A stretch of DNA of 64,000 nucleotides from Glycera tridactyla (taxonomy: Eukaryota): the NCBI GenBank assembly GCA_965644265.1, contig OZ286465.1, positions 8,556,001-8,620,000 of the forward strand, written 5' to 3'. Shown piece by piece: positions 1 to 64,000 of this stretch. The position numbers and the translations under genes were made by a program. Within the stretch, counting starts at the first letter, position 1. Every line of letters starts with the position of its first letter. The notes beneath the pieces are model-generated. The model was not told the origin of the DNA and made no database searches. It worked only from the letters and a program-made list of their open reading frames with translations.

Positions 1-413
1 ACCCTTTCAATGCAAGTTGCTATAGGTCAAAGATCAAAGGTCACAGGTGTAAGTTTTAGATTTTTTCTACTCACTTTGACTCAAGCTACTATTTCTAAGC
101 CAACCAAGCAAGCAACTTAAAGAAATTTTTCTAAAAACATGGCCTGCTGTCATGTGCGGGGATCTTGTCCCTCTATTGCCTCGTTCTCGCACCTCAATAT
201 GTTGGTCATTCATACAATCAGCTTACTGTTTCCTGTGATTGCAGTTTCTCCTGGTTTTCACTTTAAGACGCTGTCACTAATACAAGTAGTATCGTTGACC
301 ATAATTGTTATTTACCATGAAAGAAAACATTGATAATTAGTGTCATTAGTGTGAGGGATGATACTAGTCTACATTTGCATGTGGTTGAGGCATGTGAGAT
401 TGTATAATTTCAG

Positions 414-497
414 GAATACATTCATGTGATCAGTCGCCCGATGGTGATAGAGCGTGACTATCGCACTACGTGGACCAGTGTATATATTGATGCCGCG
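414..497 (+). CDS. CACNA2D3: alpha2delta exon: [28 protein letters not shown] (phase 0-0)
   Basis: tttcag acceptor, gtaggt donor; matches the end-of-VWA EYLHVLSRPMV..WT.AY.D motif. Confidence 0.93.
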
Positions 498-3400
498 GTA
501 GGTCTTGCTCTGCACCCTTCTTCCATGATGACGATGTTGATGATGAAGAGGCACATGTCTCTCATGTCATCTTTTTCACCCTGTAGCAGTTGATCGCAAC
601 CAGCAGATTGGATTCTGTTGCTAATTGCTTCCATCCTCACCCCCTGGCACTGCTCATTAGTTCATAGTTGATGTCAGTTAGAACATGTGAGGTTTGACAT
701 CCTGATGATCGCAGAGTACAAACATGCTTCCCAATGTCTCATTATTATCGGGTCAAGATAGTTGAGCCCATTAATCTGTCTGGTCGATTCCGCCCAAAGG
801 CAACAGATGAAAACCGACTTAATCCAACATTGTTTGGATCACTTTTCGACCCAGTGGTTCCTCTATCCAGCACACAGCTCATCTGCATCACAGGTGCAGC
901 AAGATTTTCATTCAACGATAATCTGCAATTTTGATGCAATGGACTTATAAGGTTATAAGGATATCATGCAGACTGCTGCACTCATCAGATTACTCACTGA
1001 AAAGCTCTGAAACTGAGTGGGACATCCAGATGTGGTCACTGGTGAGGAAGCTCTCCATCTGCCCCCCCCCCCCCCCCAACGTAGAAGGTGAAATTTCATC
1101 AGATTCACCCAGATGTGATGTTAGCCTGGTGTAGCTGTTCAGCTACATACCTGACCTACATATTCCATGCACTAAACATGCATATGTTATTCGGATGAGA
1201 TCATGATATCTAGAAATGGTTCTACTCGGTTATCATCAGAATCATGACCTGATGTTCAGTCATGTATTCATGCCACACCAATCATGACTTCCACAGAGGT
1301 CCTAATTAAAATGAAAAAAAAAAGGTACATCCTCTTTATGGATGGCTGGATGATATTTTCGAAATTTTAGACTATGCAATGGTCATGAAAATCAAGTGTG
1401 ACATGAAATGATGGCCAACTTTGTGATCACTTTTACAGTACTGATGTATATATCACGGAATAGCTCCATGATTTAGTTTGGTTAGTTTAGTACCGGACAG
1501 AGCATCTGTCCTTGATTGACTCCATCTCAGTTGTTCCTGATAAGAATATTTGGCCGAACTAAGTGATGTTCATTATCCGTGATGAGACACTAGTGCTGTG
1601 AAAGTAGAATAACTGACATCTATGTCGTTGTAAGCCTTGTTGTACTTTTGTCCATGATTTGTCTATTGTAGTTTGGATATTGTAAAGTGTGTGTCCTCAT
1701 CTGCAATGCAAGGGTCTGTCTGACACTGTATCTACTCTACCAAACAAATGTGTCATATTTCCTGATAAAATGTGAGATTGCTCCTCTCATGTGTTTTCAA
1801 TCAGGCTATCTGTGATATGTTATTTTGAAAGTTAAACCTGCAATGTTGTCGCAAAGATGGCATTATCATTTGACTTTTTCGTCGGTACAATCATGAGCCT
1901 CATACATGTAGGTGCCATGTTTGGTAGGCTTTAAATTCAATTACCCCATAATCACCATATGACCAGTATGTGATGATGACAATCCTCTGGTATTTGCGAG
2001 TGAGATTTTTGCATGGTTTCAATTCAATCATCATTGTATTTATCATGATATCATGCAACTATTGTCTGATATTCCTTAAGGCGGTTGAGTCCCAAAAACA
2101 CATCTTGCAGTATTGTTCAAGCAATAAATTCATCAATCTTGAACCCAGTAGCAGCAAGTTGGAAAGGGCGGCCATGAAATAGGCCCCTGTTATGTCAGAT
2201 TCATATTTGTATGTAAGAAAAGAGCTACTTCAATCAGGATGTAATGTATTGAATCTATGCTATATCATTCCAGTAATGATGATCATTCTTATATCAGTGA
2301 CAATTGATCACCCAATCTCAAACAGGCCCAGACACTTGTATGCTGAAGGACCGGTACTGTCATCCCATTTGTTTCAACTTCCTGACAAGCTTCAAGTCCA
2401 GCAGGTGTAGTTGAGAAAATTTGAATTTGTCAACATTGAATATTGTTGGATAGTTCCAATTTCCATCTACTGGGGATATTGGCCAGTAACATTAGATTCC
2501 ATTCGAAGGAATGTCAAAGATTGAGACCAACTCACAAAATATTGAGTCATGTCTTGATAATGTTGGCAATATTAGATGAAGGTTGTCGTTGACATCCTTG
2601 ATGTATATCTTTTGAGATAAGGAGAGTGTATACATCATTGACTAACCTCAAACTGAGGCAATTTGGCAGATCCTCTTCTACATCATCAGTCCCAACTGTG
2701 AAACATTGTCAGTTTATATGAGGTACTCATTATAATGCCTTGAGAATATTCTGTTTTTGTTGTGCATCATTCCATGGTAGGGAGTCAACAAAGTTGCTAC
2801 TTCTCCGTCTGAAGATGCCTCTCTAATCTGCCTGTTATTCTCTGTGGCAGCTCTTCATACAAGCTGCAAATCACTCTGCACAACTCTTATGCATCTGTCT
2901 ATGACAGGGGAAAAAACAAATCACAATTCCCAACAAATGATTTCATCTGATCTAGTCTAGCATGCATATGAGTAGACATCTTGATTTGTTGCAGAACTAC
3001 TCAACCAACTATCCATCTTAAGAATTCTGAGATGAGAGAGCAATTTTCAGCTACTATGTTTGCTGAAGTGAATAGATTATTAAGATAAACTTCACTCATC
3101 ATGTTTGAGATAAAATCGTCATCCGACAATTGAAAATGTGCAATATTCATTTTAGGATTTGCCATATAGTTTTCTGTTTGGATACGATGAAACTCCAGAG
3201 TTTTCACTGCATGTATCGGCAAGACACTGTGAATCAGATGATTGTACATGAAATGCAATAATTGATTTCAAAAACTTCTCCTGCTGGGTTTACTACACAA
3301 TAGGATATATGCTGATGTAAATCTACTGACTTTTTTATGTTCTATTCTCTTGTCAAAATGGTATACTTGTGTATCTGGCAGTAGAAGCTCACTGAGAAGC

Positions 3401-6400
3401 TTCACAAACCGGTATCAAAAACCATTTATAAGTATTGGTTCTTACATGGTGATGTGCACAGGGGTATCGACCCACCATGGATTATCTAGTTTCTAATGCT
3501 GTCTTCTCATTATACCAATCATGATGTAACTAACAGAACTATCTTTCTCTATGATACACAAGCATCTCAAGTGCTTGAATGATGTGGAGCTAATGCATGC
3601 TGCTTCTGCCTCAATTCTTGCCGTGTTGTACACTTGTCCTCCTGCTTTCTGTAGTCGTATATTAGTACACTCAGTCGACCCAAGACTAGGCTGCACCCCA
3701 ATCAACATCACGAGACCTGGACGTCTGCTTACGGTGATCTTCTGGTCTCGCCTGATCAATCTCAGGTACAGTTGTAATGCACCTGCATGTGTTATGTCTC
3801 GATAACTTCATGACTATATCATGACTGCCACTGAATAGTGGGAATGAGTCAATCCAACCTGATTTGTATCATCAAAGTGCAAAAATGAATTCCAGATTAG
3901 CATCTAAATTCCTTCAGGAGCTCGGATCTGTTTGAACTAAATAATGCAACTGCATATTGCTGGTTTTTGTCAGTTTGTTTGCATCAGTTATAGCCATCGC
4001 CCATCAGAAGATGAGCAAAGTATTAGCTGATATTATCTGTAGGATACCTTGATCAGCACAAACTGAGGTTGATTACTCCATATTCCATGATCTCACTCTA
4101 TTAATCGTATGTGACTAATTCCACTCATGGCCGTGAGAATGGAGACTTTCTTTGGCAGTACATTGTAGTCATCACGAGGCAATCTCTTTCCCACTCAGCA
4201 TGATTCTCTTCAGTCATACCAGTGTGCATTGCATGCCTATTTCACCTTCCATACATTTTTTTTATGAATTGGTTGCATGCTTCCATAGGCGTGAATAAAA
4301 CTTATTTCATCTCGTTCACATCCTATATATATATGTGTGTGTGTGTGTGTGAAGCCTTCAACTACTGTTTGATATGCCACTATTGTATGTCATTGATTTC
4401 AGAGAAAAAAACATGTGACATGATGTCTATTTTTTGTTTTCAATGAAATACATGGAATGTAAATTGATATGTATCTTCATCGCCACTGAAATATGATATT
4501 GATTTGAAAGCTTTTTACATATTCAGCCAGATTATACATGGCCAGTAGTCACTGTGGTGTGAGTAGTAGGTGCGTAAAAATATGGAATAGCATCTGTAAT
4601 TCAGTGAAGCATATAGTAAATTCATATAATTAGTTTCAGCCAGAGGAAAGTAATGTTTTTCTCAAAAACCCTATATGAGGATGCTGGCGATATTTGGCAT
4701 TATTTGAATATGTATTACCCATACTCTCATTCTTCTTATAAATGAAGCTGGTTCCTGTAATATCAACAACTTGAGCAGTGCCCTAGATTAATTGCAATTT
4801 TGAATTGCCTCCGATATTTCTCAGCAGACTCGGCAATGGAGAGAGAATTTACATGCCAATTGATGGTATACTGCTCAGTGATCTGATTGTCCTAATCCCT
4901 ACTGTCTCAAAGATCAATAGATCTTGGAAAAGAGAACTGATGACAGACTTTTTGTCGCTTGGTATAAACCCTAATCTGTTGGAAGAAATATTCAATAGCA
5001 CTGTGAGGAATCACTCAAGGAATCACTAAGGAATCACACAATAATTATCGGCCCAACCTTCAGACTGACTTTCTCTTATAGGAGTGTATTGCACCAATAA
5101 AGTAATCACCTGGTATGGTGATCATCGAATCATACTGTTTATGGTATATTGGAGTTCAAAATGTCAAGTTTATCTTTGTTTCACTACTCTGACATGGCTA
5201 TAGAGAGAGTGGTTTCCTGAAGAGACCACACACGTAAGCATGCGCGAAACCTTTCTTCTCCAGCTAGTTATGCTCAACTTAGATAGTGAGCACATCTAAT
5301 CTAGGAGAGTAAAACTTTGCGATGTATGAAGTATACATTTTTCATGATAATTGTAGACTTCGGTCTAACATTCCAACATTATCTCAAAACTGAATGACAT
5401 CTCGGTGAAGTTATAGTGGTAAATCTTGAACATTTCTGGGTTTCATTTATCAAGGTCATTTTTGGATCCTACTCTCAGCAAACCATCTATGACTTAATAG
5501 CTATAAAAGGTGTATACACATTTATGGTGTTTCCCCTCGGTCTGTCAGCTGTAGTAATTTGTGAATTCCAAATCATTGAAAGTGAAGCGTGTCCTGACTA
5601 TTTTGGTGAACATTGATATCATATAAGTAGCAGAGCTTCTATGATATTTGCAGTGATGGACATCCGGAAAATTGCTTATTTGAGAATTGGTGTGCTTGTC
5701 GTAAAGACACACTGCTGTCTTGAGTATCAAAGAAATAGCCTAAGACTGAGTATGTATAAATCTTTCATAAAAATTAGTTATAATAGCGCCCTGATCTGTG
5801 ATCTGCAAGTTAGCATAACTAAAGGAGAGACTTACTATCCAATGTTGTCTTGTCTTGTAGGATGTGTTTGGACCACCTGTCAAACACAGGATGATCACTT
5901 CAATGTCTAAAACATGCACCCATTTCACACATGCACAGAGTATCCATACACACAGATGTCCACCTACATACTAGAACACACACTCATGCATGTACATTTA
6001 CATATACATCCTCCTACACATGGTGCCATTGTCACAGGTGTTATATTGCTCATAGAGCATAATATATTGGTTTACACTCGACACCGACACCTAATGTCAC
6101 CTGAGGCAATCATATGCCTTTTTATGCTTGCCAGCGATCTGTGCAAACTCACAATGCATGGCCATTTCAAAATTGATCTATCGAGTATGATAATGCCAGA
6201 TGCAATGTAATTTTACATTTTGCTCCTTTCAAAACCATGAATATCTCACGTCCATTGGCAGGTGAATACCATAGAGATCAAGGTAATAATTTGAAACTGA
6301 ATTAGTTGATGGTGAGATGATGATCCACGCATTTGTCTGGCTATTTTATCATTTACACTCAGACGTCTGATATTGGCTTTAATGCTGCCTATCCTGAGTG

Positions 6401-9400
6401 ACGTAACATATTTCAATTTTGTTTGCATGAAAAATTTCTCTGTCCACATGATATCTATGGTGATGATATCTATTGGTAGAATATTCTTCATATGGTGCTC
6501 AACATCGATCAGACATAATACTGAAGTTTCATATCAGAACTGTTCGACACAGTTCAATGTAATTATGGGTGACCAACTTGTTCAGAATGTATATATTTGT
6601 GCAAGCCACCCAGATAACACCGGAATGGGGTGCAACATGACAATCATGGTGTGGGACATCAAGTCGTTCATAATTCATATTATCGATTTTGAATGGATTA
6701 CACAAGAAACGGGGGATAACTGAGGTAATACTTGATCTTTATACATTTCAATATGCATCAGAAGGTGCTGGCAGAATTGTTTTCATTCAGGACATTTTCC
6801 ACCCATTATCTGGTGATTAGGATATCTCCTAAGCTCTTATTGACATACGATTATGAAAATATAGATATGAATGAGATGTTATCTTGATGTTCAACATATT
6901 ACTCCAGGAAATTACTATTATGCTAGTCATGTAGAAATCATGTGATGATTCATCGAGAGATACTGAAATTATGATGATCTTTCACATTGCCCTTTGTTGC
7001 ATTTGAATTTGGTTGGTGCCTTTTATTGTTTAATGTTTTCATATACTTTTATTTCAGCAACAACTCTACCTGTTGATATAGATCATGATCAGTCAGAAAA
7101 GTGTTATACTGAATCATGTTGCAATGATTGTTATTTCTTTGATATTTGTTGTGACCATTGATCACCATTGTTTCAGAAATTCTTGGATCCCAAACACTTC
7201 TACAAACAATTCAAACAGCGCAAAAAAGGCCAGGTAGACCACTTGTTTGGCCCCTTGCTGGCCACTGTTAGAATAAAATGATTAAGCCTCTCCACCAGAG
7301 TTTTTGACTCCTCCCCTAATGGAATTTACCTCACACCCACTGGAAGAGATCTGCTTGATTTATTAGAAGTGTTAGACCATAGAGAACTATGTCAACCCCT
7401 ACCTCTTGGCTATTTTTTCCAACTATTTGTATTGAATGGCCAATAATTTTGAATCCAGATGGAAGTATCTGTTTCATGGTCTTATACAATTTTGCTGAAA
7501 GCTTTGATGTTTTATTTTTTCTGTCCTACTACTTTCTTGACTATACTCATTATTCCATACTAATTAATTCCATGCGTGAAAGTCTTTCTAATATCCCTCA
7601 ATATTTCTCCTGAATGTTCGTGGTGGTAGTCTCAAGGTTGGTGAAGGGAATCAGTGATCATGGTGACGGCAGCCTGAGCTTGCACTCTACAACCAGGTCA
7701 ACACAGTCTGATCTCAATTCATCAGCCACAAGCTAATGCCACAACAGGCTGACCACATGCATGATTAGAGTGCCAACTGACATGAGAACATCAACAGACA
7801 AACATTGACTGCTAACAGCAGATTAGAACTGTGGTCAGATTTGATAAATGTACATGATGATGTATGCCAGTCTCCAGGTTCTGCTTTTATATTTGATTTT
7901 GGCAGGATTCTTGATTTACACATCTTTGAGCATCCACATTTTTGGCCCTAATTTAATTATTTTTTCTATCATATTTGGGATGGAGATATTTTGCGTCTGA
8001 TCTGGCTAGACTCAGCCTCATTATTGACTTGAGTTAGGAGGATCCATGGCATGGATGACTGTCAAACATGCTGCTGAATGATAATATATGGCATGGATGG
8101 CTGTCAAACATGCTGCTGAATGATAATATATGGCATGGATGGCTGTCAAACATGCTGCTGAATGATAATATATGGCATGGATGACTGTCAAACATGCTGC
8201 TGAATGATAATATATGGCATGGATGGCTGTCAAACATGCTGCTGAATGATAATATATGGCATGGATGGCTGTCAAACATGCTGCTGAATGATAATATATG
8301 GCATGGATGGCTGTCAAACATGCTGCTGAATGATAATATATGGCATGGGTGACTGTCAAACATGCTGCTGAATGATAATATATGGCATGGATGACTGTCA
8401 AACATGCTGCTGAATGATAATATATGGCATGGATGGCTGTCAAACATGCTGCTGAATGATAATATATGGCATGGATGGCTGTCAAACATGCTGCTGAATG
8501 ATAATATATGGCATGGATGGCTGTCAAACATGCTGCTGAATGATAATATATGGCATGGGTGACTGTCAAACATGCTGCTGAATGATAATATATGGCATGG
8601 ATGGCTGTCAAACATGCTGCTGAATGATAATATATGGCATGGATGGCTGTCAAACATGCTGCTGAATGATAATATATGGCATGGATGGCTGTCAAACATG
8701 CTGCTGAATGATAATATATGGCATGGATGGCTGTCAAACATGCTGCTGAATGATAATATATGGCATGGATGGCTGTCAAACATGCTGCTGAATGATAATA
8801 TATGGCATGGGTGACTGTCAAACATGCTGCTGAATGATAATATATGGCATGGATGGCTGTCAAACATGCTGCTGAATGATAATATATGGCATGGATGGCT
8901 GTCAAACATGCTCCTGAATGATAATTTCGTGTTCAGTTTGCACTCAAACTATTCCTGGATAGAAAAGGGGCAAACATTTACTGCATAGGTGATGATTATT
9001 CATGCACTGGTTCCCAGAGCGAATTTTCATGCGTTAATCGTATAAAAAGAAGTTGATAAGACGAGGGGTAAAGTTTCTTTGTTTGTCATGGCATTTTGAA
9101 ATGAGTTTCATCAGGCAATTTTGCATCTTTCGAAGTTTGTTCAGGTCAAGGTATTGAGCGAATAAATGCATTTCTAGATGAGTTTTCAATGAATATTCCA
9201 TTCCGACAGATCAAATTGGTTCGGTTATACCAGTCTCATCTGATTTCTGGTTCTGCTTCTGGTTCTAGTTGAAAATGAAGAGGAGAGGTATGATACAATG
9301 GTGCCACTCTGGAAGCATCCACTCTTCCTCATACAAGAGCAACCCCGCAAGAGATCCCATTCTCACAAAGGGGTTCACTATAATTCAAAGCAGAGTATTA

Positions 9401-12400
9401 GATTTCAAGACTGATGATTTCCTGAAGTGCAAAATTCGATTTGTGATTGACATTTGGCTAAATCATCCAAGAGCTAGATGAATATCTGCCACCCACATCT
9501 GGATGGTTATGGTGATGATATAAGAGTAGATTCTATTAGAAAGGTGCATTTTGTTGTCATTTTTCCTAGAGGAATCGGTCGAAGAAACATGAAATTACAT
9601 TGAGTGATGGGTGTGTGTGTGTGTGTGTGTGTGTGCATGTTTGTGCATGCTTGTGTATGTGGGTATGGATGTGCATTNNNNNNNNNNNNNNNNNNNNNNN
9701 NNNNNNNNNNNNNNNNNNNNNNNNNNNNNNNNNNNNNNNNNNNNNNNNNNNNNNNNNNNNNNNNNNNNNNNNNNNNNNNNNNNNNNNNNNNNNNNNNNNN
9801 NNNNNNNNNNNNNNNNNNNNNNNNNNNNNNNNNNGATTTTGTGTGGATGCATGTATGTATGAGGGAAAAGTCCACGCTAGGTCAACACTGAGTTGTCAAC
9901 CATATAGTTCTGAGTGGGCTAAGGCTGTGGTCATTGAAACCTATGAGAATACTGGCACTGAGTCATATCATAATACATCCATGTTAGCTTACACCAGGAC
10001 TTGCACACAGATGATGTCAGATAACCTATCAGCATCCAAATTACGAACACGAGGGCGCTCATGTTTATCAGTATGAAGCAATACTTAACATGGGCCCAGA
10101 TACAATCAGCATCATTGGACTGCACATGGAATGCATTCTTCACCTCTCCTTGTCATTGGTCGATCACATTCTCATTCAAATACACTGACACTTTGCAATG
10201 GACTGGAGAAATGTCGCGACTACTAACTCTTGCAAATGACCTGTCCCTGTGAGAAACCTCGAGTTGCTATAGCCATACATCCAGTTCTTCTCACAGATGA
10301 TGTCACAACAGAGGGAGCATGCGCGTGTGCATCATCGCTGGTAGCTTTTTACAGGTGCCCACAGAGGAGAAAACAGTGAGAGATTTGGAGGTGATAAATG
10401 AAGACATAATAATACCCAGTTCCCTGCTTTTTATTCCATGTGCTGGTTTTGTAAGATGTGGACACTCTTATAGAATGTGCCAGGCTTGATTTAGCTGATA
10501 ACACTACTAATACCATTCATCGCAGTTGTTGATGAAAGCCTATTTCCTTGTTATTTTCAGAAATACTTGGATCCTCATTTACTGACCAATCCGAACATAA
10601 TGGGTGGTAGTGTACCGAATCCGGTTCTTAGGTACAATGAGCCAGAAGAAGAGCCTGAGACTGAGACTTATCAGTCAGTAGATGAGCAGGAAGAGGCACT
10701 AAATATTTCGTTTGCTGAGTCACGTAATGAAACTAATCCCCAATATAGCCCAACACCATCACCACAAGCACCACCTCCACCGCAACCACCACGACCTCTG
10801 CCTAAGACGGTAAGCGTTGTGGATGTCTGAGGGGTTGCTGTGTGTGCTGCCGCTGCCTCCTCCTCCTCCTCCTCCTCCTAACACGTGTGTAGCTTGTTGT
10901 GACACGCCAGACACATAGCAAACATTCTGTGTAATCGTCCTAATGTTTTGTAGCTCCAAACCGCTGTCATTACATTGTAGTGAGTTTTGGTCCATTTTAT
11001 AAAGTCTAATAACACTGCTACGCCAGCTAACTAGTTGAGCACTCACTCAAACTTCATTCTTTGCAGCTATTCTCAGGCAAATCTGGTGAAACTAGACTTC
11101 GAAGGATCACCACCCTTTTGCGACAAAGCTATTGCTTGAAATTCACATAGATATTTTCATTATAAAGATCCATCTAGACCTACTACTGAAAATAATACTC
11201 AATAGGGTGGCCAAATATTGAAGTATCTTGAGCGAATTTCTATTCCTATTGCGTGGCCATTCTGTCTTAATTCTTTAATATAAGTGTTGAACTCATAGTC
11301 TAGAAAGTTCGTTCGATGTCAGATTCATGTACATGTTGATGTCAATTGTACAGGAGCGCCTCCTTCTGACAACACACCCCTCTTATTCCCTGCCTAGCTT
11401 ATATGTTGGGTAAGAGCATCCCATCAAGTCATTATGGATAACAATTTGTCATCACATTCCTTAAGAATTTGGGATGGCAGTCATCTTGAGGAAAGACACT
11501 ATTTATATTCTGTTTGATTCAGTGCGACGGCACGTTTCAAGAAGCATTCATCTAAGGGTGGCTAAGTTGAAGTAGTTTCAAATTCGCAATCTTGGCATGA
11601 TCTAAACCAGATACAAATCTTATAGCAGATCTAAGTTCAATACTTACCTGGATATGGAGCCAAATATAATAGCCATACTGCCCAGCAAGCCTCGACCATT
11701 CTATATTGTTGTCAATACTGGCAACATCATCCTATTTGATTTACCACTGCTTCGGCATTTGTCCAGATGAGGATTCGGGACAGGACGTTTTCTCAATCAG
11801 CATCTCATGAATATCCAAAATTATGCAAACCAAGTCGACAGACTATTCAGGTCTAGTGAGGTGTCCTACACTTACCTGGTCTATCCCAGCCATCAAATAT
11901 GTTTTGAGTGAGTTGCACCATTTTCCCTAGTTAAAATTACCATTCCAGATTCTAGTCTGATGTAGATCTATATGTGCACTGCATTGAGAAACCATCACCC
12001 GTGACCTGTGAACATTTCAGTAGTGCTTTTCTGATATATGTTACCTAACGATTACCTAATGGTGATATACTAACAAATTGGCACTGTATATGACAAATAA
12101 TTGCATGAAACTTTGTTAGCATCTTCTGGTGTCCTCTCTCATTCAACATGATATCTGTATACTTGGTGACATAGAATCAACTGCCAGGGATGCTAAATAC
12201 TTTCATCAAAACAAAACCCATTCGTGAATCAATATAGACAATTGTGATGAAAAATTCTCATATGCCGTTACTAAAACATTTTGGCAAATAGTATATCAAA
12301 TTACATCCAAGCAATTCAGTGCATTGGTGGGAAAAGAGAAAACAGATGGCGATCAATGTTTTAAGAGATGTGTGAAACATATGATAAAGGCCACCTCAGG

Positions 12401-15400
12401 ACCTTCTCTAGTGAGAGAAAACGCTCTTTGTTTCCAAGTATGTGCCAGACTGGAAGTGATTTTACGATCCTAGTTGCAGTTACTAATTAGTCTTTAGAAA
12501 TCCGTCATTCCAGTAGTGTCCAGTGGTTTGTAGCATCATAGCTCTAGGTGTCATGGATCCTGAAAGATGTCATCGGATGCAATTGAGTATAGTCAGTATC
12601 GAGCATTTGCCAATGATTGTATCATGAGCGCGCTGTCTGTCATTAGCCTAGCCATCATTGACCGAAGTCATCTCTGTCTGCTATTGCAGGAACACACTAG
12701 GCAATAGTGATATCATTCCATCTGGTTGAAGCGCATACACTCGTCCACTCGATATTATCACCTACCCATGAACCTTCACACACATGCTTACACACAAACA
12801 CAGACATTCGCACAGAAAAATACTCAAAAGCTGAGCAAAACGTATCTACAAGATGGTACATCCATACTGACAGGGGCGTGATAAAACTGTATCATCTTTG
12901 TGGAAGAAATATTTCCTTCAATGCCATGACAATGGATTCCATTATTTTCCAAAAGATAAGACATGGTGATTGCCATCTCAGAATGAATGGGATCTGGTTG
13001 CAACATATATGTATCTCCCCCTAGATGGCAGTCGAGACATGCTGAATGCGTCAGCAAACCAATATCAACAATCGGTTATGATGTCTGGCTGCCTTCCAAA
13101 TATTTCATGATCCAGCCAGTTTCGTTCACTATGTAAGCAATTAGAATGAAGCGATGCGGTTCTGGGTGTGCTATCCCGTTCTCCTCAGAATGAGCAGCAT
13201 TATTGTTGGGTACTTGATTTCGTAGCTGATGACGGGATGAAGCCGCTGACTGTGACTCCCAGCTATGCTCATCTCCTGACGCCATCTAGTGGCTGCTCAC
13301 ACCGACTACTGCGCCATGCTTACAATAGCGCAGGCCAGCCAGCGTCGAGGGAAGTCAGACATTCGTAGCTGTTCAATATGAGATTTCTGTCCGATGAAAT
13401 TGACTATGAATATCGGAGATGGATGATTGAGCAGGGTTGTGAATTGTCATTTGCTCCTCACTAGTGATCTTCACCATTATCCTCCCAATGTCTGTGCCAA
13501 GTTTCCCTGCAAATCAGCTATCTGCTGCTGGGAGACTGGTCGAGGAGTTTGCAACTGAGGGAGATGTTGGGTGATGGGGTAGCGCTAGTCTGACGTGGGA
13601 TCGTCCCTGCCTCGATACCATGACCTTGTTATTATTCTGGCCGTATCAGATGGCCACCAGAAGCCAATTCATCTTTGCCTTTCACTATGTGTATTTTCCT
13701 ATAATGCACCCATAATCCATGTTCGCACTTTGTCAATTTTTCACGATAGTTGTGTTGTAGGGTGTAGGCAGAACAGGGATAGCTTTCATGTAGTCAACAG
13801 ATTTTCTTTATTACCCTTGATATTGAATCGATTCTCTAAGTTCTTAGTATAGAAGAGTTCAGATTTTGTTGCGAAACCGATATAACAGTTTGAGTGGCGA
13901 GCGTTGATAAGAGTGGTTGTAACTAGGTAGCAGGCCTGTAGGTGGCCACTAACTGAATCCGAGAAATCATATTCATGTGTTTTAACAAGCGCTTCTCATG
14001 CATGCACAAGGTAAGAGTGCTGGTGTTTGGTATCCTACGATGAATTATTTGACGAGAGAAACGTGCCCTTGTATAAGATAGTGGGTCACTTGTTAAGGAT
14101 ATGGCGCATTCTGTCAGCCTGACCAGGTTGAGGGAACTACCTAACTGTATTCAGCACACCTGTGACAGCGTGTCAGGCAGTTAGGGATTGTGCGCACCTA
14201 CCTCCTAGGAATGCCTGTGTCGAGATGTAATGTATGGCATCCTCTCAGCTGTTAAGTGTTTTGGCTAGTATTCTATAGTCAATCCTCATATTTCATGAGA
14301 TCAATCCGTGCTGCACGAGAAGACTCACTACTTCTCTATGGACACAAAGTTTTTTCTAAGCTTCGCTTTTATTTGCCGATGACACTACCAGCCTTCTAAA
14401 CCAGAATTCTTGATGAACTTTCATGCACTTCATGTACCTATATCATTGAATATTACAAATGAGAAAATACCCTTCAATTATAAGATGGTGATATATTCCT
14501 GATACTATTTGAGTTCGGATTCGTTTCATATTTGTTTATGTTTCATCACGTTTTGTGAGATGTTTTCGATGATTTGCTTCATCATTACCTTACTTTACCA
14601 TGGTATGATAAACCTATCACAAGAAAAAGGATGTAGCTTGTAGGTCTCATGGTTCGTGAATGACTGTTGCTTCTTTTCTTTCAACTGCTGAAGCATGTCA
14701 AATCAAATTGTTTGGGCCCACTAAGTAAGATTGTTCATAAGCCAGTCGGTATCACATACCCTGGTTCATGTCCTTTTTTTAATCCAATATTTGTGATTTT
14801 GTCAGCCCTGTCCTGATTTTCAAATTGGTAGTCCTGTATTTGTCCGAGACACTGAATCTACTTTTTGTGGCAACCATGGATCTTTTTACCATACTTTCTG
14901 TTCACACATGATTTCTGGCTTATTGTTTATTATGCTTCATTGGATTTATGGTGCTTGGAAATGACTGCATTGACAGCATGACACAAAGGTAACCGAAGTG
15001 CATGGTAATACTGTGACTCCTCATGCCTACCACCACCACCCCTCCTCCTCACCAGAACACTCTCACATTGGCAGCAATATCTGGGGCCACTGCTCATCAA
15101 TGAATGATTGTGGAGTAATGACACTTCTCGTCGAGTAATGCACCACCCACCTTACATTGAAACCATCTCATTGCTGATGACATTGAATCTCTTTACGTCA
15201 ATCAAATTGTTCGGACGAATTTCACGAAACACTGCAACCATTTGGCGACCATTAGACAAAATACCCGAGCAGATGAGTTTCTCATTTTGGTGGACAAAGC
15301 CATACATTTTAATGATTGAATCTATTTCGGCTCAAGTTCAACTTTGAGGCACTGCCAGTATGTCCTTCTTAGGAGAGGTCTGAGAAACCCCAGACAGGGC

Positions 15401-18400
15401 AGAAGTGACTCATCATTTCGTGATAGTTAGTAGACTGTGAATGCCAACAGATCTCATGACGAAATGAGAGAGCACATGTACAGGCACAGTCGCTGATCAT
15501 TGGGGATGCTGATATGCCATTTATCTACATGATTCGNNNNNNNNNNNNNNNNNNNNNNNNNNNNNNNNNNNNNNNNNNNNNNNNNNNNNNNNNNNNNNNN
15601 NNNNNNNNNNNNNNNNNNNNNNNNNNNNNNNNNNNNNNNNNNNNNNNNNNNNNNNNNNNNNNNNNNNNNNNNNNNNNNNNNNNNNNNNNNNNNNNNNNNN
15701 NNNNNNNNNNNNNNNNNNNNNNNNNNNNNNNNNNNNNNNNNNNNNNNNNNNNNNNNNNNNNNNNNNNNNNNNNNNNNNNNNNNNNNNNNNNNNNNNNNNN
15801 NNNNNNNNNNNNNNNNNNNNNNNNNNNNNNNNNNNNNNNNNNNNNNNNNNNNNNNNNNNNNTACAGGGAGACACAATTGCACCATATCTGTTCATAATCA
15901 TCCTTGACTATGCCCTATGTCAGGCGATATCAGGAAACGAGGAACAATATGGCTTCACAATGACACCCAGAAAGAGTGGAAGAGTTGGGCCCACAAAACA
16001 AACTGACCTAGACTTTGCAGACAACATTGCACTGGTATCCAACAACATCGAGCAGGCACAACAGTTACTCCTGAATGTGGAACAGGAATGCAGAAAAGTG
16101 GGACTGAGGCTCAATGGAAAGAAGACCGAGGTGATGGCATATAACATCAATGAAGATGTCAAGATCAAGACGTTGGACAACTCAGTCCTAGCAGTCAAGG
16201 CTGATTTCAAATACCTTGGCTCCTACATCAGTTCGTCAGAGAAAGACATCAGAATTCGGAAAAGCCAAGCATGGCAGGCTCTCCATAAAGTTAAGAATAT
16301 GTGGCCGTCTGGTATGGCTGATAGCCTCAAGAGACGGCTATTTGTTGCAACAGTTGAATCCATTCTGCTTCATGGCTCAGAAGCTTGGACACGCACTTCA
16401 TAACAGGAGGCAAGACTTGATGGGTGTCACACCCGCATGCTCAGAATGGCCTTAAATGTCTCATGGAGAGATCATGTCAGCAATGAGATACTGTACGGTG
16501 AACTCCCTTGTGTCTTGACAAAAATTAGGACTCGCCGCCTCCGGATGACTGGACACTGCGTACAACACGAGGAACTGGCAGTCAGCAACCTCATCCTATG
16601 GGAGTCGGCCCACTGGGTGGTCCCACATGGTGGACAACAATACACCTTCGTTGACCAATTAAGAAGAGACACTGGACTGAGATCTGCAGCTGAAATCAAG
16701 TCCTGCATGGAGGACCACGAAATCTGGTGTGCCAGAGACCCGANNNNNNNNNNNNNNNNNNNNNNNNNNNNNNNNNNNNNNNNNNNNNNNNNNNNNNNNN
16801 NNNNNNNNNNNNNNNNNNNNNNNNNNNNNNNNNNNNNNNNNNNNNNNNNNNNNNNNNNNNNNNNNNNNNNNNNNNNNNNNNNNNNNNNNNNNNNNNNNNN
16901 NNNNNNNNNNNNNNNNNNATATATATTTCTTGGACTTGATCTGACAGAATTTGAAGATGGCAGTGATCTTGTTTCTGCGGATGTCATGGAGTGAGAGATG
17001 CTGTCATAGGATTTCTCGCCTTGTGAAGATGACATAGGTTTCAGCATGATCTTTGACGCCTCAGATTGGCCTGGATTATAGGCGGTATGGTCATCAGTCG
17101 ACATGGTAACCGAGACCAGATAAGGCATTCAGCACATTATGTCAAATGGGCTGTGAAATTATGCTACAGCATATTGCAGTCAGTGTGGACTTATAGATTA
17201 GTTATCTCACTGAGGTCTCCGTCAACTAGAATGTTTCAAGGTACCACATGATGGCAGAACACCAGGAATCATCATGGGAGATTTTCGAGAAAAAATAATA
17301 TTGATTCGTTGAAATTTGATTTGATTTTTTCTTGTGATAGATGAAAGACCTGATGGGGAGTCCAGTTTCCACTTATTATAGCACGAAATTCGTTGACAGT
17401 TGCGTTTTCCGTCTATCACGTCTCATATGTTCATCATTTCACTTTTGATCATTGTCTCGAATCATGGTAGACACGTTGATGTCGATAATCACATAAACAA
17501 AGGGACTAGTGGATCGTAGGGCCTGATCATTGCATTCCTCAGAACATTGTGAGTGGGTCTGGCTGACGACTCGGTCAGTAAGTACAGGGTACTCGGTTCT
17601 TGATGGGGTCAAACATTGTTCTCTCTCGTAGGTGAGAATGTGGTATGGCTGGCGCTGGACTCCCTACAATGGCTGTCACATTGAATTCACTTAACTGCAT
17701 ATTTATCTTCACTTATTTGACAATTGTCTAATTCTCATGATCTCATTCAATATGGCGGTAGTGGAGAAAACTGAGCCCTGCGATGGCTTCTACACCTCAC
17801 TTTCTCATGTGAGTCGTCGAGGACACAATCCTGAGTATATTTCATGGATCGGTCATGATGAGCTTGGAGTGCTGCTATTTGCTACTGACAGAATCTGATC
17901 ACCGCTCGGTGGAATACATACGACATGTTTGGTGAAATACTCAGGTTGTGGACTTGCTCAATGTACTCTCACAATCCTGACACACTGATCATTGACGTGG
18001 ATTATGCGAGTCAATGAGGTCATGCCAGATTGATGCAATAGTTGGGAGGAGCGTGGCCTGAAGTGCAATGAGGACTGGCAAGGATACCCGACCAAGCTCA
18101 TGGCCACCTCGATGAGCTTGCACAACTGACTGTTTCCGCCCATGTTGATCTGAGCAGGTACAATTCTGGATAAGACTTAGGCAGATGATATCTGACTCAT
18201 ACAGATGACTCCATGGGACCAGTGAATCACCTGCCCAGATACTGATTGTCAGACAGTACCATTGGAATGAGAAGGAACATCCTCAAACATTCTCTGCTAG
18301 ATTTCCTGTCTAAATTATCAACAACTCTTCAGAAATACGGACTCATAGACACATCCAAACAGTTCTTGAACAAGTAACAAATGATGTATCCCCACTGAGA

Positions 18401-20227
18401 AATGATATGACATATATACATGCTCCTATTGGCGATGATAGCGTTTGGGATGGTGCTAACAGAGCTAGGTACTGGGGATGTATATGGGTTATATGGATAT
18501 AGCCAGCCGCGGGTGGAGACCTAATCAAATCAATCAATTAGTGACGGCATGAATCAGCACCTCGCCAATTCCAGACTATGATGATCAGAGATGTCTAAAT
18601 TTGACAATTTCCAATTATTCAATTCACAGCACCCATCTAGGTTCTTACCCACATGCCTGACATTGTCACCACCTTCCCACGTGAATGTGTTTTTGACTCA
18701 TATTGTGGCATACATCAATTTTGAAGAATTTTCCATGAACTAAACTTAATGTATACATACACTTTTCAAGTCCTTTTTAGAGAGTGAGATTTTGCAACCA
18801 GGCTTTGAGAACTGGTTTTGCTTCCACCAAATTGACGTGTCCATCCCTGTCATTTGCCAGCCTGGTTGCTGGATATTGAAACCTGATAAAGTTCTGGTGG
18901 AGAGTTGGTAGGGCTGTGGTATACTTTGATGTGCGCATGAGTGTGTGGTGTGAGTGTATGGTTTGTAGTGTATCTGTTGTGGTGTATACCCTCCGGTCAT
19001 CTGAACTGGTCCCACGCGTGACCTTCAACTGTCGGTGACGTGGATGCAGTACATTTCTGTCATCGAACTCTGTTCCTCTATAACCTTCACACATTCAATC
19101 CAAAGTTGATTTCTGCAATTCTCATTTGGTCTGTGGTGTATATCATGTATTTTTTGCATCGATGCATACACCACAGCAGGGCACAGAGGATTGCATCCCA
19201 GTGAGAATTGTTCATATAAAATGCAGTCTTTGAAGATCAGGGCATTCTTGTGTCACCATATGAATACATTTTCAGACGAATCAATGGAAATTGTGTTGGA
19301 ACATATAGCAAGAGTCAATTTGAAGACGAAGTGCATGCCACTGATGTTGTTGGAACTCATCGTCGTAAGAGGACATAATTCTGTGAGGATGATATATGTG
19401 TATATATATGTATCCATGAAATGTATCGCATACACATTGCTGCAAACCATTCCATAATTTACCAGGCCTTCCCAGTCAAGTGTTATTTCATACAGACCAT
19501 GCTAGAGTACAGTGATCATGACTTGAACACGCCGTCAGTTCTTGTGATAGTCGGAGTGTTGATGCGCCGACTACACAATACAGATCTCCATCTACATGCT
19601 CTCACCAGAGAACCTTGCCTATTTCATCTGCGCTCCAGCGCATTTCATCTCAGATATCTGCACATTACACCTGCATCTTTTGAACTATCCTTGTTCTATC
19701 TCGACATGATGTCACTACATTGGTTTATCGTCCATATTACAAGCAATATTTCGTATTGAGTCGTTGACGTCATCCTCTGATCGGAGTTTTCACCCGTCAG
19801 CTGTGTGCATTCAAGGGGATGATGTTTTTAAGGAACTCATGTCGGGATGACTGATGGTGGACAGATGACGGAGATCTGGATATTTATTAACAAATAGCAT
19901 ACTCCATGCTGAATTGTGACAATGGCGTCTGTTCGGTCCTGCTTGCTTACTCTGGCTGTCCCCCCCCCCTACAATAGTGACACGTGTTCAGCCCAAGTAT
20001 GGTTGTAGACCCCCCATTTACCACCCGGTAATCAAGGCTTGTCTCAGATGAATATTAGGTGTCATTGTATGTGTGCTGTACTGACTAACATCTCCTTCTA
20101 ACCACCTTTTCACATATTTCAAGACAACTTTCATCCTCACCTATTGCTGTGATATGTGTTTCACTAACATTTGATCTGCATTGACTCCTTTTTGGTATTG
20201 TAATGGGACAGCTTCTGTCAGATCTCA

Positions 20228-20286
<59 letters not shown>

Positions 20287-23200
20287 CCACACATACACAC
20301 ATACACATACAGACACACACACAAAGAGACACANNNNNNNNNNNNNNNNNNNNNNNNNNNNNNNNNNNNNNNNNNNNNNNNNNNNNNNNNNNNNNNNNNN
20401 NNNNNNNNNNNNNNNNNNNNNNNNNNNNNNNNNNNNNNNNNNNNNNNNNNNNNNNNNNNNNNNNNNNNNNNNNNNNNNAGGCAACCTGAGAACGTAGTGG
20501 GTCATGTTTGAAATACAGTGGACTTGCTCCAATAAATTTGCCCGATGGTAGGCTAGCTTGGCATTGGGAGAGATGGTTTTTCTTCAAGTAAGACCATTTT
20601 GAAGTGAAATGAAATAGAAACTTCAACATAGACCCAACTGGACAAGCTTTGTTTGGGACACTTGGCTTCTATCCCATGTTTTTATGAACTCATATCCTGA
20701 GGTTTTAGTCGTTAGATGTGTGACAGATTAGGTTCAGATTTATTCTAGGATTACACTTGATTACCTGAAATGTGGAAGTGTGAAACTTGTGAATATAACA
20801 TGGTGGTCAGGTCGGCAGATTAGCTTGAAATGTTCTTCTCTCTGCCCATAGCGAGATCAGCCAGATCATTATTGTGCTTATAAACACAACTCCTTTTTAT
20901 TTGTTGATATGATTTGATCCCTCTCTTCATATTTTTGATATTACATTGATGTTGGTTGTGTTTTTGTACTCCTTTTCCATTTTCATTATACCCTCTTCTT
21001 GTCTCATTATTTGAGTGTTTCATAATTTTGATAATTTGCTTCGGTACATTATTAAATCAGAACCGTCCATTCGCTTTTCTTGTTCTGACAATTTTGATCG
21101 ACAATAACCTTCCTTCTAAATGTGACAATGTGGTAATCATTCTTTATTAAGTGCATAAATTGAATATGAATGATATGCAGAATATTCCATCATGATAGAG
21201 GTATTGTAATACTTCTGATCTCTGCTGGAATAAGATGGAATATACACCTGTATTGCAGATCATTTATCATTTCTTCCTGCATGATAATATCAGAAAGTCG
21301 GTGTGATGATTGTTTATACTATATTCCGGACTGATGTGGGACGGGACTGTCATGTCTCGCTGCCAGGGTGCCAACATAGCAACAGGCATCCTCGCCATAC
21401 ATGTTGTTTTCATTCTCTTAGCCTAATTTCTCAGTTGTGTACAATGTATGAATCGAAGTCAAATTCACCACTTTCAAACCTATCCTCTTTAAATATTCCC
21501 CATCCATGGGATATCTGCTATGATATCTCATGGGTTTCATCCAATGTACGTCGTGCTGTGGTTTCAGTGTGTGTATGGTTTCTATGGCTCCATATTCTTA
21601 ATAACATGATCTCTATTTTATTCTGTGTGACGATAATGTTTATCAAGATGGTCCAATCCTCTTCTTACATGCAAATCACTAGTTACGTATTGAGTTAGAA
21701 TTGAATAGCGTCATCCCCGCTGCAGCAAACGGAAGAGTAATGAACTTGCTCATCAGGTATATCCTGAAATCGTGACATGGTCCACCTGGCGAACTCGACG
21801 TAATCTATCCACCCTGTCTTGTATTTCAGCTGGGATGTTCACACCTGGACAAGGCTTATGTCTTCTGATTAGGATGTACTTCATTATTCAATATCATTGG
21901 CCAATCAAGCTAGAAATTTGATACAGATAAACTCTGTCTAATCCAAACGTTGCGGATACGTTTCACTCGACAGATTCACTTTTTTGTCTGATCTGAATCT
22001 TAATGACATGACAGTATGATATAGCTCTATAGAACCTGGTATCAGTCAGTACATTGGCATTATTGGCGAGTATTTGTTCGTGAAACAGTGCTAGGGCGAA
22101 AAAGGTAGTGGCCACGATTGAAGATGACCGACTCTGGCCCGAACCATTCCTCAGTGTATACGGGTGGATCGTGGTGGCCAGTCAGCGATTACATTTCATT
22201 TGTCCGCATACTAAGCTCAGAGAATGCACCCCATCCAAGAACGTCATTGCGATAGCAAGGCAGGGAGGGGTTTAGCAGGGGTTGGTTCTGGTTTAACATC
22301 ACATCAGTGCTATATATGCTATATCGTGACGCCCACGCAACGGACATGTGTGGGAGCATCAGAATCCGCTCCTCCGGCTCCTCAACAGAAGGAGATATTC
22401 TATGAAAGAGGCATGGTGGCATGGTGTATGTATGAACAAACGGAAATGAATGAAGGCACGAATCTATAGGTACTATCTACAAAATACAATGTCGAGCCAG
22501 CACGTCCCAGGTTGTTTAGATCTTGATTCGATTCAGAGATGAGCAAATAAGCTATATTTTAAGTTGTGAGATTATGTCCCGCATTGAAATGGATGGCTCC
22601 CAGTGTATCAAAGGAATGAATTCTCATCTGGAACTGTTCACTTCATCTTTCTAGGGTCTGAAGTTGATGACATCGGTTGCTCAACCCGTGTTTGATCGCA
22701 CCAATGAAACGGTGAGTGCTGCGATATGGGTGTCTAAACCTACATCTTCTCAGCTGATGCAATTAATGATTTTCCAGTGAAATATGGTATTTATCTTGAT
22801 CTTCCAAGCAGTTTCATGATCCTCAATACATAGAGATGACCCAGACCAAGTTGCTCATATTGAGATCAATCTATGGATGGCCAGTGAAGAGATGATTGCA
22901 TTTGAGTTATTGTGGAAGCCTCCTGCATGCTGTCGTTTGTTAGCGGTATTGGATTATCATGGCCAAAGACATTGATCGAAGATTATGGTATGGTATCTTT
23001 CATGAGGATGTCTGCATCATCTGAATGTCTAACAGAAGGATGTGTGTGATATTCAACATCTAAAGACCTGACAACTGGTCATCAACTATTTTCCCTCTGA
23101 TGCAAATGGATTCGATCATATTTCCACATTATAGCTCTTGATTCACCATAAAGAGAGCTAAAAATCTCGAACCTATTTCTATAATTTATATTCGTTCCTG

Positions 23201-26200
23201 TTCACTGTAATCTACAAGGGACATACACTACTATGTCATGTCAAAGTTTTCACAGCTTTCACCTTGCATGTCCACGTTATGAGTAATACCAACTCTCTGT
23301 TGGGCTCCTCCCCACGATTGGAAAATGAGGAGAAAGTGCTTTAGGTCTGTATATGAAATCTTTGTATCTCTTTTAGTTCCATGATGGCAATCTACTTGGG
23401 GTGATGGGCACAGATGTTCCTCTCAAAGAGTTAACCAAACTGACACCAAATTACAAGGTAAGGCAATGCCCCTGATTTTCACTTGTCGTAGGAATTTCAT
23501 TGCAGTATCACAAATGTCCACTAGTCTAGATATACCAGAGATACACTAATGCCTCCTGATCTTTTTTCTGATACTGGTATATGTTCATCACATGACGAAT
23601 ATGAACGAAAAAGTGTGCTGCCATGTACATCATATGAATGGAATAAATCTCAAAAGGAGTGTTTTATCATGTGTTATTTCATANNNNNNNNNNNNNNNNN
23701 NNNNNNNNNNNNNNNNNNNNNNNNNNNNNNNNNNNNNNNNNNNNNNNNNNNNNNNNNNNNNNNNNNNNNNNNNNNNNNNNNNNNNNNNNNNNNNNNNNNN
23801 NNNNNNNNNNNNNNNNNNNNNNNNNATAATTTGCATCAGAGTGATTATATGGATTGATATGTTTCAATTGTGATTTCTCTTATTGGATCTTTATTCACAC
23901 AGCTCGGAGTGAATGGTTACGCATTTGCCATCACCAACAATGGATATGTCCTATTCCATCCTGATTTCAGGCCTACGGTGAGTGAGATATATCTCAGCCA
24001 TGGTTATCTGTATATCAGTTGTTGAAATCATATACACAAAGGCGCAATAACTCTATAGCATGAATGATGTTCACAGGAAGTTGAGCAACTAAATAACCAT
24101 TGTCATCTACAGTGATATTTCAGTAAATGTTCAGCTGATGTTCTCACTAGTCCACACTGGAAATAGTGCTGCGCCCCTCTGACTTCTATAAAGGATGATG
24201 TAATCTTCTCCAATATGTTTCTACTTGTATATGTGCACTCTGGATACGCGAATTATTCACCGTCAAGCGACTTCATATTCCCGTCATATTCCCGTCCATA
24301 GTGCAAGTAGCAGTAATTCTAGAATCCCTCTTATCAAAAGTGTAGTGCCCTTTTTTTTCTCCATATCACAGTCCTCCCTAATGCTTGCTACATAATGTTT
24401 CTGATTTCAGTGCTAATGACTTGCCAGTAATCGACGCTCCTGTTGATTGTACATATTTGTAACTTTTCCAGGAAAAAGATCAGGTGAAGCCAAACTATAA
24501 TAGTGTGGATCTCGCAGAAGTCGAGCTTTGGGAAGAGGCCGTTCAGGTGAGACCAACCTCTTTTCTTTACACAGCCACATTTTCAAGTGAACCAATTCAA
24601 GTTGTCATCAGCGGTACTGAAGTCGATATCTGTATTGAGCTGATGGTGCAGCAGTACTGAGCTTGTTTTGCAGATCTTTAGTTAGCATTGGTCGGAATAG
24701 GGTCAGATGTTGTGGTCCTCGTGCTCCAATGGAGAACTTTCATAGTAGCGTATATGCATATACATTTATCTAACACTGAATGTTACGGGGAAAGAGGCGT
24801 ATTTCTGTAGTATCTCTCGATCTCTCAAGTTTGTACGTATGGGTTGATGGATGGATGGATGTTGTGCGTGGGTTTGCGTGCATTCATTCATGCATGTAAG
24901 GTTTTTAATGTCTGATGTCGGGTTACAATATATCATTGATCAGTCTTTGCCCATTTGGCTATGATATCCAGTATAGTCGAATCCATCTACAAAGACCACC
25001 CTCGGTTGTATAAAAAAGTGGCCTTGTGAATAGGTGACCTTTGGACAGAGGTCATTTACTGTAGAACATATTCTCATATTCACGGTTCAAGATGGCCTTT
25101 GTAGACAGGTGGTCCTCTTATGGAGATGGTGTGTGAGATATAAGTTTGCACATGTTCATGCCTGTTACTGTGAAATATGGATATCTTGTCTGATCCATCT
25201 CATGCCATTATCTGATTCACAAGTAGTACCCGTGAGTGGCCGATGCTTTTTCTATCTGACCGTGTCTTTCATAATCAGGCAGTTGTTGATAATGGTGATG
25301 TGCTGTTGAATTTTCCATTGCAATATGTGAATAGGAATTTTCAAACTCTATGTTTCGAATCGACCCCGGTTTGAGAGGGTGGCTGGGTGGGTGGCTGGGT
25401 GGGTTAATGATGGTTTCTGACTAATAACTCAAAAGGTTTCAGGGCTAGCCTTTTAAAATTTGGCGTACAGACTTCCCTAGGATCTGGTGAGACCCCTATC
25501 GATTTTGAGGTGGCCATATTGAATTTCAAGGTCACTGAGTGCAAAAAGGTGAAAACGGTTTCCGACCCATAACCCAGAAAGTCTCAGGGCCAGCCTTTTC
25601 AAACTTGGTGTACAGACTCCCCTAGAGTCTGGTAAGACTTCCATCGATTTTGCGTCGGCCATATTGAATTTCGAGGTCAGTGAGTGCAAAAAGGTCAAAA
25701 CAGTTTCTGACTAATGACTCGAAAAGTTTCAGGGCTAGCCTTTCCAAACTTGGTCTGCAGACTCTCCTAGGATATGACAAGACACCTGTCTACTGAGTAC
25801 AAAAGGTCACACCAGTTTCCAGACAATAACTTCAAAAGTGTCAGGCTAGCCTTTTCAAACTCGCTGTAAAAACTGTCCTAGGCTAGGACATTTTGGTTGG
25901 TCATCTTAGATCCCAAAGTCATTGAGTGTGAAAAAGTATTAGTTTTGTTCTATTTCACTTCTCTAGTCCAATCTTCCTGTGACAAGCATGCACTCAGCGG
26001 GGCATTCACACTCACTGAGTGCATCTAGTTCTCAACCTAAATGTGTCAGTAATAATTGAAACTTCAGTTTGAGTTGCTACTGTATGCTTCTCTTCTGTTA
26101 TCAAATGAATCACACTTATACATGCCAGGCCAACTACCACCTCGCCTTGTATATCTCAAAATCTACCTTTTTGTATCTTGTCTGTTTCAAAGTTTGAGTG

Positions 26201-29200
26201 TAGAGGACAGTGAGAATAACAACAAGGTGTTTGACACCTGTTTATACAGGAGCTGTAGACATTATTCTGATAAAGATGAAAAAGATTGATGAGTGTGCAA
26301 CTGCTGTTTATCTTGATACTTAAATAGAGTGTGTGATATTGTATTGCGAAGCAGTCATCTAGCAGTGGGAATGAATCATTGCAGGTATACCGCCTCAATA
26401 TTGCTGCTCCCACACAATCCATGCACTGAATGCTACTATTACCACAGATCGCCAACTCATTCACCAGTACTTTTCACAATCACAACACCTTCATTGCATT
26501 TTGCTGATTTGACTTTTTCAAATGCACCTGATTCTCACTATGTGTTCTCATGTCATTGTCTGACATGTAGCATTGGTCTGGTACATTGCATCCACTTATA
26601 TTCACTAATACAGGCTGTTTGAGCACCTAGTTCGGTGTGGAATATATGAATGCTGGGTTACATCAACTTGGGGTCTGAGTCATTTTGAATTATCAGTAAA
26701 ATTGGTTTCATTCTTTGATCAACCGCATTTAGTAGTGACCTCTCAAATTTGTCAAGGATACATTTTGGCCACAGAAAAATATTCAGATTGAACAGTAGCG
26801 TATGGCATAGAATGATCATCAGTATATGCGCCAAGATTCATCCGGGATGCTTTCTGGGTTGAATTGATGCTGGCAAACGCCTGATATCCAAGCATAAAAT
26901 CATACTGCTGCGGGATTGATGAGGGAATGTGAGTTCCGTCGTGAGTGTATGATGACTGTGCTGCAATTGTAAGGTTGTTATTGGAAGTTCCCTGAGATTC
27001 ACACATTTGACTATGCCTCGACTTTTAGTGCCATTCAATTCGCTCTGGACCCATATAGTCTGTATCCTGAAACATAGCAGCCATTGCTCGCCGTTGAGCA
27101 GGTTGGGGAGATCAGTCGACATCTGGTTATTGGCAAGTGATACGTCTGCAGGATATCAGTCATTAAACGAAGGATCGTCCTTGTAGCTGCTACTCTGATG
27201 TTGACTCTGATCTCCTTAAGCAAGCCTCAAATAATCCTGCCTGAGATGAAGCGACGTCGATCAATCAATCAATCAATCAATCAATCCCTCAACAATGCAG
27301 CATGTAGAATTCCAAGGAGGTGTGTCAGGGACTCTGTGAGAACTTGGCCGCTATTCAGTAGCGATTCCTATGAGGAGGGATTGGGCAATTGCTTGATATT
27401 TCGGGGATCCTGAATACAGATCTGTCTGTGAAATGAACAACGAATGAGTATCTTTCATACACTACCATTGTTTGCATCTCACACCTCCATATTTCACTTC
27501 ATTGACAGATGCCACACTACCATCATTTGCATCTCACACCTTCATATTTAGCTTCATTGACAGATGCCACACTACCATTGTTTGCATCTCACACCTCCGT
27601 ATTTCACTTCATTGACAGATGCCACACTACCATCGTTTGCATCTCACACCTTCATATTTAGCTTCATTGACAGATGCCACACTACCATCGTTTGCATCTC
27701 ACGCCTCCATATTTCACTTCATTGACAGATGCCACACTACCATCATTTGCATCTCACACCTCCATATTTCGCTTCATTGACAGATGCCACACTACCATCG
27801 TTTGCATCTCACACCTCCATATTTCGCTTCATTGACAGATGCCACACCACCATCGTTTGCATCTCACACCTGCGTATTTCGCATCATTGACAGATGCCAC
27901 ACTACCATCGTTTGCATCTCAAACCTCCATATTTCGCTTCATTGACAGATGCCACACTACCACCGTTTGCATCTCACACCTCCATATTTCGCTTCATTGA
28001 CAGATGCCACACTACCATCGTTTGCATCTCACACCTCCATGTTTCGCTTCATTGACAGATGCCACACTACCATCGTTTGCATCTCACACCTCCATATTTC
28101 GCTTCATTGACAGATGCCACACTACCATCGTTTGCATCTCACACCTTCATATTTCGCTTCATTGACATATGCCACCATTTCTTGTTTGTTTCCTTCAAAT
28201 CTTTTCGTGAGTGTGGATATTTCGCATATATGAGAGTCTTCGAAGTGAAACATCAATGTGGTGGTCGTTTGCAAGATATGCATGTCAAGCTCAACAGATG
28301 TCTGATTCGCCAAAGTTCTCAAGACCTCCTAATCTCGCAATTCAATCGTAGCATTGGATACGAACAAATTCAATTACTTTCTGGCCTCTGTACAGCCATA
28401 GGACAAATCGAATTCTTGGCATCAATGCAAAATGCTCAGCCTGACAGAAATGTATACAAATGGCTGAACACCTTCTCATTCACTTGATTGATTGTATGCA
28501 TGATTGTGTGGTTGATAGAGATGGCATATATCCAAGATACCGTTATCTATGATTGATAAAATACTTGTGAGACACATTGTGTCTTGACTCTTCTGTTTAT
28601 CACTCGTTCCATATTTATATTTCCTCACATAAGCTCCATGATTCTAGGTCCTTTATAACTACCTTCATGTGCCTGTATGTTCCTTGCTCACTTTGCCCTT
28701 GCCTATGAATGATGAGTGACAAGCTTCAATGGCGCACTCATCAATTTTGAAATGAAAGAAGATTTCCAGCTAGCCTGTTTCTGCGTATCTTATGATTCCA
28801 TTGTTTCTAGTTGTACTGTATTGGATCACTGAATGTTTCGTGAGCGACTGAAAGTAATTCATGTTTGCTCAGAATGTTAGATACAATACATGCAGAGGAG
28901 AAGATGATGATTCCATTTCTTATGTAATTGATGATGTATCACACATATCCAACTGATATATAAATGACAAGCAACTCGATCATAGTAAGATTTTGTGGAA
29001 TGCCACCTTGACCATATCTTTTTACTTTTTCGCGTTATAAGATAGTTGTACTCACCGTGGGACAAGTTGTTTATTGTTCTATTCATCATGATTTGAACTT
29101 CTTATTTTGAGTTGTCAATGATGATTATCCTATTGTTTACAGGAGGATCCTTCTATCCCAACACCATTTTATGAACTAGATGTAAGTCCATTACTTTTTT

Positions 29201-32200
29201 TCTAACTCTAATATGTACCAATATTTCCAAATAATGATGACATGTCTTATTGTGACTCCTTGACCAGTTATCAGGTCAAGTCTGTATAGTAAATCACAGC
29301 CTCTAGGACCACGTAGATGGCGCTAGCTGCCCCTACAGCTTCAACTGTGTAGATTTCTGGTATTTTCCTAGTTGGCTGGAGGCCAAAACAGTGGCCTCGC
29401 GTTCTTTACTTGTACTCGTGCAGCATTGTCAGTGAGCTTCGCTATTCAACCATCATTTTTAGGTTCATCATTCATCAACCAATACAGAGTGACAGAGAAG
29501 AATGGTTATGATCTGCAGTACTCAATTCCACATTGTCTAGGAAAATACTGTTGCCTGCATACATTTCGGATAGCATCATAATCTGTCTCTCAATAATATG
29601 AATGTACTCCGTTGGCTGAATGTACTCAGTATGTGTTAGCATGTAAATAATGATCATTGATATCAGCTATGTGAGCCTCATCAGATTGGTTGTCGGATTG
29701 TTCACATTTTTCCTTTTATAAGGCTGGGTTATATTTAGATGCCCGAACAATGATCATGGACAGGATCATGCAAAGTTCCTCTTGGAAAGTGAGTGTCATT
29801 TCTCACTGAAGGCCACATGGACTGATCACATGCTTACAGCGTGACTGTCGAAAACGTATATAACATGTGTTGTGGAATACAGAATTCAGTTGCAATGACT
29901 GGATCAATCACTGATTCCAATATTCCCTGATATAAGCGGTACTCTATGTTCTTCCTATTGCAGTTACGGAGGCGTATGATTGACAGAGAAACAGATGAGC
30001 TCGTGATGAGAGTCAAACATCACTATGATAATATGGTGGGTATCTTGACAGTTATCATTTTCATTGGTGAAAATTGAAATAGGTGTCATCTTTGAACGGA
30101 TCATCAATATTCGATTGAAACTTTTGATTATTTTTCGAACATTTTATGAATATTTATCGCACATGCCTCACGGAGTGTGCATTCCTGCCACTTAAAATAC
30201 TAGGCATTATCAAAGTGCCGTATGGTCAGTGTCAATCTGTCTAGGTGTTATGCATCATGCATCTAGTCGGGCGTCATGTGTATGAATGCAGAATGCATCT
30301 AGTTCGGTGTCATGCAGCTATAGTATGCTCATTGTATGAATGCATCATGCAGCTATAGTATGTTCAACGTATGAATGCCTCATGCAGCCATAGTATGCTC
30401 ATTGTATGAATGCATCATGCAGCTATAGTATGCATTGTATGAATGCATCATGCAGCTATAGTATGCTCATTGTATGAATGCATCATGCAGCCATAGTATG
30501 CTCATTGTATGAATGCATCATGCAGCTATAGTATGCTCATTGTATGAATGCATCATGCAGCCATAGTATGCTCATTGTATGAATGCATCATGCAGCCATA
30601 GTATGCTCATTGTATGAATGCATCATGCAGCTATAGTATGCTCATTGTATGAATGCATCATGCAGCCATAGTATGCTCATTGTATGAATGCATCATGCAG
30701 CTATAGTATGCTCATTGTATGGATGCATCATGCAGCCATAGTATGCTCATTGTATGAATGCATCATGCAGCTATAGTATGCTCATTGTATGAATGCATCA
30801 TGCAGCCATAGTATGCTCATTGTATGAATGCATCATGCAGCTATAGTATGCTCATTGTATGAATGCATCATGCAGCTATAGTATGCTCATTGTATGAATG
30901 CATCATGCAGCTATAGTATGCTCATTGTATGAATGCATCATGCAGCCATAGTATGCTCATTGTATGAATGCATCATGCAGCTATAGTATGCTCATTGTAT
31001 GGATGCATCATGCAGCCATAGTATGCTCATTGTATGAATGCATCATGCAGCCCTAGTATGCTCATTGTATGAATGCATCATGCAGCTATAGTATGCTCAT
31101 TGTATGAATGCATCATGCAGCTATAGTATGCTCATTGTATGGATGCATCATGCAGCCATAGTATGCTCATTGTATGAATGCATCATGCAGCCATAGTATG
31201 CATTGTATGAATGCATCGTGCAGCTATAGTATGCTCATTGTATGGATGCATCGTGCAGCTATAGTATGCTCATTGTATGAATGCATCATGCAGCTATAGT
31301 ATGCTCATTGTATGAATGCATCGTGCAGCTATAGTATGCTCATTGTATGAATGCATCATGCAGCTATAGTATGCTGATTGTATGAATGCATCATGCAGCC
31401 ATAGTGTGCTCATTGTATGAATGCATCATGCAGCCATAGTATGCTCATTGTATGAATGCATCATGCAGCTATAGTATGTTCAACGTATGAATGCATCATG
31501 CAGCTCGAGTATGTTCAACGTATGAATGCATCATGCATCTATAGTATGCTGATTGTATGAATGCATCATGCAGCTATAGTATGCTCATTGTATGAATGCA
31601 TCATGCAGCTATAGTATGCTCAACGTATGAAATTCATTCTCCAATGTATCAGCAGTTGTACTGAAAATAATATGCAGTGATACATACATGATGAATATAT
31701 ATTACAATTTTTTTTCTCTCACAGAAACGAGTGGCAATACATGAGAATCACTACTTCTTCACGGAACTCTCTGGTACACCATTCAGGTATGTATCATCGA
31801 GTGTAACTGAAGATGCTGGGGTTAGTTGATATCCTGCATTGTATTCACAAGTCATGTTAGCAGATGATGGCATGGGGACTGCACCATAGGCTGTATGCGC
31901 ATTCAGCACAAATTTATACTTCCATTTCGGAGACTAGTTTCTGGCCAACCTAGATAATGTGCATATATAATGCATGTCCACCATCTGATGTGGTATGATG
32001 AGTGATCTATGCATCCCAGCATATGCCATCATTGAGATCTCACCCATTGCTATCAGGCTTGAGTGTTGGCTTCCAGTCAGTTACATAGTCAGATATGCCA
32101 TAATTAGATTCAGTATGTTCGAGAAGAGTAGGTGGAGGTGTGTCTGAACTGGTAGCTACTTCCACTTGACAACCTTTCAGGTTCCCGATCATCTTGTGCT

Positions 32201-35200
32201 CAGGGTTTGTGAAAGTGATGTCTGCAGGGGAGAGAACATCTAGCTTTCATTAACCAGGAATACCCCTCATACATAATCCCGTGGGTTGATACATGCCGTT
32301 GAACCTCAAACAAACAAACAAACAATCACCCCAGTGGATGTGGAGACCAGTTACAGATAGTTTTGAGTCCATCTCTCCGTGAATTCAATGTACCTCACCA
32401 GATTTCTCACAGCTGCCTCCCACAGGAACGATACATCCACTACACTTGAGAAGTCCAATCAATGGTTAGCATATACATATGCTTCGTGGATCTCGTGTCT
32501 GAAATATCACTTGAACGTGACATCATATCATACCAGTCATGTGTCTCTATGACACATACTGTTTATTCATTATGTCACTTACTGAAAATCCAGTTAGAGG
32601 AGTAACTTCTGACACGATCGAATTACCTCATGGATATGGTTACCTCACAGTCGTACATACATGCATGTATAAGCACTCAGAACAGTCACAGTCACATCAG
32701 AGCAAGTGCCTATTACATGAAATTGTTTTGTATGACTTTTATCATCTTCTTCAAGTGTACCATTGACACTACTGTAGTAAGTTTTCCATTATCTATGTCT
32801 ATGTTGGTGAGGGCGATGTCCACGAAGACATCATTTTGACTGATCCATGAAGATACTTTTATTTCCTGAAAAGAATGATAATATGCAAAGTATTCATTTT
32901 TCTATTATCCAGTTTAGGGATAGCATTACCTACTGGATATGGCATGAACTATCTGGATGGGCGCACAAGACTTAGACCAGGCACGAGTGAGTAAAGATGC
33001 ATTGTTTATTCTTTCCAAGCACATTTCATCAGAGCAAAGTTGATACCATCTTCAAAGTCTTGCGTTTCTGTTCACCATTAGCGAGGGCATTATGTTGGCA
33101 ATGAGAACAAACAAATGTGTAAAGGTGATAATATGAGACAATTTCACAAACGACATCGATTTCAATTGATATTTTGGGTGTCTACAATTTTCATATGATT
33201 TCACCTTCGATTTGGGGATGTGAGAAATAGTTGAAAATTAGTCTGGCTGAATTAGAAGTCACGTGTACATAAACATTCCCACAGCTGAGAGTCAAACTCA
33301 CCTGGGAATCCCTCTATAGATGCTGGAGCATATTCCCTTCTGCAAGATTCAGTTTACTCTGTTTCTTGGTGTTTGATAAGAGTACTGCAGATATGAGGCA
33401 CCCTCTTGGAGTTGCTTGCATGATAGGTAGTCTGAATTGTAGACAACATGTCCAATGATTGATAAATGTAGTGCCTGTAAAGTTTTCACTTTACTATACA
33501 TTTGTGTGAATACTTCTGTTTATCTCCAGAACTCGATGCCTTCTACTCAAGCCTGGTGTGGCTTGCAGAATGGTGAGTAGTGATTAGGAATTGGACTCAC
33601 AGAAATCCACTTTGTTCCTGTGAGATTAATCACCCAGATGGGACATACATACCAGAATAACGTTATGTCCCATCTGTGCCCTGTGTGCATATCCAATCTG
33701 GGGGATGTCACAGATCAGTTTGCTGTCAGTCATCATCATCAGCATCAATATAGGCACCGGTATCGGCCTTCCAGCATGCCTCCATCACCCTGTTTGCCCC
33801 AACTCTGATATCATAACCATCTTCTACTACGCCTATCAGACCCTAGAAGAAACAATAACGATACTGGCACATCTACCTGATCTGCACATGGAACGATAAC
33901 ATTGTCACTGGATGGCGCTGCTAGTAGATAACTATTCCAATCATAGTCCTATATGATCTGAAGCCTCACCGCTGACTATACACAACAATGGCTCCCATAC
34001 CATTAATGGTGGAATTGTTTGTATCACAGTATAGAAGAAATTCATCGCTGTACATGTATATGAATTAGGTATGAAGGCCTGTGGATGACGGGAAAAGGAA
34101 TGGGCGACGAAACGATGGCTTCATAAATTATAGTGAATTAGTAGTTGAAATCATCAAGTGAATCAATCGAACCNNNNNNNNNNNNNNNNNNNNNNNNNNN
34201 NNNNNNNNNNNNNNNNNNNNNNNNNNNNNNNNNNNNNNNNNNNNNNNNNNNNNNNNNNNNNNNNNNNNNNNNNNNNNNNNNNNNNNNNNNNNNNNNNNNN
34301 NNNNNNNNNNNNNNNNNNNNNNNNNNNNNNNNNNNNNNNNNNNNNNNNNNNNNNNNNNNNNNNNNNNNNNNNNNNNACATTGATGCATACACAAAGTACA
34401 TGGTTGCAGGGATGCTGGAATATAGTTCTGGAGATTTCTCATTAATTTCTATGTACATCAGTCCAATGTGTGATGTTCTGCAGGGACTACTGTAATATGG
34501 ATACGAATGAAACTCGCCAAGATCAGGTGGAAATGCTGGTCAAATACATGGAAATGGCTCAATCTGGAAAACGCGAATTCTTGGAAATGAAATGTAAGTT
34601 GAACAAATCCACCATGATGATAGACTACCTGATTGACTGAACGTATGTCCATAGTCCGAAGCAGGGTGAATTTGATTCAGCCCAGAATCTCCCCTTTTGA
34701 TCCCGAATGTATAGCCAATGAATCATGTTTATGTTGATGGGACTATTTCATGTTGATATGAGCCATGGCTACTGTCTTCTGTATTCGAACCTCAGAAAGT
34801 CCTCCAGCCATACCAGTCTCTGGGATCTCGCAGTATTTGCTTTCTAATGCCGTCCAAAATGTGACAAAGATTTCGGATCATAAGGAGTGTTCTGATAAGC
34901 AATATGGACAATTTGAGATGAATTATTTCGGACATATCCGAATCACGAATGTGCTGTCAGAGTCCCAAATTCATCGTGCCCATGGTGCTAATCATAACAT
35001 CTGAATCTTCCGACATAAAACAACTCAGGTACAAAAATACACTATGTTCACGAAACATTGAGACAATCAAAATTGATTTGTGTTTTCACCGGTTCAGTAC
35101 AAAAAAGTATGATGCTGTTTACAATCTATATGAAGAAATACAAGAATAATGTCCACTTTCTAATGAAAGTGAAGAAGTGATGATGCTGATCAAGTGCGGC

Positions 35201-38200
35201 AGCTGGCAACTTGCTATGGGATGTGTGTACAACTGTTTTGCAGGTGATATTGAGTTGCTGGAGGGGTTACTCTTTGATGCTCAAGCAACTCGTGGTGCGT
35301 TGGCAGCTTGGATGAAGGTCAATCGTGATGGTACCAATAATCACAGCACCTCACGCAAGTAGGTAGCCTCTTGCCATNNNNNNNNNNNNNNNNNNNNNNN
35401 NNNNNNNNNNNNNNNNNNNNNNNNNNNNNNNNNNNNNNNNNNNNNNNNNNNNNNNNNNNNNNNNNNNNNNNNNNNNNNNNNNNNNNNNNNNNNNNNNNNN
35501 NNNNNNNNNNNNNNNNNNNNNNNNNNNNNNNNNNNNNNNNAGACAAGATATCAATTGAATGGAAATTGTGATTGTTTTCAGGAGGCACAGTTAGTTCCAG
35601 CAGTGACAGTATGCATGTATATGTGCGATCATGTGCATGCGTGCAATGAGCATTATAAATCTAGATACTATGCATACGATTGTCAGCGACCCTACCCACC
35701 ATGCACTGTAAAGCAGCAGTATCTATTTACATGTGTCCACACCCGCCAGTGTTTGAATCAGTGCATTTTATTGTGCCATGTTGTTATAGTAATTAAGTTT
35801 GCCATGACTAGCTGTGTGTTCCGCTGACTTGAGGACCGATGGTTGAAAATGTGGTTGGACTATAACCATTCACGGGCAAGTGGTAACAAGCACACAGCTG
35901 AAGATGACAATCCTGATCACGAGTTTTCGTTTGGCTGAAGTTGTGCACATGGTAGTGTCTTGCAAACTGTATACCTGCATATTCTTTGTCTTCCTACACG
36001 AGCTCCCTGGTACGGGCTCACCATTAGATCGTCTCACTGGTGTTGCATTTCTAGATCGGATAATCTGGTGCATTTTTCAGAAATTTCAGTTGAAAACTCT
36101 AGTTGGAATTCCAAAGAGCTGACATAGAACCAAATGCCCGGAACTCAAATATTCACAGATATGACTTCTATGTCTGGTAAGGGTGATCGTTATGAATAAT
36201 TTTGACGATGATGATGAAGGCAGTATTGATTGTCCACAGTTTTGCGGACACAAAAACGCCTTATCCGCTTGACTACTAGACATGGTAAAAGAAATTGGAA
36301 TCCCTCTACAGCATCCTGAAGATGCACTTTGTGAACTCAATGTATAAAACACAAGAGAATCTCAAGAGGTCTAAGTAAAGAATAATGTTCCTTGCTGATT
36401 GCATGGTCATTACACTATAACACCCGTGAACCACAGATTCCACGGAGGTGAAGAAATATCAAACCACACAAGCATTTCTGAAGATCAGAGCCAGCTATCT
36501 CGGTCAAAAATAGCTTGATTTCGGAAGTATCGAGAAGTATGAATTTTTACCTGTTTGTGCATCGAGTATCTCTTAGTTTTCAATCCTATGTTTTTGGACA
36601 AATATTTCCATATTCCCATGTACACCATCATAGTAGCCTCAGTATGCAATGATTTCAAGTCTGTGGGTGCATAATACTGCATTCCTTTCATACTCAGCAA
36701 ATAGTGGAGTTGCGGATCAATCATATTGTGGAGTTTTGGATTAGTTGAGACTTTTCCGTCTATCACTTGGGTAGCAGATATGCTGGATAGGCAAGGGTTG
36801 AATGTTGATGTGGTCCTCATCTCAATATTTCATAGTGTTTGTCTGTCTCTGTTCTGCTGATTCATTCTGTCTTGTTTTCCCTTCATGCAGACAGTATAGT
36901 ATTACCATATGTTATCTATGCCATGAAGCCTGTATTTGATGCGACCTAGGATGCAGTCCTCACTCCAGAAATTGGGTATTTCAAGACTAATGCTTCAAAA
37001 CTTCTGTCATGTCCATAGCATATTTTGAATAATATTCCCAACCATGTCAACAGACCTGAGATATCTAGTGTGCCATTCCATCAAAGTGAAAAGTGGGTAG
37101 AATGTGTTTGAAGTGAAATAAGAGATCAGATGACATGTTTGATTCCTACATAGTACATGGTCTTGACCATGGCAGTTCTTCGAGCAGTTTCAACATCTCA
37201 CTCTGAAATGACGTCCATATGTATTCTGTTGATCAAATTACTTTGATCCTTTCCAGAATTCAAAGCCAACATATGAATTATAGTATCATACATACTGAAT
37301 AGGTTTGTCGAGAGGATGCACAATTATTTTTCCGTTGATTTCACTCGTTCAAGATCACCCTGTGTTGAGAGTACTTGTGAATTACTGGAACGGTTTCATG
37401 GTTCGGATGGGATGACTTTATTTCATGTTGGATGATGCAAGACTGGGAGGATCAGTGATAACAAGAGAAGGCCAAATTGCATGGGTACTGGGTGTTGGGT
37501 GTTTGGTTGAAGGTCAGCTGTAGCTTCTCCTTGCATTACTGAGCATGACATTACATATTGAACACAGTTGCATGATGTGGATAAGGTCATTCTCTGGTGG
37601 AATATTAAACAGTTGAATGTGTCAAATGAAAAGCTATCTTATCAGCACAACCTACAAAAGGCAGATGAGCTATCATATCCTGGTAACCTTCAATAGCAAT
37701 CACATCCATTCTTTATTTGGTTGCACCAGTTGTTTTTTTTTCGTTTCCTTGTGTTCGCCATTTTCAGACAACAAATTTTATTATGCGCGATCTTGAATTT
37801 CACTCACTCGGGGACAAAATATGTGCAAGATAGTAGCATTCATCTTACGGGTCTTTACAAAATCTGTGGGGTCATGTTCCAGCAGTTGGTTACATCACAT
37901 GGTTTATTTTAATATTTCCTTGCCTGATTTTGCACAGTAATTGCACACTGCACTCGTGCACACTGGACAAGCATCTCAGGTAATGTTCCATTCCTCACTA
38001 CTAGCGATCGCTGACTGCGTTTAGTGGTGACCATCAGCCAGACATCTTCTTGGTAACCATGGCTTTATGTTCAATCTTTTGCATATCCATGGAAACCAGT
38101 ACAGTGGATTTCAATTTTGTATGTCTACAAACCTAACCCATGAGACAGGCGTAGTTTAACAAGCAATGCACCTGATGATCCTTGTGGTCTCAAAAAATAG

Positions 38201-41200
38201 ATGGGCATCCATTAATTCTTTCCTGAATAGATTTTCATGTTATAACTTGAACCTCTTGGAAGCTAATTGAAACCCATGAACCTGACAGTTCTCTGCTCTT
38301 GATGTATATCTGGTTGCTGAATTCGACCAACATTGTCATCAAGCGTCAATGGGATGAGGATACAGCTCCAGCGATGGCTACTATGTCGCTAACTAGGCTA
38401 CTGGCTATAAGAGAAGCAAACAACTCAAAATTGATAGGTTGTGATCACACATGACATCAGAATAATTGTGAGAATGACCTTCCCCAAAGCATGAACGTTA
38501 AGAAGCATATGTTGTTCATCTGTACTTGAGTCCTCCTCGATATAACATCATTCCCGAAATGCGGAAGATGGAAAAACTCTGTATACTTAGATGTGATCAA
38601 TTTCCCTTATGCCAAATTTAAATGATATAGTGATCCTGTCTNNNNNNNNNNNNNNNNNNNNNNNNNNNNNNNNNNNNNNNNNNNNNNNNNNNNNNNNNNN
38701 NNNNNNNNNNNNNNNNNNNNNNNNNNNNNNNNNNNNNNNNNNNNNNNNNNNNNNNNNNNNNNNNNNNNNNNNNNNNNNNNNNNNNNNNNNNNNNNNNNNN
38801 NNNNNNNNNNNNNNNNNNNNNNNNNNNNNNNNNNNNNNNNNNNNNNNTGTTTTGGTGTGTGACTCAAACAAGTTGTTGAATGAAAAACATTCCCATCTGA
38901 GGACCATACTCAGACATCTGTTTTCTGTTGGAGTCATTGAGTAAATCATACTCAATGTCTATATTCACAAGAAACATTACCACCCACTCTGAGGACAAAA
39001 ATGGATCCGACATTCTGACATTTCATGAGTTATTTTTCACGAGAGCACTCAGTGGAATAAGTTGGATGCCCATAGGACTTGTACAGAGCCAACCAAGTTG
39101 ACTCCATGTACCATTGTTCGACAGTAAATATGTACCTAACAAGCACTGCTTCTACTAATATGAGTTGCATTACTTTCTGTCTCATCAATGTCTCTTGTAT
39201 TAATCCTATTTTCTGTTCTTTATTTTATCCTCTTATACATGATACTAACACTACTAACCTTGAGCAGATTGGATATGTCATCTGATGCTAGTCCTCATAT
39301 GTAATGCTTCTATCATGGGGTAGTCTCCTTGCGAGATTTATAAACATTGCTTCATGGCAGAGCAATAGTGGAGCCTTTTAATCATACATCAAGAGCTAAC
39401 TTGTAAATGTTAGCGATTTGATGGATCTGTTTTCTCGAAATCCCTATGCAGTTGTATGGAAGTTTTGAATTCTCTCAGAAAAAAAGGTATCATTCAATTC
39501 ATGAGACTTGAATGTATCACGTTAGATCAAACCCTATTAGACTCGATATGGACGGAGACTCGGTTTGAAAACACTGATATGATATAATGTTGCAATGTAA
39601 CAAATGAATATCTGTGGTTGTAGATCAGAACAGGTTCGCCCGCTTCACTAAATGGCTTTAACAAATCTGTGTACCCAAAATTGCAGTGGCAGCTAACGTT
39701 CGATAATGTTTTATACCATTTTGTAAAGGAAATGTGGTTCCCCTTATTTTTATTTGATACGCTCGAGATAGAAAAAAGTCGAAAGGGGGTTTGGTGAATG
39801 TTTCTCTGTGAATCAAACTGAGCAGCCTTCGGATTGATATTGAAGATAGGAAATGATGAAAATTGTGATGAAAATTGTTACCCGGTGTTATCGAAACAGG
39901 CTTGGACAGTTCTTGTGACAACTTTGGTGATTCTATTGACTAATTGAGATATAAATATAAGAATGATCAACTGCCTTGCATCTGCTTTCAATTCTGTAGT
40001 CAGTAATTACTAATAATGTAGTTTGCTATTGTAAACATATAATTTCTGGTAGGTATTTGCAGATATATTAACAGATATTAGATGTTTATCAGCTATGGCA
40101 TGTTGACTCCTCAGACGGTCCCCCATGTGTCAATATATCTCGAACGAGCATGCTTTGAATCAGATGACGTGCGATGTGATGATACTGCTTTTGTCATAAG
40201 TATACATGGTATGGAAAAGGACACAATGGCAGTAGAAGAGAAGTGTTTGGACATATTGCGGTGCTCTGTACATCGCTAAGTTAGGTCATTGAATGACTTG
40301 CAGCAGATAATACGTATATATGTTATTTGGTTTCAGAGTATTTGAACAATTGACACTTGTACCATTTGTTTATTTGCGGCGGTTGCGGCGATATTTCCTA
40401 TCATTGAATGAGATGTTTACACCATTTGTAGTCCTCGGGATTAGGCCTGGCCTCAGCTATTCTTGCCTCGGGAATTTCTATTTTCAGATAACTTAGATCA
40501 GTTTATTAGGGAGTCAATACTCCTTTGGTATCAAGCAGTATTGTTTTGTCCAAACTTGACACAGTACACATGTCAAAAGTGTGTCTGAACAAGTAATGGC
40601 TGTATTATGCAGCTCATCCATTGTGAATAATTGTCAACTGGTGCTATTAACATTACAGTATGTGAATTACTCACTCATTATCAGTCTGTCCCATCTAATG
40701 CCCACAAAATGCGATTTATTTTGTCACACTCAAATCAAAAACTGCATTTTGCAATGTTATTGAATCTACAATTGAGGGCCGAAGCACTGGGGATGAATTC
40801 ATGTGTGTATGATTTGGTACTTTTCTGGATACTGTAGACAATTGACTGGTATGCTATGTAGAACTAGACTGGAATAGTGATGATCTGGTGCATTCGGGGC
40901 CATAGTTGGGTTGTTTGTGAGAAGGGAGCGGTGGAGAAATCTGATTTTGAATAAAAAGCACTTCTCGTTCTATAATGGTTCAAGATCTCATCGGAACATC
41001 GAGATACCAGCAAGACAGATATGCAGACGTCTTTCATCTTCGCAGCTTTCTCCCGGTCCGCCTAGCTCCACCTCAAGCAACCCGACCCTGGCCCTTTTTG
41101 TATGTTTGTTGCATGAGGCATGCCTGACATGATTGTAAGAGCCAGAACTCATTCCGCTGATCAACTGCTTTCAATCATCAACGTTGTTACTCAATGTATC

Positions 41201-43953
41201 TTTTCGAATTGATATCTGACTGAGTTTGCAGCTCCGGCTATGGGAGTGTTTGATAAACCTAGTATGTTTGATGGCACCAATGTGACTGTGATCTATATGT
41301 TATCACTTGCTCTGAAAAGTGTCAATACATCCAGCCATGACAAATGCATGGTAGGAGGTTGTGAAATATATGGATCCTTTGTTGCTGAAATAACAATGAT
41401 GCCATTCCATGGTATGACTCATTTTTATCAGATCAATTCATGTCAACTGCTCCTTGGTTGCTTTGTCAATCAAGGACAAATTGCCAGAAATCCTACTGCC
41501 CACACAGTTGATGGGATAGTCCTTCGTCAAGCTGGCTTAAATATACCCGGATCTAGCATGAGTAACGCTAGTGGCCCATCTGTCCATGCTCACAACGTAG
41601 CTTGCCATGTTTATTTCTCTGCTGACCTGGGATTTTGCATTGGATAGGGCGCCATCTAACCTGTTTTGGAGACCACCACTTCATGATGACGACTGGATCG
41701 CCTGGATGTTGACTTGTGGGATTTGATTCCGACTTTGACCGCCTGGGAGCGCTATTGCAGCCAGTGTGAATCCCCCCTGATTGACTTGGTTCAGTGTCAA
41801 TAATGACAGTGCGTCCAAGACTACCAGCCAAATATGGTGTTGCCGAGCATGATGAATGTCCTCATCCTCTTTCTTTCAGCTCTATACTCGCTCCCGTTTG
41901 TAGATGCCAGAAATCAGACTTTAACACATTCACATTCACCGACAGATCAACATTTTTTGTTTATATTTCACTATCACGCCTGAGAAGTTCTCTTGAGTAT
42001 AATACAATTGATCAGATGTCCAGAAAATTGAAACAATGTAATCTCCAAGCTTTTCACTGGTGTCAGCTGAACCCATTTGGCTTGTTTTGTTGTAGTGATA
42101 GCTTTACATTGAATGCAGGAGTACTTATAACCCATATCGAGATCACATGACAAGCCGGGAAGCAACTCATGTCACTTTTCACACGACATGTCGAATTATG
42201 CTCTGAAATGATGTTGATATGGAGTCCGACTTCCAGTTTACCTCGCGTACATGAAAGTCAATATAACACAGCATGCTTCAATATAAAGCGATGCACTACA
42301 CATTTGGAGCAAGATATCTACAAAGAGTATCAACTGATTAATCAACTAACTGGAAGGGTTACTCACGATGATCATAACATTGCGGCTACAACCTCTAGCT
42401 CTCGACAGAAACTGAACTCTTCGATCAATCATATAACAGACAGAGTCTGTCTCTCAACAACCTCACAATCTCATTCTGCTCGTTCATAGTGTCTCCTCAA
42501 TCTCTGTTCTTCCCCTGTCTCTCCCTCTTATATCCTCACCAGTTACGCAGCCTAGGTCCAGGGTGTCATATAAGCGATGCTACTGAATGATATCCAATTC
42601 TATTCTTCTTTGTATCCCGGGGTATCTCACAGCAAGGTCTTTGACTGCAACGGTACAGCTACCATTTCCAGAGATGTTCATATACTGTACATAGGCTTTC
42701 GCTAGTGCTCTCTCAGATACGCATTGGGCATTGGAACAGACACGAGCAGATCCAAACCATCATGGATTTTTCTGTCTTATTCCAGGAATGGGATCGAGCT
42801 GGTTTTTGTCGGAACAAAGGCTGGTTTAACAAGATATTATCCTCTCACCGAGAATCTCACGGATCCGTAAGTATAAAGCTTCTGAACTTTGTTTCGAAAT
42901 GGTTCTTTTCGCCACTTGTCCCGGGAAACCATGTTATAGTCGATATCCCCTATTGGCCATTTCAGGACTATCGACGTTTGGCTCAGGATTCTTACTATCA
43001 TGATGCAGAAGACGTGCGAGGCGATAGAATCAACTCGCAATGTGTCATACACATCAGGCTGTCTTCCAGAATATGAATCTGTGTCATGTTTGTCATGCGC
43101 TGCTAATACTGGTCTATGGCGGTAGTGTACTGGCCTCTCCGCCTCTCCGTCATATGTCAGCGTCCTACTTGTATACCACTTACACCCGACCTTCTCGACA
43201 CACTTGAGATAGATCCATTCCCGCCACCAGAACCACCTGGTGCTAACTGCATCGCAGTCAAATACCAGTATTCACGCTTTCGCACATGTGGACATTTTAT
43301 TTTCTACTTCTGCATATTTGTAATTGGGAAAGCTAGTCACAGCTATTCGCTATTGATTGAAGACGTCTCTATATATATGATATGCGTTAGTGTGAGACTC
43401 ACATTTCTGGGTCCTGTCATACATGTCGCCTTAGTTTGGAGTAATTCTCGTTGATGAGTTCAAATAAAATTCTTTCAATTTAATTCAATTGAACATATTG
43501 AATACTTATATATGATGCTGATGTGATAGTAGAAGATGAGGATGTGACTAGCGCTTGTTGACAGGTGGTCTATGATATCTCAGCACCAATCTCTTGATAA
43601 TGTATGAGATATGTGTATGACCACATAATCACTGCTGCCTCACCACCGTCACCACAGCAATCATCACTACCCTCACAGTCGGTGCATCCCTGCTTCTCAT
43701 CTCTATATCTTGGTTTTTTTCCAGATCCTTCATCAAAGCTAATAGAAATACGATAGAGGAGCTATACTACCGGCGTGCTGTTGAAGAAGGAGAAGGCATA
43801 TTCACATTTTCTCCTCCACCTGATAGTAAGTCATTGCCTTAGGGTGTTTGTATCAACCAGAGGAATATGCACACCATGGCTTGCTGATCTATGCAGACTG
43901 GGTGCGCCAGGGAACAGCGTGGCGGGTAGAAGACAGATAAGGGAGGTAGGAAC

Positions 43954-44040
<87 letters not shown>

Positions 44041-47000
44041 GAAAGGAGAAGCAACTGTTGCTAGTCTCAAATTAGTGCCCATTTCACTTATTCAGCTGCT
44101 CGAGGAGATCAGATGATTGCATAATATTGCAATAACTCATCGTTCAATGCCTGATCAAATTGACTCTCTCCATATTCCTTTTTCACACTTTGACTCAGTT
44201 GAGGAAGAAAACGACTTCAGAATCTTCCACCTGGAAGTATATATGAGTGTAATCATCGAGTGAAATACTCATTCCATATTTTGAATTATTGTAGATGTTC
44301 AGTATTCTGAAGGTAAGACAACCTCCCCCCCCCCCCCCCCCCCCCCGCAGCGACTGAGAACAAGGCCATAGACATGAGGGACCAATTAGGAAGCCAGACC
44401 AAGAGAGACATATCCCAACATGAGAATGCATGATGAAACATCAAGGAAGTGTATACGCAGTGATTGATTCTGGGATGGTCAACCTAACTTTGATTACCTT
44501 TCAGTTTCAGCAACATGGATGCGCCTGGATATGTCATTCACTTTGGTGTGTTTTTGAAATCATACATTCGGTGCAAGGGCAAACCTCTCCGTTCTTTTCC
44601 TAATGGTTAGAAGAGTGTCATGATTGGAAGCATAAAGAATGATACAACAGGGATTCTGCTTCTTAATAACCTCATTCCTCATTCTTCATTTATTTATTAT
44701 CTTCCGGTATGGGATACATTTTCTTTCTGTCCTGGTTATGGCATCGAAGAGAAAACCGTAGTGATGTACAAGTGTATGGTGTGAGTGAATGGCTCGGCTG
44801 TGGCAGGTGTCATGTGCAGTGTAGTTTATGCATATATTCTAAGCTGTAATTCTTTCTAACCTGGATAATCCCTTGGCCTCTTGAGTACGTCGACAGATCT
44901 GGATCTTCATGAGATATCAATTGACTAGGTCAAGCAGAATTTATGTGACAGCTTGGCTGTCATGTCAGCAATGCTGTGTTTTTATTTGAATCCTTTCCAT
45001 TGAGAACTAAGCTCGAAAGGTGAATCTCATGGACCTGTATCAATCAGGAAACAGAGTGATGATCAGTCACCTCTCAGAATCCACATGGAACAGAGTGATG
45101 ATCAGTCACCTCTCAGAATCCACATGGAACAGATCTCCCTTTTTTAGGTAAAAACATAGTCTATGTTTGTGGTGGTTGGTAAGTGCATCTTATTTCTATG
45201 TTTCATCGTAGAGTATTGGTGCTGGGATACAACTTTTGCTTCCTCTCTTTTCAGTGCTCATATGGAATATTCAGATCTGTTGATGTTACTAGAATGACTC
45301 CTGCTCCACAGAGCACCATGTTGGTATAGCAAGACTACATGGCCGTGAAGTGAAATCGCAATACCAAACAAGGCGTGAATTTCAATGGAAGTCACGAGGC
45401 CGAGTGACATCTGGAGAAATTTACGCTGAGTTTGGTATTGTGTTTTTACCTCACGGTCATATAGTCTTGCTTTTATCACATTGATTAGGGGAGAAATCAT
45501 AAGAAAATAGTTCTCACTCAGCTGTGAAGTATCACATGCAATACTCAACACCTGATACTTCACTGAAAATGGCATATCCATGGGATAATATGGATAGTGT
45601 GAGATGCCATGATGCATTCAGTGGCATCCAGTGACTTTTGATGTATTATTTTGTTTTGCTGTCTCGAATATGTTGCCAGAATCACCATCGTTAGTATTTT
45701 ATTTTCGCTGCCTCGAGATAAGGATTTGCTTAATACAAGCGTCAGTTTGGCCACAGGGTATGTGGCAAGTTTTGTCTGGCAATATGATATTGATGCAGTG
45801 ATAGTCTTCGAGTGCAGGAGTTGCGCCGGCAAGATGAGCTGAATTAAATTTTTATCTTCCTTTGTTTTCAGTGTCAGGAGAAGGGCGGCAACCGCCAGAG
45901 CCATCAGAATTAGTGATCACAGCCAGTTCTCCCATCATCATCTCGGAAGAAGGCCGTGAAGCAGTAGCTGGTGTTGTTGGACTCCAGATGCGTTATGACA
46001 AATTTTATGAGCTTTTTGTGAACAGTACAAAAATATGTCACTCAAAGAAGAATGAGCCCTGCAACATGACTTGTGAAAATTCAGTAAGCATGCGTTCAAT
46101 ATCCAACAGAAAAATGATAATTCCAAAACGTTTGACTGGAATATTCAAAGTGATGCTTCAGCTGTTACGTTTGATAAATGAGTTTCTTTGCCAATGTAGG
46201 CAATCAGTGGTTTCGTACTTGAAATCTGGTGCTGACATGCATTTGTTCTTACAGTGGCCAGAGAAATCTATGTATTGATTCATGAATGAACCCTCTTCAA
46301 CCGACCTAACAATCTGTGATGGAGAGACCACACATTGCCATCACAATCATTTCACCAACAACAACACAGCACTACAGTCACCAATTCACCACCCATCACC
46401 ACCATCAATACCACGGCCGCCCACCACCAACACTATCATCGCTTTATCTCACCACAACCACCTTCATCACCATCCCCCCACTGTTTCACCATCATCATCA
46501 TTTCACCATGACTACCATTGACATGTGGTCGCCGACAGTCGAATAACACCACCACCACCACCATCACCACCACCACCACTACTACCACCAGTTTTTGGGA
46601 GGATGGATAATTTCTCATTAGCCCATCCATGATATTATTTCCCTCTTTTTCCAGGCTCTCGACTGCTATCTCATTGACAACAATGGGTTCATAGTCCTAT
46701 CAAAAACATCTGGAGAGGTAGGTTAGGTCGCAATATTTCTTGGAATCTACATATTCTTATCATGAGATATCTGTTAAAATCTTATTTCCTTTCTCCGCAA
46801 ACACTGCATGTACTTTAAGACCATGTTTTTTCCAAGAAAACCAGCTGATATATTGTATAATACAGATTAAAGCATGAACTTCCCGTGTATGCTTGTAATT
46901 TCTCAAGCGAGAATGTAACTAATTATTTCTGATTAGTCCATGCAATCTCAGTCTATTCATATTCATAGCATCTGATGCCCTCCCTTGTGAGCATATTTGC

Positions 47001-50000
47001 AGCACCTAGCATCAATCAAGGACATTCAAGATAAAAGCACATTTCATTCTCAGCCAAATGAAGGCTGTTATATATTAGTAGAGGAAGTAGCAGAGACACT
47101 CACCAGGTGGTGGATAGTCAAGGAGTATTCCAAAACCGTGCCTTCTTTAATGAGTTCACTGCCAAATGCAATGGTTCTTGGTCACGAGGTCCTCTTGATG
47201 GGAAGAATCATTTGACAGCAGTACTCTCACCATATGATAGGATAATTCGGCGGCCTTGGTCCCTGTACGAAGTGGTTCCTGTTTTCAAGATGTGGGTAGC
47301 CTCGGCCACATCGTGGCTAATTGTCTCAATGTTGTGTGAGTGTTGGAGGGGCCCAGTGTCGTTTTGGATGTGCTGCATGAAAGATTTCCTTGAATAATTT
47401 CAGGACAAAACTCAAGTACTTATATTATTGGTGTTGATTTCTGTTTGAATTACTGTGCTTTGTTTGGTTCAGGATCATTGGTATCAGATCTTAATGTTTG
47501 CTTTCGGACATTCAAGCAGTTGAACATGACACCAAGAGGTTCATCAATCATCTGTTAGACCTCTAATGGTCAATCCTTTCTGAACATATAGTACAAGAGT
47601 CGTTCCTCGGGTGAATGCATTCACCCTATGCATAATGCTGAGACTCGTAGCTGATCTGAATTTTGTTTGATCCATGAAATGTATATTTTATTCATTTAGA
47701 TTGGCAGATTTTTCGGTGATATTGATGCCACCTTGATGCGAAAACTGATCCAGTACGAGGACTCTGAGGATTCAGGGAATATCAAAGGTGTCTTCAAACG
47801 GTGAGTGTCATGGATATTTGCCGGCACCTGCTGATTGTAGCAAAATATCATTTCTTTAAACCTGCTCCACTGAAATTTCAGCTTGTATTTTTGAAGTCTG
47901 GTGTCTTGAAATTGATTGATATTCCAAACAATTCACGAAATAATGTTTCCGGAATGATGGCGACAGCTTTGAGGATACTATTTAACTGCGAAACTTTGGG
48001 ACTTTGGGATGTGCATATGTCCTCTAGTCACTCGGGAATGTTCAGTTCAAAGTCACTTCAGTCCATGGTCAGCCAATGAGATGACTGAAATTCCTTTGTT
48101 TGGATATACAATCTGGTTTGATTGTCATTGACTCCTCTTTCACCACTTTACCAGTTTGTTTGGGGCAGTGAAAATGTCTACCTGTGGATCATGTGTGTAA
48201 CCAAGATTCATATATTTTTCCAGAGTTCAGATGTATGACTATCAAGGCATGTGCGAGATATGGGTACGCGGGATATCTGGCGCCAACTCACTCTTCATTG
48301 ATGTAAGTATAAAAATTGATATATAGATAGACATATGGGCAGAGGGGTAAGAGAGTGGGAGCAGGGCTGTACTTATTGTAGTCACTCAGCCATTTCTCTT
48401 CTTATGTGAATGCTGAGATTGAGATGCTTTTCCTGTGAAATCAGAAAACTTCCTTACGTATTTCTGTATCTGAATCTCAGTGAATTCTATGACATCATTC
48501 GGATTTGGATGAAATGAGATGTGGTATTCACTTTTTGCCTTCACTCTGTGATGGATCCATGAGCAATTTTTTAAAATTTGAAATTGGATTTGAGGGATGG
48601 TGGATCGATTATTATGTATAGTAATGGGTGAGATGGCATTGTATCCCTGATGAGAAATGAACATTCAGTCTCATCGCGTTGTTTGGCTCGGAAGCTAGTG
48701 AGGGCCAAGCTAATCAGATTGCATTCAGATTGCATCTCATCATTTCTTCAGTCTATTACCTGTCAGGCAGTATTCTGTGGTATCCATGTGGCTTCAATAG
48801 GTAATGCAATGATTCTGTTTTGTGTGATCTGTTTGTCTTGTAGAAGTAAAATTCATTTTTGTTCTATTGCAGCCATTGCGCAAGTTATTCTCTTCTCTAT
48901 CATGGTTGATCCAAGAAGTTGCATTGTGAGTATAATTTTCAGAACAATCTATTTTTATAAAAAGAATCATGACAGGGGGTATTGGTGGTCAGCCCGAGAG
49001 AGTCAATGAGCTGTGGGAGTTTGATTTCAGATGATTCATGATTCATCCTTGGACCAGCTCTTCTTTCTGGCATTTGGAAATCTTGCAGCTGTCAAAAATA
49101 GTTTTCAAGTTTCCGGGTACTCCATAATTTGTCCTGTTCCATTGAAGGAGATGATATGCCTTGTTACCATCCACAATCGGCTCAATTATCTCACTTGAAT
49201 CATCTATCTTTTCAATCTTCTGGTAACTGATGAGGCTGAAAGAGCTCTCGAACTTGGAATCTAGGTAAAGAAATCATTTGTCTCTGTCATATGGATTGCC
49301 TTCAGGAGCATGCAACCTAGGTTATGGTGGGTGTGCCATTACTAGTGGCAGTTACAAACAAAACCACTGTCTCAAGTATCACCGCTGCCAGCAATTAATC
49401 TACTTTGCTTTGTCTTACAATGACTGCCTGTGTGCGTGCGTGTGTGTGGGGGGGGGGGGGGGATGGATATGTGTGTGTTTGCGTGTGCGTGTGTTTGAGG
49501 AATACTGCTCAATAATTGACAGCAATTTTGGGGAAATATGAAAGGAATGCACTTTAAGTCTACATATATTTTCTGATGTATGATATGCATGGTTTTTTTT
49601 CGCTTGCCAGATTTTTGGTTCACTTCAACTTGATGAGTTGGTGGAATGGAGAATATACAACAGTCCTAGGTATGTATGTGCTTATTATCCTGCATCCAAT
49701 AATGAGACCAATCACATTGTCATTTCTCCCAATGAAACATTTGCTGAATCCTCGCTTTCAGTTTCTTGAGATTGATTGTTATTCTGTTCTTTATTTTTGA
49801 TGGCAAGCTACACAATGCTGTCTATAATACCAGTATGATCATAACTGTCCTGATTTCGAAAGACTAAAAATGATGTATACAAGAAGTCATCACAGAGTGG
49901 CAGAGGAATGAATATGTGGTGGCATTTTTCACATGTTTTTGTTCCCTCTATCCCCAAAATAATATTGAACCAATCTCACTGTGTCTCACTTTGTTCAAAA

Positions 50001-53000
50001 TCAGCTACCAAATTCGACGATGCAGCGAAAACGTTGATGCAATCGCATCATCATTCCTGGTGGTGTCAACATTCTGGTCAAGATTGGGTGTTTTATTCTG
50101 TGACAACACATTTCTCTGTAGCATGCGAATTTAGTGTCCCTGGTTATCGGCATCCAGCAGTGCCATGCATAGCACATACTGGCCGATATGGATTGCAATA
50201 ACATAACTTGCGTATGTGAGATGTCTTGGTATCAAGAAATATCACGACTTGTCCTCACCTCAGTTAATATCAATGCAATGTCATGCTAGCGATGCCGGCA
50301 TTGCAATAGATAGATAGAAATGACACCTTTGAAGGTCTGAAAATCTCGCTTGTCATGCTTAATGCTGATATTTATTAGGCGGAACAAATATCAGGTATAT
50401 AGCTTGGATTTCTGTAGAGAATTTCCTGTTTAGGTCATTCATATCAAGGAGTGAAATTTGACTTTTATGTGAATCCTAGGATACTGTCAGTCAGCCATCA
50501 GTGAAGTGGTCCCTAGATCAATCTCCAAATTACCCATAGGTGAAGCAGTGCATTTTATGTTTCTCAATGAATATGGCATTTCTAGTTTATCTATTTCAAT
50601 GAGTTATTTCACAGAATTCATTTCCTGGTCTCTTGGCAAGAACATTATGAAGCGCAGATCTTACGTACTCAGGAATACAAAGCTCAGACAATTATCCCCC
50701 AAAATAAACCGTGCTTTGATCTTGTATTTGTTGTCTGGTTGATTAGTAATTTTTTGTCAGGTCACTACTGTAGGTGTGGTATTGTGTTGAGCATGCAATG
50801 AGAATCAATGGCACAATCAGGACTCCTTCTGAGTAGCCAAGAGGTGCAAATCTAAGAGATACCTTCTATGGCTGATTCAATACCCATGTTTCATACATGC
50901 CGGTTAGTGAAAATACCTAATTATGACCATGAAATAAGTCACCAGTTCTTGTGGAATCCATAGCACACTCAGGCCGATGCACATATATATGCACACCATG
51001 ATGAGCACTTACTTTAATCAGCCAAACTAATGCTCACTCTACTACATGCATTTGCATTTTAACCGATCATCTCACAGCAATTCAGGAGAGATATTAGTTA
51101 CTGAATAATCCTGATTGACATATGAGCTAATATACTTACTTAGTAACTAATTATGGTAGCTGTGAGAACTAATGATTTCTTCTGCAATCCTAGTGAGTCG
51201 TTAAGGATTTGTTCATCCTAGGTAGATGATGTTAGCATTACATGAGAAATTTGAAGAAATTTCAGCAATCGAGTGATATGAAATTTCACAATGGGGGTGG
51301 GTTTTAAGGTATTGCCATTTCTGTATGTATTTAGTCTTGGGATACACAATACGTATCTAGGGCAAGTGGTATTCAAAATATGGTGATGAATACACGGATC
51401 TTGCCATAGCACAATTTGGACTGAGTCAGTATCAAAGTGAGGCCAGTTGACCAATACCTGCCCCTAACTTTCTATGCTGCATTATCAGCTAGCTTTGAGC
51501 ATTCCAGATACTTGGGTTTGATTATCATGTCGAACAAAGTCTCGGTTCTCATTATATTAACCCAGAATGTGAAAACTGCATCTAGTGTATCAGCTAGTCA
51601 TGGGTTGCATGTTCATGGATCACTGATGGACCTCCTCAGGCTTTGTCACAAAAGACACGTCACATGTTCACATCATGAATCACACTTGCTCTTCTCACTG
51701 CATGATACCTTTTCACTTTCTGCCCCTCGAGTATTAACAAGGAAGATGGTTCCTACAGTGATCCTAGCCCCGACTTTGGCATTTATCTTGGGGATATACC
51801 ACTATCCCTGATATCTGATGGCTTGCATCTCATGGGGGAGTATATCCATAATGAAATCCTAATCTGTCGATGAATTGTCCAGTCAATCACTTTTTTACAT
51901 GAATATGTATTTATGCATTGCCTTCATTGCCTGTATGATGGTTGTAGAATTGGCCTCACCACTTTTGCTAAACAGTTCGCGTCTTCATTACTGCGTCTTG
52001 TCAAAACTTATCCTATCATATCTGCATTATTCTTGCATGTTCTTATTTCTTTCTTTCTAACTAGAAATTGAGTTGGATTTTCTTGCACCATACCGTTTGG
52101 TCACATATGTATTGATTTAGTTTCCATTTAGAGTATGTGTTTATAATTTGATGTTATATTTCTGTGCTGGATCTTTCCAATGGAGTGTTTCTTCTGATTG
52201 TAAAGTATGAAGTCAGATAATCCACAGCAGCTTTTGTGATAAAGATTTGCTTTGGTACATCACTGCTATTGTACATATGAGGAGATAATGTTGGAGAGCT
52301 TTCATAAGAGAATCCCAACTTCCCGAGAAAGTCTCGGACAATAACTGCACCAGCAGGTTGTTTAGTTGAGCTGACAGAGGAAACGTTTGCCGAATTCCAG
52401 ACCAAATATCATTCAGCTCCAGTGTGTCCAAATAAATGGGACCCTTTTTCCTTACGAATCATTGGTGATAGTTAGCTGCCACTGGACAACTTACAGAATA
52501 TCTGAAATGTAAAATCGGCCAGAAGGTTTGCAGCTCTGATCCAACATGTACATGAGAGCCTGTGATATGTGCCAATTAAGTTTGTTTTGTTTGTTTCTTC
52601 ATTCAAATTTGACGGCCTTTCAACCTCTTTAGGTCATATTGAATTGAAAAACTAAAATTGCTGAAGAATGGAGGCACTGCTGTCGAAGGTGTTCCGAGTC
52701 CTTGTAAATGACTGCAATGGTTCATTCGCATGCATAGAGGAATAGACGCACAGCAGTCTTCTGATCCCCAAGTCTTATATCCCTGACAAAATGAGGACTT
52801 CATTGTTTGATTGAATCGTAGTCATCCTTAAGTTTCCAACAAGGCAATTAGTTTAGTTTCCAGGATCACTGCATACCGATCAAACATGCACCATGGACAT
52901 CATCCAAGGTACTTGACTGCGCAGAATGAGGATTATTGACTAATCATATCAAAACATGAAGAACTCCCCTCCAGATAGTTTTGAATTGAATTTCTCATAA

Positions 53001-56000
53001 ATATTTCAAATCTTCACATCTGAATTGACAACCTATGTTCATTCTTATTCAAGCTCATATCTGGACTGAATACATTTATTCAATGAGTATTGTGAATAAC
53101 TTAAAACTATCCTGGAGAATGAATGTAGTATAAAGTGTCTTTTTTATACGTCCGATGCATACTATATCTCCATTCCTGTGGTTACTTTGATGTGTATCAA
53201 TCTGCAGTTTATGTTGTAGTTGATTGCGTGTTGTACCACATGTTGTCACATTCTGTGCATCTTCTGTCTGCCATATCACCTGGTGGATGAACATCAATTT
53301 ACAGGCAACTCTCACAGTCATCAATCTGTCTTCGCATCTCATATATTCTCTGATGATTCTTCACACATTGTTTCCATACTCACCTCACTGTGAATCATGT
53401 CTCTTCTGGTATTGTCTTACTCGAATCAGCTGATTGAAGATGTTATTCTTGGTTACTTTCTAATGTTGTTGCTTTTTGTGATGATACATCATCTGTCTGT
53501 TTCCTTCTCATGGACAAGGTCTGGTTGAGGAGCCCCTGTCTCTATCATCTCATGTCACTGTGCAGCTGCATTCTCATCTTTCTCGTGTCAAGCGTCCAGA
53601 TGGCAAGCCTTCAATTCAGTTGCATGTCCATTTTCGACAATTATCTACTGCGATATCTATCCTTTTTTTCTATCATATTTTGAGAAACAAGAAATGTTGA
53701 TGGGCCCCGGACTCGAAGCAGTGACATTTTTAATGCATCTGTACAGTTCACCAAAGATTAAGATTTGCTCCTGCCCTACATTTAGATTGATCATTTTTAC
53801 ACCCGTATTTTATTGATTTTGTTATCATTCATTGAAGGAGGTCACACACCAAGCATATCCTTCCAATTGAATACCAACACATGACTAAATATATAGAAAA
53901 AGTGATGGATAATAGTGGAGATGGAGGAGAAATAAGCAAAGTGAGGTCATACACATATACAAATGATGACATGACGGGGAAATCCGGGTACTTCATACCA
54001 ACTGATGGAAGTCATTAACATTTTCATGTTAGATACAGGTCGTATCTCACAACATTATAGCTATTTGAATCAAAATGAAATAAATATCAAATTGAGATAG
54101 TGAAGGTGATAGTGAGGCTGAATATGCGAAGGATGTAAAATGTTCCACTCTATCTGACTGGGAGATGAATACTTGTCGATAAGTTCAAGCAGGCTCTTAT
54201 TAGTTGAATGTTATTTAAAGCCCAACTACTATCAATCCAGGATGTATGCAACAGGGCAGGGGAATTCACTTGCTCGCACGTGAGACAACATAAACTATGT
54301 GTTCTTTATGAATTAAGAGCAGTTCAAAGAAATATACTTCTTCGAAGCGCTTAAATTTATCTATAATACCAAGTGACATCGCTTCACTTTTGGATCTATT
54401 GAGAGTATGTCTGTTATGTCATACACTGTTCTCCAATTTCAACATATCCGATACTAAGATATTATCAGTAGTTGATCGCTTGAAACATATTTGACGAACC
54501 ATCGGCAAACATATGGACTATGAAGTGCTCCAAGGATCCTACCAGGTCATTCATGTACAGAGGAAAGAAGGAACAGCCAAGTATGTGACTCTGGACCACT
54601 TTATTCAATATAATCAATCACAATGAGTACGATACTACTGGGAGGTGATCTATTGATCCTTCAAGCCTGTCAGGCTCAGGAACACCTCCCCACTACACAT
54701 GCCCTCATCCGCTGCTCTGTATATTGTCACGTCGAAATTGATGATGACGTGAAAATCGTGTAATGCTCCCTGATATCTGGCTGGCGATCGGAGAGGATGT
54801 GCTCCCTGACAGCGACTATGTGTAACCTGCCCTGAGGGTTTACCGAAGGTTGGAGAACAGTGATTGTAGGATTCACCTCAGCATCATATATCAAGAGCTT
54901 CATAACAGGGACCAAAATAAAACCTAGTACACAACATGGCAAACTGGTAATTAGAGATTGTACCACAAAGAAGCAAGATCCTTTCACTGATAACAACGAA
55001 ATCCTACCCTGATCTAACTGTCATTTCATCACCCATATCCACAAGGAAGTACCTTCTCGCTTGATGATTCTGTCTACGAGACATTAATTTGACATTGTTG
55101 ATGACGTTGGACAGGGAGGTATTATCTAATATGGGTGTTGATAACAAGTGTAGGCCTACAGCGGCAGCATCTACACTTACAAAGGAATAAGTGTCATTAC
55201 CAAAGTGGGACTGACCTAATCGATTCCCAGCATATATTCTTTCAAGCATACTTTCTTTCAACATTAGTCTAATATCTTACAGGACACACTTTTAATATTT
55301 TGAACATCTCAGTGAAATGTGCTCAATTGGACCTTTGAAGTAATGAGAGGGTCATGTCAAACGCCATCCAAATGGCAGCAGATGTATGATAATGTCATCT
55401 AGATATGAGGGTGGGTAGAGCTGAGGCGGGCCTTTGTTGTATGTAGCGCCATGGACAGCTCTCTGCAGCAGATGTATGATAATGTCATCTAAATATGAGT
55501 CTAGGTAGAGCTGAGGTGGGCCTGTGTTGTATGAAGCGCCATGGACAGCTCTCTACAGCAGAAGTATGATAATGTCATCTAAATATGAGGCTAGGTAGAG
55601 CTGAGGTGGGCCTGTGTTGTATGTAGTGCCATGGACAGCTCTCTGCAGCAGATGTATGATAATGTCATCTAAATATGAGGCTAGGTAGAGCTGAGGTGGG
55701 CCTTTGTTGTATGTAGCGCCATGAACAGCTCTCTGCAGCAGATGTATGATAATGTCATCTAAATATGAGGCTAGGTAGAGCTGGGGTGGGCCTGTGTTGT
55801 ATGTAGTGCCATGGACAGCTCTCTGCAGCAGATGTATGATAATGTCATCTAAATATGAGGCTAGGTAGAGCTGAGGTGGGCCTTTGTTGTATGTAGCGCC
55901 ATGAACAGCTCTCTGCAGCAGATCAGTTAGCATTTGTGGTCTAGTTCATGCTTGCCATGCCAAGCTAAGCATGCAGTTAAGCCTGCAAGATGGCGCTCAG

Positions 56001-58878
56001 CGCCTTGGTCCATCCAAAAACATGTCCGGATATCAGTATATAGAGCACTAGATATTACAGAACCGATCAAATGATTAACCAAGGGCGTTTCTGTATGCTT
56101 CTGCAATATTTTTCCCCTATGGTGTGCGTGTGATGAAAGGAAAATAAGGTGATACTCTCCTGAAGTATACGAGATGGGATTCCTTTCTAGATTGTGAATG
56201 TGCTTCCATTTCTGAAACGTGATGGTCTGATTTTCGGGAAATGTATCAGGAATTCTGTTTGACCCTTGTGATTGGTGATGATTTTGAATGTAATCTCTCT
56301 TGGTATTCAGTATAGTGCGCATGTTGACTTCCTTTTAGGGCAATTTGGATCTTGTTGAATTTGCTATACTTGGGATTTTCAGGCTTATGGTAGTGATGGT
56401 ATGGAGCTAGGAAGGTACAAATTTGCAAAACGGTCACCTGCATCCCACCTTTCCTCGTTACTTTGGTCACTAGTAGTATCAGCGTGACCTTCTGGCTCTC
56501 AGCCTCTGTTCCATCCCATGGTCCGCGATCATCAAAATTTTATTACCTCGATAAGCTTTCTGTTCACACATAATCCATGTGGTTTCCATGTTCGTTGTCA
56601 CGCACATGAACAATATGCCGAATTCACAAGTCTTTTGGATATTTATGTCGATGATCAGCTCATATGTGACATTCTGACTTCCGATGACTTTGGCTCAGTG
56701 CCAAGCCAGGTTTGAATGCACTCTAATGTAAGTTGTTCATACCTGGAATGACATGTTCTTGATCATCAAAATCATTCAGGAGTGGGGTTTTGAGATCAGC
56801 AAACCTGAGAAACATCACGGTAACGACTTTCATCAAGCTTGGCACCTTGAAATATTCTCCTCAATCCATGTGAAAAACTAGTCATCTTACGTAGGTCAGA
56901 TGATTGTTTTCCATTGTGTGGTACTGCCATATGGGACCTCTCGACAATAGAAGGCATCAACTGATGGTTGTGAAGTGGCGGGATCTTCAAAACATAGTAG
57001 TAGCATGCTCCCTCCTCACTGGAGCATTAGTGATCAGTAGAGAAATGACCACATATTGTATAATGGTCTGCAGTCTCACTTAGCATCTCATAAAACTTGA
57101 ATACTGAGCCAGCACCTTCTCACAAGTTGCACTAGTGTAACTAACTTTAGTATGCGAGATTAACTTTTCAAATAGAAATGGTAAGTCACACGCACATAGA
57201 GGAAACTACATGGTGAACTTAAATCCCTGGAGTATATGGTTCTTATATGAGGCCCCATTCCATTTTATTGTGGATATCACAATATTCTACGTGCCATACA
57301 CATCCAATCACAGCATGTTCCATACAGAATAAACTCAACTAGATGGGAAATGTCTCATTGAATAGACTACTCCCTCCCTATCCATCAGGTTGACTGTGTC
57401 TGTACTATGCTTCCATATCTCACTCAGTATCTTGGTCATGATTCACCTAACCACATGTTTTGCACCAATCAGGGGAGAATAATGAGACTATCATCCGATA
57501 CATTGAAGACATGGAGGAAAATGTCAATCTGCCGCATGCACAGGAGGAAGGCCACATCCCAATGGGACAAGCACACACTGAGGAAACACTACAAGAAACA
57601 GAAGAAGAACCATTTTGGCCAGACTTCACCAGTCTACTGGACTTTGCAAATTCTGCACAAGTGCTAGATTGGTTCCAAGAATACCGTCAGATGAAGGGTC
57701 TTGGCCAATCAGATGAGGACATCAAAAGGTGGTTCCACAGCTTGCGTCGTATATATGGCCCACAAATGGTTGGTTATGCAAAATGTTCAAAGGAGTACAA
57801 CCTTTACACTACTGGAAATCAACAGCTCCCATTTCATGGCACTGACATAAGCTGCCCGGATTCTCCATGCCAGAAGTAAGTATTCACCAGAGCAGTGTGT
57901 GACAGTGAGTCAGAGATCTCCCACCCCCTGTAACATCGATGTAGTTCTGAGAGGGCATTGATTGCTATGCTTTGGTCTGCCAATTATGCATCTTGGACAA
58001 AGTGGTTGATGAATTGTTGGATCGTTCCTAGTCTGGCCTCCTTCGGTGTTGGTTTTCTGTAGGCATCTGTTCGATATTGCCAGATATATTCCACCTGCTG
58101 TTTGTCTGCCCTTTGTCTCTGCATCCTTGGGTGAACTATGGTCACTCTTGTCTTCCTAAAGGGATTTCATGCATGTCTGCCCTTAAGCGTGAATTATTGC
58201 CACAAACCTATTATTATTTCACCATCCATACGAATACAAGGAGAGGGAAGCCACTTATACGGCATTATTTTCATTCACATCGATGAACTTTTTTTTTCCA
58301 TTTGCCACATTCTCTATTATTTTGCTTATAGATGACTTGGCTGCTGTGACATATTTGTTGCCTCATTAGCAGTGCATCATTCTCGTGCCTGTTCGTTTCA
58401 CGTCAGTTCTTCATTTGCACTTATCTACAAACTTGAATGAAGTCAGCATTAATTTCTGCCTACCGTATAGCAGGGAGTACCGATGTACGTGTCCTTCCAG
58501 CTATTGCCACCTTTGTCATTTGTACTTCACAGGCAATGAGAGTTTTACTTCTGCACCTCCTGTTTATGAGCCAGCCGCTGAATCAAATGAGCCCCAGGAT
58601 TACTGGGTCCCGGACTTAGACGTCCTTGCAGAACTTGCTGAAAAAACTGATGATCCTGACCAGTTGCGGCGCTGGCTAAATGAGTGGAGAGAAATGAGCT
58701 CATCTGGGAGTTCGAATGAAGAAATGATCTTATGGTATGAAGATATAAAGAAGCTTTATGGACCACGGGTCGTTGGATATGAGGGATGCATAAGGGAATT
58801 TGCTAGTTTTATCAGTGATCCAACTAGTCCTCCCCAAAATGGTGTCATCGACAAGGGTTGCATATCAGACTGCATTAG
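414..58878 (+). CDS. CACNA2D3: Voltage-dependent calcium channel subunit alpha-2/delta (alpha2delta-3/4-like), multi-exon, partial at both ends
   Basis: Hand-spliced exons give one ORF with hallmark motifs: [131 protein letters not shown]. All introns GT-AG with matching phases. Family is certain; the paralog label is by resemblance only. Confidence 0.95.
1200..3200 (-). mobile_element. Possible highly decayed LINE RT remnant
   Basis: Minus-strand [14 protein letters not shown] near 1490-1530 resembles GV.QG..L.P.LF; remainder unrecognisable, bounds approximate. Confidence 0.25.
5204..5233 (+). CDS. Candidate 30-nt symmetric microexon [10 protein letters not shown]
   Basis: ctatag acceptor after a T-rich tract, gtaagc donor, stop-free in phase 0 inside a phase-0 intron; no homology support. 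Confidence 0.3.
8046..8925. repeat. Minisatellite, 42-bp unit x ~21
   Basis: Unit atggcatggatggctgtcaaacatgctgctgaatgataatat, near-perfect copies. Confidence 0.98.
9611..9635. repeat. (GT)n microsatellite next to an assembly gap
   Basis: Direct reading. Confidence 0.95.
10561..10809 (+). CDS. Candidate cassette exon, 83 aa acidic/Pro-rich (KYLDPHLL...[13 protein letters not shown]), phase 0-0
   Basis: Strong acceptor tatttccttgttattttcag and donor acg/gtaagc; 249 nt, stop-free, same phase as the flanking exons; two N-glycosylation sequons (NIS, NET). Confidence 0.7.
13278..13293 (-). promoter_or_regulatory. CTCF-like motif GCCACTAGATGGCGTC
   Basis: Close match to the CTCF core consensus CCACYAGRKGGCR; motif match only. 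Confidence 0.35.
15862..16743 (+). mobile_element. Non-LTR retrotransposon RT fragment, RTE/RTEX-like, inactivated
   Basis: [26 protein letters not shown] (FADD-type motif altered), [26 protein letters not shown]; in-frame TAA at 16401-16403; bounded by N-gaps on both sides. Confidence 0.9.
20229..20282. repeat. (CA)n microsatellite next to an assembly gap
   Basis: Direct reading. Confidence 0.95.
22655..22711 (+). CDS. CACNA2D3: alpha2delta exon: [19 protein letters not shown]
   Basis: ctttctag / gtgagt; matches the LMTTVAMPVF motif. Confidence 0.93.
23377..23457 (+). CDS. CACNA2D3: alpha2delta exon: [27 protein letters not shown]
   Basis: tttttag / gtaagg; Cache-domain LLGVxGTDVP motif. 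Confidence 0.95.
23903..23977 (+). CDS. CACNA2D3: alpha2delta exon: [25 protein letters not shown]
   Basis: cacacag / gtgagt; highly conserved [13 protein letters not shown] motif. Confidence 0.97.
24472..24546 (+). CDS. CACNA2D3: alpha2delta exon: [25 protein letters not shown]
   Basis: ttttccag / gtgaga; [13 protein letters not shown] motif of the alpha2delta-3/4 group. Confidence 0.93.
25360..26029 (+). mobile_element. Non-autonomous Helitron/HINE-like element with internal ~145-bp tandem repeats
   Basis: GGGT-rich microsatellite (~25376-25410), degenerate ~145-bp units (agggc[t/c]agcc at 25441, 25586, 25731), 10-bp inverted repeat ATGCACTCAG/CTGAGTGCAT (25988-26024) followed directly by CTAG-T; 5' end approximate. 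Confidence 0.55.
27459..28177. repeat. Minisatellite, 55-bp unit x ~13
   Basis: Unit cacactaccatcgtttgcatctcacacctccatatttcgcttcattgacagatgc. Confidence 0.97.
29143..29181 (+). CDS. CACNA2D3: 39-nt symmetric exon [13 protein letters not shown]
   Basis: tgtttacag / gtaagt; phase 0-0, stop-free; not needed for frame and not recognisable in vertebrate paralogs. Confidence 0.65.
29964..30035 (+). CDS. CACNA2D3: alpha2delta exon: [24 protein letters not shown]
   Basis: cctattgcag / gtgggt; matches LR..MI.RET. Confidence 0.92.
30311..31631. repeat. Minisatellite, 35-bp unit x ~38
   Basis: Unit gcagc[t/c]atagtatgctcattgtatgaatgcatcat. Confidence 0.98.
31725..31786 (+). CDS. CACNA2D3: alpha2delta exon: [20 protein letters not shown](S)
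   Basis: tctctcacag / gtatgt; phase 0-2; KRV...YYYT.I.GTPFS motif. Confidence 0.93.
32913..32986 (+). CDS. CACNA2D3: alpha2delta exon: [24 protein letters not shown]
   Basis: ttatccag / gtgagt; phase 2-1. Confidence 0.92.
33530..33572 (+). CDS. CACNA2D3: alpha2delta exon: (K)[13 protein letters not shown](W)
   Basis: tatctccag / gtgagt; phase 1-2; ends LAEW. Confidence 0.88.
34484..34593 (+). CDS. CACNA2D3: alpha2delta exon: [36 protein letters not shown]
   Basis: ttctgcag / gtaagt; phase 2-1; W.YCN motif. Confidence 0.9.
35244..35358 (+). CDS. CACNA2D3: alpha2delta exon: (C)[37 protein letters not shown]
   Basis: ttttgcag / gtaggt; phase 1-2; CD.EL...LLFDA motif. Confidence 0.92.
39950..40850 (+). 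mobile_element. Possible decayed L2/CR1-type RT remnant
   Basis: ASAFNSV (AFD.V-like) followed by [12 protein letters not shown] (YADDT-like) in the expected order. Confidence 0.25.
42786..42866 (+). CDS. CACNA2D3: alpha2delta exon: [26 protein letters not shown](P)
   Basis: ttattccag / gtaagt; phase 2-2; GV..AF.GTR.GL.R-like motif. Confidence 0.9.
43725..43825 (+). CDS. CACNA2D3: alpha2delta exon: [33 protein letters not shown]
   Basis: tttttttccag / gtaagt; phase 2-1; YYRRAVE motif. Confidence 0.93.
43956..44035. repeat. (GA)n microsatellite, ~40 units
   Basis: Direct reading. Confidence 0.97.
45051..45133. repeat. Perfect 39-bp tandem duplication
   Basis: acagagtgatgatcagtcacctctcagaatccacatgga x2. 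Confidence 0.9.
45872..46083 (+). CDS. CACNA2D3: alpha2delta exon: [22 protein letters not shown]...[15 protein letters not shown]...[16 protein letters not shown]
   Basis: ttgttttcag (second in-frame AG 6 nt downstream) / gtaagc; phase 1-0. Confidence 0.92.
46320..46590. repeat. Degenerate (CCA/CAT)n low-complexity tract
   Basis: caccaccaccaccatcaccaccaccaccactactaccacc and decayed flank, intronic. Confidence 0.8.
46655..46717 (+). CDS. CACNA2D3: alpha2delta exon: [21 protein letters not shown]
   Basis: ctttttccag / gtaggt; CYLIDNNGF motif. Confidence 0.96.
47700..47800 (+). CDS. CACNA2D3: alpha2delta exon: [33 protein letters not shown](R)
   Basis: ttcatttag / gtgagt; phase 0-2; G.FFG.ID..LM..L motif. 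Confidence 0.93.
48224..48302 (+). CDS. CACNA2D3: alpha2delta exon: [26 protein letters not shown]
   Basis: tttttccag / gtaagt; phase 2-0; YDYQ.MC motif. Confidence 0.94.
48873..48925 (+). CDS. CACNA2D3: alpha2delta exon: [17 protein letters not shown](L)
   Basis: tctattgcag / gtgagt; phase 0-2; corresponds to P...FL...KW...EL.L. Confidence 0.88.
49611..49669 (+). CDS. CACNA2D3: alpha2delta exon: [19 protein letters not shown](G), end of alpha2
   Basis: cgcttgccag / gtatgt; phase 2-1; matches the alpha2delta-3-type FLVEFNLCSWW. Confidence 0.92.
52150..52900 (-). mobile_element. Decayed non-LTR retrotransposon RT remnant
   Basis: Minus-strand YAVILETKL and [21 protein letters not shown] resemble RT motifs (IL..RL; GVRQGCPLSP.LFN); many stops and frameshifts. 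Confidence 0.45.
54650..56500 (-). mobile_element. Decayed RTE-like RT remnant interrupted by the 90-bp minisatellite
   Basis: Collinear minus-strand fragments: [14 protein letters not shown]...[26 protein letters not shown]...QGRL, in the order expected for RTE RT. Confidence 0.4.
55375..55923. repeat. Minisatellite, 90-bp unit x ~6
   Basis: Unit start recurs every 90 nt (55375, 55465, ... 55915); 30-aa periodicity in the minus-strand ORF. Confidence 0.97.
57473..57875 (+). CDS. CACNA2D3: alpha2/delta junction exon, variant A (GENNETII...FWPDF...[15 protein letters not shown]...[10 protein letters not shown]), phase 1-2
   Basis: caatcag acceptor, gtaagt donor, 403 nt stop-free; 3' part has the C-x2-E-[YF]...C..C-x-[KR] pattern of the delta N-terminal exon. 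Confidence 0.85.
58533..58878 (+). CDS. CACNA2D3: alpha2/delta junction exon, variant B (GNESFTS...YWVPD...[15 protein letters not shown]...KGCISDCIR), phase 1-2
   Basis: tacttcacag acceptor, gttagt donor, 346 nt stop-free; paralogous to variant A (16/43 identities, ungapped core). Confidence 0.85.
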
Positions 58879-60199
58879 GTTAGTATATATATATGGATGT
58901 ATACATATATACTTGGTGTTAACCGAAAATATATTGGTTTTCATAACAAGAAGGGTGTTCTTATTCAGTGTGATTTGTAGAATATGTCCATGTCAGCCTA
59001 CAATGGAACATTGCATGAAGTTCCTTGAATGCCCACTAAGTCACATTGTCCTATTTCCCTGGTGGTATCCCTCTAGAGGCAGTAATCTCCCTGATATGAC
59101 TGAATCAAGTGATTCATTGAAGATCGGATCAAATTTTTTGAAAGGCCTTTTCCAGGAATAGAGTTGTCAATGTCGCCTCTGGTGCATATCACTGACCATG
59201 AAAGACCAGTATTTTAATCTAATCTCTGATTCTTTTATGCTTACACATATGACTCTTTCTATCGAGCTTGGTCTTGCAGTCATCTTCATCATTGCAATTA
59301 CTCTGCTACACTTTTCGTACTATGCAGAGGTGCAGTGAGTCTAGCTGGAATTTATTCTGGATATTCATTCAGAATTTATTAGATCGTTAGATTGTTGCAG
59401 TACAAGTTTGTATACCTCGACTAACCTGTATGGAAACAACCAGGTACCCGCCCAGAATTTCTCGTCATTGCAATTCAAGGGCTAGAATCAATTACTCAGA
59501 TATTAGTGATGACAATGTCAATTCAATGGATGCATCATCAGATGATGTATGCAATGGTCAGTTCAGCAATCAGCAATCCAACTTCACGACTCGGACTTCG
59601 TCTTTGTTTTAATGCATGAAAGAGGTTCCTATGCAGTATCTATGGGACGTTTACACATATGCGGTTGTGAGAGGAGCCTGGGTGGCGGTTGCTAATAATA
59701 TGGAACTGTTCCTGCCAAACATCGAGCTGCTGCAGCTGATAAGCTGCCTCATTAACTCTGCAGCCAGACTCGCTGCCTCAAGGTTCTTGAGAGACTCCAA
59801 ATACTTGTGTCAGTTGTATTAACTGCCTCTCTGCTGCATCAATGCCATCATGTTGCAGCCTCGGCATCTGATCGCTATTGCCCCCAATGCCTAAGAGAAC
59901 TCAGCCAGATTGCAGGCCTATACTGGACTTGCGGCCCAGTCCTGATGCAGTGGTGGTCATTGTGAAACAAGCAATGTCATCGTTGTCATCCTCTTCACTT
60001 CGGTCCTTGTTGCCGCCGCTGCTGTCACCATGATTGTCGTCATAAGAACCGCTACCACCAACACAAGCACCGTCATCTCAAGATGAGTTGCGGTCCATTT
60101 TGCTTGACTCGCCTGATTCGGCAATATAACAGATAGTTGAATACGAATGTGAACATGTTTCTAGATGTAGATGACATGCTGAATGGAGAGGACATGGAC

Positions 60200-60870
60200 A
60201 CTTCAGCTCAGCATCAACTGCCCATTGCCACCTCACAACCATTTCTCAGCGGCACTTGTGGCACCTTGCATGATCTGTGCAGCGACAAGCTCACATCAGC
60301 GTATGTGTAAACGCTCCTGTAATCACTTCCACATATTGAACACTGTGATGATTGATCCAGAATACACAACATATCACAATGAAACTTGAAGAAAACATAT
60401 ATATGCTCGGATAGCATTCTCTGGCAATAGGCTGCTACCTTATCAGCGAGATTGGCCTACTTCTCATCTATCCTCTTTTGATAGTAAAGTTACCTGATAT
60501 TTGATGCAAACCAGAATGAATATACTGTCTATTGAATCACCATTTTGTTCAACATTTTGCCAGATACCCGAGAACTTTGATCAGGCATCAAAGATTATCC
60601 GCATATGCACATCACTTACCTCCAGGATGTGACCACCAAATGAATTTGAAGTGGCATTCATTGAATTTTAATTGTGCATCTTGCTCCTCGCTTGGATATA
60701 GACATATTTTCAAGGATAGACTAGAAATATTATGAATAGTAATTGGCAATATAATCAGTATGAGGTCTCCGAAATGATGGGCCAGTTTTTGAGGTTGGCA
60801 ACCATATGACTTTTCTTCCCCCATGCATGCAGACCATTTTTCGTGAATGCTGTCCTTGATGCTAGATTAA
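60200..60870 (-). mobile_element. Possible decayed L1/Tx1-type RT remnant
   Basis: Minus-strand LKNWPIISETSY resembles LKNWRPISL; frame full of stops. Confidence 0.25.
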
Positions 60871-63800
60871 GCTAGTCCCATTACCTACTCATGTGTCATA
60901 GACCTGTCACATATAGTTGGAATTGCAGTATCTGAACATTCAATATAGGACTGATCCTGACCTCCCACATTCATCTGAAATTTTGACATCATGAACTCAA
61001 TGATGCTCGATGATTTGAAATACTGTCTAAGAATACCCTTGAATCATTGAGCACTTTGGACATATTGCTTGCATTCTATACTGTATTGGCCAGGTTGTGA
61101 GACAACTCCAGATGGTGGACTAAGTTTTGCCCTATTGGATGTATCTTTAGCTGTACCCCTTACTAACCTCCAATTCCGTTGTCATGTTCATATTGGTCCA
61201 CATTTGCATGACCTAATATGACCACGACAATGACATGGGACTATGGAGAAAAGTACCAGACTTGGGTGAGAACCTATATGCCTTGAAAAACAAAGCATTT
61301 CGGCAAGGACAACAAGCAGGTTCTCACCCAGGATATGGACCGTCTAGTCTGCAGAAATCGTCACAACAAATAATCTGTCATGTCAGCAGAACGTCTTGTA
61401 AGCTGCTCCTTCTGGTATGAGTCTTTCCCTTACCCCAATTTTTGTCTGTGGACTGTGGATGCGTAGGCACCAGTGACGTGGTAAGTCTATTGGTCTCACC
61501 CTTGTATGAAGGTGAAAGAACCTCGTCTCGTAGGAGCTTGTTTGTTGGTAAGTTTCACCTTGACTCAACATACTATGGTGTGGTTCATATATTACTGTCA
61601 TATTCCAGAGTAAAATCATCAAGCAATGATATGAAATGTGTCTTGTGTCTATGCCTTGTTTCAGACATTTGATGTCAGTGAACGCCTTGAGGAATGACAT
61701 ATGTTAGAATGTGGGATAACTTTGTCTGCCATTCGCCGCCTTGTATGATCTCTTTGTCATATGTCGCTTTGGCACCATTTGCCAAAGAACTCATCTGTGA
61801 CATAATAGTCGCTAGGCTTCATTCATGCCTATGTCTTCAATATAAGTGGAATGTGCAATATCAAGGCCTTCAACATTATGACAGTCATAGATCAAATGCT
61901 ATCGCACTTGATGTTTTGATGCCTACACACATTTTTAGATACATGCCACAGAAGTTGTGATCACACACTGACACTGCCATCAGGTCATCATACTTTTGGG
62001 TTTCTTCTAATATGGTCATCACATGTTATATCTTTGCCTCCCCTCATATATGTGCCTGTCTACGTCGGCATCGTCTTCTCAGATTGTCACTTGTGTTACC
62101 TTCTTTGCAAAAAGGCATCAGTATTTTCAGGAGTTCCATTGAGCATTACCTTATGGACATTCCCTCCTGCTCATCAGCTTTCTCTCCCTGCTAATACTGT
62201 ATCCCTCCTCATGTAGGTCTGAGAGACAATTGATAACTGTTCTGATGCGCGTCTCTGTCATTAATTGTGGATGCACACTTGCTTTTCTTGTATTTTGTTC
62301 TGGTTCGTTTGTGTTCCTGTCAAATATATGTTTGACTACAGTTTGTAAACTTTTGCGGATCTTTTTGCTTGAGTGTTGTGTGCACCCTTTTGATTACACA
62401 CTTTCAAAATACCGAATCTCCTTTCAAATTGTATTCATTGTTGTTTTCATGAAAGCTTGGCTATGAATATCTATTTTACCGCACTATTCATATTTCTTCT
62501 CCCAATCTGGAATTCCAGATTTATAATGGCTGCAAATGTCAAAAAGAGTGCTGGGAAAAGGTGTGGAAATGATAGATACCCATAACAGTGATGATAACTT
62601 GAATGAACCTTATTTTATGGGATATACATTACATTAGTCATCTGTCTGAATACCACCCCTCTGATTATGTATGTGATATTCACTTGCATATTTGTGAAAA
62701 TGGTCACAAAAGATTACACTGTCACTTTGTTCCAAGATATTGGATACTTTCATCTACACTCCCTGAGCCAATCATTTTGATGAGTGAGAAGTTTCAGTAC
62801 TTATTTTGAACAGATGTCAAGAAAGGTGTAGAAATTAGATCCGTTATCGCTTGTTAAAGAGTGGTGATTCTGTCCAAATCCAAGTCCAAGCAGAATTTAG
62901 TTTCACTGAATGGATCACGATGGTGATAGTGAACTTTGTGGCATCCCATTTGCTGACTCCAGTTTCAAGGGAATGCTGCCTGTTTTTCGATGACCCAGTA
63001 TCATTCTTTAAATGTGTTAAGGTGACAGGCAAATGTGGAAATATGAGACAGGATAAATTGTTCTGATATGAAACACCTAAAAACGTAATTTGGCTCAGCT
63101 CAGATTAACACAGTGTTTTGTTGTATATTTCGTTCTGTCACGCCCCTTTCAGTTAGATAATTTTGACCGGGGGTTTGACTTCAGATTATCTCAGAGGCAT
63201 GTGATATTCATGATTAGTGAAAGAGAGGCAGGAAGGAAATGTAGCCAACAAAGATGATCTGATACAACTTATCCTTCCATAATTTGATTGATTCAACCTT
63301 GATCAAAAGCATTCTCATTCATATCGAGCATGTTATTATCTGGTGATAGCAATAAGGCCTTAGCACAAAAACTATTATGGGTTGATCGTAAATTTAGTGC
63401 AATAATCATGTCTAGCTCGCACTTTTGCTTGAACTTTTTCGGTACAGGAGGAGCCTATTTGTAGAGGCAATATATGTGATATTACTTCCATAACGTCTCC
63501 GTAACTCACCAATATTGGATGTCATCATAAAACATTCAATCAAACGATACGCTTGTCTCTGAAAGCATTTGAATATTGTGATTTTATGTCGTGTAAGTCT
63601 CGTAGTTCCATGGAATTTACATGTATACTGTCTAGCTATGGTGTCTTTCTTTCATGTGCAATGACCATTCAATTGAATTTGACTGGAAATTTTGGGATTA
63701 TTGATACTTGTTAGAGGTATTCTCATCCTCAGTCAAGAAAAGAAATTCATGGCATGCATGCTGTGTTCAGAGAATATGAGTTCACCTAGGAATGTTTGAT

Positions 63801-64000
63801 GGGGGCATGCATTCTGTTGGAATTTCGAATATGCATGGGCATAATTTTGAAATCAAGACAGTTCACTGGACTGAAATTGTTTGCAAATTGGCCCATCATG
63901 GTCACCTACTATTGCAACTGTTTCCAATGGTGAAAAGATTATGATAGTACAACAGTGGGATTGAGAAGCATCAATTCCCCACATTATCCGAGTATGGAAC

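Follow-up and report, generated by a model that had tools for sequence, protein, structure and literature searches.

Exons IIIb and IIIc of FGFR2 are adjacent and homologous, measure 148 and 145 nt (both 3n+1), and are used so that double inclusion or double skipping results in a frameshift and nonsense-mediated decay; the choice between them swaps part of the extracellular domain. Docking/selector RNA pairing is known from the insect exon clusters of Dscam1 (exon 6), 14-3-3 xi and Mhc. The number of calcium channels is controlled by alpha2delta subunits, which also act at synapses independently of the channel; in vertebrates their diversity comes from four genes and from small cassette exons. 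In the pore-forming alpha1 subunits, mutually exclusive pairs have been described for CACNA1C (exons 8/8a and 21/22), CaV2 (37a/37b) and Drosophila cacophony (PMC5059693, PMC11828482, PMC12149502). The known splice variants of alpha2delta concern regions A, B and C of alpha2delta-1 and exon 23 of alpha2delta-2 (PMC3988960, PMC7351808), and no mutually exclusive pair for alpha2delta is reported in the searchable literature.

Two neighbouring exons, A and B, in a 64,000-nt stretch of Glycera tridactyla DNA (the window; Table 1) are likely members of an old cluster of coding exons in an alpha2delta-like gene, tandemly duplicated and mutually exclusive in use. The cluster resembles the FGFR2 pair in its homologous neighbouring exons of 3n+1 length and in its frame logic, but has two to four members rather than a pair and belongs to another protein family, and the FGFR2 choice is regulated by tissue-specific proteins. 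With the alpha1 pairs it shares tandem duplicated exons that diversify one gene of the same channel complex, although the subunit here is the auxiliary alpha2delta and not the pore-forming one. Like the known alpha2delta variants, it would involve alternative splicing of an extracellular segment, for which functional consequences are on record; those variants, however, are small cassette exons within alpha2, whereas here exons of 100-180 codons would be exchanged in their entirety where alpha2 meets delta.

Table 1. Features at the exon cluster, in positions of the window
Feature	Position	Strand	Description
Constitutive exon upstream of the cluster	49611-49669	+	59 nt; borders read; tblastn orthologue in L006
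Conserved 3' end of the intron preceding exon A (ttgcaccaatcag)	57460-57472	+	aligns with L001
Cluster exon A	57473-57875	+	403 nt, phase 1 to phase 2; sequence, frame and length read
A-B intron	57876-58532	+	657 nt
Cluster exon B	58533-58878	+	346 nt, phase 1 to phase 2; sequence, frame and length read

Rereading of borders and frames confirmed every detail of the anatomy that the earlier note had given for the two exons, from lengths, phases and intervening intron to sequons and cysteines. Exon A is bordered by the acceptor caatcag/GG and the donor AA/gtaagt and exon B by ttcacag/GC and AG/gttagt, AG and GT thus flanking both; each length is 3n+1, and each exon has one stop-free frame (133 codons in A, 114 in B), the other two frames containing 3-16 stops. 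The product of exon A comprises an N-E-T sequon near the exon start, an acidic linker, a three-helix Trp-rich module and a triad of cysteines, and that of exon B an N-E-S sequon, likewise near the start, a linker shorter than that of A, the same helical module and the Cys triad. In an AlphaFold2 prediction, residues 51-94 of exon A are helical with a pLDDT of about 90. Each member encodes a variable, often glycosylated acidic linker, leading into a Trp-rich three-helix module of ~45 residues and then into a conserved three-Cys segment, which we take, by comparison with vertebrate sequence, to be the beginning of delta.

The paralogy of A and B, part of the original description, was evident both from a single BLASTP comparison (E 2e-16) and from a hand count of 16 identities in the ungapped 43-residue core. 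The junction of A to B reads K, Q, stop, that is, it stops at codon 3, as had been claimed. The 59-nt exon, flanked by ag/ and /gtatgt and encoding 19 residues, opens with one base of a split codon and closes with one base of another; this fits A and B, which take two. All members of the cluster, in the window and in the relatives described below, are 3n+1 with the same asymmetric phases, and therefore a transcript is in frame only with exactly one of them. Each member would receive one codon base from the 59-nt exon and pass two to the next exon, beyond the window, whereas two members or none would cause a frameshift and an early stop, presumably exposing such double-inclusion or double-skip transcripts to nonsense-mediated decay. 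The 657-nt intron is beyond the length for steric exclusion. From the sequence we strongly infer mutually exclusive splicing of A and B, which would probably give the gene isoforms with different alpha2/delta junctions; the choice would swap the surface at this junction and keep the Cys scaffold. We infer from this architecture that the members are used singly and that nonsense-mediated decay would enforce it, and the choice may affect cleavage, trafficking or the binding of partners.

Both exons have orthologues, and the dN/dS below 1 anticipated for each was obtained: 0.18 for exon A (P0001, locus L001) and 0.28 for exon B (P0002, locus L002), at 62% amino-acid identity in either case, both exons being under purifying selection. 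P0001 and P0002 come from one metagenome and represent one other animal; two scans of JGI metagenome contigs gave no further relatives. The orthologues retain open frame, acceptor, donor and phases, with flanking introns that cannot be aligned. Upstream of A, the 3' intron end listed in Table 1 is the sole intronic stretch aligning with L001, from which it differs by one C/T transition, and the A-B intron matches L001 and L002 over its first ~22 nt and its last ~28 nt. Intron sequence adjacent to the splice sites is conserved over about 20-45 nt, the remainder having diverged. We consider it highly improbable that the duplication left one exon in use and the other in decay: splice sites and phases outlasting the introns around them, the low dN/dS, the long open frames set against the stops in the alternative frames, and the frame and phases kept by all copies at four other loci are not expected of a pseudo-exon, whereas the weaker donor of B (gttagt) would suit one. 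So would the searches for sequencing runs, which listed no RNA run for either exon; the sole run holding the sequence, X1, of unknown kind, yielded one 198-nt contig inside exon A without a junction, and thus touches A alone. The proposal that A and B would be used interchangeably rather than together is supported by purifying selection, shared phases, recurrence in other genomes and truncation upon double inclusion.

Besides the two orthologues, the cluster itself recurs: four to five loci in other genomes share the arrangement, with 2-4 tandem copies in L003-L006. Long copies number three each in L003, L004 and L006 and two in L005. The 15 long copies (alignment A2) all run from phase 1 to phase 2 and are 3n+1, as are 17/17 of the copies examined, comprising these 15 and two of three short exons termed c0; by eye, the third c0 has the same phases. 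The short member, found in L003, L004 and L006, encodes the Cys part only, without the helical module, and its own 3n+1 length rules out constitutive use next to a long copy. Every neighbour junction between long copies in the relatives (8/8; long-copy pairs only) meets a stop within 2-14 codons. The 59-nt exon of the window matches L006 at 5911-5961 (tblastn E 1e-5), in an exon that is equally 59 nt long and has the same phases, and in L006 and L004 the cluster exons lie, on the same strand and with matching phases, between this orthologue and exons encoding a Cys-rich part and a hydrophobic tail. As for the assumption that the exon following the cluster is in phase 2, it holds in three relatives (L004, L005 and L006), in which this exon begins with one codon base, whereas in the window no such exon was found before base 64000 by tblastn, both-strand profile searches of stop-free segments or pattern searches. 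In the relatives, the downstream exon encodes SYSIH.V.RTNLMLL and is followed by a Cys-rich exon and a hydrophobic C-terminus; we take this phase-2 exon to be delta. A conserved block at 7758-7781 of L006 was considered as a small exon and rejected, since its length differs between two species by an amount that would break the frame, and since it has no suitable acceptor.

Window searches covered the readable sequence, eight stretches being masked as N. Neither a third copy nor a short member was detected in it by tblastn, by both-strand profile searches of stop-free segments or by patterns, and candidates at 56148-56219 and 60137-60307 were discarded because a donor was absent or the phase wrong. 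A further member could lie beyond base 64000, and the two isoforms counted in the earlier note may be an undercount, the relatives having three long members plus a short one.

The region just upstream of exon B bears on whether A and B might enter one mRNA together, as tandem helical modules. The open frame of B extends 5' of its acceptor, and three AGs there, with fair pyrimidine tracts, would join A in frame (exon start at 58471, 58474 or 58501); the peptide read from this stretch is similar in L002, with the two nearest differences synonymous in that frame. These differences, however, are C/T transitions, expected for a pyrimidine tract, and the upstream AG positions are not conserved in L002, whereas ttcacag/GC is identical. 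The equivalent flank of another copy, at the acceptor of long copy 1, carries a 1-nt indel between L006 and L004 and is for that reason noncoding, copy 2 of L003 lacks any in-frame upstream AG, and c0 extends the phase logic across the whole cluster. Co-inclusion by this route is therefore very improbable.

Conserved intronic elements offer one possible means of choosing among mutually exclusive members. Two pairs of complementary blocks are conserved between the introns of L006 and L004, and their extended duplexes reach -36.6/-33.2 kcal/mol in the first pair and -30.6/-26.0 kcal/mol in the second. In both loci, an element before long copy 1 is complementary to one after it, with a 14-bp core, and this pairing would loop long copy 1 out. 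When the 21-nt core of the first pair was shuffled, 0 of 100 versions paired as well as the core itself does at best (-23.1 kcal/mol). In the window, pairing of the A-B intron with the intron upstream of A, at most -30.9 kcal/mol, showed no excess over background (-29.8 kcal/mol in the shuffled control). The elements around long copy 1, with helices of -33 to -37 kcal/mol, recall docking/selector systems, but each has one partner, instead of one selector per exon, and no such pairing is detectable in the window.

A broader reading, which we put forward tentatively and with the odds somewhat against it, is that a large invertebrate group commonly has an ancient either/or cluster at the alpha2/delta junction, with up to four exons, one member being short and vertebrate-like and three carrying the Trp-rich three-helix module, and that the choice is steered by long-range intronic RNA pairing as in insect Dscam. 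One alpha2delta gene would then yield isoforms with different cleavage, association with the channel or binding of synaptic partners. Should invertebrates with fewer genes swap the whole alpha2/delta junction instead, they would provide natural swap variants that could probe the role of the junction and of the start of delta, the exchanged part including an inserted helical module without a match in structure or family libraries. The conserved intronic duplexes of the two relatives, if functional, would be a case of RNA-structure-guided exon choice.

The alpha2delta identity of the host gene is weakly documented, by one weak exon match: the 13 best PDB matches of exon 23858-24022 are alpha2delta-1 chains, at the Cache motif (E 0.004, residues 480-504). 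A Pfam dCache_1 match fell below threshold, and the other exons tested matched nothing in PDB or Pfam. In the unmasked sequence of the window, no VWA domain with a MIDAS motif was noticed. The Cys-rich part and the hydrophobic, GPI-signal-like tail were recognised by eye in the downstream exons of L006 and L004; this segment had no PDB or Pfam sequence match, and we tentatively liken it to vertebrate delta. The link to the vertebrate cleavage site is likewise our assumption, drawn from position and a Cys pattern.

Apart from the Cache exon, none of the queries run against PDB sequences (A, B, profiles of the 15 copies and of the short member, and exons nearby) drew a relevant match, Pfam gave no above-threshold match for A, B or the neighbouring exons tested, and a protein atlas and Foldseek against the AlphaFold database gave generic helical matches only. 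A word-based protein-library search with exon A retrieved P0001 only, and two long matches of the representative search, P0008 and P0055, were set aside as unrelated repeat proteins. In a library of 1.8 billion proteins, the module occurs in ~68 clusters of exon-sized ORFs; no full-length protein or annotated isoform containing it was found in the protein libraries, all matches being short ORFs of this kind. A helical module without a family or structure match, seen in exon-sized ORFs, and a thinly attested host gene would also fit exons of another gene, nested in or following alpha2delta, or a host that is not an alpha2delta subunit at all. Such a reading is very improbable, as the exons lack start-codon context and have the phases of internal exons, and as the cluster in L006 and L004 sits between the 59-nt-exon orthologue and the Cys-rich and hydrophobic-tail exons. 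The library ORFs also speak for a general cluster: among the 34 module ORF-cluster sequences read, of ~68, C-x-K followed by a stop is the usual ending, and the donor AA/GTRAGT, when translated through, reads so.

Re-reading of positions 57300-59100 confirmed two neighbouring duplicated exons of the alpha2delta-like gene, A and B, which are separated by an intron of 657 nt and both carry ordinary U2-type donors. The frame starting two bases into each exon is free of stops over 133 codons in A and 114 codons in B, with 3-16 stops in the other two frames, and both exon lengths are of the form 3n+1. All of the sequence facts that the earlier note had stated about this pair were correct, including the paralogy of the exons (16/43 identities in an ungapped core; BLASTP E 2e-16 across 93 residues), an N-E-[ST] sequon at the start of each, three Cys in each, and the near-immediate stop produced when A is joined to B, the junction of which reads K, Q, stop. 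The upstream exon that it had placed immediately before the pair, ending at position 49669, is 59 nt long, has good borders and contributes one codon base at its end.

Coordinates and properties of the analyzed features (slashes mark splice borders; long copies are cluster exons with the helical module, and c0 is the short member of the cluster)
Feature	Position	Strand	Description
Exon A	Window 57473-57875	+	Acceptor caatcag/GG, donor AA/gtaagt; 403 nt
Exon B	Window 58533-58878	+	Acceptor ttcacag/GC, donor AG/gttagt; 346 nt
Masked N stretches 1-4	Window 9678-9834, 15537-15861, 16744-16918, 20334-20478
Masked N stretches 5-8	Window 23684-23825, 34174-34376, 35378-35540, 38642-38847
L003			NCBI assembly; 3 tandem long copies
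L004			ENA metagenome assembly; 3 tandem long copies
L005			Logan assembly; 2 tandem long copies
L006			ENA metagenome assembly; 3 tandem long copies
c0	L006 7232-7379; L004 759-903; L003 about 1717-1867		After the 59-nt exon, before the first long copy
Block pair 1	L006 7758-7781 with 9559-9619; L004 1169-1192 with 2760-2819		Brackets long copy 1
Block pair 2	L006 11242-11266 with 12047-12067; L004 4389-4413 with 5227-5247		Inside the intron preceding copy 3

Searching 1.8 billion representative proteins with a profile built from A and B yielded 70 matches. Two long matches were set aside as unrelated repeat proteins, and the remaining ones (34 read) are short open reading frames called from single exons on genomic contigs by a prokaryote-style gene caller. 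Most of those read terminate in C-x-K followed by a stop, because the donor AA/GTRAGT is translated through. The best 2 matches, P0001 and P0002, are encoded on 2 short contigs (L001 and L002) of one metagenome assembly and are orthologues of A and B, respectively, with 62% amino-acid identity each; the tree likewise pairs A with L001 and B with L002. The introns of these contigs cannot be aligned with those of the window except for approximately 13-28 nt before each acceptor and approximately 22 nt after the donor of A, and yet, despite this divergence, the frame, AG, GT and phases of both exons are kept. The dN/dS ratios were below 1 for both exons, as the earlier note had anticipated (0.18 for A and 0.28 for B by the Nei-Gojobori method, approximate values given that synonymous sites are near saturation). 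Both exons are under selection, and neither looks like a relic.

Contigs with more distant profile matches were searched by tblastn for further copies, and the tandem cluster was found to recur in 4 loci from other genomes (L003 to L006), where the copies lie on a single strand at spacings of 0.65-2.1 kb. The 15 long copies, counting A and B, are all 3n+1 in length, with a best acceptor that takes two codon bases and a consensus donor that leaves two, and every junction between neighbouring copies runs into a stop within 2-14 codons. Although the deep branching of the copy tree lacks resolution, well-supported orthologous groups unite a copy-1 pair, a copy-2 pair and a copy-3 clade (L003, L004, L005 and L006) across loci; therefore, the duplications are old. 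Collectively, the comparison reveals a cluster of greater age and size than the earlier note could see from the window.

In the relatives L006 and L004, the exons flanking the cluster have matching phases. The 59-nt exon has an orthologue of equal length and phases at L006 5910-5968, and comparison of L006 with L004 and L005 revealed, 3' of the last copy, an exon encoding SYSIH.V.RTNLMLL. In all 3 loci this exon starts with one codon base, the phase assumed in the earlier note, and in the relatives it is followed by a Cys-rich exon and then by a hydrophobic C-terminus. The vertebrate delta segment comprises C-x(20-25)-DCGNCSR followed by IFHVEKLMNTNL, which we take the downstream exons of the relatives to resemble; PDB and Pfam sequence searches returned no match supporting this likeness. 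The short member c0 (145-148 nt in L006 and L004, similar in L003) runs from phase 1 to phase 2 and is 3n+1 like the long copies, and contains the Cys-triad part only, without the helical module. With these phases, c0 cannot be spliced constitutively alongside the long copies, which makes it a fourth alternative; it seems to correspond to the lone short exon that the earlier note had named in vertebrates. Neither a short member nor a third long copy was found in the window, nor was the downstream exon found before position 64000; intron lengths in this genome exceed those in the relatives several-fold, so that further members could sit outside the window.

Given this comparative evidence, A and B are probably used one at a time. 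By the exon phases alone, a transcript would be productive only if it included exactly one member. The A-B intron, at 657 nt, is too long for steric exclusion. Intron conservation is confined to stretches adjoining the splice sites; in one of these flanks, the species differ by a 1-nt indel, which shows this flank to be non-coding. L006 and L004 have in common 2 pairs of conserved, mutually complementary intronic blocks, the same pattern as is known from insect exon clusters. The 14-bp core of pair 1 (L006 7767-7780 with 9606-9619) joins the introns before and after long copy 1, with extended helices of -36.6 and -33.2 kcal/mol, and none of 100 shuffles of its 21-nt core reached the best pairing of that core, -23.1 kcal/mol. 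Pair 2 has a core of 10 bp and extended helices of -30.6 and -26.0 kcal/mol. In the window, the best pairing of the A-B intron with the upstream intron (-30.9 kcal/mol) did not rise above background (shuffled control, -29.8 kcal/mol), and the contigs that represent the sole relative of this species are too short and divergent for checking conservation of pairing. Positions 53830-53845 of the upstream intron (CATTGAAGGAGGTCA) can pair with 58033-58047 of the A-B intron (TGGCCTCCTTCGGTG) at -28.5 kcal/mol, an energy within the shuffle background; its sequence motif is similar to that of the L006/L004 duplex, but in reversed order.

Searches for sequencing runs turned up no RNA run. One run of unspecified kind (20 million letters of contigs) contains sequence from the locus, namely a single 198-nt contig at 57545-57742, which lies inside exon A, has one mismatch to the window and spans no junction; it is compatible with a transcript fragment and a genome skim alike. 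Full-text literature searches on mutually exclusive exons of alpha2delta, the Drosophila gene and invertebrate splice variants revealed no description of such a cluster, and the alpha2delta variants in a review are of the cassette type only (PMC7351808). The cluster is probably a new instance of a familiar type of splicing arrangement, with no earlier report of it for this gene in the literature searched.

An AlphaFold2 model of exon A, built using the 15-copy alignment, predicts three helices over residues 51-94 (pLDDT about 90), preceded by an N-terminal linker of low confidence and followed by a disordered Cys tail, as would be expected for a piece packing against other parts of the protein. 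The residues that vary little or not at all among the 15 copies are two Cys, two Trp, one Leu, one Gly and one Pro. Foldseek, atlas, Pfam and PDB sequence searches did not recognize the helical module.

For the gene itself, the 13 best PDB matches of the exon at 23858-24022 are alpha2delta-1 chains, with the alignment covering the Cache motif (E 0.004), and the match of Pfam dCache_1 to this exon is below threshold; the other window exons tested gave no match. Eight stretches masked as N, each about as long as an exon (142-325 nt), limit gene identification. We accept the alpha2delta identity as suggested by the Cache-exon match together with the delta-like downstream exons of the relatives, although it is less well documented by the tools than the exon cluster.

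Elsewhere in the window, a long open segment at 10495-10827 is acidic and Pro-rich, with no Pfam match, and open frames at 16000-17000, broken by a masked N stretch, are similar to retrotransposon protein fragments. A minisatellite at 8185-8985 consists of units of about 42 nt, one frame of which reads as a repeated peptide. On the minus strand, an open frame at 55553-55933 comprises four tandem copies of a unit of roughly 31 residues and is probably an intronic repeat element.

What the first reader, a model, noticed from the sequence alone, without database searches (positions are those of the whole stretch)
57670..58801. Unrecognised Trp-rich helical module inserted at the start of the delta subunit
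Seen: A 57670-57798 [43 protein letters not shown] aligns without gaps to B 58673-58801 [43 protein letters not shown]. Each is preceded by an aromatic-W-(V)PD motif and a diverged acidic leader. Known: in vertebrate alpha2delta only a short, largely unstructured linker lies before the first delta Cys. Inference: amphipathic spacing and retention of W, G and YGP in both copies suggest a folded helix-turn-helix extracellular mini-domain new to the family, attached at the cleavage site, which could shield the site or act as an isoform-specific binding module.
Basis: partly seen in the sequence, partly recalled or inferred. Interest (0 to 1): 0.8.

Follow-up and report, generated by a model that had tools for sequence, protein, structure and literature searches.

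The report
Alternative three-helix module in alpha2delta
An invertebrate calcium-channel helper gene (alpha2delta) has two either/or exons that each add a small, confidently folded three-helix domain where the protein is normally cut in two; this domain is missing from the vertebrate protein and from domain databases but is kept in many unannotated animal genomes.

Summary
The two 43-residue stretches are 37% identical without gaps. They lie in two homologous exons on the + strand, A (57473-57875) and B (58533-58878), with BLASTP E 2e-16.

Both exons have AG/GT sites and the same phase. Each length is 1 mod 3, and joining A to B stops after two codons, so only one can be used per mRNA. No RNA run was listed to confirm this.

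The gene is an alpha2delta. One Cache exon hits solved alpha2delta-1 chains. Successive exons hit only Pfam VGCC_alpha2, in collinear order.

AlphaFold2 with a 70-sequence alignment predicts the same three-helix bundle in both copies (pLDDT above 90 in the helices). It is followed by a conserved YGP-x3-G-x3-C tail with three cysteines.

No Pfam family, solved alpha2delta chain or annotated protein among 1.84 billion representatives carries the module. The flanking exons anchor to 108 positions of the family profile, but 200-219 residues lie there, so 90-110 are extra.

The module is not private. 68 sequence clusters from unannotated animal contigs have it, and five relatives' contigs carry three tandem copies that are orthologous by position.

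Its function and the cleavage site are untested. The scan already noted this same stretch as an exclusive exon pair.

The parts
57473..57875 (+). Alternative exon A, 403 nt (1 mod 3). It encodes an N-glycosylation sequon (NET), an acidic leader, the three-helix module and a tail with three cysteines.
   Evidence: AG acceptor and GTAAGT donor. The reading frame stays open when spliced to the upstream exons. Its closest relative is P0001, 61% identical.
57625..57756 (+). Three-helix bundle of copy A. Helices lie at 57625-57642, 57652-57699 and 57712-57756.
   Evidence: AlphaFold2 model m993f6489dea6, with pLDDT 93-98 over the first 50 residues.
57757..57873 (+). Tail of copy A: [11 protein letters not shown] and two further cysteines. 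Cysteine codons are at 57784, 57853 and 57868.
   Evidence: These are conserved columns of the 70-sequence alignment: Y/H-G-P, G, C (69 of 70), L-P, G, C, C.
57876..58532 (+). Intron between the two alternative exons, 657 nt.
   Evidence: Bounded by the donor of A and the acceptor of B. No convincing docking/selector RNA pairing was found.
58533..58878 (+). Alternative exon B, 346 nt (1 mod 3). It encodes an NES sequon, a shorter acidic leader, the three-helix module and a tail with three cysteines.
   Evidence: AG acceptor and GTTAGT donor. The frame is open when spliced to the upstream exons. Reading A then B stops after two codons of B. Its closest relative is P0002, 61-63% identical.
58616..58759 (+). 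Three-helix bundle of copy B. Helices lie at 58616-58645, 58661-58702 and 58715-58759.
   Evidence: AlphaFold2 model meb0bbf9fbd81, with pLDDT 90-98 over the first 60 residues.
46655..46717 (+). Constitutive upstream exon ([21 protein letters not shown]).
   Evidence: Conserved in L002 and L003. Its only Pfam hit is VGCC_alpha2, positions 204-223.
47700..47800 (+). Constitutive upstream exon ([18 protein letters not shown]...).
   Evidence: Conserved in L002 and L003. Its only Pfam hit is VGCC_alpha2, positions 229-246.
48224..48302 (+). Constitutive upstream exon ([26 protein letters not shown]).
   Evidence: 73-77% identical to L002 and L003. Splice sites and phase were checked.
48873..48925 (+). 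Constitutive 53-nt exon ([17 protein letters not shown]).
   Evidence: Found by comparison with L003. It resolves the phase between its neighbours.
49611..49669 (+). Constitutive 59-nt exon ([19 protein letters not shown]), the last exon before A or B.
   Evidence: Conserved in L002 and L003. It ends with one spare base that A or B completes to Gly.

Best explanation
[quoted passage not shown] Each exon encodes four parts in order: an N-glycosylation sequon, an acidic and probably flexible leader, a compact three-helix bundle, and a tail. The bundle is built around conserved Trp, Leu and Ile residues. The tail reads YGP-x3-G-x3-C and carries three cysteines that begin the cysteine-rich delta-like part.

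Each mRNA can carry only one of the exons. The gene therefore makes two isoforms that differ in an extracellular helical domain at the junction of the alpha2-like and delta-like parts. Relatives would make three isoforms.

Compared with the vertebrate protein and the Pfam family model, the leader plus bundle are about 90-110 extra residues.

Shown here: homology of the two exons, splice sites and phases, the frame rule, conservation across genomes, the fold prediction, the absence of any database match, and the excess length.

Inferred: that the choice is regulated, and that the bundle is a surface module that tunes partner binding or the proteolytic maturation of alpha2delta. In mammals that maturation step gates channel activation (PMC5092059).
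For: Homology of A and B.

Splicing: all sites are canonical, both exons have the same phase, each length is 1 mod 3, the chain stays open with A or with B, and A+B gives a stop after two codons of B.

Gene identity:
- A Cache exon hits 13 alpha2delta-1 PDB sequences as its best matches, E 0.004.
- VGCC_alpha2 is the sole Pfam hit of three successive exons, in collinear order, and of a downstream exon in a relative.

Fold: two AlphaFold2 models with pLDDT above 90 over three helices.

Conservation:
- 68 clusters share the motif set.
- Five relatives' contigs each hold three tandem copies.
- Copies at the same array position are 43-75% identical across contigs, against 18-33% between positions within a contig. 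Position-3 copies form one clade, support 99/84.
- Donor phase is the same in the relatives' copies whose donor was listed.

Extra relative to the family: 108 profile positions span 200-219 residues. No Pfam family is shared by the 70 members. No alpha2delta chain appears in the PDB sequence or fold searches.
Against: There is no transcript evidence, because no RNA run was listed. Exclusive use therefore rests on the frame rule and on conservation.

The exon after A/B lies beyond the window, so the full delta part of this gene was not seen. It was seen only in relatives.

The residue-by-residue comparison with human alpha2delta-1 around the cut site is from my memory of that sequence. Profile searches of the tail and of a flanking exon did not reach the PDB chains.

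The unrestricted search used only a two-sequence profile, so diverged copies in annotated orthologues could have been missed.

The AlphaFold2 models cover the isolated exon, not the whole protein.
Confidence: 0.75

Rival explanations
1. The module is not new to the family. Described invertebrate alpha2delta proteins (insect, nematode, mollusc) already contain it, and the searches here simply could not see them.
For: The word-based protein search only sees proteins of 0.55-1.75 times the query length. The unrestricted search used a two-sequence profile with a detection limit near 35 bits. The module occurs in many genomes, so some annotated proteome could hold a diverged copy.
Against: The unrestricted library does hold annotated eukaryotic proteins from NCBI and UniRef: one hit is a Buddleja WIYLD protein. 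Yet no hit longer than 280 residues is an alpha2delta. The Pfam alpha2delta model has no room for the module. No paper on such an exon array at this position was found.
Confidence: 0.25
2. One of the two exons is a decaying, unused duplicate (a pseudo-exon), and the gene makes one isoform only.
For: There is no RNA evidence. This genome has two copies where five relatives' contigs have three, so copies can be lost.
Against: Both copies keep open frames, canonical splice sites and most of the strongly conserved positions: both core Trp, Y-G-P, G and all three cysteines. Copy A has Tyr for one moderately conserved Trp, and copy B has lost two conserved Leu. Each has its own closest relative at about 61% identity in another genome, P0001 for A and P0002 for B.
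Confidence: 0.1
3. The helices do not form an independent domain. They are amphipathic segments that fold only against the alpha2 body or another protein, and AlphaFold2 over-packs them in isolation.
For: Only the isolated exon was modelled. Fold matches are generic three-helix bundles and designed proteins with Z of 5.8 or less. pTM is about 0.6.
Against: pLDDT is 90-98 in all three helices of both copies, and all five models agree. The conserved columns are the hydrophobic and aromatic ones expected of a core: L11, W27, I44, W47.
Confidence: 0.15
4. Both exons are used in series, giving a tandem double module.
For: They are adjacent and on the same strand.
Against: 403 + 346 nt shifts the frame, and the A-to-B junction reads K-Q-stop.
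Confidence: 0.03

Closest known systems
Vertebrate alpha2delta-1 (CACNA2D1), alpha2/delta junction
   Same: The exon order and motifs before the junction are shared. A Cache exon matches PDB alpha2delta-1. Collinear VGCC_alpha2 hits run on both sides of the junction. From my memory of the human sequence, the tail pattern C-x6-[YF]-x2-D-x7-G-x-[LIV]-x-C-x2-4-C matches the first cysteines of delta. The hydrophobic Trp-rich stretch before the cut corresponds to exons 48873-48925 and 49611-49669.
   Different: The mammalian protein is cut at LEA//VEM (PMC5092059). From memory, only about 16 residues then precede the first delta cysteine. Here 86 residues (B) or 103 residues (A) lie there, including a folded bundle. 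No solved chain matches the module. Mammalian alternative splicing of this gene is, to my knowledge, by cassette exons elsewhere and not by an exclusive array at this point.
Mutually exclusive exon clusters from tandem exon duplication (e.g. Cav and Nav alpha subunits, Dscam; reviews PMC9013439, PMC6071210)
   Same: The exons are tandem and homologous, of similar size and equal phase. The frame is lost if two are included. The copies are orthologous across species.
   Different: No competing RNA structure was found. Here the array replaces a whole small domain plus a disulfide-bearing segment of an extracellular subunit. No report for alpha2delta was found in the held library.
WIYLD domain (Pfam PF10440), a ubiquitin-binding three-helix bundle of plant SUVR proteins
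   Same: The two-copy profile scored 11 repeats of a Buddleja WIYLD protein. Both have a 'helix, G-x-S-x-E-[DE] turn, helix ending in L-Y' pattern.
   Different: hhalign probability is only 22% over 34 columns. None of the 70 members hits PF10440. WIYLD is nuclear and plant-specific. This is a look-alike, not a relative.
Unannotated repeat protein P0055 (Logan contig), possibly from a phage, with 11 repeats 'EFGSL..EQ...G.[ST].EEI..W[LI]R'
   Same: It has a local helix-turn-helix pattern with the same G-x-[ST]-x-E-E-I-x-x-W signature. hhalign probability is 64% over 26 columns.
   Different: It is a short partial match with no cysteine tail, in a different context. Its repeats have no Pfam family.

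Membership tests
alpha2delta (voltage-gated calcium channel auxiliary subunit) | Double Cache domains | tested here: met
   The ORF piece 23858-24022 has 13 alpha2delta-1 PDB sequences as its best matches (E 0.004, residues 506-530). It also has a weak dCache_1 hit.
alpha2delta (voltage-gated calcium channel auxiliary subunit) | VGCC_alpha2 region (Pfam PF08473) after the Cache domains | tested here: met
   Each exon alone scores below the 22-bit cut-off. However, PF08473 is the only family hit, and the hits are collinear: profile positions 119-200, 204-223 and 229-246, then 355-383 in a relative's downstream exon.
alpha2delta (voltage-gated calcium channel auxiliary subunit) | VWA domain with MIDAS motif | not testable with these tools
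   No MIDAS-like motif occurs in any + strand ORF piece of the window. These exons must lie upstream of the window.
alpha2delta (voltage-gated calcium channel auxiliary subunit) | Cysteine-rich delta part with a C-terminal membrane anchor, and proteolytic cut into alpha2 and delta | tested here: inconclusive
   The first three cysteines lie in exons A and B. Further delta-like exons were seen only in relatives L003, L005 and L006. The anchor and the cut were not observed.
Mutually exclusive exon cluster | Tandem homologous exons with equal phase | tested here: met
   BLASTP E 2e-16. Both exons start with two bases that complete a codon and end with two spare bases. Relatives have the same donor phase.
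Mutually exclusive exon cluster | Including two exons (or none) destroys the frame | tested here: met
   Both lengths are 1 mod 3, and A+B reads K-Q-stop.
Mutually exclusive exon cluster | Transcripts carry exactly one member | not testable with these tools
   No RNA run was listed for this stretch.
Mutually exclusive exon cluster | Each member is conserved as its own orthologue in other species | tested here: met
   Identity at the same array position is 43-75%, against 18-33% between positions. Position-3 copies form a clade with support 99/84.
WIYLD domain (PF10440) | Significant profile match to the family | tested here: not met
   hhalign probability is 22%. None of the 70 members hits PF10440 at E of 0.01 or better.
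Three-helix bundle fold (generic) | Three packed helices in a compact unit | tested here: met
   Two AlphaFold2 models show it. The best structural neighbours are designed or natural three-helix bundles: Z 4.4-5.8, rmsd mostly 2-4 A over about 40-60 residues. This is a shape class, not a family.

The most novel reading that the evidence does not exclude
The module is an undescribed extracellular domain family specific to the alpha2delta subunits of one large invertebrate group. Earlier notes of this scan suggest annelid-like animals and their kin. Exon duplication diversified it into a conserved array of two to three either/or versions. The chosen version would set how, or whether, the pro-protein is cut into alpha2 and delta. 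The cut could fall in the acidic leader, leaving the bundle as the N-terminus of delta. Alternatively it could fall at the frequently basic pair just after helix 3, leaving the bundle as the C-terminus of alpha2. Splicing would then control the maturation step that switches calcium channels on.
Probability: 0.2. Interest if true: 0.75.

Novelty: new variant of a known kind. Interest (0 to 1): 0.55.

Why it matters
Alpha2delta subunits control the trafficking and activation of Cav1 and Cav2 channels, and they are the target of gabapentinoid drugs. In mammals, the cut between alpha2 and delta is a checkpoint for channel activation (PMC5092059).

A folded, alternatively spliced domain placed at that junction would give invertebrates a way to make functionally distinct alpha2delta isoforms from one gene. 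No vertebrate equivalent was found here. The junction region has been treated as a linker, and this finding offers a natural handle for studying what it does.

It also adds a small, well-conserved domain with no entry in Pfam or the PDB.

Tried and rejected
1. I first thought the module might be the positional counterpart of the vertebrate hydrophobic Trp-rich stretch before the cut site (from memory...GWWATAAAW...). This is rejected. That stretch corresponds to the separate exons 48873-48925 and 49611-49669, found by comparison with L002 and L003.

2. A 43-nt candidate exon at 59401-59443 after B has no support in relatives. Their next exons have no counterpart in the last 5 kb of the window, so the next exon lies beyond the window.

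3. A third array member was sought in the window and none was found.

4. WIYLD membership is rejected.

5. Docking/selector RNA pairing around the array: only short, weak inverted repeats were found.

6. PDB sequence searches gave no alpha2delta hit. Queries were each exon, the 70-sequence profile, a tail-only profile and profiles of two flanking exons. Foldseek against the PDB, the ESM Atlas by shape and by features, and VIA-align gave only generic helical matches.

7. The word-based protein search with a 263-residue first row returned 5 short unnamed fragments.

8. The source organisms of the relatives' contigs could not be named. Their accession numbers occur in no held paper, and Rfam found nothing in the window.

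9. A text search for the human peptide strings, meant to verify my remembered sequence, found nothing.


Full report
**Observation.** They are the cores of a longer homology. The two whole exon translations give BLASTP E 2e-16 over 93 residues, and MAFFT finds 34 identical columns. The FWPD / YWVPD motifs and the acidic leaders are present. At the DNA level the copies are barely alignable, so the duplication is old.

**Anatomy of the two exons.**
- Exon A is 57473-57875 (403 nt), with an AG acceptor and a GTAAGT donor.
- Exon B is 58533-58878 (346 nt), with an AG acceptor and a GTTAGT donor.
- Both begin with two bases that complete a codon and end with two spare bases, so both lengths are 1 mod 3.

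**Upstream exons.** By comparison with relatives' contigs I placed the upstream exons at 46655-46717, 47700-47800, 48224-48302, 48873-48925 and 49611-49669. All have canonical splice sites. The spliced chain is open through A or through B, whereas A followed by B reads K-Q-stop. The pair can therefore be used only one at a time. No RNA run was listed, so this rests on the frame rule and on conservation. The intron between A and B is 657 nt. I saw no convincing competing RNA structure.

**Gene identity.**
- The ORF piece 23858-24022 has 13 alpha2delta-1 PDB sequences as its best matches (E 0.004, [25 protein letters not shown]).
- Pfam VGCC_alpha2 (PF08473) is the only family hit by three successive exons, and the hits are collinear. 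They cover profile positions 119-200 (the relative's copy of the exon within 45838-46275), 204-223 and 229-246.
- A downstream exon of relative L003 hits positions 355-383.
- The VWA/MIDAS exons are not in the window.
- The exon after A/B lies beyond the window end. Relatives show it as FRSYSIHRV..TNLMLLA, followed by a C-x-C...C exon.

**The module is a fold.** AlphaFold2 with a 70-row alignment gives a three-helix bundle in both copies.
- For B: mean pLDDT 86, with 90-98 over the first 60 residues and helices at residues 8-17, 23-36 and 41-55.
- For A: mean pLDDT 85, with helices at residues 7-12, 16-31 and 36-50.

So it is three helices, not a helix-turn-helix. The most conserved columns are:
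- in the bundle: L11, W27, E30, R32, I44, W47;
- in the tail: Y/H55-G56-P57, G61, C65 (69 of 70), L79-P80, G83, C88, C93.

This fits a hydrophobic core followed by a disulfide-bearing tail. Each exon also starts with an N-x-S/T sequon, as expected for an extracellular glycoprotein.

**No known domain matches.**
- No Pfam family matches either exon, and none is shared by the 70 members.
- No solved alpha2delta chain is reached by sequence profile or by shape.
- The nearest shapes are generic or designed three-helix bundles with Z of 5.8 or less.
- The ESM Atlas gives nothing usable.
- Two long proteins scored by the first profile are look-alikes only. One is a Buddleja WIYLD protein, with hhalign probability 22%. 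The other is an unannotated repeat protein, possibly from a phage, with probability 64% over 26 columns.

**The module is extra relative to the family.** The flanking exons anchor to PF08473 positions 246 and 355, which leaves 108 profile positions between them. The protein has about 219 residues there with exon A and about 200 with exon B. The excess of 90-110 residues equals the acidic leader plus the bundle.

From my memory of human alpha2delta-1 (not verified by a tool; one search found no text copy), about 111 residues span the same anchors. Only about 16 residues separate the LEA//VEM cut (PMC5092059) from the first delta cysteine. Here that interval is 103 residues in A and 86 in B. The tail pattern after that cysteine also fits the human delta start.

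My earlier idea was that the module is the counterpart of the vertebrate hydrophobic Trp-rich stretch. It is rejected, because that stretch corresponds to exons 48873-48925 and 49611-49669.

**The module is not private.**
- An unrestricted HMMER search of 1.84 billion representatives with the two-copy profile found 70 proteins. Of these, 68 are short ORF calls on single exons of animal contigs in metagenome, Logan and unannotated NCBI assemblies.
- All five relatives' contigs long enough to judge (L002-L006) carry three tandem copies in the same order.
- Copies at the same array position are 43-75% identical across contigs, against 18-33% between positions within a contig. Position-3 copies form one clade with support 99/84. 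Exon A groups with the position-1 copy of L004, support 97/90.
- The array is therefore older than these species, and each member is kept under its own constraint. This genome has two members, and no third was found.

**Is it new to alpha2delta?** As far as I could test, yes. The library searched does contain annotated eukaryotic proteins, yet no full-length alpha2delta was hit. No annotated protein of 145-460 residues was found with the 70-row profile either. I found no paper on such an array at this position. The caveats are the weak two-sequence profile in the unrestricted search and my inability to query full-length orthologues directly. I give 25% to the rival that described orthologues already contain it.

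**How it likely works.** One exon is chosen per mRNA. The product is an alpha2delta whose junction carries version A or version B of a glycosylated acidic linker and a small helical domain, directly ahead of the first cysteines of the delta-like part. Core positions are conserved and most other positions differ between versions (27% overall identity). I therefore infer isoform-specific surface properties that affect partner binding or access of the processing protease.

The cut site is unknown. Besides the leader, a frequently basic pair just after helix 3 is a candidate (K/R in 69% and 56% of sequences). This is inference only.

**Verdict.** The module is a conserved, undescribed addition to alpha2delta, delivered by an either/or exon array. 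Function, cleavage and expression are open. Earlier notes of this scan marked the same stretch as an exclusive exon pair (s1-329789) and suggest an annelid-like animal (s1-325529). I did not test the taxon.

Noticed in passing
window:57481-57522: The start of exon A ([14 protein letters not shown]) weakly resembles helix 3 of the module ([13 protein letters not shown]), as if part of the unit had been duplicated again inside the leader. The same second match appears in relative P0001/L001.
   Followed up: partly
window:40454-40579: An intronic + strand ORF piece ([42 protein letters not shown]) weakly resembles position-3 module copies of relatives (tblastn E 0.002). It lies far upstream of the array. 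It is probably chance, or possibly a decayed copy.
   Followed up: no
window:57739-57744 and 58742-58747: A basic pair (RR in A, KK in B) sits just after helix 3 and before YGP. The two columns are K/R in 69% and 56% of the 70 sequences, and one relative reads RKKRQ. It could be a convertase-type cut site or simply helix surface.
   Followed up: partly
window:10495-10827: An open + strand stretch rich in Pro and acidic residues lies upstream of the Cache exon at 23858-24022. Another note of this scan calls it a cassette exon. It has no Pfam hit.
   Followed up: no
window:8046-8925, 27459-28175, 30310-31631, 55375-55923, 25413-25773: Five intronic minisatellites were found by Tandem Repeats Finder: 42 nt x 21, 55 nt x 13, 35 nt x 38, 90 nt x 6 and 145 nt x 2.5.
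   Followed up: no
window:16404-16991: An open frame that looks to me (from memory, not searched) like the C-terminal end of a LINE reverse transcriptase (…[12 protein letters not shown]…) lies next to N-masked stretches. It is probably a retrotransposon remnant in an intron.
   Followed up: no
L003:17313-17504 and 18159-18302; L005:6567-7253; L006:13633-14137: The relatives' contigs show the next two exons after the array: FRSYSIHRV..TNLMLLA, then a C-x-C...C...YR.RP..C exon. The first hits VGCC_alpha2 positions 355-383. No counterpart exists in the last 5 kb of the window.
   Followed up: partly
P0055 (Logan contig, 1108 aa): This protein may come from a phage. It has a coiled-coil head and 11 tandem repeats of about 50 residues (EFGSL..EQ...G.[ST].EEI..W[LI]R). 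The repeats match no Pfam family.
   Followed up: partly
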